Source: Apostichopus japonicus
Lineage: Eukaryota
Assembly: GCF_037975245.1 (NCBI RefSeq)
Contig: NC_092565.1
Location: forward strand, 23,210,063-23,274,062
Direction: 5' to 3'
Length of the DNA stretch: 64,000 nucleotides
This document shows positions 1 through 64,000 of this stretch, piece after piece (position 1 is the first letter of the stretch; each line of letters begins with the position of its first letter). Both the position numbers and the translations under genes were made by a program. The notes beneath the pieces are model-generated. The model was not told the origin of the DNA, made no database searches, and saw only the letters and a program-made list of their open reading frames with translations.

Positions 1-1168
1 ATATAAAATATAACAGAATATAAATCCCTCATATAACAGGTGAAAATATTCTACTGAACCCGTTCCATACCAAGCAGTTTTGAGGCTGCGAAACAAAGGA
101 TCGACCAGAAATATAGAAATAGCATAGTCTGAAGCAGTATCTATACCCTGTGGCAGCTATGATGATTTTCACACACATGATTCAGTGCATGGTACATTCA
201 ATTGTTGGTCAGAATCGGGACATACATACAGTCAAATGTGGTGCAAACTGTAGATTTGCATTGTTTCACACAGATGATTTGAGGATGGATACTTTTGTGG
301 GGCTATGATAAATATCACAAACACAATTCAATAGTACACCTTTCTTTAAGATAGTATACAAATTATACATGGTTATGAGTGCAATAGTGCAAATATTTCA
401 TGAGTTAAAAGATGGAATGTTCCATTCAACGAGGCGCAGCTGAGTTGAATGGAACAAATTACATTTTTCAACGAATGTAATATATGTACTATTGCACAAA
501 TGGAAACCATTCATTATTTGTTTCATACAACACCTTCAAATTTGGATATAATTGGATGTAAAATGCACTCATGCAACAGATTTTTTTGAACAGACAGGTT
601 TCTATGCTCTCTTACCATTGAAAAAAAGTGCTATCAAAAAAGTATAGCACAAGGTTCTATTTCATAGAGTGCAATAGAGCGGATTTTGCATGCAATCGAT
701 GAGCAATTGACCAATCAAATGGCCGGAATATAATTAGGTGTTGTATAATATCTAAACACCTTCAGTCGTGGTAGCTGCATGTTAAAATTATTACACTTTT
801 ATGACAGTATTGGTCAGTCAAGACATTTAGGGCAGAGGTGCCATTCAGAAGCTGTGTATCCCACTTTGTCATCACAAGGTTCCTAGATCAAGCTACTGTC
901 AGACTATACAGTAGGTTAATCCTCTTCAGCCATTGATGAGCATATATGGCCTAATACGGGGGAAATGTTCCATCAGATAAGGAAGGCAATTGGTGGTCCC
1001 CTGAACCGAGTGGTGATTATATTGATAATACACTCCTGTATGGATGCCAATTGTGTGGAAATTCTTGATCATTTTAATAACACACCCCAATATAGACAGG
1101 TCCTAAATCTCTAAGCATTATATTTATTTCAATCAAGATCAATAATTTACTGATTGTACTTTTTGCAG

Positions 1169-1219
1169 ACAACTAATGAAGAGCATGATGAAGTACCTCA
1201 GGAGGAAATGAATACTATG
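1169..1219 (+). CDS. 51-nt cassette exon copy 1 (TTNEEHDEVPQEEMNTM), embedded in the tandem repeat unit
   Basis: tttttgcag|ACAACTAATGAAGAGCATGATGAAGTACCTCAGGAGGAAATGAATACTATG|gtatgtacc. Only one frame is open. The length is 51 nt (phase 0 at both ends), with a canonical polypyrimidine/AG acceptor and GTATGT donor. Confidence 0.45.
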
Positions 1220-2105
1220 GTATGTACCATAATATTTTGGTAAATTAATTTAAGACAATAATTATAGGTATGGGTATTAAACTATACAAGCTAGAATACA
1301 CAATAGATGTAATCTATATACCCTAAGAATATAAAATATAACAGAATATAAATCCCTCATATAACAGGTGAAAATATTCTACTGAACCCGTCCCATACCA
1401 AGCAGTTTTGAGGCTGCGAAACAAAGGATCGACCAGAAATATAGAAATAGCATAGTCTGAAGCAGTATCTATACGCTGTGTCAGCTATGATGATTTTCAC
1501 ACACATGATTCAGTGCATGGTGCATTCAATTGTTGGTCAGAATCGGGACATACATACAGTCAAATGTGGTGCAAACTGTAGATTTGCATTGTTTCACACA
1601 GATGATTTGAGGATGGATACTTTTGTGGGGCTATGATAAATTTCACAAACATGATTCAATAAGCCCTAGTACATCTTTTAATTAAATTGTATCTAAACAA
1701 CGTCAGTTGTGGTAGCTGCATGTTAACTATATTACGCTATCGTGTATTGGTCAGTCAAGACATTTAGGGCAGAGGTGCCATTCAGAAGCTGTGTATCCCA
1801 CTTTGTCATCACAAGGTTCCTAGATCAAGCTACTGTCAGACTATACAGTAGGTTAATCCTCTTCAGCCATTGATGAGCATATATGGCCTAATACGGGGGA
1901 AATGTTCCATCAGATAAGGAAGGCAATTGGTGGTCCCCGGAACCGAGTGGTAATAATATTGATAATACACTCCTGTATGGATGCCATTTGTGTGGACATT
2001 CTTGATCATTTTAATAACACACCCCAATATAGACAGGTCCTAAATCTCTAAGCATTATATTTATTTCAATCAAGATCAATAATTTACTGATTGTACTTTT
2101 TGCAG

Positions 2106-2156
2106 ACAACTAATGAAGAGCATGATGAAGTACCTCAGGAGGAAATGAATACTATG
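2106..2156 (+). CDS. 51-nt cassette exon copy 2
   Basis: Identical exon and splice context in the next repeat unit. Confidence 0.45.
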
Positions 2157-4033
2157 GTATGTACCATAATATTTTGGTAAATTAATTTAAGACAATAATT
2201 ATAGGTATGGGTATTAAACTATACAAGCTAGAATACACAATAGATGTAATCTATATACCCTAAGAATATAAAATATAACAGAATATGCATATTGAATCCC
2301 TCATATAACAGGTGAAAATATTCTACTGAACCCGTTCCATACCAAGCAGTTTTGAGGCTGCGAAACAAAGGATCGACCAGAAATATAGAAATAGCATAGT
2401 CTGAAGCAGTATCTATATGGGTCTGTTCACGTTAAAGCGCCCAAATTAGCATAAATGGCATTTGGAGCATTGTGACAAAATAATTAGAGATTCTAGAGAT
2501 ACAAATATTATCCCCATGGAGAGAGTCCACCTAGCTGTACCTACCATAGCATAGACAATTTCCTGAGATATGCATATAGGTATGCTATACTCCCAGAAGT
2601 GCCGAAATGTGGACGGAAAATGTTGCCGTTTTCAAACTGCACAATTTGTACTTTGATCTATTCTCAACTCCAAAAGAGGATTACTCCAAATTTTGTCATG
2701 ATTGAACTTTGTGGCTATAGGTTCCCTCTCATAAATATTTCAGAAAATTTCATCGATGAATTTGCGAATTATTGCGAAACTGGACCAGTGTTTCGGACAT
2801 CACTTTTTCCGTCCACATTTATACACCAATTTATGAGTGGCATAGTTTGGGGTTAAATAACAAATGTTGAAAGTGGTGTGCCTTTTCAATACTGTCATAG
2901 TTGTATCAAATAAAATATATATCAGATGCATGTCCATTCAGCCACATTTTACTACACAATGAAGTTAAACAACATGCAAAATGTTTCCGTCCACATTTTG
3001 GTGATGTCCGAAACGTCATGAAGCAACTAATATATGAAGTATGCTAAAACCCACAAGACTGTTTTGTTACTCTAATTAAAGCATAAGTACTCCCTCAACT
3101 ACAGTATGTACATGACACATTTCCACTCATCCGTTTTGATTTTATAACCATTTCAAATTTTCCGTCCATGTGTGTGATGTCCGAAACACCAGTGATGTCC
3201 GAAACAAGTTTTAATTAATATTGCTTTATGTTGCTTGAAAAAAAGACACAATAGATGAACACTTCATATATTATGACAAGTTCTATTGTTACAAACATAC
3301 ATACTGCACTACTCAAAACTTCATCCATCTTTACCAAATATTATAGCAAAATAACCTTAAAAGTATGTTTCGGACATCACCATGTGTTTCGGACATCACT
3401 TTTGTGAATCCAACATATTGTAAAACAGCACTAGTTTCAACTGAATGATTCAATTGGTTGATTTCAGTGTGCTAGAATACACTAAGATCCTACAACAGAA
3501 TGCTTCTTAACTTTTGGTGTCATTTGACCAACATGTATTCATCTTTTGATGACTTGTGACAAGTCTAAAATGATATTCTACATATTTGGGTATGAATGTT
3601 ACTGGGAACAACAAGTTACTTGGATTTTTCTAGAACTGACATCATTAACACTACAATTTTCCATCATTTAGTACTGAAGAAGTAAAAAAAACATTTAGTG
3701 AAATTTTTTCTGACATAACATGTATCAGGAACACCATCACAGTATACAGTACATTAGAAAGTAATGCTGTACAGTAATTGTCTGCTATAGCTTAAATCAA
3801 GCTATTTGTCACAACCATAGAAAGCCTTTTTATAGGCTAGAAGAACTACATCAAAGGGCACGTGGGTACCATGCATGGACTGTCATGTGATGTGTTTGAG
3901 CTTCCATGGCGGTACCAATTTGATATTTCCCAATATCATATTGATAATTGTAAAGTTAATTACACACAATTGGAATAGGCCTAGATGAGTTTTGTAGCAC
4001 AGTAGCTCATGTTTCTATCACATCGGTCTACAG

Positions 4034-4451
4034 CAGGGTTGTCCAACCTTTTGCAGAGGAGGGCCACATGGAATGATTATGATGAAGTAGGGGGCCGTAT
4101 GAACCCTTCGCTCGATTTTTTCGACTTTTTGCGCGAAGCCTAAGGCAACAAAATGTGAGCACTGCGCGTGGAGCGCACTAACTTATTTTCCTTCCTGATA
4201 AAACAGTCCAGCCGGCCCCCCTCCCCTCCCCTCCCCTCCGCTGAGAGAGTGTCATACAAACTGACCTGTATGAAGTTTTTTTTTTGGACCCAGAAGGTTC
4301 GAATGATTGATTATATAGCTTCAAATTGTTATCAATAAATCTGCTCACTAAATTTCACACCGTAGAGCCTCTCTGGCGGGCCGGACGCAACCCTGCGGCG
4401 GGCCGGACTGTGGCCAGCGGGCCGTAGGTTGGACAACCCTGGTCTACAGCA
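4034..4451. mobile_element. hAT-like MITE (418 bp) nested in the TIR element
   Basis: Perfect 15-bp TIR CAGGGTTGTCCAACC (4034-4048) and its reverse complement (4437-4451). Perfect 8-bp direct target-site duplication GTCTACAG at 4026-4033 and 4452-4459. An 8-bp TSD with a CAGGG terminus is the hAT signature. Confidence 0.75.
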
Positions 4452-5886
4452 TAGTATGTCAACGTCACTTTGAAAAACTGAACACCGTTCAGTGTCGTCT
4501 GTCGCTCTAATTGATATGGACTCAGTGTGCATCTATAACACCCTATGTCAGAGCAGTTTAACTGTTGATGGGAACTTGATGGTTGTCAAGAAAAGCTACC
4601 AGTATTTTGGGAAGATGTTAGCTAAGTAGTAGGACTGTGGAACGTGTCTGGTGATCTAACCTATAAATGTTGGTCAACGACTATAACTATAATGTTAAGG
4701 TACAGACATTGCTAGGTAACTGTGTGTTGTCTGCTGCTCTAAGCCCAGATATACATTTACTGTATTAGTTAGTAAATCACAATGGGCAATGTGAAGATTA
4801 ATGCAGTATATCAGATTATTAGTACCACCCTGGAACACATTACAGCACATGACCCTCTGACTGGTACACGGATTTACTGTGTGGTGAAACCTCCAGGTTT
4901 ACTCGATGGTGTCAACAGTAGTAATATACACAGAGTGGTGCATCATGCATGCATGACCATGTTTTCATTCCGAGTTCCTTCACTGAGACTTCAGATCTTT
5001 AGTGATATGTACAGTATACAGATATTTATCATGATGAAACTTAAGGATAAAGCTGAACAATTTGCTGAGCTGCTGTATACCATAACATCTAAGCCCTATA
5101 CTTAAATGTAAGTTTAGGCCATAAGCTTAAATAATAACAATCTTACAAAGTAAATCATTTAATTCATATGTGACAAGGAGTATTTGTACAAACCATGAAT
5201 ACTTGTTTTTCACATCATAATTGCCAAGGCATAATGATGAATCTCAATAAAGAAGGATATTTAAACTAGTACTTATAGTAGTTACTCGTATTGGCTACTA
5301 CTGTTGCTTAGCTGGGCCAGTGGAAGCAATCTTCAACATCGGCAGATCCAGCTCAAAGGTGCATGGGGAGGGGGTGGGAGCGGGTGGGTACCATTTGAAG
5401 GGGTGCAAAATAGTTATTGCTGACATTACAAAATAGGACCAAGCATTCTAATGGAGTTTAGGTTATGATACCTCCCTTCTGAAAATTGTTTAAATAGTAG
5501 ACTCAATGATACTAGCTACAACAGGTGGGTGCCAAATTAGCTATGTAGGGATGTCTCCTGTGTACATCTGTATATTTATTAAATGGTAAATATTTGCTGT
5601 TTGTTTCAATTATTGCAGACTTCATCTAGGTAATGATGGAAATGTGGAAACCGTAAAAGATAAAAAGAATTCTATAACCCTTTTGGGGAAAAATTTCTTT
5701 GCAGTCAATAATAATACCATTTTCTGCAAAATAATGTATAAGTTGATGTCTGGGAAGTGTTGGTGAACGCTTGCCAATGCAAATGGTATGCTGGACAGGT
5801 ACAGTAACGAATGTGGTGAAGCAGAGATTAACTTTATGCCAATGGTGATCAATGAATGGTCACTATGTGGAGTGTTATGGAGTGTT

Positions 5887-6081
5887 TGCGCAGTGGTTAA
5901 CGCAGTGGTTAACGGTGCCTTTCAATCATAAGGTCCCGAGTTTGTGTCACTCCAAGATTAATGTATGTCGTCCAGTTACAGAGTTGTTGACAATTGACAA
6001 TTCATAATCATGGTCGCTAAAAATGAATCTAAGAGACTGACTTCGATCAGCTTGCGGCTTTGCGGCTTTGCGGCTTTGATC
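5887..6081 (+). mobile_element. tRNA-derived SINE copy (5'-truncated). A 3' fragment at 6082-6150 lies between this copy and the next.
   Basis: Shares its body with the full copy at 21574-21761 (minus strand): ...cagtggttaacggtgcctttcaatcataaggtcccgagtttgtgtcactccaagattaatgtatgtcgtccagttacagag...gactgacttcgatcagcttgcggctttg, followed by a (cggctttg)n tail. Confidence 0.55.
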
Positions 6082-6150
6082 AGCCGCATTCATAATCATG
6101 GTCGCTAAAAATGAATCTAAGAGACTGACTTCGATCAGCTTTGCGGCTTT

Positions 6151-6325
6151 GCGCAGTGGTTAACGGTGCCTTTCAATCATAAGGTCCCGAGTTTGTGTCA
6201 CTCCAAGATTAATGTATGTCGTCCAGTTACAGAGTTGTTGACAATTGACAATTCATAATCATGGTCGCTAAAAATGAATCTAAGAGACTGACTTCGATCA
6301 GCTTGCGGCTTTGATAAGCCAATGA
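6151..6325 (+). mobile_element. tRNA-derived SINE copy (5'-truncated). Its 3' end and flank gataagccaatga are identical to those of the 21574 copy.
   Basis: Same family as the 5887 copy. Ends ...gcttgcggctttgataagccaatga. Confidence 0.55.
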
Positions 6326-8973
6326 TGGCTTTTTCGCGAGTTCCTGCTTGCAGGAAGATCTAAACTAAATGTGTGTATTCTGGATATGTATGAATTGAGT
6401 ATGTAGTAAACAGTGATAATTCATTAACATTAAATGGGGTTATCATTTACACCAAGCCTTCAGATTTTCACTTATCACCTATCTTTTCACCTATCGGCTC
6501 TGTCCAGATGTTCAATTTGAAATATGTGCCTCAGGGCATTTGTTTTCCCAAGAATTTACAGTGCCATTATTTTTCAGTACACCTTGTTGATTTCCCAATC
6601 TATGGTGTTTTAATAAACTGCATTCCCTCAAAAATTCATAATATCTAGTGTAAATCTGCTAAGTACTGTATTATCTGACTGTTGTGTCTATATTGAAGCA
6701 GACTTTTGTTGCTTGAACAGGTTTGAATAGCAAAAATATTACTTCATATTGTTGTTACCTGCTGAAATATGTATTATTGTTATGCAGCTTTGTGAACATT
6801 TTTCCAAGGTGATGTCCGAAACATTCAGTGATGTCCGAAACGCTCATAAAGTAACTTGTAATAAACACTGAGGATGTGAACTATAATAAGTTCAAAACTG
6901 TCATTATACCTTGTAGGTAGCTTGTCAACAACAAAGACCCCTTTGTTACAAATTTAACTTTTGATATGATATGCGTTGTGTAGAAAACATTACAGTGATG
7001 TCCTAATACAGTTGTGGTGATGTCCGAAACATAGTCCAAGACAGTCTTATGCAAATCTATAAAACAAGTGTTTGCATTTTTCATTATTTCAAATGAATTT
7101 GATGCTGTTTGTTATCATCACATATCGTGATGTACTGATATATATTGCTAAGTATTAACAAGCATGGCCTTCGTTTAATAATTGTCTTGTTGATCACTTG
7201 GATCACTTGTATCCCTTTTCTTTGTTTTGAACTTGGAACCTAGGAAGGGTCCATAGATCTCTTTTGGTACAGGTATCAACTTACTAAAATGCTTTTCTAT
7301 TCATTATTGCCATGAAATGAACATCATTTGGTTTATTACTAAATATTAGGTTTAATATATTAGGTAAACCATTGGTGGGTGATGTCCGAAACAAGATCAT
7401 TTTGGAGGGGTGATGTCTGAAACAAGAGTCAAGAAAAAAAAAATTCTGAGAGGACATGACCCAGAATTTTCAGCTTTTGGTTACTATATGTGCTTATGTT
7501 GTGGTTTAATTTTATGGTGTAATTGTTACTATTAATTTCAATTTTGTTCTTTAAAGAAAAACTTTTTTAACATTATTTCAGGAAAAATTGAATATTTTCT
7601 AACGATACTCGAATATTTTTTAAGAAACATCATCGATATCATTGAAAACTTGTCTTACAATAGCAAATTTTGTGTTAATAAAGAAAATAAAAACAGAATT
7701 CCCAAATGTAGCAGCAATGGAATGACACACCACCATTACAAAAAGAACAAATTTTGGAAAATTTATAGATTGTCACACTTACAACCATCTTGAATATAAT
7801 TTCCAGAATAGTTTAAGCTCTGTTCAATTCTGATTCATAAAGTGCAGATATTAGTTATGTTATTTACTTAGAATAGAAGTTCTTTACTGTAATTTGAAAA
7901 TTTGGTACCTCAGGCAACCAAATTGGGCGCTTTAACGTGAACAGACCCATATGCTGTGTCAGCTGTGATGATTTTCACACACATGATTCAGTGCATGGTA
8001 CATTCAATTGTTGGTCAGAATCGGGACATACATACAGTCAAATGTGGTGCAAACTGTAGATCTGCATTGTTTCACACAGATGATTTGAGGATGGATACTT
8101 TTGTGGGGCTATGATAAATATCACAAACACAATTCAATAGTACACCTTTCTTTAAGATAGTATACAAATTATAGATGGTTATGAGTGCAATAGTGCAAAT
8201 ATTTCATGAGTTAAAAGATGGAAAGTTCCATTCAACGAGGCGCAGCTGAGTTGAATGGAACAAATTACATTTTTCAACGAATGTAATATTTGTACTATTG
8301 CACAAATGGAAACCATTCATTATTTGTTTCATACAACACCTTCAAATTTGGATATAATTGGATGTAAAATGCACTCATGCAACAGATTTTTTTGAACAGA
8401 CAGGTTTCTATGCTCTCTTACCATTGAAAAAAGTGCTATCAAAAAAGTATAGCACATGGTTCTATTTCATAGAGTGCAATAGAGCGGATTTTGCATGCAA
8501 TCGACGAGCAATGGACCAATCAAATGGCCGGAATATAATTAGGTGTTGTATAATATCTAAACACCTTCAGTCGTGGTAGCTGTATGTTAACATTATTACA
8601 CTTTTATGACAGTATTGGTCAGTCAAGACATTTAGGGCAGAGGTGCCATTCAGAAGCTGTGTATCCCACTTTGTCATCACAAGGTTCCTAGATCAAGCTA
8701 CTGTCAGACTATACAGTAGGTTAATCCTCTTCAGCTATTGATTAGCATATATGGCCTAATACGGGGGAAATGTTCCATCAGATAAGGAAGGCAATTGGTG
8801 GTCCCCTGAACCGAGTGGTGATTATATTGATAATACACTCCTGTATGGATGCCAATTGTGTGGAAATTCTTGATCATTTTAATAACACACCCCAATATAG
8901 ACAGGTCCTAAATCTCTAAGCATTATATTTATTTCAATCAAGATCAATAATTTACTGATTGTACTTTTTGCAG

Positions 8974-9024
8974 ACAACTAATGAAGAGCATGATGAAGTA
9001 CCTCAGGAGGAAATGAATACTATG
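8974..9024 (+). CDS. 51-nt cassette exon copy 3
   Basis: Identical exon and splice context. Confidence 0.45.
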
Positions 9025-10300
9025 GTATGTACCATAATATTTTGGTAAATTAATTTAAGACAATAATTATAGGTATGGGTATTAAACTATACAAGCTAGA
9101 ATACACAATAGATGTAATCTATATACCCTAAGAATATAAAATATAACAGAATATAAATCCCTCATATAACAGGTGAAAATATTCTACTGAACCCGTCCCA
9201 TACCAAGCAGTTTTGAGGCTGCGAAACAAAGGATCGACCAGAAATATAGAAATAGCATAGTCTGAAGCAGTATCTATACGCTGTGTCAGCTATGATGATT
9301 TTCACACACATGATTCAGTGCATGGTACATTCAATTGTTGGTCAGAATCGGGACATACATACAGTCAAATGTGGTGCAAACTGTAGATCTGCATTGTTTC
9401 ACACAGATGATTTGAGGATGGATACTTTTGTGGGGCTATGATAAATATCACAAACACAATTCAATAGTACACCTTTCTTTAAGATAGTATACAAATTATA
9501 GATGGTTATGAGTGCAATAGTGCAAATATTTCATGAGTTAAAAGATGGAAAGTTCCATTCAACGAGGCGCAGCTGAGTTGAATGGAACAAATTACATTTT
9601 TCAACGAATGTAATATTTGTACTATTGCACAAATGGAAACCATTCATTATTTGTTTCATACAACACCTTCAAATTTGGATATAATTGGATGTAAAATGCA
9701 CTCATGCAACAGATTTTTTTGAACAGACAGGTTTCTATGCTCTCTTACCATTGAAAAAAGTGCTATCAAAAAAGTATAGCACATGGTTCTATTTCATAGA
9801 GTGCAATAGAGCGGATTTTGCATGCAATCGACGAGCAATGGACCAATCAAATGGCCGGAATATAATTAGGTGTTGTATAATATCTAAACACCTTCAGTCG
9901 TGGTAGCTGTATGTTAACATTATTACACTTTTATGACAGTATTGGTCAGTCAAGACATTTAGGGCAGAGGTGCCATTCAGAAGCTGTGTATCCCACTTTG
10001 TCATCACAAGGTTCCTAGATCAAGCTACTGTCAGACTATACAGTAGGTTAATCCTCTTCAGCCATTGATGAGCATATATGGCCTAATACGGGGGAAATGT
10101 TCCATCAGATAAGGAAGGCAATTGGTGGTCCCCGGAACCGAGTGGTAATAATATTGATAATACACTCCTGTATGGATGCCAATTGTGTGGACATTCTTGA
10201 TCATTTTAATAACACACCCCAATATAGACAGGTCCTAAATCTCTAAGCATTATATTTATTTCAATCAAGATCAATAATTCACTGATTGTACTTTTTGCAG

Positions 10301-10351
10301 ACAACTAATGAAGAGCATGATGAAGTACCTCAGGAGGAAATGAATACTATG
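10301..10351 (+). CDS. 51-nt cassette exon copy 4
   Basis: Identical exon and splice context. Confidence 0.45.
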
Positions 10352-11627
10352 GTATGTACCATAATATTTTGGTAAATTAATTTAAGACAATAATTATAGG
10401 TATGGGTATTAAACTATACAAGCTAGAATACACAATAGATGTAATCTATATACCCTAAGAATATAAAATATAACAGAATATAAATCCCTCATATAACAGG
10501 TGAAAATATTCTACTGAACCCGTCCCATACCAAGCAGTTTTGAGGCTGCGAAACAAAGGATCGACCAGAAATATAGAAATAGCATAGTCTGAAGCAGTAT
10601 CTATACGCTGTGTCAGCTATGATGATTTTCACACACATGATTCAGTGCATGGTACATTCAATTGTTGGTCAGAATCGGGACATACATACAGTCAAATGTG
10701 GTGCAAACTGTAGATTTGCATTGTTTCACACAGATGATTTGAGGATGGATACTTTTGTGGGGCTATGGTAAATTTCACAAACATGATTCAATAGTACACC
10801 TTTCTTTAAGATAGTATACAAATTATAGATGGTTATGAGTGCAATAGTGCAAATATTTCATGAGTTAAAAGATGGAAAGTTCCATTCAACGAGGCGCAGC
10901 TGAGTTGAATGGAACAAATTACATTTTTCAACGAATGTAATATTTGTACTATTGCACAAATGGAAACCATTCATTATTTGTTTCATACAACACCTTCAAA
11001 TTTGGATATAATTGGATGTAAAATGCACTCATGCAACAGATTTTTTTGAACAGACAGGTTTCTATGCTCTCTTACCATTGAAAAAAGTGCTATCAAAAAA
11101 GTATAGCACATGGTTCTATTTCATAGAGTGCAATAGAGCGGATTTTGCATGCAATCGACGAGCAATGGACCAATCAAATGGCCGGAATATAATTAGGTGT
11201 TGTATAATATCTAAACACCTTCAGTCGTGGTAGCTGTATGTTAACATTATTACACTTTTATGACAGTATTGGTCAGTCAAGACATTTAGGGCAGAGGTGC
11301 CATTCAGAAGCTGTGTATCCCACTTTGTCATCACAAGGTTCCTAGATCAAGCTACTGTCAGACTATACAGTAGGTTAATCCTCTTCAGCCATTGATGAGC
11401 ATATATGGCCTAATACGGGGGAAATGTTCCATCAGATAAGGAAGGCAATTGGTGGTCCCCGGAACCGAGTGGTAATAATATTGATAATACACTCCTGTAT
11501 GGATGCCAATTGTGTGGACATTCTTGATCATTTTAATAACACACCCCAATATAGACAGGTCCTAAATCTCTAAGCATTATATTTATTTCAATCAAGATCA
11601 ATAATTCACTGATTGTACTTTTTGCAG

Positions 11628-11678
11628 ACAACTAATGAAGAGCATGATGAAGTACCTCAGGAGGAAATGAATACTATG
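11628..11678 (+). CDS. 51-nt cassette exon copy 5
   Basis: Identical exon and splice context. Confidence 0.45.
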
Positions 11679-12564
11679 GTATGTACCATAATATTTTGGT
11701 AAATTAATTTAAGACAATAATTATAGGTATGGGTATTAAACTATACAAGCTAGAATACACAATAGATGTAATCTATATACCCTAAGAATATAAAATATAA
11801 CAGAATATAAATCCCTCATATAACAGGTGAAAATATTCTACTGAACCCGTCCCATACCAAGCAGTTTTGAGGCTGCGAAACAAAGGATCGACCAGAAATA
11901 TAGAAATAGCATAGTCTGAAGCAGTATCTATACGCTGTGTCAGCTATGATGATTTTCACACACATGATTCAGTGCATGGTACATTCAATTGTTGGTCAGA
12001 ATCGGGACATACATACAGTCAAATGTGGTGCAAACTGTAGATTTGCATTGTTTCACACAGATGATTTGAGGATGGATACTTTTGTGGGGCTATGGTAAAT
12101 TTCACAAACATGATTCAATAAGCCCTAGTACATCTTTTAATTAAATTGTATCTAAACAACGTTAGTTGTGGTAGCTGCATGATAACTATATTACGCTATC
12201 GTGTATTGGTCAGTCAAGACATTTAGGGCAGAGGTGCCATTCAGAAGCTGTGTATCCCACTTTGTCATCACAGGGTTCCTAGATCAAGCTACTGTCAGAC
12301 TATACAGTAGGTTAATCCTCTTCAGCCATTGATGAGCATATATGGCCTAATACGGGGGAAATGTTCCATCAGATAAGGAAGGCAATTGGTGGTCCCCTGA
12401 ACCGAGTGGTAATAATATTGATAATACACTCCTGTATGGATGCCAATTGTGTGGAAATTCTTGATCATTTTAATAACACACCCCAATATAGACAGGTCCT
12501 AAATCTCTAAGCATTATATTTATTTCAATCAAGATCAATAATTCACTGATTGTACTTTTTGCAG

Positions 12565-12615
12565 ACAACTAATGAAGAGCATGTTGAAGTGCCTCAGGAG
12601 GAAATGAATACTATG
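12565..12615 (+). CDS. 51-nt cassette exon copy 6 (variant HVEVP: GAT>GTT, GTA>GTG)
   Basis: Same context. Point variants keep the frame open. Confidence 0.4.
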
Positions 12616-13429
12616 GTATGTACCATAATATTTTGGTAAATTAATTTAAGACAATAATTATAGGTATGGGTATTAAACTATACAAGCTAGAATACACAAT
12701 AGATGTAATCTATATACCCTAAGAATATAAAATATAACAGAATATGCATATTGAATCCCTCATATAACAGGTGAAAATATTCTACTGAACCCGTCCCATA
12801 CCAAGCAGTTTTGATGATTTTCACACACATGATTTAGTGCATGGTACATTCAATTGTTGGTCAGAATCGGGACATACATACAGTCAAATGTGGTGCAAAC
12901 TGTAGATTTGCATTGTTTCACACAGATGATTTGACCATGGATACTTTTGTGGGGCTATGGTAAATTTCACAAACATGATTCAATAAGCCCTAGTACAATT
13001 TTTTTTAAATTGTATCTAAACAACGTCAGTTGTGGTAGCTGCATGTTAACTATATTACGCTATCATGTATTGGTCAGTCAAGACATTTAGGGCAGAGGTG
13101 CCATTCAGAAGCTGTGTATCCCACTTTGTCATCACAAGGTTCCTAGATCAAACTACTGTCAGACTATACCGTAGGTTAAAATTCTCTCCAGCTATGCATT
13201 GAACATATGGCCTCATACGGGGGAAAGGCTCCATCAGATAAAGAATATTGCATTGGTGGTCCCAGGAACAGAGCGGTAATTATTGATATTGTACACACCA
13301 TGTATGGATGCCAATTGTTACATTCTTGATCATTTTAAGAACACATCCCAATAAAGACAGGTCCTAAATCTCTAAGCATTATATTTCTTTCAATCAAGAT
13401 CAATAATTCACTGATTGTACCTTTTGCAG

Positions 13430-13480
13430 ACAACTAATGAAGAGCAGGATGAAGTACCTCAGGAGGAAATGAATACTATG
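13430..13480 (+). CDS. 51-nt cassette exon copy 7 (variant CAT>CAG, H>Q)
   Basis: Same context in a more diverged unit. Confidence 0.4.
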
Positions 13481-14364
13481 GTATGTACTAAAATATTTTG
13501 GTAAATTAATTTAGACAATAATTATAGGCATTGGTATTATACTATATACAAGCTAGAATACACAATATATATACCATAAAAATATAAAATATATCAGAAT
13601 GGGCATATTGAATCCCTCATATAGAACAGGTGAAAATATTCTACTGAACCTGTTCCATACCAAGCAGTTTTGAGGCTGTGAAACAAAGGATCGACCAGAA
13701 ATATAGAAATAGCATAGTCTGAAGCAGTATCTATACGCTGTGTCAGCTATGATGATTTTCACACACATGATTCAGTGCATGGTACATTCAATTGTTGGTC
13801 AGAATCGGGACATACATACAGTCAAATGTGGTGCAAACTGTAGATTTGCATTGTTTCACACAGATGATTTGACCATGGATACTTTTGTGGGGCTGTGGTA
13901 AATTTCACAAACATGATTCAATAAGCCCTAGTACACCTTTTTTTTTAAATTGTATCTAAACAACGTTAGTTGTGGTAGCTGCATGTTAACTATATTACGC
14001 TATCGTGTATTGGTCAGTCAAGACATTTAGGGCAGAGGTGCCATTCAGAAGCTGTGTATCCCACTTTGTCATCACAAGGTTCCTAGATCAAGCTACTGTC
14101 AGACTATACAGTAGGTTAATCCTCTTCAGCCATTGATGAGCATATATGGCCTAATACGGGGGAAATGTTCCATCAGATAAGGCAATTGGTGGTCCCCGGA
14201 ACCGAGTGGTAATTATATTGATAATACACTCCTGTATGGATGCCAATTGTGTGGAAATTCTTGATCATTTTAATAACACACCCCAATATAGACAGGTCCT
14301 AAATCTCTAAGCATTATATTTATTTCAATCAAGATCAATAATTCACTGATTGTACTTTTTGCAG

Positions 14365-14415
14365 ACAACTAATGAAGAGCATGATGAAGTGCCTCAGGAG
14401 GAAATGAATACTATG
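14365..14415 (+). CDS. 51-nt cassette exon copy 8 (silent GTA>GTG)
   Basis: Same context. Confidence 0.4.
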
Positions 14416-15710
14416 GTATGTACCATAATATTTTGGTAAATTAATTTAAGACAATAATTATAGGTATGGGTATTAAACTATACAAGCTAGAATACACAAT
14501 AGATGTAATCTATATACCCTAAGAATATAAAATATAACAGAATATGCATATTGAATCCCTCATATAACAGGTGAAAATATTCTACTGAACCCGTCCCATA
14601 CCAAGCAGTTTTGATGATTTTCACACACATGATTTAGTGCATGGTGCATTCAATTGTTGGTCAGAATCGGGACATACATACAGTCAAATGTGGTGCAAAC
14701 TGTAGATTTGCATTGTTTCACACAGATGATTTGACCATGGATACTTTTGTGGGGCTATGGTAAATTTCACAAACATGATTCAATAAGCCCTAGTACACCT
14801 TTTTTTTAAATTGTATCTAAACAACGTTAGTTGTGGTAGCTGCATGTTAACTATATTACGCTATCGTGTATTGGTCAGTCAAGACATTTAGGGCAGAGGT
14901 GCCATTCAGAAGCTGTGTATCCCACTTTGTCATCACAAGGTTCTTAGATCAAGCTACTGTCAGACTATAGAGTACATGAAGGTTAAAAACCCCTTCAGCC
15001 ATTGATGAGCATATGGCCAAATACGGGAAAGCTTCCATCATGCTAAAATACACAATATATTACTATATAATCTATAACCTAAGAATATAAAATATATCAG
15101 AATGGACATAGTCAATACCTCATATAACAGGTGAAATATTGTACTGTCTACTGAACCCGTCCCATATCAAGCAATTTTTAGGCTGCAAAACAAAGAATCG
15201 GCCAGAAATATAGAAATAGCATGGTCTGAAGCAACAGCTATTATGATGATGGTCATGTCAATCATAGCATTGGAATTCCATATCGGCCTGATAAAAAAAC
15301 TGGACAACTATATTCAGTTTTGCTTACAGGTTCTGCATGAACTAGCTGTAAAGATGTTTGTATTTTGCTCTCCCATATCCATTCAATGAAATGGTTGACT
15401 CGGTACAGGAAGAGTCTCTTATGTTAGACAAATTCACTGATCTATGTTTTGCTCAGAAGCTGATCTTAGGACTGAACCTGTCTTGATGTCCTGGCCTAGT
15501 TGCGTGACCTATTCCTAGGGATTGGGGAAATGTTTTTTTTCTGACACAATATACCTTTTTCTTGTTCTTAGAAAATTCATGTTTTTCTGTTTTAACATAA
15601 CAAATTAAAAAAGTTGATTGTGAAAATAGTTTGATCTGTTATTTTGTTACATTTAAATGTCATTCTAAATATGTTTCATACTTACTTTGTTAATTTTATT
15701 CTTGTTTTAG

Positions 15711-15747
15711 GAAACTGCATGCAAATCAACATCAGTCTCATTCACAG
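15711..15747 (+). CDS. Small exon (ETACKSTSVSFT+G)
   Basis: cttgttttag|GAAACTGC...TTCACAG|gtgagt. Phase chaining with the next exons leaves a single continuous open frame. Confidence 0.4.
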
Positions 15748-15871
15748 GTGAGTTTTATTGTGTTCAATCCGAACAAATTGTTTTAAATACTTTTAGAGCC
15801 ATTTTACTTTTATTGAACTCACTAATTTTTATCAGTTCTGTAAACTGCAAACTTCATTTTCACTCTTTCAG

Positions 15872-15931
15872 AATCCCCAAATGGTGCATTATATTTTGAT
15901 GCTGATCTGAGAAAATACCATCATTCACTTG
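15872..15931 (+). CDS. 60-nt exon (ESPNGALYFDADLRKYHHSL)
   Basis: cactctttcag|AATCCCC...CACTTG|gtaagtg. Only the +2 frame is open, which fits a phase-1 join from 15747. Confidence 0.45.
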
Positions 15932-16146
15932 GTAAGTGAAACAGCATTTAAATAGCCTTTTAATTGTTACCTATTAATTAACAAGTTTTCTTTATGTATT
16001 CTGTTAGATATTTTATGCTATATATATTTCATTATATTTTGATGCCGATCTGAGAAAAATGAAGCCTTTGGACTATTAATTTTTAATGAGAACACTCTCT
16101 TCATTGTCTTTATGACTTATCGATTTTCATTTTTAAATTGCCACAG

Positions 16147-16206
16147 ATAACAACCCCAATGAGCCTGTGTTTTTGGATGAAATGACAGGGAATATGTACT
16201 CATATG
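16147..16206 (+). CDS. 60-nt exon (DNNPNEPVFLDEMTGNMYSY), paralogous in length and periodicity to 15872-15931
   Basis: ccacag|ATAACAACC...CATATG|gtgagtt. Only one frame is open. Confidence 0.45.
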
Positions 16207-16421
16207 GTGAGTTAAATTGACATGTTACCTGAATGTTTATTTAACCGACTGAATGCAAAAGTAACATTTTTGAATTTCTGTAATTACAAAATATTAAGAT
16301 ATTTCAGATATTTTTAGATATTGCTCTATCATGCCTATTTGGTATTGGCTAAACTTATTTACTGTAATAGGAATAGATGTATAATATCCAAAACTTAAAC
16401 AATTATTCTTCATTTCAACAG

Positions 16422-16447
16422 ATATTTGTACTGTATCCTGCCAAGAG
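16422..16447 (+). CDS. 26-nt exon (DICTVSCQE) that restores phase 0
   Basis: catttcaacag|ATATTTG...CAAGAG|gtaaag. Confidence 0.35.
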
Positions 16448-17603
16448 GTAAAGTATATACAATTCTAATTTCCAGGGAAGAAATATTACCAAAATAAATT
16501 TTGTAGTATATTCTTAGCTATTCTTGTCTATGAAAGGAGGTGGTCATTGAAGCATAACATAACCAAAAATAAAAATGTTACTTCCAATTTAACTTTCATG
16601 TACGGAACATGTAAATTCACATGGTAAAATCAATACATGTTTTTTACAATTCAAATCGTGATTTTGGAACATATTCCACAGGCTTGTTTTGGTAAAAACT
16701 TCATCACATGAGTTATAAGGATTTGGAGAAGTTAACTTGAATAAATCCTAACTAAATGTTTTGACTCTGCTCCCACCCCCTCCCCCCTCCACAAAAAAAA
16801 GAGGAAAAAAATAATACATTGCCATATATACAGCATCTCAACAAAAATGTGCTAAATTCATTTCCCCATAGGAATCCTACAATTTTTATCAGTAATATGA
16901 TACTAACATCAGAGGAAAATATTTAAAATTGGAATCTGTCAATTCATGATCATAGAAAAATAGGTTTTGTATCGAAATACACAAGAGATCAAAATAAGCA
17001 GATTTGTAGTAAATGCCCAAAGCTGTACATTCTAAGATTTGGCAGATACAGTATGTGCACGTTGTTGGTACAAACCATCAAAATGTGCTATAATGTACTT
17101 ATGTATATGTTTCTGAAATACACACTGATTAACTATCAATGTATGCATGATATAACATGCATGTCATACCAATTATCTTTGAGGTGTAAGAAACATACTT
17201 TTCCCAAATTCCATGTGGTTTCTTGTTCCACAGCAGAACCACACAACAAGTAAATTTGAAAGAGTATAACTGCTTCCAATCCTGGAGTTTCATTAACAAA
17301 GTATATATATATAAATTTATAAGTTCCTTCAATTTTGCTCTTCAAATAGTAAAATGCTATCAGTTAAACTAAATGCAGCATTGCCTATTCTTTGATTCTA
17401 TTTGTCCAGTAACAAACTGTTCTTCCTATAACAAATGATATGCAAAAAGTGTTAATAGTTACCCTAGGCCTGTATGCATTGCATCTATTGAATCCTTTGA
17501 AATACCAAAGGAGTATGTGCTGTAAATTTGCAAAAATGGCATAGAAATATTGTAGTTGATCACAGTTTAATTTTAGTATTAAATCAATTTATTTGATTTA
17601 CAG

Positions 17604-17660
17604 GAGTATCCTGAACTTCAACCAGTATTTGATAAAATGATGCAGCAAATAGAAGAACAG
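17604..17660 (+). CDS. 57-nt exon (EYPELQPVFDKMMQQIEEQ)
   Basis: tttgatttacag|GAGTATCC...GAACAG|gtaaac. Phase 0. Confidence 0.45.
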
Positions 17661-18114
17661 GTAAACAGTCTTGCATAAATTATAGGCCTATCTCAGTGAA
17701 TGTTTCCCAGCTGTCTTGATGATGCATATCTACAAGTATTAATTATCAGGGGTACTGTTAATTAGCTAAAGACTAGACTTTTAAGTCGCCAAAATGAAAA
17801 GATCTAGTCGCCATGGCCACCAGAATATACTGTATGTGAAAGGTGTGATCAGATTATCTGTGTGAAACTAGAATCTGCAGTTTGCTCCACACATGATAGT
17901 GTCTATGGGTACCATTGGCTTACAATTGCAACTGATCAATGTACCAATGAATCACTTGGCACTCCAGTAATGTTGGAAGGTGAAAGCCAAAGACCAAGAA
18001 TTGGCAGCTAACTAACAATGTCAGGCAATATGTATTGCAGCTGGAGAGTTATATATTGTATATCAACAATGAATTTATATGGTTTATTGATTCACATTAT
18101 TCTACTTCTTGCAG

Positions 18115-18165
18115 ACATCTGATGATGATAGTGACAAAGCTATCTACGAAGAAAATGATTCCAAG
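18115..18165 (+). CDS. 51-nt acidic exon copy 1 (TSDDDSDKAIYEENDSK)
   Basis: cttcttgcag|ACATCTGATGATGATAGTGAC...GATTCCAAG|gtatgtac. Same length and phase as the upstream TTNEEHDEV cassette. Confidence 0.5.
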
Positions 18166-18387
18166 GTATGTACAGTACTACCCTTGCAGTTACAGTAATT
18201 ATTTCAAACCACACTTTTTCAAAAAACAATTGAGTCTCCTATTCCAGTTACAATGCAGATAAATAAATGGAATGGAAATATCACTTGAACAATATGTATT
18301 GCAGCTGTCACCTGGAGAGTTATATATTGTATATCAACAATGAATTTATATATGGTTTATTGATTCACTTTATTCTACTTCTTGCAG

Positions 18388-18438
18388 ACATCTGATGATG
18401 ATAATGACAAAGCTATCTACGAAGAAAATGATTCCAAG
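18388..18438 (+). CDS. 51-nt acidic exon copy 2 (TSDDDNDKAIYEENDSK)
   Basis: Tandem duplicate with the same splice context. Confidence 0.5.
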
Positions 18439-18655
18439 GTATGTACAGTACTACCCTTGCAATTAATTATTTCAAACCACACTTTTTCAAAAAACAATTG
18501 AGTCTCCTATTCCAGTTACAATGCAGATAAATAAATGGAATGGAAATATCACTTGAACAATATGTATTGCAGCTGTCACCTGGAGAGTTATATATTGTAT
18601 ATCAACAATGAATTTATATATGGTTTATTGATTCACTTTATTTTACTTCTTGCAG

Positions 18656-18706
18656 ACATCTGATGATGATAATGACAAAGCTATCTATGAAGAAAATGAT
18701 TCCAAG
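18656..18706 (+). CDS. 51-nt acidic exon copy 3
   Basis: Tandem duplicate with the same splice context. Confidence 0.5.
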
Positions 18707-19477
18707 GTATGTACAGTACTACCCTTGCAGTTAATTATTTCAAACCACACTTTTTCAAAAAAACAATTGAGTCTCCTATTCCAGTTACAATGCAGATAAA
18801 TAAATGGAATGGAAATATCACTTGAACAATATGTATTGCAGCTGTCACCTAGAGAGATTCAAAAACTTACTGGTTTGGATATTTACGAGTGACGAGCTTA
18901 CCTGTCTCCTCACAACCTTAGCACCTCATTCTACCGTGCCTATAAAGTCCTGGTAAAATAATAACACTGTGCGCCCTCTATGACCGAACCCCCCCTCGGT
19001 CACTCCTCACTACTCATGAGACCACTCCTTAAAAGTGGCCTCACGGTCACCGAAATAGGGGTGGCCAGAATCCTCTGGCCACCCCCAAGGACTCCCGTCG
19101 ACTAAACTTCTCAAAGGTGAGCCCTTAACAAAAGGCACTGATGCCTTCCTAGCAGGGAGAGTGTAATCCTCCCCGCCGCAGCGGGTAAGGGGGGGGGGGA
19201 CACTCTCCTGAGCCCTGCAGGCGAAACTACCCCTTTTTCCTAACAAGGAGCCTCATCCTGTAAAGGCCCAACACTTGCTAACCCTAAGACAACTTAGGTG
19301 AGTACGCCTATGAAAAACACAGGGTGCAAAGTTACCCTCACCGATAGACCTGGCCGGTGACTCTTAGTAGTTGTTGGCTCTGTCTATCTGGTGTTGTGCT
19401 TGGAGTCGTGAGCCTAGTCGAACGACTGCTCCCCCGTCCGGCTGTGTCCCACCCCCTCGGGGGAGGGAGGCGGGAAT

Positions 19478-19575
19478 GGAGACAGGTAAGCTCGTCACTC
19501 GTAAATATCCAAACCAGTAAGTTTTGGAATATTTACTTCGCTCCTCGCTTACCTGTCTCCTCACAACCTTAGCAC
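19478..19575. repeat. Internal complementary region (ICR) of the DIRS-like element
   Basis: ggagacaggtaagctcgtcactcgtaaatatccaaaccagtaagtttt is the reverse complement of 18868-18909. ggaatatttacttcgctcctcgcttacctgtctcctcacaaccttagcac is the reverse complement of 25081-25130. Confidence 0.6.
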
Positions 19576-21573
19576 CGAGTGGCACTGCCCGATGGTGGGA
19601 GGCCCGAGGGGTGGGACCAAGTACCAACCGGCTACCACCGCGCTACCAAAAGCTGCCTCGGCGTGTAGAGTGTCAGGTAAGTAACAGGCGACGAACGTAG
19701 TTGGTGTTTTCCACGCTGCCACCTTGAGGATGTCCTGTATCGGGATACCGGCAGAGAGAGCTGTGGAAGCCGAGGCCCCACTGATGTTGTGATCTCTTGG
19801 CCGGGTATCCCCCCATCGTGAACGGGCGGATCATCTCTACTAGCCATCGGGATAGGGTATCCTTGGCGGCTGCTGTTTAAGGTGGTCGTGGCAGGATGAA
19901 AAGGGAGGTTGTTTGTCTCAACTTCTCTGTCCTGTTTAAGTACCACTTCAGTGCCCTGACTGGGCACCATCGCTTGTCCTCAGCCACTGATGAAAGGGTT
20001 TTGATTTCCGGAAAGAAAATGTCCCCGGGCAAGAAAGTCAAGGCCCGGTTCTTGGCAATAAGGGACGGGTCTGGAACTGTCCTCGCCCCATGGCCCTCGA
20101 ATCTGATGTGGTTCTGTTTGGTTGTTAGGGCTTGGAGGTAACTCCTTCACGCTGACGCTACCGCAATGACGAAGAGTGTTTTCTTTGTAAGAGCAGCCAG
20201 GGAAACGTTCCCCGACGATTCGTACAGCGGCCCTGCCAGGGCATGCAGCACTGCTGAGAGCCCCGCAGAGGGGGCTAACTGTCTGACTCGTGGACGGCGA
20301 TGAGCCATGCCTTTGGTGAGCTGGTCAATGTCTGGGTTAATGCCCAGCGTGGAGCCGTCTGGAAAACCAGACGTCCCCGTCTGGGGCCTGTGTGTGGGAC
20401 CTGCGGCCTGGGACCCGGGGTCCGGAGGGAGCCACTAGGATGAGTTTACCCTTGGAGCTGCGAATCTTCCTCAGTATCTGGCTGATCATGCCAAAGGGGG
20501 GGGGGGAAGAATTTAAACCTCTGGTCCGTCTCAAGGCAGGGACCTGGCGCTATGTGGGAGGCTGCAGGTGGGACCGCCTGTTACAAAAGATGGGCAGCCC
20601 ATTGTTGCCCTTTGTCGTAAGCAGGTCTATCAGAGGTATGCCGAACATGTGGAAAAACCTACCGCATGTTCCTTGCGAAGGGTTTACTCGTCGGGGTCGA
20701 GTTGTCCCCTGGGCAGAGCATCGGCCCTCACACTCTCCTTTCTGGCTATATGGGAGACCCATAGGGCCGTGCCAGATTCTGCAGCTGTGGTGACGGTCTC
20801 CCATGCCAGACGGCACAATCTCTCTGCCCTGGAGTCCTGAGAGCGAGGCGGAAGTACATGAAACCTGGTTATCTTTGCAAATAGAGTGTTGGGGCCGATC
20901 CTTTGCCCTGCTGACGCCACTGTGGTGCAGGAAAGTGGTTTCTCTGTATATGCTGCTAAAGAAGTCAAGGACAGTGGCCTGTATGATAACCTTGTTAGCG
21001 CCTGCAGTACAGCAGCACTCGCAGTACTGCTTGCATTACCACAGTACCGCTGATGACCCCTTTAGTTATCAACCAGTTGCAATCAGAAAACCTCTGAAGA
21101 AAAGTAATGCCTTGATGATGTAGACCTAAGCTGTACCCTGTAGGGAGGTTTAATGGAGGTTCTTTCCATGAAAAATAATATTAATAATAATATTGAGGGT
21201 TGAACTGCGCCGGCCTATCTATCGATAACGAAGCCAGAGGCGCTAGCAATATTACCCTGGTCAACAATAACCTGTTAAACAGAGAGAAATCCCTCCTGGA
21301 TGGAAAGACGCAATGGAGATAAAGTGCCTTGCCCAAGGAAACAACAGAATGATCTGGCCAGGACTAAAACCTGCAAGCCTTAGATCACCAGTACACTGCC
21401 TACACCGCTTGACCACAGTGCTCTCCAAAAATTGAGTACTGAATGGATAGTTTGCTTCATCAGAGTCTTAATCAATGCTACAGCTGCTATGTGGCTTTTA
21501 CAACTACAGTATATGTATGTATTTGTGTATGTAATTTAGATCATCCTGCAAGTAGGAACTTGTGAAGAAGCCT

Positions 21574-21761
21574 CATTGGCTTATCAAAGCCGCAAGCTGA
21601 CCAAAGTCAGTCTCGTACATTCATATTTTAATGTCCATGACTATGAATTGTCAACAGCTCTGTAACTGGACAACATACATTAATCTTGGGGTGACTTGAA
21701 CCGGGGACCTTTTGATTGGAAGGCACCGGGTTTAACCACTGAGCTAACTAAGCTACAGCCC
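21574..21761 (-). mobile_element. Full-length tRNA-derived SINE (minus strand), nested in the DIRS-like element
   Basis: Minus-strand 5' head gggctgtagcttagttagctcagtggttaaacccggtgccttccaatcaaaaggtccccggttcaagtcacc carries A-box-like (TAGCTCAGTGG) and B-box-like (GGTTCAAGTC) sequences. Its 3' end cannot pair with its 5' end as an acceptor stem, so it is not a functional tRNA. Its body and tail match the 5887 and 6151 copies. Confidence 0.6.
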
Positions 21762-22052
21762 TACTCACCAGGAACAAACTCCCAACAGGGGATGTGTAGG
21801 GTGGGTTTGTAGAAATTCCACCTCATAAATCCTGGCTGTTTAACGGAGTCCAGGGAGTGACTCAGCAAACACAAAGGCGTTACTAAATGTTTAGTCTTTT
21901 GCTATGATAGCGTTATTAGAGGTGTAAGAAATATGTTACCGAAACCCTTTAGGGGCTATTATTTCAAAACAATTTCCGTTAAGACATTAATATAACATTA
22001 ATATAACGTAATATCTCATAGACATCTTATGTCAACGTTTTATCAACACCAC

Positions 22053-24290
22053 ATTTAACGTAATAAACACGTATTGAATGTTATGATAACGTACCCGTTA
22101 CTTCTCAAATCTCTTCCTGTCGAGATGTGTCCATTTCGTAGTGCAGTAAAGGTATCCAGCTTCCTATTGAAACCACCTAGCGCCTAGGCTAGTCAAGACT
22201 AGGCCATCAGGTGCTACGAAATGCAACTCTGCTTAAGATGTCGGAACATCGAACATTGTTCATAAAGCGCATGCTGTATGTTCGGAGCGTGTTAGCGCTT
22301 GTAACTTGCTGGGGTTGTATCCTACCCCTTTTTCAACTTACTAACGCGTTTGTCTTGGTAATTCACCAAAGAAATAGGAAGAAAGGCTTATTCCATAGGA
22401 TCGCTCACGTAGTCGATAGCTCGTTGCAGTAAAAGTTGAGCTTACACGTGTCAAGCCAGGTGGCTGCTTGGCCCCCCCCTCCTCTCTTAACAAATGTGCC
22501 ACGTTGTACCTTTTTTTCTGGCAGTTTGCCAAGGATCTATGAGCGTTATGTTTCCTGGCACTTTGCCAAGTCTCGAGAAAGTTCTCTTCCTAGCAGTTTG
22601 CCAAGGTTTTAAAGTAAACGGAATACTGTAAGTCATGAGAACCGATTTAAAACCCCTCAGTCTTACGCATTTTAACATGTTCTGGAAGTGGGTTCACCAG
22701 TGTTTTAAACGACAGTGTTTTTAAACACAAGTAAGATTTTAACCTAGGCAAATGGCGATGAATTATGATTAGAGAGGAGTATAATTAGCGAGGAGAATAT
22801 GACCCATGAGTGTCTGCAGGTACTCGATAAATAAACACACATTTGGGATGTGTAGTGGTAGCGGTGTTTTTCCGCAAATGATTCGAACCTGTCGTCGCCG
22901 CTCAAGCTGCTAGTTCCGGGAGGGGGACACTCCCCCTATTCTGGGAAGCGGGAGTAACCGTCCTCTGTAACCCCGAAATCTAGGGGTCGACCTCGTCGTC
23001 TAGGCCGGACAGGTTGCCCGACGCTCTGCAAACCAGGTCGTCCTTGCCGGGGAACAAATCAGGTTCCATTCTTTGGTCTGGGATTGATCGTGGTGTCGCG
23101 GCCGGGCTGGCCGTGGGTTGCGATCGCTCCTCGGCACCGATGTCTGTGTTCGGTGTCTGGGGATAAGTATTTCTCCCTTTGCCGTGGGAACCTGGCTCGG
23201 GGCTGGTTCTCTTTTCGGATTGGGCGCTTGCCCCTGCTACCCCGTTCTGGGGGCCCGGCATTGGTAATCTCGTCGGTTCCCGGCCTCAGGACCGGCCGCG
23301 GCTCCGGTTAGGGGGTCTGCGGGCCGGGCTTCTGCACCTGCTACCCCATTCTGGGGGCCTAGCAGTTGTTAATCTCGTTGTAAATGTTGTTGTAGTTGTA
23401 AATGTTATTGTAAATGTCGCAGTTGTAAATGTTGTTACTCTCGTAGGCTCCCGACTTCGGGACCAGTTTTGGATCCCGTTTGGAGATCTGCGGACCGGGC
23501 TTCTGCCCCTGCGCCCCCGTTCTCGTCGGGCCCGGGCCCTCCGGAGCCAATCTCTGAGGACCCAGCAGTCGATTGTATAGCTCTGGTTCCCGGCTCCGGG
23601 GGCGGTCTCGGATCTGGAGTGAAAACTCGGTTCTGCCTTCCCTTCGAGTCTCGCCGGACCCGGGGTCTCGCCGGACCCGGGGCCTCGCCGGACCCAGGCT
23701 CCCGGAGCCCGTCTCTGTGTGCGTACCACGCCGGGTACCACCACGCCGGTATTCCTCGACCCGGACATTCTGTCCTTTCCGGTGGGATTTTTTTTTTTTT
23801 TTTTTTTTCTCGCCGGACCCGGGCTCCCCGGAGCCTGCTATGGGACCGGCTCCGTTTCAGCGACCCCTCGGTCGTACTCTCTCTCTCGGACCCGAGCTCT
23901 CCGTGGCCTGTAGCCCGCGCTCCATGGGTCTCTCTTGCTGCGACCCGGACTGAGACGTTGCCTCTAGCCCGGCCGAGCCGTGCCTCTTCTCAAGAGGTCT
24001 TTTCTTGGCAGGAGCCTTGCTCCTGCCCTTCCCTCTGGCCGTAATCAACCGGACGTCGCCGGGACCGTTAGGGGTACTCTTTCTCTCTCTCTCCACCTCT
24101 CCTTCGGCCCTCTCCTGGCCACTTTCCTCCACCTCTCTCACCACTTCTCCCTCCTCCTCTCTCTCTCTCTCTTGTCTCTCCTATATCTTTTTCTGGGGCA
24201 CCGATGGCCTAAGGAATCAAGTCCAGCCTGCCCTAAAGCTTGCTTCTTAGACTCGTAAGCCACTGGTCTATCTAGTGCCACTGGGCTGGC
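22053..24290. repeat. Unclassified dispersed repeat X, copy 1 (inside the DIRS-like element)
   Basis: Collinear with 33805-35300: acatttaacgtaa..tgaatgttatgataacgtacccgttac..; the tandem motif tggcagtttgccaagg; the tract gctagttccggg...ccgtgggaacct.gctcgggc..ggtt; and a CT-rich 3' tract. Internal (GCCGGACCCGGGG)n repeats, a T21 run at 23783-23803 and an A11 run at 24395-24408. Confidence 0.6.
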
Positions 24291-25186
24291 GAAAAATTTA
24301 TGCAGACCAGGCATGGGTCCCGTCTGGTGTAGGTTCTACACTTAGGACACAAATCGTGTTCGACCCAGGTTCTGCCTGGCCGAAACATCGAAAGTTAAAA
24401 AAAAAAACTTCAGCTGGTTACGAGACAAACTAAAACGCCCGAATTAAGGAAAGACTAACTCTTAAGCTTACGGAAAAATGCAAACTAGCAAGAGAACGGG
24501 AGAGAACGGGAGGTACATAACGGTGAGTAGAGGTACGTAGCGTAACCTAGCAACGGCAAAATACGAAAAACGCTATGAAGTGGCCTAACAAAATCAACAC
24601 AAGCTGAAAAAGAACATGAGAGAGCGAAATATAGAAGAAGAAATCGTGAATAGAAATACAATGTAGACATGCTATGAACATGAAAATACAACGACACGCC
24701 TATAGCGTGGGGAAGGGAAATTGGCGGGAAACCTAGGCAGTTCGCGGAACTGCTACCCCCGCAAAAAACCTAAGGGCGGAAACGCACTAGGAATAAAAAC
24801 AGTCCCCAAAACCCTCCCTTTCAACAAAAAAGGATACTTATCGGGCTGGAAAGGACTGCAATACTCCTAAGAATCCGAGGAAAGAAACTTCCAAAGATCG
24901 CTAAAGAAAACCAAGACGAAATCCAAGGGAAATATATCCACAAGAAATTCACGTGAAGACACTTTTAATGGTAGAATGAGTAGTGAGGAGTGACCGAGGG
25001 GGGGGGAGGGGTTCGGTCATAGAGGGCGCACAGTGTTATTATTTTACCAGGACTTTATAGGCACGGTAGAATGAGGTGCTAAGGTTGTGAGGAGACAGGT
25101 AAGCGAGGAGCGAAGTAAATTTCTATATTGTATATCAACAATGAATTTATATGGTTTATTGATTCACTTTATTCTACTTCTTGCAG

Positions 25187-25237
25187 ACATCTGATGATGA
25201 TAATGACAAAGCTATCTATGAAGAAAATGATTCCAAG
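25187..25237 (+). CDS. 51-nt acidic exon copy 4, lying to the right of the DIRS-like insertion
   Basis: Identical to copy 3. The unit is separated from the array by the 6.3-kb insertion. Confidence 0.5.
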
Positions 25238-25918
25238 GTATGTACAGTACTACCCTTGCAGTTAATTATTTCAAATCACACTTTTTCAAAAAACAATTGA
25301 GTCTCCTAATATTCCAGTTACAATGCAGATAAATGAATGGAATGGAAATATCACTTGAACTTAATAAGAACCATGATGGCATTAAATTTCATGCATGAGA
25401 AGAGTTAAGGCAATCTGAGTGAATCTCATAGTATATACCAGAACATATATATAGAGAGGCAACATTTCATCAATATGAAGAATTTCTTTCTCACCAATAA
25501 ATGGAGACCTATTAAAGTAGAATCATGAAGCAAACAAACATACCCTTAACTACCTTTAAGTATTAGGCATTAGTGTTGTATTACTGTAGTTCCACTAAAA
25601 TTAGATCAAAATAATAGTCCTTATATTCTTCATAGAAACAACATAAGGAAGCGGTACATATATCCTCCAATCTAAATTATCTGTATGAAATGATGGAAGT
25701 CTGCAGTTGCACCACAACTGACAGTGAGTATGGGTACCACTGACCTACAACTGTATGTTAGTACAATGCATGCATGTGTGTCGCTCAAAAGTATGCATAA
25801 AAAATCGTGTGTGGAAGTAGTGTTACATATAGGATTTAAAAAAATAGTTGATGAGATTTTCATGTCATGGTCTGTCAATTAAACCCAACTTCTGTTTGTA
25901 TAGGAACAAAGCACACTA

Positions 25919-26481
25919 GTGTCAGTGGCGTAACTCTCATGCTCTCGGGGGGGGGGGGGGGAGGCAAACCTCCAGGCACCCGGGCTAAGGGGCACCCAGG
26001 CCTGGATACCCTTTCAACACGATAATACTTTGTTTGCATGGCTATAATGGCTTAGGAAGAGAAGTAGAAACCTTTACCCACTTTACGCTTTTCACCCTAT
26101 AAATATCAAAACCTTGAAAAAAATCCAGAATTTATAAGCATTATGATATGGTCAGGCCACAATCAGGGCCTATCAGTAGACTAGCAGCGAGTGACGAATC
26201 TTTGAAAGTACAGAAATTGGAAAAGATGAATACATTACTTTTAAGGCTAACTATTTTTACAACTTAACATGATTAGTTCATTAAAACATGAATTAAAATT
26301 GATCTAAAGTTCACAATCATTTGTAAGTTACAATCATTTGTAAGTTACAATCATTTTTAAGTGGCTATATGGCTTTCAAAACCAAAATTAATTTACTGTG
26401 CTGCACCATGCACACCATAGGTCAGAGGCGTCCCAATCCGTCGCTTTTGCACTGGGCACCCCAAACCAACGTTACGCCACT
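25919..26481. mobile_element. Candidate MITE with a 12-bp TIR CAGTGGCGTAAC
   Basis: cagtggcgtaac at 25922-25933 and gttacgccactg at 26470-26481. TGT flanks both ends. CAGTGGCG-type termini plus G-runs recur at 27323 and 44263. Confidence 0.3.
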
Positions 26482-27503
26482 GTGTAGTGGTTAGTAACCA
26501 GCATTTATTCCATTTTAGCACAAAACATACACAAGATTAACCAAATATCATATTTACTCTAATTGCATAGATTTAGCATACAGTCTCCTACTATATGACA
26601 GTCTGTATACAATATTTATGTGAGTGCGCAACTTAATTTAGTGAGGTGCAAATTGACCAATCAGCATTTGCGACACCCACAATAGGATTTCACTCCACAA
26701 AAATCTACACATGAATTAACAAATTGACAAATTAATAGCATTTCTCCATAGCGTTAGATTGTAGTTCAATCAAATAAGTTTTTTGCGGGCTGCAATTAAT
26801 TCACACAAAAAGTTTGTGTTTTCAGAATTAAATTTGATTAGAAAATCTTTGAAACAGTGGCCCCATCAGAGCAAACATGTCCCAACGATTGGTACCTTGA
26901 CACCTGTTTTTACTACAAAGCAAAAACAACAACACACGGAGTGTTTACGTTCAGTCACAGTTGTTAAACAATAACAGGAATTCATGTTCTTGGTAACGAC
27001 ATATGACATGGCAGTTTGTCGCAATCAGGGATGTTCTTGGCCCCTAACTATAGTCACTTTACATGTACCTGATTTGCAAATCAATATTAACATAGTCCTA
27101 ATACATGCACATGGTTTTGTGTTTGTCTTAGCCCAGTGGCACTTCTATTAGATTGAATATGGCATTTGCCACTTTTAAAAAAACATGCATAAAGTTACTG
27201 ATGGACATTTTTTTCAAAGCTAACAAAATAACTAGATTATTGCACTACAGTTGGTATTCTAAGACTGTCATGCCAAAAAGTAAGATATTATATACCGATT
27301 CCCTAGAAACTCTATGGAAAGCAGTGGCGGATCCAGGATTTCTGAAACGAGGGGCCCTCTTAATTTTCGCAAGGGGGTGGGGGGACCCGCTGGTCCTGCC
27401 CTTGGAAAGTTATGCATAGCTTGCCATTTGAGATGCATTATACAGTACATGTAGTTCAAGGAAATTCTGTATTTGTATTAAATTTTCATGTCTTTTTACA
27501 TTA

Positions 27504-27551
27504 GATTCCAAAAAGGCTAAGGAAACTTAGACAATTAAGAAGCTACTCTAA
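27504..27551 (+). CDS. Candidate terminal exon of the acidic-repeat gene (IPKRLRKLRQLRKLL, stop TAA at 27549-27551)
   Basis: Strong polypyrimidine tract and AG (tttcatgtctttttacattag|) at 27483-27503. A phase-0 join from the 51-nt exons gives a short basic tail and then a stop. All three frames hit stops before 27538. Confidence 0.35.
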
Positions 27552-29742
27552 AGATGATGCTGTCGAAAGTGATTTTGTACCATTTGATGAAGAAAGCGAC
27601 ACCTCTTCAGAAGAAGATGCTAACACATCAGATGAAGGCTATGCTGCTGATGAGAATCAACCCAGTACTAGTAATAAGGTATGTGTATTATCAACAGAGT
27701 ACACTGCCCCAGAGGAAAAATCAAAAAGAGCTTGGAACAGACAACACTACTGCATCTACTGTGAGAAAACTGTTCTACAAATAGCACGACATTTCAAAAC
27801 TCATCATTTTGATGAATCATTGGTGATTAAGGCCTTAAATGAACCTAAAAAGTCAAAGGAACGAAATGCCATTTTTGAAGAATTAAGAAAAAAGGGGGAC
27901 CATGCCCACAATATAAAAGTCTTCAAAGAAGGAAAAGGTCAACTTTTGGTGTATAAAAGACCACAAATGGGGCTACTGGATGCAGAGGATTTCATTCCTT
28001 GTCCAGATTGTCACGGATATTTTGCAAAAAGATCTCTCTGGAGACACCAGAAAAATTGCACCTCAGAATCTAAAAATGAAAGTAAACAAACCTTGGGCCT
28101 TCGGAGAGCTGCCAGAGTACTGCTTCCCACAAAGGCAGACTGCAGTTCAAAACTGCAGAACATACTTGCAGGTATGAAGGCTGACAATATTGTATTAACA
28201 ATACGTGCAGATCCTTGGTTATGCAAATTGGGGGAACACTACATCAATGACAGCCCAAATGCACACTACATTGTATCAGATAGGATGAGATCTGTTGCAC
28301 GTCTTCTTCTCGAGACCCAAAAGCTAAATTGTGCCATAAAATCAGCTAAAGATTTAGTAAATCCATGCCATTTTGATAATGTAATTTCAGGTGTGAAGGG
28401 CTGCTGTGGGTTTGACGATGCATCGCAAATGTTTGCCACACCATCATTGGCTAAAAAGCTAGGTCAAAGCTTAAATGTGCTGGCAGATATAAGTATTGCA
28501 GAAGCAATAAAAGCTGCAGATGCTTCACAAGAGAACATGGCCGAGCAATTCTTAAAGCTTAAGAAATTGCAGTGGAACAAGAAAATTGCCACTAAAATCT
28601 ACAAACAGCAAAGCAAACAAAAGTGGCAAAAGCCCCCTAAAATACCACTAACAGCTGATACTGTGAAATTGTATCAACTATTATCATGTAACATAAAAGA
28701 GACAAAAGAAAGTTTGAAAACAGAGGTAACAACATCGCTATGGAGGGAGTTGGCCTCACTAACTCTTACACAACTGATAATGTTTAACAGACGTCGACCT
28801 GGGGAAACCCAGAATCTTAAACTGGAAGATTACAAACAACAAACAGGGCAAAAAAAAGACTTTCAAGATGAGATATATGATTCACTTCCAGTAGCACAAA
28901 AAATTGCCTCAAAAAGGCTAAGCCTAATAATGACAAGGGGTAAGCGAGACCGCGGTGTTCCAGTAATGCTAACCCCCAACATGAAAGATTCAATAGAAAT
29001 ACTGAACAACACTAGGGAACTTGCTGGTGTTGATCCCCAAAACCCTTACATCTTTGCATGCCCATCAGGGGAGTCTCTACAGCCTCTTCGTGGATATGAT
29101 TGCCTGCATAAATATGCACAACAGTGTGGGGCTCAAAATCCTGAACGCCTTACAGCCACAAATATGAGGAAGCATCTTGCTACATTGTCACAAATTTTGA
29201 ATCTTTCAGAATCAGAATTAGAACAACTGGCTAATCACTTGGGGCATAATATCAGTGTTCACAAAGAATACTACCGCCTTCCACAAGATGTGATATTTCT
29301 TGCGAAAGTCAGCAAACTGTTACTTACTGCTGAAAAGGGCCATATTCATAAGTATCAAGGAAAAGCTTTGGCAGATTTTGAAATAGATAATAAAGAACTC
29401 TTGTCAGATAGAGAAATGTCTGATGAGAATGAAAGTGAGATAGATGAAGTTGAAACTCAAGAAATACCTGATAGCCAGGCTCATACAACTGTCAATACAA
29501 AATACAAAAAGAGAGTAATATCCTCAAGAACAAAATGGAGTAAACATGAAGAAACGGCTGTCATGAATGACCCACAGCTTAAGAAAGCCATCAAAACCAT
29601 GCATCCTCCTGCATACAAAGCATGTCATGATGCAAGAGAAAACAATGCCTGTTTGCAAAATAGGTCAATTACACAAATCAAATCCAAAGTTTGGAACATT
29701 ATACAGAAAAAATCTAAAGCACAGTTACAAAAGGAGCATTAG
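27538..29742 (+). CDS. Crypton-like tyrosine recombinase ORF (734 codons, stop-to-stop). Domains in order: acidic N-terminal stretch, two C2H2/C2HC-like zinc fingers, YR N-terminal and catalytic domains, and a C-terminal Myb/SANT-like tail.
   Basis: Uninterrupted frame from 27538 to TAG at 29740-29742. Zinc finger 1 is HYCIYCEKTVLQIARHFKTHH; zinc finger 2 is CPDCHGYFAKRSLWRHQKNC. YR box I is LIMFNRRRPGETQNLKLEDY. A beta-hairpin Lys in IMTRGKRDRGVPV. Box II is NMRKHLATL...LANHLGHNISVHKEYYRL (His and Tyr nucleophile). C-terminal tail RTKWSKHEETAVMNDP...RSITQIKSKVWNII. The first in-frame ATG is at ~27966, after zinc finger 1, so the true 5' end is probably an upstream or spliced exon. Confidence 0.7.
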   Translation, partial: RSYSKDDAVESDFVPFDEESDTSSEEDANTSDEGYAADENQPSTSNKVCVLSTEYTAPEEKSKRAWNRQHYCIYCEKTVLQIARHFKTHHFDESLVIKALNEPKKSKERNAIFEELRKKGDHAHNIKVFKEGKGQLLVYKRPQMGLLDAEDFIPCPDCHGYFAKRSLWRHQKNCTSESKNESKQTLGLRRAARVLLPTKADCSSKLQNILAGMKADNIVLTIRADPWLCKLGEHYINDSPNAHYIVSDRMRSVARLLLETQKLNCAIKSAKDLVNPCHFDNVISGVKGCCGFDDASQMFATPSLAKKLGQSLNVLADISIAEAIKAADASQENMAEQFLKLKKLQWNKKIATKIYKQQSKQKWQKPPKIPLTADTVKLYQLLSCNIKETKESLKTEVTTSLWRELASLTLTQLIMFNRRRPGETQNLKLEDYKQQTGQKKDFQDEIYDSLPVAQKIASKRLSLIMTRGKRDRGVPVMLTPNMKDSIEILNNTRELAGVDPQNPYIFACPSGESLQPLRGYDCLHKYAQQCGAQNPERLTATNMRKHLATLSQILNLSESELEQLANHLGHNISVHKEYYRLPQDVIFLAKVSKLLLTAEKGHIHKYQGKALADFEIDNKELLSDREMSDENESEIDEVETQEIPDSQAHTTVNTKYKKRVISSRTKWSKHEETAVMNDPQLKKAIKTMHPPAYKACHDARENNACLQNRSITQIKSKVWNIIQKKSKAQLQKEH

Positions 29743-30869
29743 GACCTTTACACTTAACCAGTTTCCAGGGTTGTATTCTTCTTTGTCCAAGTGTGATCTC
29801 AGACAAGTCATTTTGAGAGAAAAAAGTAAACTGACATTGTATTCCCTATTTGAATCTAAATTGTGATAAAGAATGGTCTGTTCTAGATAACATCTTAATC
29901 TCAAATTCAATGCCTGGATTCTGGATTATATACACACCATCTCTTCCATTTAAATAGCCTGTGTTGTACATTTGTTAGTGATATATAACCAAGAGGTATA
30001 TTTTCATGTGAGCTACTGTACAGTAGTGTAGTAAATAATAGCTGAGCAAAATGTGCAACAAATAATGAGACATATATATAGCTTCAAGATTACCATGTTG
30101 TATTCTATATCACAGTATGGTACAAATGGGATAAATTAGCATGTTGAAAACACTACAAATTCGCAACAATATAATGCTTCTTACTGATTTGCCATTGTAA
30201 TAGTTGATGATACTGGAAAATGTGAACAAACATTTACTCATTACTGCCAGCGAATTTATTCAGAAAAATCTTCACACTCCAATATTAAGGATATCACACA
30301 CCCTTGCATATTGCCTAATTATAACATCATGATGCATGGTTGCACCAAGTGAGCTTTCATGCATTAATTGGGAGCTACAGTATTCAATACAGTTTGCACT
30401 TATTTGTAAGGAGTCTGATGTCAATACTGGAAATGCTTGGAGGAATCAAACATTTAATGCTGCATGATTGCATAACCAAGGATCTGCATTGTTATACTAG
30501 TACAATATTGGCAGCCGGCCTATACAAATACAATTTATATAAAAAAGTATAAAAAAAGGAATGAAAACCTGTCAGAAATACTTCCAGCCATTAATGACAT
30601 GATAATAAGATTTTATTCTGAAATATAAGATACAACATTATTTTTAATTAGTGTCTGATAATCAAAAATTTAATTCTAGCAATACTGATCGATCCCGAAC
30701 TGATCTTTTTCGGTTTCATGGGTTGGATCACATTTGGACAGGATGTCCACTTGCAGTTGGAGATATGTATGTGTGGAAAAGAGGGGTGGGAATGCGGAGT
30801 AGAGAGATGCCTCACTAACATACCATATGATGATGAAACAACATATTTTTGATCAATTTGCCTTTTTAT

Positions 30870-31400
30870 TGTTTTTTTGGTTCAATTTATATGAACTTAT
30901 ATGCAGTATTGACATTTACTTTCATACATGTACATGTACTCTATTATGCCACATACAGTACACCAGAAAAGTACTGTAAGGAGGAGGTCGACCATGACCT
31001 CTGAATCTGTCCTAGCAGCTAACTTTACCAGTGAAATAGCATTGCAACAAGGAATTTGAACCGTTGACAGTTTTATTAATAATTATACAATCTACATTTT
31101 CACTCAAAATTGTACATATATTCATGGATTGAAACACTACAATTAACAATGAAATTCAATATTTGTAAATGTGTTTGTATGCATATACTGTAGATTTGTA
31201 CATTTTCAATAAAAAGTCCTTTTACCATGCTGTCAATATTAATTCGAACAACCAAGATAGCATTCACATAACAATATTTGTATGTTTAAACTTCAACAGT
31301 TAAAGTTAAACAGTTGATTACATTTTTATAGTTAATCACACATTATTATTCTACTTGTTAAATGAATTCAAATTGTGTATTCTGTTCTTTTTATAGATGT
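30870..31400. repeat. Dispersed or segmental duplicate, copy A (~75% identical to 32260-32930)
   Basis: Shared blocks: ttcaatttatatgaactt.tatgcagtattg.catttact; cacagtacaccagaaaagtactgt; gcagctaact. Both copies end in acceptor-like ttttatag / gttccag. Confidence 0.5.
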
Positions 31401-32259
31401 TTCTCATTCTTTCTCTGTTTACACATTATTGAAAATACCAAATTTAAGTACTGAAATGAGTGCTGAATATCACAAATGTGAGTGCAATGTTTTTTAAGTC
31501 ATGTAGATTTTGTAATGTTAGTTTTGTGCAAACTCTTGGAAAAAGTAATTTCTATGTCCCACAATATGATTAGGCAAGCAATATTAAATTTTGAATTACT
31601 TCAGTGCATCAATGTTGGATACATATTTTAAAGTCAATGCATGTGTATTTTATGCATTAGTAAATTAGTTAATTTCATGAAAAGGCAATATGCTACTCAA
31701 TATATTTACTGTATAATTTCATTAACATTTTAATTGACTTTTCTACTGATTCTGGAAAAAATGAAGCCCAGACATCCATGGTAATAATTGAGAATGTACT
31801 ACAGATGAAGTCTTGCCAAGGGGGTGGATCCAGAAGTTTATTTTGGGGTCCCCCATCCATAGTTTAATTTAGCAGTGCCAGGTTTAACAGGGATGCAATT
31901 AAATTAGAATCCTGCATTTAAATACTGAAACATTACTTTAATGTGATAAAATTCAATGCTTAATGATTTATATATGTTAATTGTGTGCCACACTTCGAAA
32001 AAGAATAATTCAATATTTTACAATATTACTGGAAATGTGGCAAAGTCAATATAAAATTTGAGTCTTGCATTTCATTATGTACAAAGTTTGAACTCATTCA
32101 GTCATGTAAATATCATTTCAGCATTGATGATATACTTTATGATAGTGCAAATTTAAGATTTGTTTGAATGTAGTAGTACTTAATTCATTTTGTTGGGTAG
32201 AAATGGCTTATTAACTTGAGGGTATATAGATCCAGTGAGGAGCATTTTTTATCAATTTT

Positions 32260-32930
32260 TTTATTGCTTCTTAGTGTCAATTTATATGAACTTTATGCAG
32301 TATTGCCATTTACTGGCATTTCATACCCCATTACACAGTACACCAGAAAAGTACTGTGAAGATCAGCTCAACCATGCTCTCTGGATCTGCCCTTGCAGCT
32401 AACTACCACTGAACTGTAACCATGATTGAACCATTGACTGTTGTATCACACATATTACATTTTATTGAAATTTAATAACTGTAACATCTGCTTTTTTTAC
32501 TTAATTTGTACATATATATTCATGCATTTAAGCACTAAAATTAACAATTAAATGTTTTGAATTTATGTAGATTCAATGAAATTCTTCAATTTATATTACA
32601 TTTGTACATATATATTCATGCATTTAAGCAATAAAATTAACAACTAAATGTTTTGAATTTATGTAGATTCAATGAAATTCATCAATTTATATTACATTTT
32701 CAATAAAAAATGTCCAGTGACAGTACATCTTGTTGTCAATATTAATTCTAACAATCAAAATTGTACCACTCACTTGAACAATATTTGTATTTTTATACTT
32801 TGTTTAACAGTTGAGTTATTTTAGTTAATTAATCCTTTCAGGTTGACATTGTATTATTCTGCTTGTTATTAAAATTTTAAATTGTAAATTAACAATGAAA
32901 AAATGTGTTCTTTTCATTTCTGTTCCAGTG
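32260..32930. repeat. Dispersed or segmental duplicate, copy B, with an internal ~85-bp tandem duplication at 32500-32680
   Basis: See copy A. ttgtacatatatattcatgcatttaagca.taaaattaacaa.taaatgttttgaatttatgtagattcaatgaaattc occurs twice. Confidence 0.5.
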
Positions 32931-33488
32931 TATAAAAATGGTGTTAAGGTCAACTATGAACTAGTGCTGGCCTCAATCAGCTGTTGGCTGAGATGATGGG
33001 ATATAGCCACCATCCCAAATCTGGGTTGTTCACCTTGCATCTAAGATATTACCTAGTTGGAATTGAAACAAATCCAACTTTTGGCTATCAGCTAGGAAAA
33101 TGCTAGTGGGATGATTTCATTTGGTATATTTTATTGAGCATTGTTTTATTCAAATCAATTGCAATGGTGTTATTAAGGGATATATTGTCTAGCACATTTG
33201 TGGTTGTATTGTCATCATTGCCACTTAGTCTACAATGTTAATAGGATTACTACGATACTTTGTATGAAATTTGTTTGAAATTATAGCATTAAACATTACA
33301 ACATGATTAGAAGCTGTGCTGTAATTTAGAATCTATACTCGAAAATGGCACTAATTGACTTACTTTCAGCATGGCCAATGTTTTTTCACATCAACCACAC
33401 CGATATAGAGTTAGGCAAGGGTGGATACAGGGGGGGGGGGGCAACTGGGGGCAATTGCCACTCCTTCACGATTTTGGGTTCAGACACT

Positions 33489-33618
33489 TGGACACTCGGG
33501 ACCTAGAAATGGACAGTCTGGACTTAGAAATGGACAGTCTGGACCTGAAATTGGACGCTCGGGACCTAATAGTAGACAGTCGGGACCTAATGAATAATGG
33601 ACAGTCTGGACTTGATAG
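33489..33618. repeat. Minisatellite, ~6 units of 21-24 bp (ggacagtctggacctagaaat-like)
   Basis: Direct reading. It produces the periodic LDTRDLEMDSLDLEMDSLDL ORF artefact. Confidence 0.8.
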
Positions 33619-33778
33619 CTTATTCCTCCTGTCTCAGAAACGGACCCCTAGGTAAAACTTTAAAGTGCCCTCATTACAGGAGTAAACGACTTGAAACAAG
33701 TTTAAGATCATCACTTGATAGTACGCATCGAGTTACATCACGACACCAATTTATGTCCCGAAAACTATGTCGAATATG

Positions 33779-33808
33779 CTAACCCTAAGCTAACCCTAGC
33801 TAACCCAC
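33779..33808. repeat. Short interstitial telomere-like tract (CCCTAA-like x3, imperfect)
   Basis: ctaaccctaagctaaccctagctaaccc sits immediately 5' of repeat X copy 2. Confidence 0.4.
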
Positions 33809-35300
33809 ATTTAACGTAAACACGTAATGAATGTTATGATAACGTACCCGTTACTCCTCAAATCTCTCCATGTCGAGACGTGTCAATTTCGTAGTGTAGT
33901 ACAGTAGAAGTATCCAACTTCCTATTGAAACCACCTAGCGCATAGCCACGACTAGGCTATCAGGTGCTACAAAATGCAACTGTGCTTAAAATGTCGGAAC
34001 ATCGAACATTATTCATGAAGCGCATACTGTATGCTCGGAGCGCTTGTACCTTCGCTGGGGTTTTATCCTACCCCTTTTCCAACTTACTAACGCGTTTGTC
34101 TTGGTAATTCACCCAAAAAGTAGAGAGAGAGGCTTATTCCATGGGATCGCTCACGTAGTCGACAGCTCGTTGCAGCAAACGTTGAGCTTACACGTGTCAA
34201 TCCAGGTGACTGCTCGCCCCCCCCCCCCCCTCTCATAACAAATATACAGCGCGGGTATATCTTCTTGGCAGTTTGCCAAGGTACTAAAAAGGGCTTCGTT
34301 TTCCTGGCACTTTGCCAAGTTTCGAGAACGTTCTCTTCCTGGCAGTTTGCCAAGGTACTACGAGACTGTACTAGAATCGCTTCAGTTTTGCGCATTTTGA
34401 CATGCTCTAGAGGGGGTTCCACAAGCGTTTTAAACAACAAAACACAAGTAAGGTTTCAAACCTAGACATATGGCGATGAATTATAATGAGAGAGAAGTAT
34501 AATTAGCGAGGAGAATATGACCCATGAATGCCCAGGAAATCTATGTCATGTCCTGGTTTCTGCTGGTACTCGTTAAACACACATTTGGGATGTGTAGTGA
34601 TAAATGGTGTAGCGATTGCAGTGTCTTTCCGCAATTGATTCGAACCTGTCGTTGCAGCTCAAGCTGCTAGTTCCGGGGGGCAACACTCCCCTGATGAAAG
34701 AGACTTTTCCCCCTCTTGGAAGCGGGATTAACTTTGAGGCTGGGGATACGTATATCTCCGTTTGCCGTGGGAACCTCGCTCGGGCCGGCTTTCTTTTCGG
34801 ATTGGGCGTTTGCCCTTACTACCCCGTTCTGGGGGCCCAGCAGTTGTTGATCTCATCGGTTCCCGGCTCCGGGACCGGCTCCTGGGATCCGGAGTGGAAC
34901 CTCGGTTCCGCACTCCCTGTGAGGGCTCGCCGGACCCGTGGTCTCGTCGGACCCGGGCCCCCGGAGCCCATCTCGGTGTGCGTACCTAGCCGGGTACCAC
35001 TCCCCTCGACCTGGACATTCTGTCCGTTCCGGTCGGAATTTCAAATGGGCTATTTATTGGCCTTGAGCCTTGCCCTTGCCTTCACCCTTGGTCATAGAAT
35101 CCGGACGGTGCCGGGACCTTGGGGGCAATATCTCTTTCTCCTCTCTCTCTCTCCTCCGGCCTCTCTCGCCGGACTCGGGCTCCCGGAGCCTATCTTCCTC
35201 AAAATAACCCCCCTATCATCCCAGGGAGGGATCGCTGGACCTCCCATCTACCACAACGTTTTAAGTTTTACCTCTTAAAGTGCCCCCAGTCAACAGGAGG
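33805..35300. repeat. Repeat X, copy 2. Its 3' end grades into the satellite array.
   Basis: See copy 1. Its end (35196-35250, ctcaaaataacccccctatcatcccagggagggatcgc) matches the first ~40 bp of the satellite monomer. Confidence 0.6.
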
Positions 35301-35539
35301 GGGTTTCAAGAAGACGTATTTTTTCACAGTTTTCAAAACAAAAACACCTATTTTCCCATAAATAGAATTCATAATGATAAATAACCTTTCCTGATAAGAA
35401 AATTACACGGTCTTGGTAGCTAACGCAAGCTGATAGTCTCTGCTACTTACCCTGAAATGGTGTTGTCGCTGAAATCCCATGTGTGGGCGTGAGGAGGGTC
35501 CAAGAGAGGTCCAAAAGCGAGATTCCTCCTTATACTCTC

Positions 35540-38500
35540 ATGTTAAATTTTGTATTTTTTCTGTTTTTTCTCTCAAAATAACCCCCCTATCACCCTAGGG
35601 GGGATCGCACTCCCAATTATGTTACCATTTTGGACAGCAGACACCCTAGTGGTGGTACCCTGTCAAAATGGGCCCAAAAGGGCCTGGCTCCTGTGCGTGG
35701 TAAGGCCTGCAAGGTCCAAAGCGGGTTCCCTCCGTATACTCTAACGTTAAATTATTGACTTATTTCGTGGGTTTTCACAAAACAACCCCCCTATCACCCT
35801 TGGGAGGAATCGCACCCCCAATTATTGTACCATTTTGGACAGCAGACACCCTAGTGGGGGTACCCTGTCAAAATGGGCCCAAAAGGGCCTGGCTCCTGTG
35901 CGTGGTAAGGCCTGCAAGGTCCAAAAGCGGGTTTCCTCCACTCTAACGTTAAATTATTGACTTATTTCGGGGGTTTTCACAAAATAGCCCCCCTATCACC
36001 CTTGGGAGGAATCGCACCCCCAATAATTGTACCATTTTGGACAGCAGACACCCCAGTGGGGGTACCCTGTCAAAATGGGCCAAAAAGGGTCAAGACCCTG
36101 TGCGTGGTAAGGCCTGCAAGGTCCAAAAGCGGGTTTCATCCGTATACTCTAACGTTAAATTATTGTCTAATTTCGGTGTTTTTCACAAAATAACCCCCCT
36201 ATCACCCTAGGGGGATCGCACTCCAAATTATGTTACCATTTTGGACAGCAGACACCCTAGTGGTGGTACCCTGTCAAAATGGGCCCAAAAAGACCAGGCT
36301 CATGTGCGTGGTAAGGCCTGCAAAGTCCAAAAGCGGGTTTCCTCCGTATACTCTTATGTTAAATTATTGACTACTTTCGGTGTTTTTCACAAAATAACCC
36401 CCCTATCACCCTAGGGGGGATCGCACTCCAAATTATGTTACCATTTTGGACAGCAGACACCCTAGTGGTGGTATCCTGTAAAATTGGGCCAAAAATGGTC
36501 AGGCCCTGTGCGTGGTAAGGCCTGTAAGGTCCATAAGTGGGTTTCCTCCCAATACTCTAATGTTAAATTTTGTATTTTTTCGTTTTTTTTTCTCAAAATA
36601 ACCCCCCTATCACCCTAGGGGGGATCGCACTCCCAATTATGTTACCATTTTGGACAGCAGACACCCTAGTGGTGGTACCCTGTCAAAATGGGCCCAAAAG
36701 GGCCTGGCTCCTGTGCGTGGTAAGGCCTGCAAGGTCCAAAGCGGGTTCCCTCCGTATACTCTAACGTTAAATTATTGACTTATTTCGTGGGTTTTCACAA
36801 AACAACCCCCCTATCACCCTTGGGAGGAATCGCACCCCCAATTATTGTACCATTTTGGACAGCAGACACCCTAGTGGGGGTACCCTGTCAAAATGGGCCC
36901 AAAAGGGCCTGGCTCCTGTGCGTGGTAAGGCCTGCAAGATCCAAAGCGGGTTTCCTCCACTCTAACGTTAAATTATTGACTTATTTCGGGGGTTTTCACA
37001 AAATAGCCCCCCTATCACCCTTGGGAGGAATCGCACCCCCAATAATTGTACCATTTTGGACAGCAGACACCCCAGTGGGGGTACCCTGTCAAAATGGGCC
37101 CAAAAGGGTCAAGACCCTGTGCGTGGTAAGGCCTGCAAGGTCCAAAAGCGGGTTTCATCCGTATACTCTAACGTTAAATTATTGTCTAATTTCGGTGTTT
37201 TTCACAAAATAACCCCCCTATCACCCTAGGGGGATCGCACTCCAAATTATGTTACCATTTTGGACAGCAGACACCCTAGTGGTGGTACCCTGTCAAAATG
37301 GGCCCAAAAAGACCAGGCTCATGTGCGTGGTAAGGCCTGCAAAGTCCAAAAGCGGGTTTCCTCCGTATACTCTTATGTTAAATTATTGACTACTTTCGGT
37401 GTTTTTCACAAAATAACCCCCCTATCACCCTAGGGGGGATCGCACTCCAAATTATGTTACCATTTTGGACAGCAGACACCCTAGTGGTGGTATCCTGTAA
37501 AATTGGGCCAAAAATGGTCAGGCCCTGTGCGTGGTAAGGCCTGTAAGGTCCATAAGTGGGTTTCCTCCCAATACTCTAATGTTAAATTTTGTATTTTTTC
37601 GTTTTTTTTTCTCAAAATAACCCCCCTATCACCCTAGGGGGGATCGCACTCCCAATTATGTTACCATTTTGGACAGCAGACACCCTAGTGGGGGTACCCT
37701 GTCAAAATGGGCCCAAAAAGACCAGGCTCATGTGCGTGGTAAGGCCTGCAAGGTCCAAAAGCGGGTTTCCTCCGTATACTCTAATGTTAAATTATTGACT
37801 AATTTCGGTGTTTTTCACAAAATAACCCCCCTATCACCCTAGGGGGGATCGCACTCCCAATAATGTTACCATTTTGGACAGCAGACACCCTAGTGGTGGT
37901 ACCCTGTCAAAATGGGCCCAAAAGGGCCTGGCTCCTGTGCGTGGTAAGGCCTGCAAGGTCCAAAGCGGGTTCCCTCCGTATACTCTAACGTTAAATTATT
38001 GACTTATTTCGGGGGTTTTCACAAAACAACCCCCCTATCACCCTTGGGAGGAATCGCACCCCCAATTATTGTACCATTTTGGACAGCAGACACCCTAGTG
38101 GGGGTACCCTGTCAAAATGGGCCCAAAAGGGCCTGGCTCCTGTGCGTGGTAAGGCCTGCAAGGTCCAAAAGCGGGTTTCCTCCACTCATAACGTTAAATT
38201 ATTGACTTATTTCGGGGGTTTTCACAAAATAGCCCCCCTATCACCCTTGGGAGGAATCGCACCCCCAATAATTGTACCATTTTGGACAGCAGACACCCCA
38301 GTGGGGGTACCCTGTCAAAATGGGCCAAAAAGGGTCAAGACCCTGTGCGTGGTAAGGCCTGCAAGGTCCAAAAGCGGGTTTCATCCGTATACTATAACGT
38401 TAAATTATTGTCTAATTTCGGTGTTTTTCACAAAATAACCCCCCTATCACCCTAGGGGGATCGCACTCCAAATTATGTTACCATTTTGGACAGCAGACAC

Positions 38501-41500
38501 CCTAGTGGTGGTACCCTGTCAAAATGGGCCCAAAAAGACCAGGCCCATGTGCGTGGTAAGGCCTGCAAGGTCCAAAAGCGGGTTTCCTCCGTATACTCTA
38601 ATGTTAAATTATTGACTAATTTCGGTGTTTTTCACAAAATAACCCCCCTATCACCCTAGGGGGGATCGCACTCCAAATTATGTTACCATTTTGGACAGCA
38701 GACACCCTAGTGATGGTATCCTGTAAAATTGGGCCAAAAATGGTCAGGCCCTGTGCGTGGTAAGGCCTGTAAGGTCCATAAGTGGGTTTCCTCCCAATAC
38801 TCTAATGTTAAATTTTGTATTTTTTCGTTTTTTTTTCTCAAAATAACCCCCCTATCACCCTAGGGGGGATCGCACTCCCAATAATGTTACCATTTTGGAC
38901 AGCAGACACCCTAGTGGTGGTACCCTGTCAAAATGGGCCCAAAAGGGCCTGGCTCCTGTGCGTGGTAAGGCCTGCAAGGTCCAAAGCGGGTTCCCTCCGT
39001 ATACTCTAACGTTAAATTATTGACTTATTTCGGGGGTTTTCACAAAACAACCCCCCTATCACCCTTGGGAGGAATCGCACCCCCAATTATTGTACCATTT
39101 TGGACAGCAGACACCCTAGTGGGGGTACCCTGTCAAAATGGGCCCAAAAGGGCCTGGCTCCTGTGCGTGGTAAGGCCTGCAAGGTCCAAAAGCGGGTTTC
39201 CTCCACTCATAACGTTAAATTATTGACTTATTTCGGGGGTTTTCACAAAATAACCCCCCTATCACCCTAGGGGGGATCGCACTCCAAATTATGTGACCAT
39301 TTTGGACAGCAGACACCCTAGTGATGGTATCCTGTAAAATTGGGCCAAAAATGGTCAGGCCCTAAGCGTGGTAAGGCCTGTAAGGTCCATAAGTGGGTTT
39401 CCTCCCAATACTCTAATGTTAAATTTTGTATTTTTTCGTTTTTTTTTCTCAAAATAACCCCCCTATCACCCTAGGGGGGATCGCACTCCCAATAATGTTA
39501 CCATTTTGGACAGCAGACACCCTAGTGGTGGTACCCTGTCAAAATGGGCCCAAAAGGGCCTGGCTCCTGTGCGTGGTAAGGCCTGCAAGGTCCAAAGCGG
39601 GTTCCCTCCGTATACTCTAACGTTAAATTATTGACTTATTTCGGGGGTTTTCACAAAACAACCCCCCTATCACCCTTGGGAGGAATCGCACCCCCAATTA
39701 TTGTACCATTTTGGACAGCAGACACCCTAGTGGGGGTACCCTGTCAAAATGGGCCCAAAAGGGCCTGGCTCCTGTGCGTGGTAAGGCCTGCAAGGTCCAA
39801 AAGCGGGTTTCCTCCACTCATAACGTTAAATTATTGACTTATTTCGGGGGTTTTCACAAAATAGCCCCCCTATCACCCTTGGGAGGAATCGCACCCCCAA
39901 TAATTGTACCATTTTGGACAGCAGACACCCCAGTGGGGGTACCCTGTCAAAATGGGCCAAAAAGGGTCAAGACCCTGTGCGTGGTAAGGCCTGCAAGGTC
40001 CAAAAGCGGGTTTCATCCGTATACTATAACGTTAAATTATTGTCTAATTTCGGTGTTTTTCACAAAATAACCCCCCTATCACCCTAGGGGGATCGCACTC
40101 CAAATTATGTTACCATTTTGGACAGCAGACACCCTAGTGGTGGTACCCTGTCAAAATGGGCCCAAAAAGACCAGGCCCATGTGCGTGGTAAGGCCTGCAA
40201 GGTCCAAAAGCGGGTTTCCTCCGTATACTCTAATGTTAAATTATTGACTAATTTCGGTGTTTTTCACAAAATAACCCCCCTATCACCCTAGGGGGGATCG
40301 CACTCCAAATTATGTTACCATTTTGGACAGCAGACACCCTAGTGATGGTATCCTGTAAAATTGGGCCAAAAATGGTCAGGCCCTGTGCGTGGTAAGGCCT
40401 GTAAGGTCCATAAGTGGGTTTCCTCCCAATACTCTAATGTTAAATTTTGTATTTTTTCGTTTTTTTTTCTCAAAATAACCCCCCTATCACCCTAGGGGGG
40501 ATCGCACTCCCAATAATGTTACCATTTTGGACAGCAGACACCCTAGTGGTGGTACCCTGTCAAAATGGGCCCAAAAGGGCCTGGCTCCTGTGCGTGGTAA
40601 GGCCTGCAAGGTCCAAAGCGGGTTCCCTCCGTATACTCTAACGTTAAATTATTGACTTATTTCGGGGGTTTTCACAAAACAACCCCCCTATCACCCTTGG
40701 GAGGAATCGCACCCCCAATTATTGTACCATTTTGGACAGCAGACACCCTAGTGGGGGTACCCTGTCAAAATGGGCCCAAAAGGGCCTGGCTCCTGTGCGT
40801 GGTAAGGCCTGCAAGGTCCAAAAGCGGGTTTCCTCCACTCATAACGTTAAATTATTGACTTATTTCGGGGGTTTTCACAAAATAGCCCCCCTATCACCCT
40901 TGGGAGGAATCGCACCCCCAATAATTGTACCATTTTGGACAGCAGACACCCCAGTGGGGGTACCCTGTCAAAATGGGCCAAAAAGGGTCAAGACCCTGTG
41001 CGTGGTAAGGCCTGCAAGGTCCAAAAGCGGGTTTCATCCGTATACTATAACGTTAAATTATTGTCTAATTTCGGTGTTTTTCACAAAATAACCCCCCTAT
41101 CACCCTAGGGGGATCGCACTCCAAATTATGTTACCATTTTGGACAGCAGACACCCTAGTGGTGGTACCCTGTCAAAATGGGCCCAAAAAGACCAGGCCCA
41201 TGTGCGTGGTAAGGCCTGCAAGGTCCAAAAGCGGGTTTCCTCCGTATACTCTTATGTTAAATTATTGACTAATTTCTGTGTTTTTCACAAAATAACCCCC
41301 CTATCACCCTAGGGGGGATCGCACTCCAAATTATGTTACCATTTTGGACAGCAGACACCCTAGTGGTGGTATCCTGTAAAATTGGGCCAAAAATGGTCAG
41401 GCCCTGTGCGTGGTAAGGCCTGTAAGGTCCATAAGTGGGTTTCCTCCCAATACTCTAATGTTAAATTTTGTATTTTTTCGTTTTTTTTTCTCAAAATAAC

Positions 41501-43215
41501 CCCCCTATCACCCTAGGGGGGATCGCACTCCCAATTATGTTACCATTTTGGACAGCAGACACCCTAGTGGTGGTACCCTGTCAAAATGGGCCCAAAAGGG
41601 CCTGGCTCCTGTGCGTGGTAAGGCCTGCAAGGTCCAAAGCGGGTTCCCTCCGTATACTCTAACGTTAAATTATTGACTTATTTCGGGGGTTTTCACAAAA
41701 CAACCGCCCTATCACCCTTGGGAGGAATCGCATCCCCAATTATTGTACCATTTTGGACAGCAGACACCCTAGTGGGGGTACCCTGTCAAAATGGGCCCAA
41801 AAGGGCCTGGCTCCTGTGCGTGGTAAGGCCTGCAAGGTCCAAAAGCGGGTTTCCTCCACTCTACGTTAAATTATTGACTTATTTCGGGGGATTTCACAAA
41901 ATAGCCCCCCCCTATCACCCTTGGGAGGAATCGCACCCCCAATAATTGTACCATTTTGGACAGCAGACACCCTAGTGGGGGTACCTTGTCAAAATGGGCC
42001 AAAAAGGGTCAAGACCCTGTGCGTGGTAAGGCCTGCAAGGTCCAAAAGCGGGTTTCCTCCGTATACTCTAACGTTAAATTATTGTCTAATTTCGGTGTTT
42101 TTCACAAAATAACCCCCCTAACACCCTAGGGGGATCGCACTCCAAATTATGTTACCATTTTGGACAGCAGACACCCTAGTGGTGGTATCCTGTAAAATTG
42201 GGCCAAAAAGGGCCTGGCCCCTGTGCGTGGTAAGGCCTGTAAGGTCCATAAGTGGGTTTGCTCCCGATACTCTAATTAATGTTAAATTTTGTATTTTTTC
42301 GTTTTTTTCTCAAAATAACCGCCCTATCACCCTTGGGAGGAATCGCACCCCCAATTATTGTACCATTTTGGACAGCAGACACCCTAGTGGGGGTACCCTG
42401 TCAAAATGGGCCCAAAAGGGCCTGGCTCCTGTGCGTGGTAAGGCCTGCAAGGTCCAAAAGCGGGTTTCCTCCGTATACTCTTATGTTAAATTATTGTCTA
42501 ATTTCGGTGTTTTCACAAAATAACCGCCCTATCACCCTAGGGGGATCGCACTCCAAATTATGTTACCATTTTGGACAGCAGACACCCTAGTGGTGGTATC
42601 CTGTAAAATTGGGCCAAAAAGGGTCACGCCCCTGTGCGTGGTAAGGCCTGCAAGGTCCAAAAGCGGGTTTCCTCCGTATACTCTAACGTTAAATTATTGT
42701 CTAATTTCGGTGTTTTTCACAAAATAACCCCCCTATCACCCTAAGGGGATCGCACTCCCAATTATGTTACCATTTTGGACAGCAGACACCCTAGTGATGG
42801 TATCCTGTAAAATTGGGCCAAAAAGGGTCACGCCCCTGTGCGTGGTAAGGCCTGCAAGGTCCATAAGTGGGTGTCCTCCCTATACTCTAATGTTAAAAAT
42901 ATTGTATTTTTTCAATTGTTTCTCAAAATAACCCCCCTATCACCCTTGGGAGGGATTGCATCCCCAATTATGTTACCATTTTGGACAGCAGACACCCTAG
43001 TGGTGGTACCCTGTCAAAATGGGCCTAAAAGGGCCTGGCCCCTTGTGCGTGGTAAGGCCTGCAAGGTCCAAAAGCGGGTTTCCTCCCTAGCCTTTTATGT
43101 AAAATTTTGTATTTTTTTCGGTTTTTTCTCGAATTAACCCCCCCTTTCACCCAGGGAGGGATCGCACCCCCTATTATTGTACCATGTTGGTCAGCAGACA
43201 CCCTGGTTTTGGTAC
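35540..43215. repeat. Satellite DNA. The monomer is ~205 bp, organised as a ~1.02-kb five-monomer higher-order repeat, with ~38 monomers in all.
   Basis: The monomer ...ctcaaaataacccccctatcaccctaggggggatcgcactcccaattatgttaccattttggacagcagacaccctagtggtggtaccctgtcaaaatgggcccaaaagggcctggctcctgtgcgtggtaaggcctgcaaggtccaaagcgggttccctccgtatactctaacgttaaattattgac... The HOR period shows in the identical ORF starts at 35550, 36570, 37589, 39426, 40447 and 41468 (spacing 1019-1021), with 3- and 6-monomer variants at 38815 and 39426. Edge monomers (35196, 42900-43200) are diverged. Confidence 0.9.
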
Positions 43216-43225
43216 CACAATGAAA

Positions 43226-43275
43226 ATATTACAATAATCACAATAATAATGATAATAATGATAATAATAATGAAT
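43226..43275. repeat. Microsatellite (ATAATAATG / AAT-rich) capping the satellite
   Basis: caataatcacaataataatgataataatgataataataatg. Confidence 0.8.
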
Positions 43276-44716
43276 ATGCCAAATTGACCAAAGAAGGTTT
43301 TGAGCAAACTACTCTCTTCCACTTGAAAATGCCACATTAACCAATGCACTAATATAAGAGAGGGAACACGGGAAAAGTTTCGCGCGCTCCGCGCACGTAT
43401 AGCACAGTATTTAGAGTACGATGGAAATGAACTTGACAAATGTGATACGGGGAGTCAGCCTAGTCAGGTATGTTTTAATTCCTCGCTTGCCCGATGGTAA
43501 TACTCCAGATTCTTTGCACCAAGGTGTGTCATACAGCTCCCCACCCACCAAGACTGACACGCCCTCCCAAATTGGTCAAATGGTAGGCAGTATCCACTCT
43601 CTCTGGCTGATCATTTGGGAAATATCGCGCAATTCAGTCCAATATAACGTATGCGTTCCCGCGGGCAAATATGGTATATCCCAAAAAATTCTGTACGCAT
43701 AGGTACACCATGGGTATGTATACCCACCTCATGACCCAAAGATGAAAAACTGAATAAATATATAAATGACATGAGCCGTCAGGGAAGTTTGTTGTTATTT
43801 TGGGCTCAGACGTGCATTCAGAATCCCCTCAATTTTTGTTTTCAGCTCAACTCAACATATATCACTTCCGCCATATGCACAACGTGCATGAAAATTCTCT
43901 GGCTATGCGCCCCATGTGTCAATAGTGTCTATTAGAAACTATTCCCAATAAGTTATTAGAAGGGGGGGGGGGGGGGAACGATGGTTGAGTTGCGGTGATA
44001 AATAGGTCGAGGTTACGGGCTTGGACGTGAAATGCATCTCAAGGGGATAGGATGCCGATTGCCGTAACTAATATGGTAAAATATATATAAAATTTAATAA
44101 TGTTAACCCACAAAGACTGCATATTTCAGGGAAAATTAAGAGTGGCAAAAGTTTATCTAAATGCCACCATTTTACATGTAGGCACTACTGGGATTCAAAA
44201 AAAATTCAAAAGGGGAGGGTGTCACACCATCCCCTTATACTCCTCCCTCAGGCCACAATTCAGTGGCGCCCACCTGGTCGACTGCCCCCTAGATCCGCCC
44301 TTGGAGTTAGGGGTTTGGAATTGTAATTTTTTACCCTGTTTTAGCAGCCTCTATGATATGGAAATATAATATAAGGTTAGGGTATAAATTATGGTTAGGA
44401 TTGATATGCAAGAACAAATTAAAATAACTTCTGGGTACAGAATCTAGTACCAAAAACAGTTCAGAGTACTGAAAGTCCTACATACACGGGGAATCACACA
44501 CACTGACAATTGTGGAGCATCCAAATTGAGCTCAGGTATTTGACAAAAACACAGTTGTGGGGCATGGTAAAATTAGAGGGCGTTTTGAAAAAGTTTGGTT
44601 ATTCCATAACTCACACTAAAAAACATTATGTAAATTCACTTCTAGGTCAAACTATCAATTGCTTTAAATTAACTCCTTAATGATATTTGATAATTTTAAT
44701 GTGGAATAGGCAAAAA

Positions 44717-44740
44717 CAGTTGTGGGGCGCCCCACAACTG
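44717..44740. repeat. Perfect 24-bp palindrome CAGTTGTGGGGCGCCCCACAACTG. Related half-sites lie at 44497, 44551 and 44795.
   Basis: Direct reading. The half-site motif acagttgtgggg / ccccacaa recurs four times within 320 bp. Confidence 0.7.
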
Positions 44741-44816
44741 CAGGTTACACAAAAATCGGATCAACAATTGAATGTGTGTGTCAGTTCTGCTGCCCCACAA
44801 TGGTGTGGCATGTAAG

Positions 44817-44862
44817 AACACACATACATACATACATACATACATACACACACACACACGCC
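44817..44862. repeat. Microsatellite (CATA)n(CA)n
   Basis: acacacatacatacatacatacatacatacacacacacacacg. Confidence 0.85.
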
Positions 44863-45614
44863 AACCTGACTGCATAGGTTCCTTTTGCTAAAGCAAGGAA
44901 CCAAAAAGTGATTGTAAACAAGGGAAGATTGGAAATTATTTCACGTCTTGACAGCAAGATACCAAACTTTTAAGAGAAAAGCTACTTAAGCTCTTTTGAG
45001 TGGCAGATTGGAGTGATAAGCCCACCCATATTGTATACAGAGGGAGAGAAAGCGTTCCCCTTTTTCTCTTCTTTCACAACACACTAGTAGATCTAGCTTT
45101 GACGAAACACATCCACCCACCCTTCAGACGGCTAGTTCGCGACCGTGGTCAAAAATCTCTTATTACACTCGAAATGTATTGATATAATATTACTTTAACA
45201 TATACACACGCACCTGGAATATATGCTTTTCAGAACAGCTAGGCAATACCATTGACACATTCAAGTAGTAGGCATACTATATCATATACATATCGATAAA
45301 AAGATTTCATTTTCTTTCTCAAAATAGGACCAAAATGTGTTGTCATGGTAACAGGGATTGCTTGCGTGGTCACGTGGTAACGTATGGTGTCACAGCTACG
45401 CTTGTGAGCAGGTGGATTAATCCTCGATGGGGGGAATTTTGTAGTGTTCCCCTGTCCGATCGAAGAGTTCAGAAACGGGGCCACTGACGATTCTTTGTTG
45501 ACTGGAACATCCCGGGTTATATGCATATTCATATCCTCTGATTCTCAATCAATTCCCATCGAAAGATATGGCCATCATACATGAATAATCATCAAGTATA
45601 TCTTGATGAATCCT

Positions 45615-46141
45615 TCAATGGCTAAACAACATTGGATGAAGCGGGTGACTCGCGAGGGGAAAAAATGGCGGATAGAAGTTGATCTGTGGACACATCTGAG
45701 ACTGTGCTAGGAGGGGATCAGGGTAGGCAGCAGGGAGGGGCTGGTAGGGATTATCCCGGAAGAGGACTTTGACGGCAACTTTCTTGGCTGGTGAAGGAGA
45801 CATCATCTCGGCGGCCATTTGCTTCCTTTTCGTCTTGTATCTCCGATTCTGGAACCATATTTTGATTTGTTGTTCAGTGAGTTTGAGAGCAGCGGCGAGA
45901 TCTCCCCTCTCTGGACCAGAGAGATACCGCTGATGCCTAAACCGCCTCTCCAGTTCGTAAACTTGTGCGTGGGAGAAAGCTGCCCGTGAGCGCTTTTTTC
46001 GCGGCGCGTTCGAACCGCTCGTGGATGAGGAAGAGGAGGAGAGTGACTCCGTTTTTGAGAGCGAGTCACTGTTTTGGTCAGAAGTACTCTGTACGCTGTG
46101 TGGTCGCGAGGGTGGTTTGGAATCAGTTGAGTCACACTGTC
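45615..46141 (-). CDS. nkx3: NK3-class (bagpipe/Nkx3) homeobox gene, exon 2 (homeodomain plus C-terminus, stop TGA)
   Basis: Minus-strand acceptor tttctttctgttcacag|GACAGTGTGAC. The encoded homeodomain [62 protein letters not shown] matches the NK3/Bapx signature ([60 protein letters not shown]). [12 protein letters not shown]2-SD-like motif lies downstream. The phase-1 acceptor (x+GA) matches the exon 1 donor. Confidence 0.85.
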
Positions 46142-48680
46142 CTGTGAACAGAAAGAAATATAAGAGCAATAAGTCAACGTTTTTACTCATTAAGGAAATT
46201 TGTTTAGACAGGGAAGATAGCAATGCGGTCGGGAGTGGTATTACCAAATGGAGTGGTTCAGAGAAAAGATATTTCAAACTCCGCGGGTGGACAAAAAACC
46301 CACTCAGTTATACGACGGGGTATAGAGCAAAAGAACTAAAACACGAAAGAGTGAATGACCTAATGTTTTCCTGAAGAAGATATGTTTATTATGATCGCCG
46401 TAAAAGTCAGTATCGCGTATTTCGACCTTGCCTTGTTTTCACGGTCGTAAACAATGAGTTTATAGTTTATCTTTATGTGGTTTGTTGTAAAACATAACAT
46501 CCTTAGCGAAACCATATCATGTTGAGTGTAAAAATTGTTTATTTTCACGATTAAAACGTTTCGAAAGATTTTTTTATACTTTAATCGAGGACACTTATAT
46601 ATGCAAAGTATTAGTGTTCAATGTTGTTTCTATTTAAGTTATGACTATACTATAACCTTCGTAAAGAAATACGTGGTGGGTGTCTCCCTTGATTACCAAC
46701 AATGATAAAATTTATATTGATTCTAAGAAGAAGAAAAAAAAGTTTTCCAACTTGTTAATTTTTTTTTATCAACCCAAATGGAAATGAAAGGGGAATATCT
46801 TGGATCTTTATTGTAAAGATACATTAATGTTAATTCTTAAGAAATCAGGTGCATAAATTTCATAACGATAAGTTACGATGTGTTTAACGATGTGTTTTAC
46901 TCAAGTTGGTAAGTTTTAAATGGCCTCGATGGGCAATCAGAAGGCTGCTAATTAATTAACTTAATGACTCAAGTGTGACAGTAACGTATCATGACTTTCT
47001 CCATGAAACCGGCAAAATGGAGTGGAAGGGGTGTAGGGGTGTGTGCTGGTGGAGAGGGAGGGGGGTTGGGGTTGGAGAGAGAGAATGTTATCGAAACTGG
47101 AAAATGACAACAGTGAGTGTTCAACTCCCGCCCCCCCCCCCCATGCGCCCAATCTCTATCTCATGCTCACTTTCCATATAATAAATTAATAATAACATCC
47201 GGTTATGTCATCACTTGTCGGTGAACAACTGCCGGTATGTGTTATCTTACATAGAGAGAAGTCTTTCTACACGCTGAAGGAGCATGAATGCTTGCACTGT
47301 ATAATACTGTAGAGAGGACATGCTTACATCAACATTCAAGAATCACAAACATGCAGCAAGATTTCACATCTCCGGGTTATATATTATGTCCTTCCTCTAA
47401 CCGTCATATATTCTCTCTCTCACTCGAGAAACGCCATGAAAATAACGATTTTAAGAATAACAGATCGCCTAAATATGTTGTACCCTATTCCTTGTGAATC
47501 AAAAGAATGATTTATGAAGACCCTCTCTCTCTGGAAGAGGTTACAGGGGTTTAGTGGCTGCACTTGGCCGTTTCGCTTTTAGCAAAAACACACCAAAGTG
47601 AGGAGGATGACAGTCCGACAACAAACATATTCAATTAAATTTATTTCCTTGTTTGAGCAGAGAAAAAAGTTTATCTACGATTAATTTGAAGCTTGGGTAA
47701 TACTTTCAGCTCTTCTTAAAGAGGATTCTTTTGTTTCCGTTTAAGGTTGGTTGGAAAAGCTTTGTTTAACTAAGACTGTAAAGTGTGATAAATGCAAATG
47801 ATTAATAGACTTGACCCAAGAAGATAATCAAAGAAGATTCATCGTCTTGTTGAGACGGCAAAAATAATAGCCATTTATCCCTGAGAAAACATGAGGAGTA
47901 GAGTTGGGGAGAGGCAGGAGAGATGATGAAAAGAATGGCATGGTGTAATTCCTTTGTCTTATTAGAATAAGAAGACTTCATGCGTACAAAACAAAAGTGA
48001 CAGTTATTGTTCAATTAAAAAAATCTTAAATTAATTACTCAATTAGTTACATATACAAACAATTTAGTACCGAGAACAGCGCAGAGCATGCGCACAATGG
48101 CGCTCTCGATTCTTTGTTTCAGTAATCATCCGTGACAAATTTTAATCCAGTTGAAATATTCGAGTCACAAATTGGCGCAAAATTGATCTCGAAATAAAGT
48201 TTAGGTTTGTTTATAAGTTCTTACTTAATTATATTGCTGACTAAGGTATGCTCAATTCTTTATAATTTTGGAATGTGTAACTATAGAACTAAACTACTAA
48301 ATATAGATTTGAAAAATACATTTCTGACATAACAGAACTATGATTTCATATCCAATTATTTTTCAGTTTTCTCGTGTCTCGTTCCTGCATGTCAAATATC
48401 AAAATAATTACTCACTATTTGAGTGCAACCGCGCGTAAAACGTTAATCTAAGAAATGTCTATACCTTAAATCTCTAGTATTTCGATGTCGGAGTCGCAAA
48501 AACTTTTGAAATTTTACTGTAAGCTTCAAACCCTTTAATTTTACACACTTTTCTTCAAATAAATCAGAATATCCTTAGTTTATTATCTGCATTTAAGAAA
48601 GTCAATAATGACAAGAAATACTTAATCGAGAAGGAGAGATCACTGAATCTTGTCAGCTAAGATAATTTTGTTTATTAAAC

Positions 48681-48768
48681 ATTTCGAAATGAAGGAACTT
48701 TAAGTCAGATTTCGAAATGAAGGAACTTTAAGTCAGATTTCGAAATGAAGGAACTTTAAGTCAGATTT
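48681..48768. repeat. 3 x 28-bp tandem repeat (atttcgaaatgaaggaactttaagtcag)
   Basis: Direct reading. It lies in the nkx3 intron. Confidence 0.85.
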
Positions 48769-51700
48769 TATAAAAGAAATTGTGCTAAAGAGTCTTTTAG
48801 AAAGACTTGTTTTTAGATTTCCGTAAACAAACTGTATGTTTACTGTGATTTAAACAGACGGACCAACACTTAATTCCAGGAGGTTGTTCTCTTACAATAC
48901 GAAAACAATATCAATTTATATTAAAATTTGTCATTTTCATGCTTTTCATGGTTTGCTCGTTGTTGTTGTTGTTGTTTTTGCTTTTTTACAAAACGACTTC
49001 ATTTTTTTCTCGTGTCTTTAAATATTTATACTGAACTAATTGTTAAAAGATTTAAAATATCATATAAACATCATTTGAAAAAGAGTGGATGAATTGAAAT
49101 TTTGGTAATTGAAGTGAACTGACCCCCCATTTACAAATTTCTTTTAATTTTTGACAATGTGGAATCATATATTTTACTCCTGATCAATGTTATGATATAA
49201 ACATTACCACCATGTTACAGTTTAGGCGGTTATGCCTACTTGTAGGTACGGTTGTTTCATTACTCAAATTTCATTGTATTCTGTTGCACATTATTATAAT
49301 TGTAATGTTCTTTTTTACCGTTTGTATAACGCACCAAAATATTCTTGAACTTGTCTTATTTTTTTTTCATTTCTCTCTCTATAAGGTTATTATAGACAAT
49401 GGGCACAATCGGAGACAATGGATTTCACAAATCTACAGGTTCATTCGTATAACTACATTCGTTCAATACACTAAATTTCTTGGAAGAAACCCATTGTTAT
49501 AATATTGTTATAATATTATAGACTCATCTCACGGGAATGAGTCTATGCAATGGGTGACCGTACTATACTACTAACTACTCACGCGCGTGACTCATTTCTA
49601 TGTCAAAAAGTGACCCTACATCGGTCAACAGACGCCCATCCTACACCTGTGGTTAAGGTACTGACATCTTTTCGCCACGGGTAGGTCAAGTTGAGGAATA
49701 GTAGTTATACATACACAGCAACCTGCTGTTGCAATAGTCTATAGCAAGCTATATCTATCTTCGTTATTATAGTGTGACAATAAATGTATTCACACGGACC
49801 AATGTAAACCCGAAGCAGAAAATACAAAAATTGTATGCGCTGTTTCAATACTCATAGATTGACATGTTCAAACCATATTCATTCCTTTAGGTCAGTAATT
49901 TGTAATCAGTCTAAAAATATTAATCTGATAACATATTTGTGGTAAATACGTAGCTTAATATTTGAAATTAAAATATAGTATGTATTTATCTACAAACTGG
50001 GGGAATGAACAATGTTTCAGTCAGGGCAAGCTAGATCAGTTTAACAATTGACAAATTTACCACAATAAATTGTGTTATAACTTCATTGTTATTAATATTG
50101 TTGTTATAACTTCATACTTGTTTTTTTTTCCGCGATGGCAAACATAAATCAGATTCAATTATACGGAGTAATTTGAACAATGAAGACATTGCCTAATATG
50201 ACAATAGGAAATATTATAAATACACGCAAATAATAACCATGCAATAATTTCAAAGTGATAATTAATTAATTAATGGGTTAGCCTGTAGATGAACCTAGGA
50301 ATACAGTAATCTTACAAAGCCTAACTGTCTATTTTTATAAGCACGTAATCAGTTTATAGTAGAGTTATCCTTCATTTGGTTTTTTACTATTTGCTTATCC
50401 AATTTTCAATAAAATTGTGCTTAGTTCTTTCCGGAATATAGGACAAAAAAATGAAACATCTATAATTCTATATAACTACTGACTAAACAATGTTTTATGC
50501 TCCGTCGTTCATTGACTATATATGTAGTGAAGTATAATCTAATTGATGTACAAAAATATATATCAAAACTTAACAATTATTCGCAAGTTACAGATACGGA
50601 GTATATTTTTTCAAATGAAATTCATATATTGTATTCTCATTAATCATTGATCAAATTAGTATTGTTTAGATTGTAAGCGAATTGTATTGTGACATTGTGT
50701 AAACGAATTGATCAGTTTTTAGTTTATAAGTATACCGTAATCAACGGTAAAGGTTTACATCATTCATGTACTTATTTGTCAGGGGAGTTGTTCCCTAACA
50801 ACTTTACATTTATGGACTAAGTAAGCATTATGTATCTTCTACTTTGTATAGGTACCGACTTCAAACGATTTAAAATATATAGTGTTGAAACTAAACCTTA
50901 ACACAGAGTTTGAGTTATTCCATCCATGAAGCTATACAATGAACCCCTGTCTTAATTTATAGTCGCATTGTTTTCTTATTTTGTTTTGTTTAATCACGCT
51001 AATTTGATTTGATTTGATTTTCTAGTTTTTCTATTGTTCCTTTTTGAATTATTAGTATTAGTAGCTTACAGTTCAAAGGAATACCATAAACTAAAGGCTC
51101 TACGTGTTCATGGTATATAAATGCGCAAGGTAAAATTCCTCTGTAAAGCTATATGAATAACATCATGTTTAATAAGTAATATAATTTGCTGGTATAACAG
51201 AAAACTGTTTTGCTGGTATAACAGAAAATTGTTTTTTATGTTAAATGTCATTTTACGTTACTCAAATATTTAATGCTAGGAGAGTATTTTAAACTTCAAG
51301 CCCTCGCGTTTGCATAGTAGTACAGCAAAGGCATTGAAAGGAAGAAGTCAATTTCTCAAATTAACTATAGACTACAAAAAAATATGTATATATAGGCGTC
51401 TACAAAAATTATCATGAAATTTACCTTAAACTGGCAGTGGTTCCAACATTTCTAGTATTTTTATTAGTATTATTTCAATTTATATAGTTTCAATGGATTT
51501 TCATCCTCAATAATGCAATTATCTGTAGAATATTTGCCTTTTATTCAAACGTTATTGTTTAATTAAAACACTGAATACCCAGTACATATCAATTATTGGT
51601 CTCATAACTCATTACTATTGTTGTTTAATAATTTAGACTGCATGAGACGTATAGGTACACAAATCCATGTATTCAAATGTTTCTTATTTTAAGTTAAGTT

Positions 51701-52453
51701 ACTACAATATTCATTTCATTCTTGGCTCAATTTCTCTATAACATGATGGATTAACACTTATTCGTGTTTTTGCAGGTCAATCTATGGAAATATTAAAACA
51801 TGCTTTTATATATTCAGGGCTATCACAGGCATAAATCAGAAGAAGAATTATGAATCTACAAAATAAGGCTAAATGAAATGATGACCCATTTATTGAATCC
51901 TGATAGAAGGTAATACCAGAAATTTCTCGAATATGCATGTCGGCTTTATACCGGTGATGAGTATCAAAAGAAGAAAATTAATTTCTCGAGATTTGCATAA
52001 TTCTTTCCACTAATCCGTTACTATTTATCTTTATCGAAAGTCCTGTAATTAAAACTAATTTGATATATTTAGGCAAATATGAAATATGGAACATATAGGA
52101 CAATATATATGATGACTTGGTTACTTCCCATTTTCGCGTCGGATTTTATTAAATGCTATGCAATCATTATGAATTTCTTGCGCGATATAACCAAGTTATT
52201 GTTATTTTCTATTAAGTTAAAGATATTTACGAGGAATTCTCTATGGTGATAACTGACTCAGAATTGATCACATCCATTATTAACATTTCGACGGTGTATA
52301 CGTCGGTGTATATAGGGTCTACCGTTGAGGCCAAATTCATGGTATATACAACGCATTTGTCATAACCACATTTACGTCTTCGACGTAATAATTGAAATTT
52401 CAGTTTTTTTTATTTTACGTTCCGTTATATGTGAATCGTTACATTCTTCTTAC

Positions 52454-52823
52454 CTTTTAGCACAGGCGATGATGGCGCAGATCCACGTGACACCATGTCA
52501 AGTGTTTCCTTGGCGTCTCTTTCTAATTTCTCCGTCATCTTCCAGCAACTCGTCAGAATATCGTGATTATCAACCCCGGATGCAGAGAGAGCAACTTCTT
52601 TTCTACCGACATCGTCCGTTGAACAAGTCAGCTGTTTTCTCCTCTTCACGGCACTTTGGATGTCACGAAGTTCTCGTTGTATCACGGTATATGATAATTC
52701 TGTAGTTATTTCACCCTTCGTTACTATTTCATCCGTGTCTCGACATTTACCGAGAATATCATCGATAGAGAACGGGGTGACCCTGGCGTGTCGTATTTGG
52801 TCGTCTTGCTTAGCGGAATCCAT
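52454..52823 (-). CDS. nkx3: NK3-class homeobox gene, exon 1 (start MDSAKQ..., TN/eh1 motif TPFSIDDIL)
   Basis: ATG at 52823-52821 with a strong Kozak context (agtaaaATGg). An upstream ATG at 52859 has a weak context. Exon 1 encodes MDSAKQDDQIRHARVTPFSIDDILGK, i.e. the tinman (TN) motif typical of NK proteins. Donor CTAAAAG|gtaagaag, phase 1. The intron is ~6.3 kb. Confidence 0.75.
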
Positions 52824-54278
52824 TTTACTAATCCTTCCTGAAGTCTCAGTTATACACATATAAAATAGATTTGTGAATGAATCCCTGCAAGATAAGGCAA
52901 CACAATTGCCGTATAGAACTCAACTGCAAAAATAAAAAAGTTCGTGTCTCCTTGTCAGACGCTGAGAGCAAAGTAAACTCTTTCCCCCACTTGTTCGGTA
53001 TAGTTAATCTCTTCTTGTTCAAGCGAATCGTGAAAACTGAAATACCAGTCCAATGTAGATCGTTATGAATGATCGGCTAGAAGAAAAATATAAAAACCCC
53101 AGATGTTTCGTTTGGCTTAAGGTTAATGAGAGAGTTGATAATGCTGCATGGTAGTCTAGTTAAAACAGCGCAAACACCCGTCAATTCTGGATCTTGTAAA
53201 TGTTTTCTTTGGTTATCTTTCAAACCAATTTGATTGACTAGCGAAATAAACTAACTGAAGAACAACCGACCAATCCAAGCTTGAAGATGAAGAACTTTTA
53301 ACTCAAACTCTTTCGACCGTACAATTTTTTCCCCTTTCTTTATTCACATATCCAACCGCAGAAAACTTAGGACTACTCCGCCCCTCTTTTCTCATTTAAG
53401 AAATTCTCCCTGTGGGATAATCACAATTCTCTGAAGTGACAAGATCATGGAAGATTGACAGGTTTAAGTCCAAACCGCTAGCACAGGCTTCTGAAAGGCT
53501 CTATAACCAAACGGTGGGAGGGAGTCTGGGAGAGGTGAAGAAGGCTCCCTATTGGTCGGTACTTGAGATGGGGCTTAACCAGACTCAAACAAAGCCCAGC
53601 GTGTTCCGTGGAGGTTCTTGATGACTCTACACGCAATAATTTGGACCATCAAGTGTGCTCCCCCTCAAGAGTTATTGGGAAGTCAAACAACTGATTCTTT
53701 TCTTTATTAAAAAACTTTCTATCCTTACCTGAAGGCGAAAACTAAGGATTACTAACGGGTTTATTCAATTGTATCTCACGGGAGCTAAGTACGTCAATTT
53801 TATCCTAATTGATAGGTATCAGATACGGAGGGGGGGGGGGTGCTTACCAGATTGGTGATTGATTTCTGTAGAGCCAGTCTTCTTTTTCTACTGCTATGTA
53901 AATTTCTTTATTCATGTGGATGCAGTGTCAATTCGAGATGCTAATTAAGGTTTGGGTGTCATAAAGTAAACAAGAACTGATATGAAAAAAAAGGAAAAAT
54001 TTAGGTCAATAATTTTTGTGAGCTCTTAATGTCAATCATTTTCGACAATAACAATTATAAAAGTTTAAAATGATGAGATAAATGTGACAAAATCATGTTT
54101 GGGTTTGAATAGGTTCAGCGATAAAGGTTGATCAATTGTATTAGAAACAAATGCTAGCCTCATGTTGTTCCACCTAAAAATAAATGACTCCGATTTCTGC
54201 GAGACATATTGCTATTACAAAAAAAAGAGGTATTTTAATGTACACGAAATTATTGATTTCAACGCCCAGCGTGATATA

Positions 54279-54286
54279 TGACGTCA
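54279..54286. promoter_or_regulatory. Perfect CRE palindrome TGACGTCA (1 of 5)
   Basis: Exact 8-mer. See the finding on enrichment. Confidence 0.3.
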
Positions 54287-56450
54287 CTTGTGGAGATCAG
54301 AGATAACTGTCGACCAAGTAAGATCGCTATAGGTGTAATTCACGTATAATTTATATACAAGGAAGCTGTATCGCTGCACGCCGAATTGCACATGCTGCGG
54401 AAGTTATATTATATATAAGTTACATTATTTTGCTTGCTTAATCACTTCGTTGGTAAGCATACGACGCTTTCACATGGATGGGTGGGGTGCTTCTCCCTTG
54501 TGAAAACTGAGGAGTTTTCAGGTATTGGAAATACGTTATATGCATACCAATAGAGTCGCTATTACAACATCACAACGGTTCCCCAACACGACCTATATAC
54601 AAAAACCTAATAAACGTAGCATATCTTAGCCAGGCCTGAGGAGAGGGGGTGGGGGTCAGCCTGAGGACCACACGTCACGGGGCCCGGTGTCAATTAAAGG
54701 CCCGGGAAATATCGGATAAAATATAATGTATTGTCATTTTCATATTATGAATATTTTGATGTTTAATAAGCTGATCAATATACAGTGACTCGAAGAACAG
54801 TTTACCATTTGGAATTGTTTACGTTATTAATTAAGTAAGAAATGTACACAGTATACTTTGGCAATTTTACTATTCTAGAAAGAAAATTATGGTGCTAACC
54901 GATTAAGTAAATATTACTTTAAATTTCAAAACAAACATTGTCACTTGTCATAGACCTATCACATTGCCGTAGCAGGTGCATCTATCGCCAACGCTAATTT
55001 GCATATAACTTAGTATCCCGACTGAAACTGTTTTTTATTTTATTTATTATTATTATTAAATTATTATAATTATTAATCAACCTTTTAAGAGAGAATCAGA
55101 CCTAATTAATAGAGAGTGGTATATAGAACACTGTACCCGTAATTGAAAGGTCATCGATATTGACCTCAAATATGCTAGAACGTCATAAAATGGTCACCCA
55201 TGCTCAACTTTTATAAAGCATTTTACTGTCACTGTAAACGTATACAGTTACCCACACTGATGTATTTAATTGTCTATTCTAACGGTACTCAATGTTTGGG
55301 AATAATATTGAGAATCATATCAAGTCACTAGAAAAGTTCTTTTTGAAAACTTGTAGCAATTTTTAGCGAGTTAAAATTGACCTTTCAGTGAATGCAATTG
55401 TTGGAAAGGAAATATTTGTTTTATTAAGCGCAACCAATTGCTGTAAATAGCATATTTTGTGCCTAGTGTAGTTTTCAGTCCTTTTACACATAAAACATGA
55501 CGAATAAAATGTTCAAAATATAACTTCCTTTTTTCATCCAAAAGTGTAATGCGCCGCGTTAACATTATTGTATTTAATGCAAGATGAGATAAATTCATCG
55601 ATTCTGAAAATTTTCTTAAATCAAAGACACTTTTGGGGGGCATTTCCGTAAAATCTACAACACCGTTAAATGGCTATTCATATGGCACACGACAATGTGA
55701 CACTTATATGGAAAAGAAAAATATTATACTTTATTAGTTGAAAGTCTCATCTCAATTTCATGTTCCTAAACATAGATATGGTTGTTTAAATGTAAACCAT
55801 ATCATTATTCTTCATTAATGTATATAAATGATTCGTCCATTATATAAAGAAATAAAAAGAGATTTCGGCTAAATTGACACGATGACATGCACTAACTCAG
55901 TTCAGTGTTGTCAGAAGCATTCATAATATTACAGCAAAATGGAATAAATTTATATATCTACAAAGATGAAGAAAAGTTTCAGCAGTTTTGTTGAACGAGG
56001 AACTTCGGCCACAATCGGATCAGCTTTCCGCTGCGTTTGGTCGACATTTGAACCAAACCTATAAGTAAACTAATGTTACTCAAAGGGTGGGAAAAAAAGA
56101 TATATTAAAATCTCCTCCTAGATTTCATACAATATGAAGGTTGGTCACTGACACTATGTAATTAAGTTCTTCCATTCGGTTCTCAACATTTTGTCGCCCA
56201 GACTCTTCCTGATATTTTATATTAATGCCAAAACAAACTTTTGTAACTGTTCTTCCTTATTTGAAATGAAAGTTACTTATAGCCAAGCTAAATGGTGGCT
56301 GGATTTTAAATTTAATGTCGAATTTCAACGAATGTTAAAACAATTCGAACAGATGGCTTTAATGTACAAATTACAACAAATAACAAACTGTAGTACAGAA
56401 GCATAAGTATGCGGCTATATCAAATTAACGATACTGCATGGCACTTATAA

Positions 56451-56576
<126 letters not shown>

Positions 56577-57867
56577 AATCAAATCTCTCTGTTTGTTTAC
56601 GACCGTTAGGCCTAGGACTACTTTCACTTTCTTGGCTAACCTGTCTAGGTCCCTTCTCTTGAATAGTATCTTTCTCTCGGTCTTACCGATGTAGCTTGCG
56701 AAAGTGTGTCATTTCCTTCCATTGCAATGAATAAAGAGGTGTTTTCATACTTTTCCTCAGTGGAATTGTAAAAAGTGGACGATACGAGTATATGACTGCG
56801 TTAAAATCTTGATCGGGCCGCATGTGTAGACTACTTTGTTTACATTTGTGTAATGAACATACTGACATGGGTGGTCACAGTGATTTTACGGTAAATTTTT
56901 CGCGCCATAAGGGCAATAGAAAATAAATTTCTTTCTTTCGATTGCGACAGCTTTTCTCCATTAAACCCACCTGGTCAGAGTGCATTTAGAATAAGAAACA
57001 TTGAATCTACTTCGGAAGTTTGTTTTCCGAAATTCATCAGCAAACAGGTATTGAGACTTTAACATCATACACTTCAGATTAAAATGTATATATATAGACG
57101 AATCGAATAAGGAGATACGCAAAACTTACTGACTGGTTTTATCTGTGTACATCTGTTATGAAGTTTTTACTGTCCTTGCGGTAAACGAATGTTTAATTAA
57201 GCAGGACAGATTAGCGCGTCCGTAAAACAAAAATAGCTTTCATCGAATTAATTTAAGCCAATGCACTCTAATTAATTTAATCGTAGAAGAGATAACAAGC
57301 GAAGATAAAGAAATTGCGTCTTCATGTAAGGCCTACTATATTTAGTGAAACAATGCCGGTGAGCAGGCGAGCTGACGATACTATTGATGGTACATTGGTT
57401 GGGGGAGGGGTGGGGAGGGGGATGTGTCAAGTAGCACCTGGCTCGTCTATTGTGATAGGAATCGGATACAGTGTGTACAACATATCAAGTAGGAGTCATA
57501 GCTTACAGTTTTTATGTGTGTGTAAATATATATGTGTGTGTGTGTGTGTGTTTATGTATGCTTGTGATAAACATATATATAAAATATTACATTTTCTTCA
57601 CCCTTTTTTTGGATGAGGGCATTGCGCAATAAAGGCTATGATGTCACTCATCGACAACGCCAACAGCTTGGTTTTGTCTTCTTTTTTTTTAAATTGAAAT
57701 GATAAGGCTATATTTGAACATTGGACAATAATTCAGTGGTGTGACGGGATGTTAGTTTATTGTTGGTAATGTGTTAATAAGTGCCTTCATCACAACTAAA
57801 CAGTATAATATCAATTATGAAGATACATCGGTGCAAAATAATGACAATTTGTTGCGATGTCCATGTG

Positions 57868-57875
57868 TGACGTCA
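57868..57875. promoter_or_regulatory. Perfect CRE palindrome TGACGTCA (2 of 5)
   Basis: Exact 8-mer. Confidence 0.3.
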
Positions 57876-58677
57876 CAAGTTATTGCGCATGCAATATAAT
57901 TATCTGAATAAAATGAATAAATTTCAAATTTTTACATCTCAGAAAACGAAACGAGCTACCACTATGAGATTTGGACCAATGTATTTCGTTTAACTTGCTC
58001 GATGATATATAATTTTGATTTTTTTTTTATAGTTTTGCCGTTATAGCCAATGCTGCATTTATTGTTAATTTGTGGATGTTGACTAACTTGGCATCTTTTG
58101 TTCATTCAAAGTGTAGCAGGTTTCTTCATAATGTTAAGGTGGAGGGGGGGGGGGGCGTAGTTATTTTAAGATGGCGCGAGTCCTTTACGGTTGCTGAGTC
58201 CATGCATGTATTAATAATATAGCCCTCTAGTATACAATTCGGAGCAATCACTTACTTTCTGAAATTAAAGTAAAATAAATTAAAATACACAATGGAACAA
58301 AATTCAAGAATTAAATCTCGAGATGTAAAATAAGACACGTCTAAAAATTATTCGGGTCTACTTAGTTGATTCGACTACAAACAGTTATTGTCGACGTTTA
58401 CTTAAAAGTTAATCATCCGTTTATGACGCTGGTGACCTTACACCTCCAGTTTCTCCCCTCCCCCTCCACCCACACCCCTCCTGCCACCCACCCCTCTTAT
58501 CAAGTAACGTCTATATAGGCTACATACTACGATGGTCGTAAACTATAATTACATTTCCATCAAAATAAATAAAATAATAATAAACCTTTAATTCCATACA
58601 TGCAAACGTTTTGTTTTATTAATACAAGACATCCATCATTACCTACACACAGGATTCCGAAACCGTTTTGCCGATGT

Positions 58678-58685
58678 TGACGTCA
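58678..58685. promoter_or_regulatory. Perfect CRE palindrome TGACGTCA (3 of 5), within the longer palindrome TTGACGTCATCAA
   Basis: Exact 8-mer. Confidence 0.3.
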
Positions 58686-60294
58686 TCAACGATTTCTGAA
58701 TGGCAGGTTTTGATTTGACAGTAGACACGTGATCATACCATCTGTTTGTCTAGCAGACGACAGCCATCCAGACTACACTTTATTCACATGCTGTGAGGCT
58801 TATATCAAGGGGGTCTCTCTACTGAGATGAAGATATACTCACGGGTTGATATTCGGCGCCGACCATCAAATAGAAAGGTTTCATTCTTTTAAAGAAAATC
58901 CTACATGCATAGGCGGCTATTTTTAAAAATCTGATCATTTTTGTTGTTTTTTTGATATACATGTCTGTTAATGAGGATTCAAAACAACGTCATTCAGCAT
59001 TAAATTTCTCCACAAAGTCCATCTTTTTGGTGTCAAATTCTACCCAGTAGACGCCAGAGTGATGTTTGTCTTTACAGAATTTGTTATAACAGATATCATA
59101 AAATTTTACTATGTAAGATTGTTGGCGGATGAAGACCGGGGTCTTATTTGAGACGAAACGGCGGAAAACAACAGGAACGGGGAACAAAAGTTAACCCCAA
59201 AGAGAACAACAAGTAGACTATGATTAGTCATCAGGCTTTAATGGATCAGTTGCCATTGTGTGTTTGTCTGTCTGTATGTCTGTCTGTCTGTCAGTTTGTT
59301 GAACAGTAAGATCATATACTAAATATTGTACAATATTAAAGAGTCTAATGTTAACTAACCCAGGCCAGATATGAACAAATGGAACATTGTAGACCAATAG
59401 TGTATTGCTAACATCAATTGCTGATTGGACCACTCCATGGCATGTGCGTCGGCGCCAAGGGACTGGTGCCCATATCATCACCCCAAGTGTACTTCACGGT
59501 AAGTAACGTCCAGCCTTGTAAACTAACATTTTGTTATTTTAACGAGAAGTAATAAATATTACTGCTTTCTCAGCATCAGCTAGTTGGTGCCCTCTTATGA
59601 AAACTGCAGGGTTTCCAGGGCCCAGTACCCCGGTCCAATATTACTCCTGGGATATTTCACTGTACTATTTGCAGAGACTCTATAGGCGGCCCTTTCAAAA
59701 TCTCAAGGAAGGCTTCAAAGCTCTCGTGCCATTTCATATTTTGGTGGCGACACTTTATCTAGAATATTTTGTTTCTCTGATATCATATTGAATGATGGCA
59801 TATTGATTTTCTATTTCCTATATATTAACTGGTGCTGCACAGTCAACTGGAAAGAAATTAAAACTATATGTATATATAGGAACTATATGTATATATAAAT
59901 CTTTTATTTCGGTGCATTTACTTATTTACCTTTTTTATTTTCTCGACGACTGGCTTATGGTTAGTTGTATGTTTATTTATACTGTGTATAGACATCGCAG
60001 TTATATATGACCATAGGGTAAAGGGTTTTCCGGGATTACCAATATATTTTGTACCTTTGCCTATCCATTTCCAATTCCGACAAATCAGCGAATGATTGGC
60101 TTGAAAAGTTTTGCGTAAATAGTTAAGTTTTTGACCTACGCGAAGTTCACCTACGGTGGTTCTACGTCAATCAAGTGTATGTCCTCTACCACATGGGTCC
60201 CGATGATTTGCTAACTTCTATACAAACGTCTTCAAATTCTACCACTTTCAGCTGAAAGATCGCTAAAGATTGTCAATAATATATTCATATAATC

Positions 60295-60302
60295 TGACGT
60301 CA
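60295..60302. promoter_or_regulatory. Perfect CRE palindrome TGACGTCA (4 of 5), with a half-site TACGTCAC 35 bp downstream
   Basis: Exact 8-mer. Confidence 0.3.
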
Positions 60303-62835
60303 TTTGATTGGCTTGTTACGTACCAACTACGTCACCTTTACCATACCGTCTATGTCATTGAGCACAGAACAGTGCGATGGGATAATTATTTACAAATTAA
60401 AGACATGACATTTTGGAAATATCAAAAGACGATATTTTTTTTATGATTAAAATAAAAATGTTTCTATTAAAATGGTTACATTCCACCAACGGGCGGTGGA
60501 GACGTTTGTCTTTACTTAGTAGGGAGTCGCCGCATATCGCTGTTCATTTAGGATATGTTGATTGACATTATAACTATCTACACAACATAAGTAACATTCT
60601 CACGGAAAGCTTTAACCTTGATTTTTGATGTTGAAGCATAAAATAAGAGATCGGAAATATTGTAACATAAACTGACTGTTATAGCTAGAAAATGGGGCGG
60701 TTGGATAAAAGTAAAACACAAAGAAGAGTGTTCCAGTATATGTAAGATATCTGAGTAGTAGAGGTCACATTAAACTTATATCCAGGCCTTATAGGTCCGT
60801 AGTTCGGTACGTTATTATCCGATGGTCTTATGACATCCAAAAGATGATATTTGATGGTAATCCGTCTGATTAGTAAGAAAGACAAAGAAAGAGGTCACAA
60901 CTAATTATATGCATGGTATATTAAAAGTCAATTTTCTTAGAGAAGGTCTTGAGAAATTGTACTTAAACACTGACAGCGTACCAAAAATTGAAACTCCATG
61001 TATATATCTTTTACAACTTATTAATGCATCATAAATAAGGACTGAAAAAAAAAATAGTATTCTGTTTGTTTTTCCTTATATGTTTCGCTTTTTCGTTGTT
61101 TTTATTTTTTATCGTATTTATTTATATATATCAAATGACACGCTATGGAGGTGTAAGCCATAGTCCTATACAACCTCCAGTTTTAACTTCAGACTTTTTT
61201 GAACTTCTTTGAACGTTTTATGAACGTTTGAACGTTTTTGAAAAGTATACTTCATAGGTGGTTCTCGCCCTCCAAACTATTCACAAATAATATATTGAGG
61301 AATAGTGTTAAATTGGACAAAATGTGTCTTAGACGAGTTAAGTGTAAAGATGGTGGGAAGAAGGGAGGGGGGGTGAGATGGTGGGAAGAAGGGGTGGCGG
61401 TGGGATGGAGGGGGTTAAGTTGCTACTATACGTATTTACGTGAACGACCATTATTTGATTTTCTTACTTTTCTTGCGGGCCGTGGGGGGGGGGGGGGTGT
61501 TGAGGGTACTTCAAATATTCCCCCTCAAAGCTAATACATCAGGCCTCATCAGCAGGGAAATCTCTCGTCATCTTCATAACAAGGTACAGGCGTTAAATAT
61601 TACCACCTTATTATTTGTGCGAAGGTACATTATTCCTACTTTTTTCTCTCACTTTTCAGTTCTATTTACCAGCTGGTATTTATACATGTGTATAATAAAA
61701 CTAAAGGAGGAAAATATCAAACTCTAACTTCCTCACAGATTTGACGTTTATATCTGAGTAAACAATGCGGTAAAACCTTAGAAAAATGTCAATTTAACAT
61801 TCAGATATCAGATAAAACGGAAATAGCAGGTTTCTCAGTTTCAACGATCACCGTGGGTGGTGTAAAAATATCCTGTTATCGATATATGAAGGAATTATTA
61901 AAAAATATCTCACACATAATAACAACCAGCGAGTGGCCATGCATCTATGGGACTGCTGCATCACGGTGATTAACCCTTACGAGTTTAACGATCACACTTA
62001 CCCAATATGAGCAAGAAGGACTTATGCACGCACGGTTAGGGCTGGCGAGAGGGGGTCGGGAAGGGGGGGGCAGGTTAACGTAGTCAATTTAAGGGGGAGG
62101 CTCGGGGAAGTATGAGATAGAGAATAATGTATTCTCATATTCTAAATACACTCTAAGAACAGTAGCGACTTTGAAAAGGGCCCGGTGATAACTGTTCCCG
62201 GGGCCCAACGTGGCGTTCGACGCCCGTGTGTATTGTGTGGACAGGGGCCTCGGAAAGTCGATGGCAAATGAGGAGGGGGGGTGGGGGTAACTTGATAATG
62301 ATATCGGAAATCCAAGGTCGTCACAATAGAGTGAACAATGAAACATAACAAGCCTTTTTGTAATCAGTGTGCAACTATGACGCCATACCTGGTTTGCTTC
62401 AAGTTCACGTTTGGTACAAACTCTGATAATTTCAGCCAAAATCTTTCCGTATAGGAATCATTTGGATGCAGAATTACATCATCTGGGTGATTATTGATTT
62501 GAGTATGTTCCTCTTTCATCAGTCAAATATAGATTTACCACTGGACTATCCCTTTAATCTACTGTGTACTAAATTCGTCTTCCATCCACTTTGACCAATA
62601 AATATAAAACATTAGAGTTGCAGCAGTGATGGGAAGTTACGAGCTTATACCGTGACGGTCCGGCAGGCTATCAATCTTGAGAATTAGGGATTGCTAGTTT
62701 CTTATTGTGTGTATAAACAATGCCAATGTTCTGTTTCTCTGATCGGAACCATATCCTGACTCTGGGCATGTTTTTTTAATTTTATTTTTAAGGACGTTTG
62801 ACGTAATTTCATGTCTATGACAGCAACCTAGTGGG

Positions 62836-62843
62836 TGACGTCA
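62836..62843. promoter_or_regulatory. Perfect CRE palindrome TGACGTCA (5 of 5)
   Basis: Exact 8-mer. Confidence 0.3.
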
Positions 62844-64000
62844 TCAAGACGAACGAGAGAAGAAATATCGAATGAAAAGTATGATAACAGCTATAGTTAT
62901 ATTGTCCAAACAATTGTTGTTGTGTCAAAGGTTATATGAGATCAGAATGACGTCAGAGGAAAGGTTTCAACTTTCACCCAATAAGTTTCGTCATTGATTC
63001 ATGTTTCTATATTCTGTAACAACATTGACGCTATAAGGAATGTTACTGCTTATGTTGACTGATACTGGTTTTGATTCCAGTAACAGTAAACATATAAGGC
63101 TAACTTTGTCAATGAAAATATAAATGTGAAATCTTTTCACCTGATAATAATGTGACCATATTTCGGCATTAACAATTGTATGAATTGATTATCATATAGG
63201 TACAGAAGAGCCGTATTCATGGGAGGGGTGCTTGCGCCGATTGCCCTCCCTATTTCCGAAGGTATACATGTTCCTGCATGGCAGAGACTGGTTGTTTGTG
63301 CTACGTGGGGAATACACACTAACTGCTCCATATGTCACAAAGCATATCCCGGTGGTGTGGTGTCACCATTTTGCATGTGAACAGCCTAACTTTTACAAAA
63401 ATATACCTTTCCACAGGACGGTGTTCATCAAAAAGATTATCATCTTAGGTAAAACGCACGACCCAGTACAAATTCCTGCTTAAGTACCTACACAACTTTT
63501 AAGCCTAAAATATGTCTTGCATGACAAGCACTGTAACAGTACACACCTGTTCAATACCCACCCACCCCCCCCCCACCCCCATAGACTCAATCCCTCCCCA
63601 ATCAGAAGAAAGATCAATGACAAAATAGGTTTATATACTAACCTACATGCATGGCTATTAGTTTTCTATATTTTTTCAGATAGCTGACGGTCTAAAAATA
63701 ATAAGCTCTGTCCAAATGTTGACAGTTTATCGTGCAACCAACATGTATATATGGTGTAAATACTTTTGGCTGAAAAGCAATCTTACCTACTCCTTGTGTT
63801 AACTTGGGATGGGTTGGGTGAATGGGTGGTTTGTTTTTGGCCGTAACGTAGTCATATAATTTCGATATGTTTGGGTAGTGTTGTCTCCTTTTAGGTTTCA
63901 TATCTATTATAGACCTTACGTTATTTCATGTTATCCACATACTTCAATATCAATTTAATACTCCAGAGGATACATACCATTTGAGTATATATGTACATAT

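What the first reader, a model, noticed from the sequence alone, without database searches (positions are those of the whole stretch)
35196..43215. A satellite with higher-order-repeat structure seeded from the 3' end of dispersed repeat X, with a visible homogenisation gradient
The ~205-bp monomer's first ~40 bp match the 3' end of repeat X copy 2 directly upstream (35196-35250). The first and last monomers keep the X-like variant cccagggagggatcgc, while interior monomers are homogenised to ccctaggggggatcgc. The array is organised into ~1.02-kb pentameric HOR units that are near-identical to each other. Monomers within a unit differ by ~10-15%. The last ~1.3 kb (41.9-43.2 kb) is progressively more diverged. 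This is a clear snapshot of satellite birth from a transposable-element tail, followed by unequal-crossover homogenisation. Many stop-free ORFs (64-145 aa) across it are artefacts.
Basis: seen in the sequence. Interest (0 to 1): 0.5.

Follow-up and report, generated by a model that had tools for sequence, protein, structure and literature searches.

The report
Ordinary satellite array, not TE-seeded
This is a real 7.7-kb non-coding tandem-repeat array with a five-monomer higher-order structure, lying beside the Nkx3.2 homeobox gene of the sea cucumber Apostichopus japonicus; it belongs to an older repeat family and did not arise from the neighbouring transposable element, so it is an ordinary example of satellite DNA evolution.

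Summary
The array is real. It spans 35507-43216 and holds 38 monomers of about 204 bp. Monomers m1-m31 form a pentameric unit of 1019-1021 bp (types A-E). Units are 98.2-100% identical to each other, while monomer types are only 79-92% identical. The last 1.4 kb (m32-m38) is diverged and not organised in units. Four hybrid monomers and an exact 1435-bp internal duplication show out-of-register exchange.

The origin story fails. "Repeat X" is a ~6.9-kb element with inverted terminal repeats. "Copy 2" (33805-35196) is only an internal 1.39-kb fragment of it. In five other A. japonicus X copies, and in the diverged copy in the window, the sequence after ...GGAGCCTATCT continues as X. None carries the satellite-like 41-mer. 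That 41-mer (35195-35235) begins exactly where X is truncated, and ~270 bp of unrelated DNA separates it from the array.

A related ~200-bp family (62-69% identity) forms arrays on an unrelated public contig. Its motif resembles the edge variant GGGAGGG. So the edges keep an older state, but it is not X-derived.

The ORFs are artefacts. Verdict: a new member of a known kind, of low interest.

The parts
35507..41839 (+). Higher-order-repeat core of the satellite array. It holds monomers m1-m31 in the pattern ABCDE | ABCDE | A(m11) x(m12) BCDE | AB(C/E) | ABCDE | ABCDE | AB.
   Evidence: TRF. Monomer identity matrix with 99-100% identity at lag 5 in the regular parts. HOR units of 1019-1021 bp differ by 0-18 mismatches; m13-17 is identical to m21-25.
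41840..43216 (+). Diverged distal tail, not organised in higher-order units. It comprises m32 (C', 96% to type C), m33 (D/E-like), m34 (A/B hybrid), m35 and m36 (E/D-like, 95-96%), m37 (A-like, 88%) and m38 (truncated, about 80% over 137 bp).
   Evidence: The array ends at monomer-model position 148, in an A-run.
37550..37959 (+). Hybrid monomers m11 (type A 5' part joined to type D 3' part) and m12 (type E 5' part joined to type A 3' part). They are the footprint of an out-of-register exchange that added one monomer to this unit.
   Evidence: Painting of 58 diagnostic columns against the five monomer types.
39187..39386 (+). Hybrid monomer m19 (type C 5' half joined to type E 3' half). It is the footprint of a two-monomer deletion by C/E misalignment.
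   Evidence: This unit has 3 monomers instead of 5.
42251..42454 (+). Hybrid monomer m34 (type A 5' part joined to type B 3' part).
35195..35235 (+). Orphan 41-bp monomer fragment, matching model positions 56-97. It carries the older motif CCCAGGGAGGGATCGC, shared only with m38. It starts exactly at the truncation point of the X fragment and is not part of X.
   Evidence: nhmmer E = 5.6e-7. Alignment A2 with five X copies. The motif occurs twice in the window.
35236..35506 (+). Spacer between the orphan fragment and the array. It has no significant similarity to the monomer, to X, or to any fetched locus.
   Evidence: Local alignment score of 30 against a null of 28 +/- 6. No hits in other loci.
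33805..35196 (+). It is a 1.39-kb internal fragment of a ~6.87-kb element and is cut at both ends. It corresponds to L005 9104-10503 and is 93-95% identical to five other copies.
18862..25120 (+). It lacks the 41-mer.
33779..33806 (+). Short telomere-like run (CTAACCCTAAGCTAACCCTAGCTAACCC) that abuts the left truncation point of the X fragment.
   Evidence: Read directly from the sequence. TRF row 33778-33806.
44818..44906 (+). 3' tail of a dispersed retroposon-like element, which I call 'E'. It consists of (ACAT)n(CA)n, then 57 conserved bp that include the hairpin GGTTCCTT..AAGGAACC, then A5GT. The older A. japonicus assembly stops being colinear with the window at 44899/44900.
   Evidence: 94.6% identical to L007 14694-14782. 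Related tail in L009 with a compensatory stem change. Breakpoint shown.
45615..46277 (-). Context: the homeodomain exon of Nkx3.2. It identifies the organism and places the array 2.4 kb downstream of the gene.
   Evidence: Pfam Homeodomain, E = 2e-20. 100% identical to an NCBI A. japonicus protein. Locus L001.

Best explanation
This is an ordinary, locally amplified, non-coding satellite array in intergenic DNA, 2.4 kb downstream of Nkx3.2 in Apostichopus japonicus.

Shown:
- The ~204-bp monomer belongs to a repeat family that pre-dates this array. Relatives at 62-69% identity form arrays on an independent contig.
- Five diverged monomer types form a 1.02-kb unit, and copies of that unit are 98.2-100% identical.
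- Hybrid monomers and a 1.4-kb exact duplicate mark out-of-register exchanges.
- The distal tail and an orphan 41-bp fragment carry an older sequence state than the interior.
- The neighbouring X sequence is a truncated internal fragment of a 6.9-kb element and played no part in founding the satellite.

Inferred:
- The five types became fixed together as a unit, which then spread by unequal crossing-over, gene conversion or segmental duplication within the array.
- The distal tail and the orphan fragment escaped homogenisation.
- The proximal boundary (telomere-like run + X fragment + orphan monomer piece + unrelated spacer) is a patchwork left by later breakage and repair or by insertions.
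- The array has no sequence-specific function.
For: - Array and HOR.
- Unequal exchange: hybrids m11/m12, m19 and m34, and an exact 1435-bp repeat at 37818/39450.
- Not X: the five other X copies continue ...GGAGCCTATCT|CTGTGTGCGTACC..., whereas the window reads ...GGAGCCTATCT|TCCTCAAAATAACCCCCC (alignment A2). X copy 1 reads the same way as the others.
- X is about 6.87 kb, and the window piece equals its internal segment 9104-10503.
- No monomer-like sequence occurs in about 125 kb of other A. japonicus loci that include five full X copies.
- Older family: L009 carries 33 homologous monomers in four blocks (nhmmer E down to 1e-31). There, a retroposon-like element is inserted inside a monomer and the monomer phase continues across the insertion, so the satellite came first.
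- Polarity: L009 monomers mostly carry CCC(C)GGGGAGG(G). This resembles the orphan piece, m37 and m38 (GGGAGGG). Types A, D and E carry the derived TAGGGGGG.
- Non-coding: no true protein relatives, no Rfam family or tRNA, and only a weak fold signal (z = -2.15).
Against: - The genome-wide distribution of the monomer in A. japonicus could not be examined. Whether this is the only array, one of many, or a stray copy of a large heterochromatic satellite is unknown.
- The organism behind L009 is unknown. It is a contig in an ENA metagenome assembly and could even be A. japonicus itself, so 'older than the species' is not proven.
- The five young X copies are 97-99% identical to each other and therefore sample X diversity poorly. 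Only the diverged copy in the window adds independent evidence.
- The older A. japonicus assembly shares nothing with the window to the left of 44899. The array is therefore not independently confirmed at this locus.
Confidence: 0.8

Rival explanations
1. First reader's model. The satellite was seeded from the 3' tail of dispersed repeat X: the last ~40 bp of X duplicated and grew into the array.
For: A 41-bp monomer-like piece directly follows X-homologous sequence at 35195-35235. It shares the rare variant CCCAGGGAGGGATCGC with the last monomer.
Against: - The piece is absent from five other X copies and from X copy 1.
- X homology stops exactly where the piece begins, at an internal position about 2.2 kb from the element's end.
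- Full-length X contains nothing monomer-like.
- About 270 bp of unrelated DNA lie between the piece and the array.
- A related satellite exists elsewhere without X.
Confidence: 0.03
2. The array is the expanded internal tandem repeat of a mobile element, or was carried here together with the retroposon-like element E. E's 3' tail lies 1.6 kb downstream and ends at the point where the two assemblies diverge. This would be TE-borne satellite dispersal, as in tandem-repeat-carrying Helitron/Helentron or MITE-like elements, or 5' transduction by a retroposon.
For: - On L009 the same two components occur together in the same order and orientation, with monomer blocks followed by E.
- The window array ends at model position 148 and the L009 blocks end at 151-156, in the same A-run.
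- E's tail ends at 44906, within 7 bp (a shared AAAAAGT) of the point at 44899/44900 where the window and the older assembly diverge.
- Tandem repeats carried by TEs are well documented (review PMC10048060).
Against: - On L009, E is cleanly inserted into a pre-existing monomer, and the monomer resumes in phase after E. The association there is an insertion, not a common origin.
- E-like copies in L005, L006 and L007 have no monomers next to them.
- The window holds only an 89-bp E tail, separated from the array by 1.6 kb of unrelated DNA.
- Neither flank of the array recurs in other loci.
- No terminal inverted repeats bracket the array.
- The apparent similarity between the post-array spacers ('linkers') in the window and on L009 is not significant.
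Confidence: 0.12
3. The regular HOR block is an assembly artefact, for example over-expansion or mis-tiling of long reads across a shorter array.
For: - There are exact repeats of up to 1435 bp.
- The older assembly has no homologous sequence next to the 44899 breakpoint.
- No satellite-derived ORFs were found among Logan assemblies of A. japonicus reads.
Against: - The array has internally consistent irregularities (hybrids, a diverged tail, unit-specific substitutions). These are typical of real arrays and not of mis-tiling.
- A related family exists independently.
Confidence: 0.04

Closest known systems
Higher-order-repeat satellite arrays (archetype: primate alpha satellite; also reported in beetles and other taxa)
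   Same: - Head-to-tail monomers of roughly nucleosomal length.
- A multi-monomer unit whose copies are near-identical (98-100%) while its constituent monomers are much more diverged (79-92%).
- Diverged monomers outside the HOR pattern at an array edge.
- Turnover by unequal exchange. General description in PMC8122249.
   Different: - The array is only 7.7 kb.
- It lies in gene-adjacent, repeat-rich euchromatin-like sequence next to Nkx3.2.
- Nothing ties it to a centromere.
- Genome-wide abundance is unknown.
- Edge divergence is seen on one side only.
Euchromatic or short satellite arrays, and tandem repeats associated with transposable elements (Tribolium castaneum euchromatic satellites; Crassostrea gigas Helitron/Helentron-borne repeats; Drosophila 1.688)
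   Same: A modest-sized array near a gene, embedded among TE fragments. On L009 the related family is interleaved with a dispersed element. This pattern is reviewed in PMC10048060.
   Different: - TE-borne arrays in those systems are usually under 10 monomers and have conserved TE flanks.
- Here there are 38 monomers with a HOR.
- The flanks do not recur in the loci available.
- The monomer is not homologous to the adjacent TE.
Satellites born from transposable-element sequence (for example tandem TE insertions or expansion of internal TE repeats; McGurk & Barbash 2018 as listed in the references of PMC10048060; otherwise from my own knowledge)
   Same: An array sits directly beside a TE fragment, with a short shared-looking piece at the junction.
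   Different: The defining feature is monomer homology to the TE consensus. It was tested and is not met for X.

Membership tests
Satellite DNA with higher-order-repeat organisation | Head-to-tail tandem monomers of one family | tested here: met
   TRF finds period 204 and 37.7 copies. All 38 monomers were recovered by BLAST.
Satellite DNA with higher-order-repeat organisation | Identity between multimeric units is much higher than identity between monomers within a unit | tested here: met
   Units are 98.2-100% identical. Monomer types are 79-92% identical.
Satellite DNA with higher-order-repeat organisation | Non-coding | tested here: met
   No true protein relatives. Monomer lengths range from 200 to 208 bp and the HOR is 1021 bp, which is not a multiple of 3. 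No Rfam family or tRNA match.
Satellite DNA with higher-order-repeat organisation | High genomic abundance or long arrays in heterochromatin (the classical definition) | not testable with these tools
   No A. japonicus whole-genome search was available. There were no copies in about 125 kb of other loci and none in JGI metagenome contigs.
TE-derived satellite (derived from X) | The monomer, or its founding segment, is homologous to the TE consensus | tested here: not met
   The 41-mer is absent from six other X copies. A profile search with the monomer found nothing in full-length X copies.
TE-derived satellite (derived from X) | The array adjoins a genuine terminus of the TE | tested here: not met
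   The junction at 35196 corresponds to L005 position 10503. This is about 2.2 kb inside the 5809-12681 element.
Tandem-repeat-carrying mobile element (Helitron/Helentron-derived, MITE-like or retroposon-borne) | The array is bracketed by conserved element flanks or termini that recur at other loci | tested here: inconclusive
   Flanks 35236-35506 and 43217-44817 have no matches in the fetched loci. Only an 89-bp E tail recurs. The sample is small and no whole-genome search was possible.
DIRS-like retroelement (as the identity of X) | Inverted terminal repeats, plus an internal region complementary to both outermost termini | tested here: met
   L005 has perfect 114-bp inverted repeats at 5847-5960 and 12555-12668. 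The internal block 6395-6494 is complementary to 5804-5863 and to 12635-12681. Assigning this layout to the DIRS family rests on my own knowledge.
DIRS-like retroelement (as the identity of X) | Encodes reverse transcriptase and a tyrosine recombinase | tested here: not met
   The element has only short ORFs (359 aa or less), and the four ORFs of 130 aa or more that were scanned have no Pfam hit. The copies examined would have to be non-autonomous or decayed.

The most novel reading that the evidence does not exclude
The whole block to the left of 44899 may be a structural variant sitting 700 bp to 10 kb downstream of the Nkx3.2 coding exon. This block comprises the satellite array, the orphan monomer piece, the X fragment and the telomere-like run. 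Its creation would have involved the retroposon-like element E, because the older assembly diverges from the window within 7 bp of E's 3' end. If so, a satellite array would have been moved or juxtaposed by a retroposition-associated rearrangement and then expanded into a HOR in place. That would give a datable, polymorphic case of satellite relocation next to a developmental gene.
Probability: 0.1. Interest if true: 0.45.

Novelty: new member of a known kind. Interest (0 to 1): 0.2.

Why it matters
It matters little beyond cataloguing. It documents an apparently undescribed ~204-bp satellite family in the sea cucumber A. japonicus; the paper library held no relevant paper on satellite DNA in this species or in sea cucumbers. 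The family has a clean pentameric HOR and readable footprints of unequal exchange. The more useful lesson is a caution. A short monomer-like piece next to a TE fragment looked like "satellite birth from a TE tail". Comparison with other copies of the TE showed that the piece lies beyond a truncation point and is not TE sequence. The unresolved disagreement between the two assemblies immediately downstream of Nkx3.2 may matter for anyone studying regulation of that gene.

Tried and rejected
- **Coding potential of the array ORFs.** The word-indexed protein search found nothing. The exhaustive phmmer search over 1.84 billion representatives gave two weak hits. P0128/L010 is an unrelated 68-bp repeat with no DNA similarity and was rejected as chance. 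P0127/L009 is a translated relative of the satellite, not a protein.
- **Structured RNA.** No Rfam family at gathering or E-value thresholds and no tRNA. The monomer fold is only z = -2.15, and the 8-bp palindrome is absent from types B and C.
- **Terminal inverted repeats around the array.** None were convincing.
- **Extending the 41-mer into a decayed monomer.** The segment 35236-35511 scores no better than shuffled sequence. A 23-bp similarity between 33660-33682 and 35315-35339 is marginal.
- **Composite-element idea** (array + post-array spacer + 145-bp repeats + tail). The spacer ('linker') similarity is not significant. No 145-bp units occur in the window.
- **Finding the monomer elsewhere by DNA pattern.** There were 0 hits in JGI metagenome contigs.
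- **Confirming junctions in independent read assemblies.** Two exact look-ups found nothing: the ORF that spans the array's distal junction and an ORF just downstream of it.
- **Classifying X and the 640-aa ORF by Pfam.** No hits.
- **Walking further along the L009 contig.** The attempt failed because its gene calls do not translate in table 11.
Full report
**Source of the window.** An ORF at 45615-46277 (minus strand) encodes a homeodomain (Pfam E = 2e-20). It is 100% identical to an NCBI Apostichopus japonicus protein that UniRef names Nkx-3.2. The window is therefore sea cucumber genomic DNA. The array lies 2.4 kb downstream of this exon, in a very repeat-rich stretch.

**The observation.**
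- TRF reports one array at 35507-43216 with period 204, 37.7 copies and 88% matches.
- BLAST with one monomer recovers 38 consecutive copies. Outside the array it finds only a single 36-41-bp piece at 35195-35235.
- An all-against-all identity matrix shows five monomer types (A-E) that recur every fifth monomer.
- Types are 79-92% identical to each other. Whole units of 1019-1021 bp differ by only 0-18 mismatches, and m13-17 is identical to m21-25. The pentameric HOR is real.
- Monomers m32-m38 (41840-43216) fall outside the HOR pattern and are more diverged. The diverged distal ~1.3 kb is also real.

**Evidence for unequal exchange.** I painted atypical monomers against 58 columns that distinguish the five types.
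- m11 is type A at its 5' end and type D at its 3' end. m12 is type E then type A. Together they add one monomer to that unit.
- m19 is type C then type E, which removes two monomers from its unit.
- m34 is type A then type B.
- A 1435-bp exact repeat at 37818/39450 records a recent 8-monomer duplication.

**What X really is.** I fetched the loci of five of them.
- X is a ~6.87-kb element (L005 5809-12681). Its copies are 97-99% identical to one another.
- It has perfect 114-bp terminal inverted repeats and an internal block complementary to both outermost ends. From my own knowledge this is a DIRS-like layout.
- It has only short ORFs, and the four largest have no Pfam hit.
- The window's "copy 2" (33805-35196) matches only the internal segment L005 9104-10503, at 93-95% identity, and is cut sharply at both ends.
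- "Copy 1" is part of a diverged full-length relative at about 18862-25120.

**The junction.** All five other copies read ...CTCCCGGAGCCTATCT|CTGTGTGCGTACCACGCC.... The window reads ...CTCCCGGAGCCTATCT|TCCTCAAAATAACCCCCCTATCATCCCAGGGAGGGATCGC... (alignment A2). The diverged copy in the window also continues with ...TCTCTGTGTGCGTACC.
- The satellite-like 41-mer is therefore not X sequence. It begins exactly where X is broken off, about 2.2 kb short of the element's end.
- A monomer profile finds nothing in the five full X copies or their 10-kb flanks.
- The 41-mer is also not contiguous with the array. The stretch 35236-35506 has no detectable monomer similarity, and the first true monomer carries the interior motif.
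- The claim that the array was "seeded from the tail of X" is refuted on the evidence available.

**An older family.** An exhaustive protein search with a translated monomer ORF found a weak hit, P0127. Its encoding contig, L009, comes from ENA metagenome assembly ERZ26859072; the organism is unknown.
- L009 carries 33 clearly homologous ~200-bp monomers in four blocks (nhmmer E down to 1e-31; 62-69% nucleotide identity).
- The blocks alternate with a 145-bp repeat, a (CA)n run and a hairpin tail. I call this element E.
- E is inserted inside a monomer...GGTATCATGAA[E...AAGGAATCAAAAA]TGGGGGG.... The monomer resumes in phase after E. The satellite therefore pre-dated E at that locus.
- E-like units are dispersed in A. 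japonicus with no monomers beside them.
- The second protein hit, P0128/L010, is unrelated.

**Polarity of the edge variant.** CCCAGGGAGGGATCGC occurs only in the orphan piece and in m38. L009 monomers mostly carry CCC(C)GGGGAGG(G). GGGAGG(G) is therefore the older state. It is retained in the orphan piece, m37, m38 and, in modified form, types B and C. TAGGGGGG in types A, D and E is derived.

**The proximal boundary.** From left to right it consists of:
- a 21-bp minisatellite (33489-33611);
- a short telomere-like run (33779-33806);
- the doubly truncated X fragment;
- the orphan monomer piece;
- about 270 bp of unmatched DNA.
I infer that this is a patchwork left by breakage and repair or by nested insertions beside or into an older array edge. 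This is inference only.

**The distal side and the second assembly.** The older assembly (GCA_002754855.1, scaffold MRZV01000214.1, locus L001) is colinear with the window from 57036 down to 44900, at about 97% identity. To the left of that point it shares nothing with the window over its remaining 9.3 kb.
- The 3' end of an E tail (44818-44906; 94.6% identical to L007 14694-14782) lies within 7 bp of this break, and the AAAAAGT at 44900-44906 is shared by the window, L001 and L007.
- The E hairpin shows a compensatory change between A. japonicus and L009: GGTTCCTT/AAGGAACC against GATTCCTT/AAGGAATC.
- I could not tell whether the discordance is a structural variant or a misassembly. As a result, the array is not independently confirmed at this locus.
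- A TE-borne or E-associated origin for the array remains a minor rival. The window holds only an 89-bp E tail, 1.6 kb from the array. The array's flanks do not recur elsewhere, and no inverted repeats bracket it.

**Function and coding.** Nothing indicates a function. There are no true protein relatives. Reading frames are not preserved between monomers. No RNA family or tRNA matches. The fold signal is weak, and its palindrome is not conserved across monomer types. The ORFs are artefacts of low stop-codon density on the plus strand.

**Comparison with known systems.** The array has the defining features of a HOR satellite (PMC8122249). It also resembles the gene-proximal, TE-interspersed arrays reviewed in PMC10048060. 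The paper library held no relevant paper on satellite DNA in A. japonicus or sea cucumbers, so the family is probably undescribed.

**Verdict.** The central interpretation, birth from X, is wrong. The object is a new member of a well-known kind and of low interest.

Noticed in passing
window 1-2417 and 7938-15233: A second, larger tandem array with a period of about 1325-1327 bp. Its copies are 93-99% identical. It is interrupted by about 5.5 kb of other sequence, and it runs off the left end of the window.
   Followed up: no
window 18041-18856 and 25121-25360: A 268-bp unit is repeated three times immediately left of the diverged full-length X relative. A fourth copy (94-96% identical) lies immediately to its right, so the repeat brackets the element.
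   Followed up: no
L005 5804-12681 (and L004, L006-L008): X is a young ~6.9-kb family whose copies are 97-99% identical. It has perfect 114-bp inverted terminal repeats and an internal block complementary to both outermost termini, which is a DIRS-like layout. It has only short ORFs, and the four largest have no Pfam hit. A. japonicus gene models annotate parts of it as hypothetical proteins.
   Followed up: partly
window 33489-33611 and 33779-33806: A 21-bp minisatellite and a short interstitial telomere-like run (CTAACCC-type). They lie directly against the left truncation point of the X fragment.
   Followed up: no
window 44899/44900 versus L001 11291/11292: The older A. japonicus assembly (MRZV01000214.1) and the window are colinear on the Nkx3.2 side. 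On the other side they share nothing for at least 9.3 kb in L001 and 44.9 kb in the window. The breakpoint lies within 7 bp of the 3' end of a retroposon-like tail. It could be a structural variant or a misassembly.
   Followed up: partly
window 44818-44906; L007 14391-14790; L005 5286-5713; L006 19772-20389; L009 (four copies): A dispersed element, 'E', built from 145-bp internal repeats, a (CA)n/(ACAT)n run, a conserved 3' hairpin and A5. Copies have a constant 3' end and variable 5' extent. The hairpin stem shows a compensatory G:C to A:T change between A. japonicus and L009.
   Followed up: partly
window 27820-29742 (+): A 640-aa ORF with no Pfam hit. By eye its C-terminal part resembles a Crypton-type tyrosine recombinase.
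   Followed up: no
L009 1-13195: The related satellite and E form a superstructure of ~3.0-3.2-kb units nested in a ~9.17-kb repeat. The gene calls on this contig do not translate in table 11, so they are probably artefacts of an alternative-code gene caller.
   Followed up: partly
window 39457-39480 and equivalent positions in type A, D and E monomers: The derived motif CCCCCCTA-TCACCC-TAGGGGGG forms a perfect 8-bp-arm palindrome (one G shorter in type D). Types B and C, the edge copies and the L009 relatives lack it.
   Followed up: partly

Follow-up and report, generated by a model that had tools for sequence, protein, structure and literature searches.

Vertebrate NKX3-2 (Bapx1) and Drosophila bagpipe have known roles in visceral mesoderm and skeleton. 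Their proteins combine a TN/eh1 (Engrailed-homology-1) motif, a Tyr54 homeodomain of the NK3 type and, after the homeodomain, an AKKVAVKVL(V/F)RD motif. In the sea urchin, nkx3-2 is a marker of the central apical domain and lies downstream of FoxQ2 (PMC9629743); it also belongs to the gene network of the anterior neuroectoderm (PMC5778778). The embryonic expression documented for the Strongylocentrotus purpuratus gene lies in the central apical-tuft domain rather than in visceral mesoderm (PMC9629743; PMC5778778). In the regenerating intestine of Holothuria glaberrima, clusters of coelomic epithelium express both NKx3.2 and FOXF1 (PMC11244903).

Here we describe a gene from the sea cucumber Apostichopus japonicus, located in a 64-kb window (the whole stretch of DNA analysed). 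We are highly confident that it is the single A. japonicus orthologue of Nkx3.2/bagpipe, in the NK3 family of NK-like ANTP-class homeobox genes. The protein has all three motifs of the vertebrate and fly proteins. It differs from them in homeodomain residues F14Y, R21, A32G and V45I, in an ambulacrarian LTEQQ in place of LTETQ, and in a linker of unrelated sequence.

The gene is ordinary, intact and already annotated. RefSeq XP_071828565.1 (A. japonicus, 310 aa, "uncharacterized protein") represents the same gene, with a residue-for-residue match and the same splice junction, but starts 12 codons further upstream and carries no protein name. The 191-aa PIK55476.1 (UniProt A0A2G8L5D8) is 100% identical over exon 2, but contains neither exon 1 nor the TN motif and is misnamed "Hmx-like" in GenBank. 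The exact 298-aa sequence predicted here is absent from the protein collection searched, which does include the 310-aa RefSeq product. Nkx-3.2 of Holothuria leucospilota (KAJ8025969.1, 290 aa) is 73% identical overall, has the same TN motif and is 100% identical over the span that runs from the homeodomain to the end of the C-terminal motif; its divergent parts are the exon-1 linker and the Ser-rich region preceding the homeodomain (exon 1 pN ~0.3). The H. leucospilota intron has the same position and phase (6950 nt, compared with 6312 nt) and shares non-coding blocks with the window. The S. purpuratus orthologue (named "homeobox protein Hmx" by NCBI) shares the three motifs and is 92% identical over the homeodomain, but is longer (423 aa), with His-rich insertions.

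Gene structure and translation start

The gene lies on the minus strand and has two coding exons. The 897-nt CDS is an intact open reading frame for 298 aa.

52823-52454, minus strand: coding part of exon 1 (aa 1-123 and the first base of codon 124)
52453-46142, minus strand: single intron (6312 nt, GT-AG, phase 1, 32% G+C)
46141-45615, minus strand: coding part of exon 2 (aa 124-298; stop TGA at 45617-45615)
52824-52859, minus strand: optional 12-codon N-terminal extension (MCITETSGRISK), from the start used by RefSeq XP_071828565.1 (310 aa)

The donor (AAG/GTAAGA) follows position 52454 and the acceptor (TTCACAG/GA) precedes position 46141, placing the intron 48 codons ahead of the homeodomain. 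A preliminary description of this DNA had proposed a two-exon, minus-strand gene with a phase-1 intron, matching splice sites and a product of about 298 aa. Every coordinate agrees with that model, and the RefSeq record and a spliced Holothuria transcript use the same junction. The transcript (L001) aligns to the H. leucospilota genome as two blocks and is collinear with exon 1 of the window. Exon 1 is also intact in the 2017 A. japonicus assembly (98.9% identical), and the window is ~97% identical to A. japonicus scaffold MRZV01000214.1 across 10 kb. Beyond the stop codon, the first poly(A)-like signal is an ATTAAA at 914 nt. No AATAAA occurs within 2.6 kb past the stop, and no part of the 64-kb window aligns with the 3' UTR of the Holothuria transcript.

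The start codon is ambiguous, and the product accordingly has either 298 or 310 residues. At 52823, the ATG stands in a strong context, AGTAAAATGG (A at -3, G at +4). A second in-frame ATG, at 52859, lies 12 codons 5' of it, in the weak context TTTTATATGT (T at -3, T at +4). Translation from this upstream ATG, which would yield the 310-aa protein chosen by RefSeq, is possible, if rather unlikely. By homology with the 5' end of the Holothuria transcript, position 52859 is probably inside the mRNA. However, in addition to the weaker context, the 12 extra residues are without counterpart in Holothuria, where an in-frame stop intervenes 5 codons ahead of the homologous ATG. Furthermore, upstream ATGs are tolerated at this gene, as an 8-codon upstream ORF at 53149 demonstrates. 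The conserved start codon is thus probably the one 12 codons downstream of the RefSeq start, and we number residues from it.

The deposited 191-aa protein (GenBank PIK55476.1, 2017 assembly) implies a different structure, in which exon 2 alone is the gene, translated from an ATG inside the intron, and exon 1 is unrelated. Two short Logan contigs contain the same ORF contiguous with ~0.9 kb of intron. Nevertheless, we consider this structure very unlikely. The 17 extra residues of the 191-aa model come from reading the polypyrimidine tract and acceptor as coding sequence; the 2017 assembly itself has an intact exon 1, which encodes a TN motif invariant in all NK3 orthologues; and the Holothuria mRNA, like the later RefSeq model, joins both exons at exactly this point.

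Protein motifs and family assignment

Three conserved motifs were located in the two-exon protein.

52778-52752, minus strand: TN/eh1 motif TPFSIDDIL, aa 16-24 (from translation and orthologue alignment)
45998-45819, minus strand: homeobox, aa 172-231, 60 aa (from Pfam, tblastn coordinates, translation and tree)
45788-45753, minus strand: NK3-type C-terminal motif containing VAVKVLFRD, aa 242-253 (related to the NK2-specific domain)

The homeodomain matches Pfam PF00046 (E = 1.4e-20, aa 173-229), much more strongly than chance would allow. Tyr54 is a hallmark of the NK2/NK3/NK4 homeodomain group; here it is present as Y225, together with Q50 (Q221) and N51 (N222), and all three are invariant in the orthologue alignment. 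We compared 12 NK3 orthologues, from echinoderms, amphioxus, a mammal, a brachiopod, an annelid and a centipede. Residues T16, F18, I20, I23 and L24 of the TN motif and A242, K244, V245, A246, V247, V249, L250 and D253 of the C-terminal motif are invariant across these proteins. Both motifs had been read from the sequence beforehand, TPFSIDDIL in exon 1 and an NK2-SD-like VAVKVLFRD in exon 2, and both are present; the latter is the NK3 version, common to all NK3 orthologues.

Between Apostichopus and Holothuria, pN/pS is ~0.05 for the TN motif and ~0.01, with synonymous sites saturated, over the homeodomain and C-terminal motif. All three motifs are under strong purifying selection. The possibility of a pseudogene was rejected, given the ~0.01 value and the intact ORF. 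The holothurian homeodomain has four lineage-specific substitutions (F14Y, R21, A32G and V45I) at sites that are otherwise nearly invariant or narrowly variable in NK3.

In a neighbour-joining tree (a distance method; 59 homeodomain positions, 1000 bootstraps), the window homeodomain falls inside the NK3 clade with 95.5% bootstrap support. Of the replicates, 0.1% place it with NK2/NK4 and 0% with Hmx. Apart from the outgroups tinman, bagpipe, NKX3-1, NKX2-2, MSX1, LBX1, NKX6-1, NKX1-2 and Antp, tree references were checked against PDB and database entries. Homeodomain identity is 88% to vertebrate Nkx3.2 and 92-93% to other echinoderm orthologues. Every family-named vertebrate protein among the best 120 database matches is an Nkx-3.2, and the invertebrate proteins among them include bagpipe-like and zampogna-like entries. 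The preliminary assignment to the NK3/bagpipe class is therefore upheld by the NK3 clade, the 88-93% identities and the motif conservation across the 12 orthologues, and the database comparison points to the same family. The description of the homeodomain as nearly identical to those of vertebrate and fly NK3 is overstated, as the identities are 88% and ~81%, respectively.

Membership of NK4 (tinman/Nkx2.5) or NK2 (vnd/Nkx2.1/2.2) is highly improbable, despite some points of resemblance. A search of PDB sequences scores NKX2-5 (84.4 bits) marginally above human NKX3-1 (83.0 bits), but the NKX3-1 chain is N-terminally truncated and from a fast-evolving paralogue. Position 14 of the holothurian homeodomain is occupied by Tyr (VYELERRF), as in NK2 and NK4, but the identity of the window homeodomain to PDB-verified members of these families is 61-68% (68% to NKX2-5, 64% to vnd, 61% to NKX2-1), and no NK2 or NK4 protein is among the best 120 database matches. 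Homeodomains of the NK2/NK4 type have an R/K-R-R-V-L-F-S/T N-terminal arm and YLSAPERE/D, and those of NK2 also QNHRYK; the window homeodomain does not have this set of features. The C-terminal motif resembles the NK2-specific domain, for which the consensus is VAVPVLVRDGKPC, but reads VAVKVL, as in all NK3 orthologues, and no GKPC follows VAVKVLFRD. Phylogeny against NK2 and NK4 had been set beforehand as the test of the NK3 assignment, and the gene stays in NK3.

Membership of Hmx (NK5), as suggested by the NCBI names "Hmx-like" and "HMX3-B-like" on the A. japonicus, sea urchin, starfish and hemichordate orthologues (P0002, P0009, P0010, P0012 and P0034), can be dismissed with near certainty: six genuine Hmx proteins from the database have homeodomains only 56-59% identical to that of the window and form their own clade (98.8% bootstrap), and UniProt already calls the same A. 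japonicus entry "Homeobox protein Nkx-3.2". The Hmx/NK5 type (TRTVFSRSQVFQLESTF ... QNRRNKWKRQ, then AQRxVRVPILYHE) is not found in the window protein, which has RRYKTKRK where Hmx homeodomains have RRNKWKRQ and lacks the AQRxVRVPILYHE motifs after the homeodomain. The "Hmx-like" labels are automatic misnomers.

Non-coding sequence

Several non-coding features were located upstream of the Nkx3.2 coding region and within its intron.

53352-53820, minus strand: conserved upstream block, ~470 nt, 529-997 nt 5' of the ATG (candidate proximal promoter)
47537-47869, minus strand: conserved intronic element, 333 nt (candidate enhancer)
46142-46366, minus strand: conserved last 225 nt of the intron
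47020-47150: G-rich stretch (plus strand), then a poly-C13 tract
48681-48768: largest intron tandem repeat, 28 nt x 3.1
46875-46897, 49493-49517 and 51185-51235: other small intron tandem repeats

The upstream block is 72% identical to H. leucospilota, compared with 43.8 +/- 3.2% for random intron pairs. It contains a CCAAT box and a GGGGCGGAG box, and its counterpart in Holothuria is just 5' of the transcript 5' end. Judging by the conservation of this block, transcription would probably be driven from it, ~0.5-1 kb upstream of the ATG.

The intronic element is single copy and aligns, collinearly, to the H. leucospilota intron (74.5% identity, E = 1e-49). It includes TAAT-type and TGTTTG (forkhead-like) strings, and its conservation makes it a candidate enhancer. 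A missed coding exon at this position was rejected, as stops interrupt each of the six reading frames and the element is skipped in the Holothuria mRNA. Conservation extends to the 3' end of the intron, where the final 225 nt, polypyrimidine tract and acceptor included, are 75.9% identical to Holothuria.

The small tandem repeats previously noted in the intron are real and occur at four sites. A "G-quadruplex-prone block" had also been described. In a pattern search, no canonical G3+N1-7 motif was found in the G-rich stretch (47020-47080); the poly-C13 tract (47127-47150), a G-run on the gene strand, is the sole part that fits the canonical pattern. Thus, the description holds for the poly-C13 tract only. 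There are fifteen canonical G4 motifs in the 64-kb window. The block is present, with a 2-nt indel, in the 2017 A. japonicus assembly, but is not conserved beyond it in the comparison with the Holothuria intron, to which it does not align.

Genomic neighbourhood

No second homeobox was detected by tblastn in the window, which extends 45 kb on the 3' side of the gene and 11 kb on the 5' side. Specifically, none of the NK-cluster neighbours NK4, Lbx, Tlx and Msx is present inside these 64 kb. The flanks contain satellites (one of 7.7 kb) and a probable tyrosine-recombinase mobile element. Rfam and tRNA scans across the whole window were empty, and a neighbouring 640-aa ORF had no match in searches of Pfam (also at E <= 10), PHROGs and PDB sequences. 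A literature search on the NK cluster in Apostichopus returned nothing, and broader searches returned only general NK-cluster background. We tentatively suggest that holothurian nkx3.2 may stand alone, outside a compact NK cluster, with its regulation carried by the compact conserved elements at 53352-53820 and 47537-47869.

Predicted function and significance

The function of the Nkx3.2 protein is inferred by orthology. The homeodomain would bind NK-type sites, which are TAAGTG-like, via helix 3 (Q50, N51 and Y54), as in other members of the family. From family precedent, the eh1 motif is the presumed docking site for the Groucho/TLE co-repressor, which it would recruit, and the C-terminal motif would contribute to repression. 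With these roles for the eh1 and C-terminal motifs, the protein would therefore act as a sequence-specific transcriptional repressor. The four holothurian homeodomain substitutions could modify the choice of partner or site.

Expression in relatives suggests two likely sites of activity in echinoderms. One, in the anterior neuroectoderm of the larva, is the central apical-tuft domain; the other is the coelomic/visceral mesodermal epithelium of the (regenerating) gut, where the gene would act with FoxF.

In summary, this locus leaves current knowledge unchallenged, and its value is mainly as an anchor, in that it places a well-understood developmental regulator in the window. Nkx3.2 is the appropriate name both for the RefSeq "uncharacterized" protein and for the orthologues in echinoderms and hemichordates that GenBank/NCBI labels "Hmx-like", and the 191-aa GenBank model should be regarded as a truncation. 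If the intronic element is an enhancer read by FoxF or NK factors, it would provide a handle on the visceral/coelomic programme in gut regeneration. For studies of nkx3.2 in the regenerating gut of sea cucumbers or in patterning of the larval apical organ, the conserved non-coding elements form a short list of candidates.

Gene structure and splice support

The gene is encoded on the minus strand. Its two coding exons join in frame to give an ORF of 897 nt and a product of 298 aa (a slash marks each splice junction):

52823-52454, minus strand: coding part of exon 1, from the ATG; begins MDSAKQDDQIRHARVTPFSIDDIL and ends at a consensus donor, AAG/GTAAGA
Between the exons, minus strand: intron of 6312 nt, phase 1, splitting the codon G/GA
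46141-45615, minus strand: coding part of exon 2, to the TGA at 45617-45615; preceded by a strong polypyrimidine tract and the acceptor TTTCTTTCTGTTCACAG/GA

The preliminary description was exact in its coordinates, its intron phase, and the lengths it gave for intron and protein. The G+C content of the coding sequence is 50%, vs. 32% for the intron.

A spliced Holothuria transcript (Logan contig L001, 2622 nt) contains one continuous ORF (MEGEKQVDDTRQSRVTPFSIDDIL...SAPSSPILK-E-HCDSTDSK...homeodomain), which matches Holothuria leucospilota Nkx-3.2 (KAJ8025969.1, 290 aa) except for one conservative substitution near the C-terminus. Aligned to the window, the transcript falls into two blocks corresponding to exons 1 and 2, the second beginning at 46143. 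It also forms two blocks on the H. leucospilota genome sequence, at 98% identity (1-731 and 730-2622). The single intron there is 6950 nt long, of GT-AG type (AAAAG/GTAAGT ... CCACAG/AA), and lies in phase 1 in the homologous codon. Thus, two holothurian orders have the intron at the same position and in the same phase, and a real spliced transcript supports this.

Existing annotation and start codon

By its best database matches, the window is Apostichopus japonicus DNA. The gene is already public with the same splice junction; what is missing is the correct name. GenBank entry PIK55476.1 (191 aa) is identical to exon 2 and starts at an ATG inside the intron; therefore, its first 17 residues are translated polypyrimidine tract. 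It is named 'putative homeobox protein Hmx-like' in GenBank and 'Homeobox protein Nkx-3.2' in UniProt (A0A2G8L5D8). Scaffold MRZV01000214.1 of the 2017 assembly aligns to the window at ~97% identity over 10 kb and carries an intact exon 1 (98.9% identity, one amino-acid difference), so the 191-aa model was truncated in annotation and does not reflect a gap in the assembly. The protein cluster of PIK55476.1 also includes RefSeq XP_071828565.1 (310 aa, 'uncharacterized protein [Apostichopus japonicus]'), which reproduces the two-exon product residue for residue and is 12 residues longer at the N-terminus, starting from an in-frame ATG at 52859. Also identified was a 257-aa Logan contig product (P0003) that is identical over exon 2 except that Trp (TGG) replaces the TGA stop at 45615-45617, and that reads on for 66 residues past this position. 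The difference reflects either a polymorphism or an error in sequencing.

Translation from the RefSeq start, giving 310 aa, is possible but doubtful. The in-frame ATG at 52859 has T at both -3 and +4; around the ATG at 52823 these positions are A and G, respectively. The Holothuria ATG aligns with 52823 and is preceded, five codons 5', by an in-frame stop. An 8-codon upstream ORF at 53149 shows that upstream ATGs are tolerated. We regard the 298-aa protein, initiated at 52823, as the probable conserved product.

Family assignment

A Pfam search of the product identified one Homeodomain (aa 173-229, E = 1.4e-20). Among the best 120 database matches, all vertebrate proteins with a family name are Nkx-3.2, and invertebrate names include bagpipe-like, zampogna-like and Nkx-3.2; the label 'Hmx-like' is found on a few entries from echinoderms and hemichordates. 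When 12 orthologues were aligned (from all five echinoderm classes and from amphioxus, a mammal, a brachiopod, an annelid and a centipede), three blocks proved invariant: the TN/eh1 motif TPFSIDDIL (invariant residues T16, F18, I20, I23 and L24), the homeodomain, and a C-terminal motif that contains VAVKVLFRD (invariant residues A242, K244-V247, V249, L250 and D253).

Identity of other homeodomains to that encoded in the window
Holothuria: 100%
Other echinoderms: 92-93%
Vertebrate Nkx3.2: 88%
NKX2-5: 68%
vnd: 64%
NKX2-1: 61%
Hmx: 56-59%

A neighbour-joining tree of homeodomains (Kimura distance, 1000 bootstraps) was constructed with references of three kinds: sequences checked against PDB entries (NKX2-5, NKX2-1, vnd, BARHL2 and C15/Tlx), genuine Hmx proteins from the database (one 100% identical to an HMX3 query), and further reference homeodomains (tinman, bagpipe, NKX3-1, NKX2-2, MSX1, LBX1, NKX6-1, NKX1-2 and Antp). 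The preliminary description had assigned the gene to NK3, with NK2 or NK4 as the alternative placement. The NK3 clade including the window gene has 95.5% bootstrap support, and the gene joins NK2/NK4 in 0.1% of replicates and never joins Hmx; therefore, the phylogeny leaves the NK3 assignment standing. Hmx forms a separate clade (98.8%). True Hmx proteins have RRNKWKRQ and AQRxVRVPILYHE motifs, and the window protein lacks them; the 'Hmx-like' names are automatic misnomers.

The two holothurians share four homeodomain substitutions (F14Y, Arg21, A32G and V45I) at sites that elsewhere in NK3 are almost invariant or narrowly variable. LTEQQ is common to ambulacrarians, and LTETQ occurs in other animals.

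One database match, P0027 from Paramuricea clavata (named 'MSX-1'), has an NK3-type homeodomain and an AKKVAVK motif fused to an Msx homeodomain. This fusion model implies that NK3 lies directly next to Msx in the genome of an octocoral. Two homeobox Pfam entries are also listed for several vertebrate matches (P0004, P0005 and P0007), which look like similar fused models.

Selection on the coding sequence

Synonymous sites are saturated between Apostichopus and Holothuria (pS 0.76-0.90). The pN values differ by region:

pN between Apostichopus and Holothuria
Homeodomain through C-terminal motif: 0.009
TN motif: 0.034
Linker: about 0.2
Exon 1 as a whole: about 0.3

The low pN of the homeodomain and motif, against saturated synonymous sites, marks a functional coding gene and rules out a pseudogene.

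Conserved and repeated non-coding DNA

Random pairs of intron sequence from Apostichopus and Holothuria are 43.8 +/- 3.2% identical and neutral sites are saturated; therefore, non-coding DNA that can still be aligned is informative. Four collinear non-coding blocks were identified:

53352-53820: upstream block, 72% identity to Holothuria, with a CCAAT box and a GGGGCGGAG box
47537-47869: intronic element of 333 nt, 74.5% identity, E = 1e-49, single copy
46142-46366: last 225 nt of the intron, 76% identity
44903-45048: weak block 3' of the stop

In Holothuria the upstream block directly precedes the 5' end of the transcript and is therefore probably the proximal promoter. All six frames of the intronic element are interrupted by stops, and the Holothuria mRNA skips it; this element is a candidate enhancer. 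It holds TAAT-type and TGTTTG strings, and its perfectly conserved runs include TATTACCCAAG, ATAAATTTAATT, CTGTCATC, TTTTGCTAAAAGC and CCACTAAACCC.

A G-quadruplex-prone block had been described in the intron at 47020-47140. Only a poly-C13 tract at 47127-47150, a G-run on the gene strand, fits the canonical pattern; the G-rich stretch 47020-47080 has no canonical four-run motif. The window holds 15 canonical motifs. The block does not align with the Holothuria intron and is not among the four conserved blocks. The small tandem repeats also reported in the intron are real and unremarkable. The stretch 56453-56574, located 3.6 kb 5' of the nkx3.2 start codon, is a pure (AT)61 microsatellite.

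Genomic surroundings

No second homeobox was detectable in the 64 kb using nine diverse homeodomain queries, and whole-window scans found no Rfam family or tRNA. Other features are:

1-15047: tandem array, period about 1.3 kb (about 1327 nt), copies 90-99% identical
18041-18856: tandem repeat, 268 nt x 3, with a fourth copy at 25121-25360
22045-22809 and 33802-34527: G+C-rich direct repeats, 82% identical, flanking the long ORF
27505-29742, plus strand: long ORF, of which 27505-29739 encode a 100% match to the C-terminal 745 aa of a RefSeq protein
35507-43216: satellite array of 7.7 kb, 204-nt unit x 37.7, 88% matches, beginning 2.4 kb 3' of the nkx3.2 stop

The 2017-scaffold alignment stops at 44900, short of the satellite, so the two assemblies appear to differ here. 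The 18041-18856 repeats are coding repeats (SDDDNDKAIYEENDSKT) in the RefSeq model P0244.

The long ORF forms the C-terminus of a 1017-aa A. japonicus 'uncharacterized protein', whose upstream exons may lie at about 15.7-18.9 kb. This protein has multiple A. japonicus paralogues (62-65% identity), one of which is a 'Tyr recombinase domain-containing protein' in UniProt. Relatives at 26-40% are patchily distributed among oysters, beetles and fish, often as fusions with unrelated domains (SET, BRCT and others). The ORF has no Pfam, PHROG or PDB match. The database matches and a motif, RKHLAT...LGH...YYRL (RKHLAT...LGHNISVHKEYYRL), suggest a Crypton-like tyrosine-recombinase mobile element, and the direct repeats are possibly its terminal repeats.

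Predicted function

The domain architecture and its conservation are direct observations. NK-type homeodomains bind TAAGTG-like sites, eh1 motifs dock Groucho/TLE, and the C-terminal motif of vertebrate Nkx3.2 contributes to repression. By analogy, helix 3 (Q50, N51 and Y54) would read TAAGTG-like sites, the eh1/TN motif would dock Groucho/TLE, and the C-terminal motif, related to the NK2-specific domain, may contribute to repression; together, these activities would make the protein a sequence-specific repressor.

Where the A. japonicus gene may act is read from echinoderm relatives. In the sea urchin embryo, nkx3-2 marks the central apical-tuft domain with foxj1 and is FoxQ2-dependent (PMC9629743), and it belongs to the downstream part of the anterior neuroectoderm network (PMC5778778). 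In the regenerating intestine of Holothuria glaberrima, NKx3.2 and FOXF1 are expressed together in coelomic epithelial clusters (PMC11244903), a pattern that fits the classical visceral-mesoderm role.

In summary, the preliminary observation is confirmed and its interpretation supported. This is a standard, previously annotated orthologue of a well-known developmental regulator, for which the analysis also yields a corrected name, a probable correction to the start codon and a few conserved non-coding elements.
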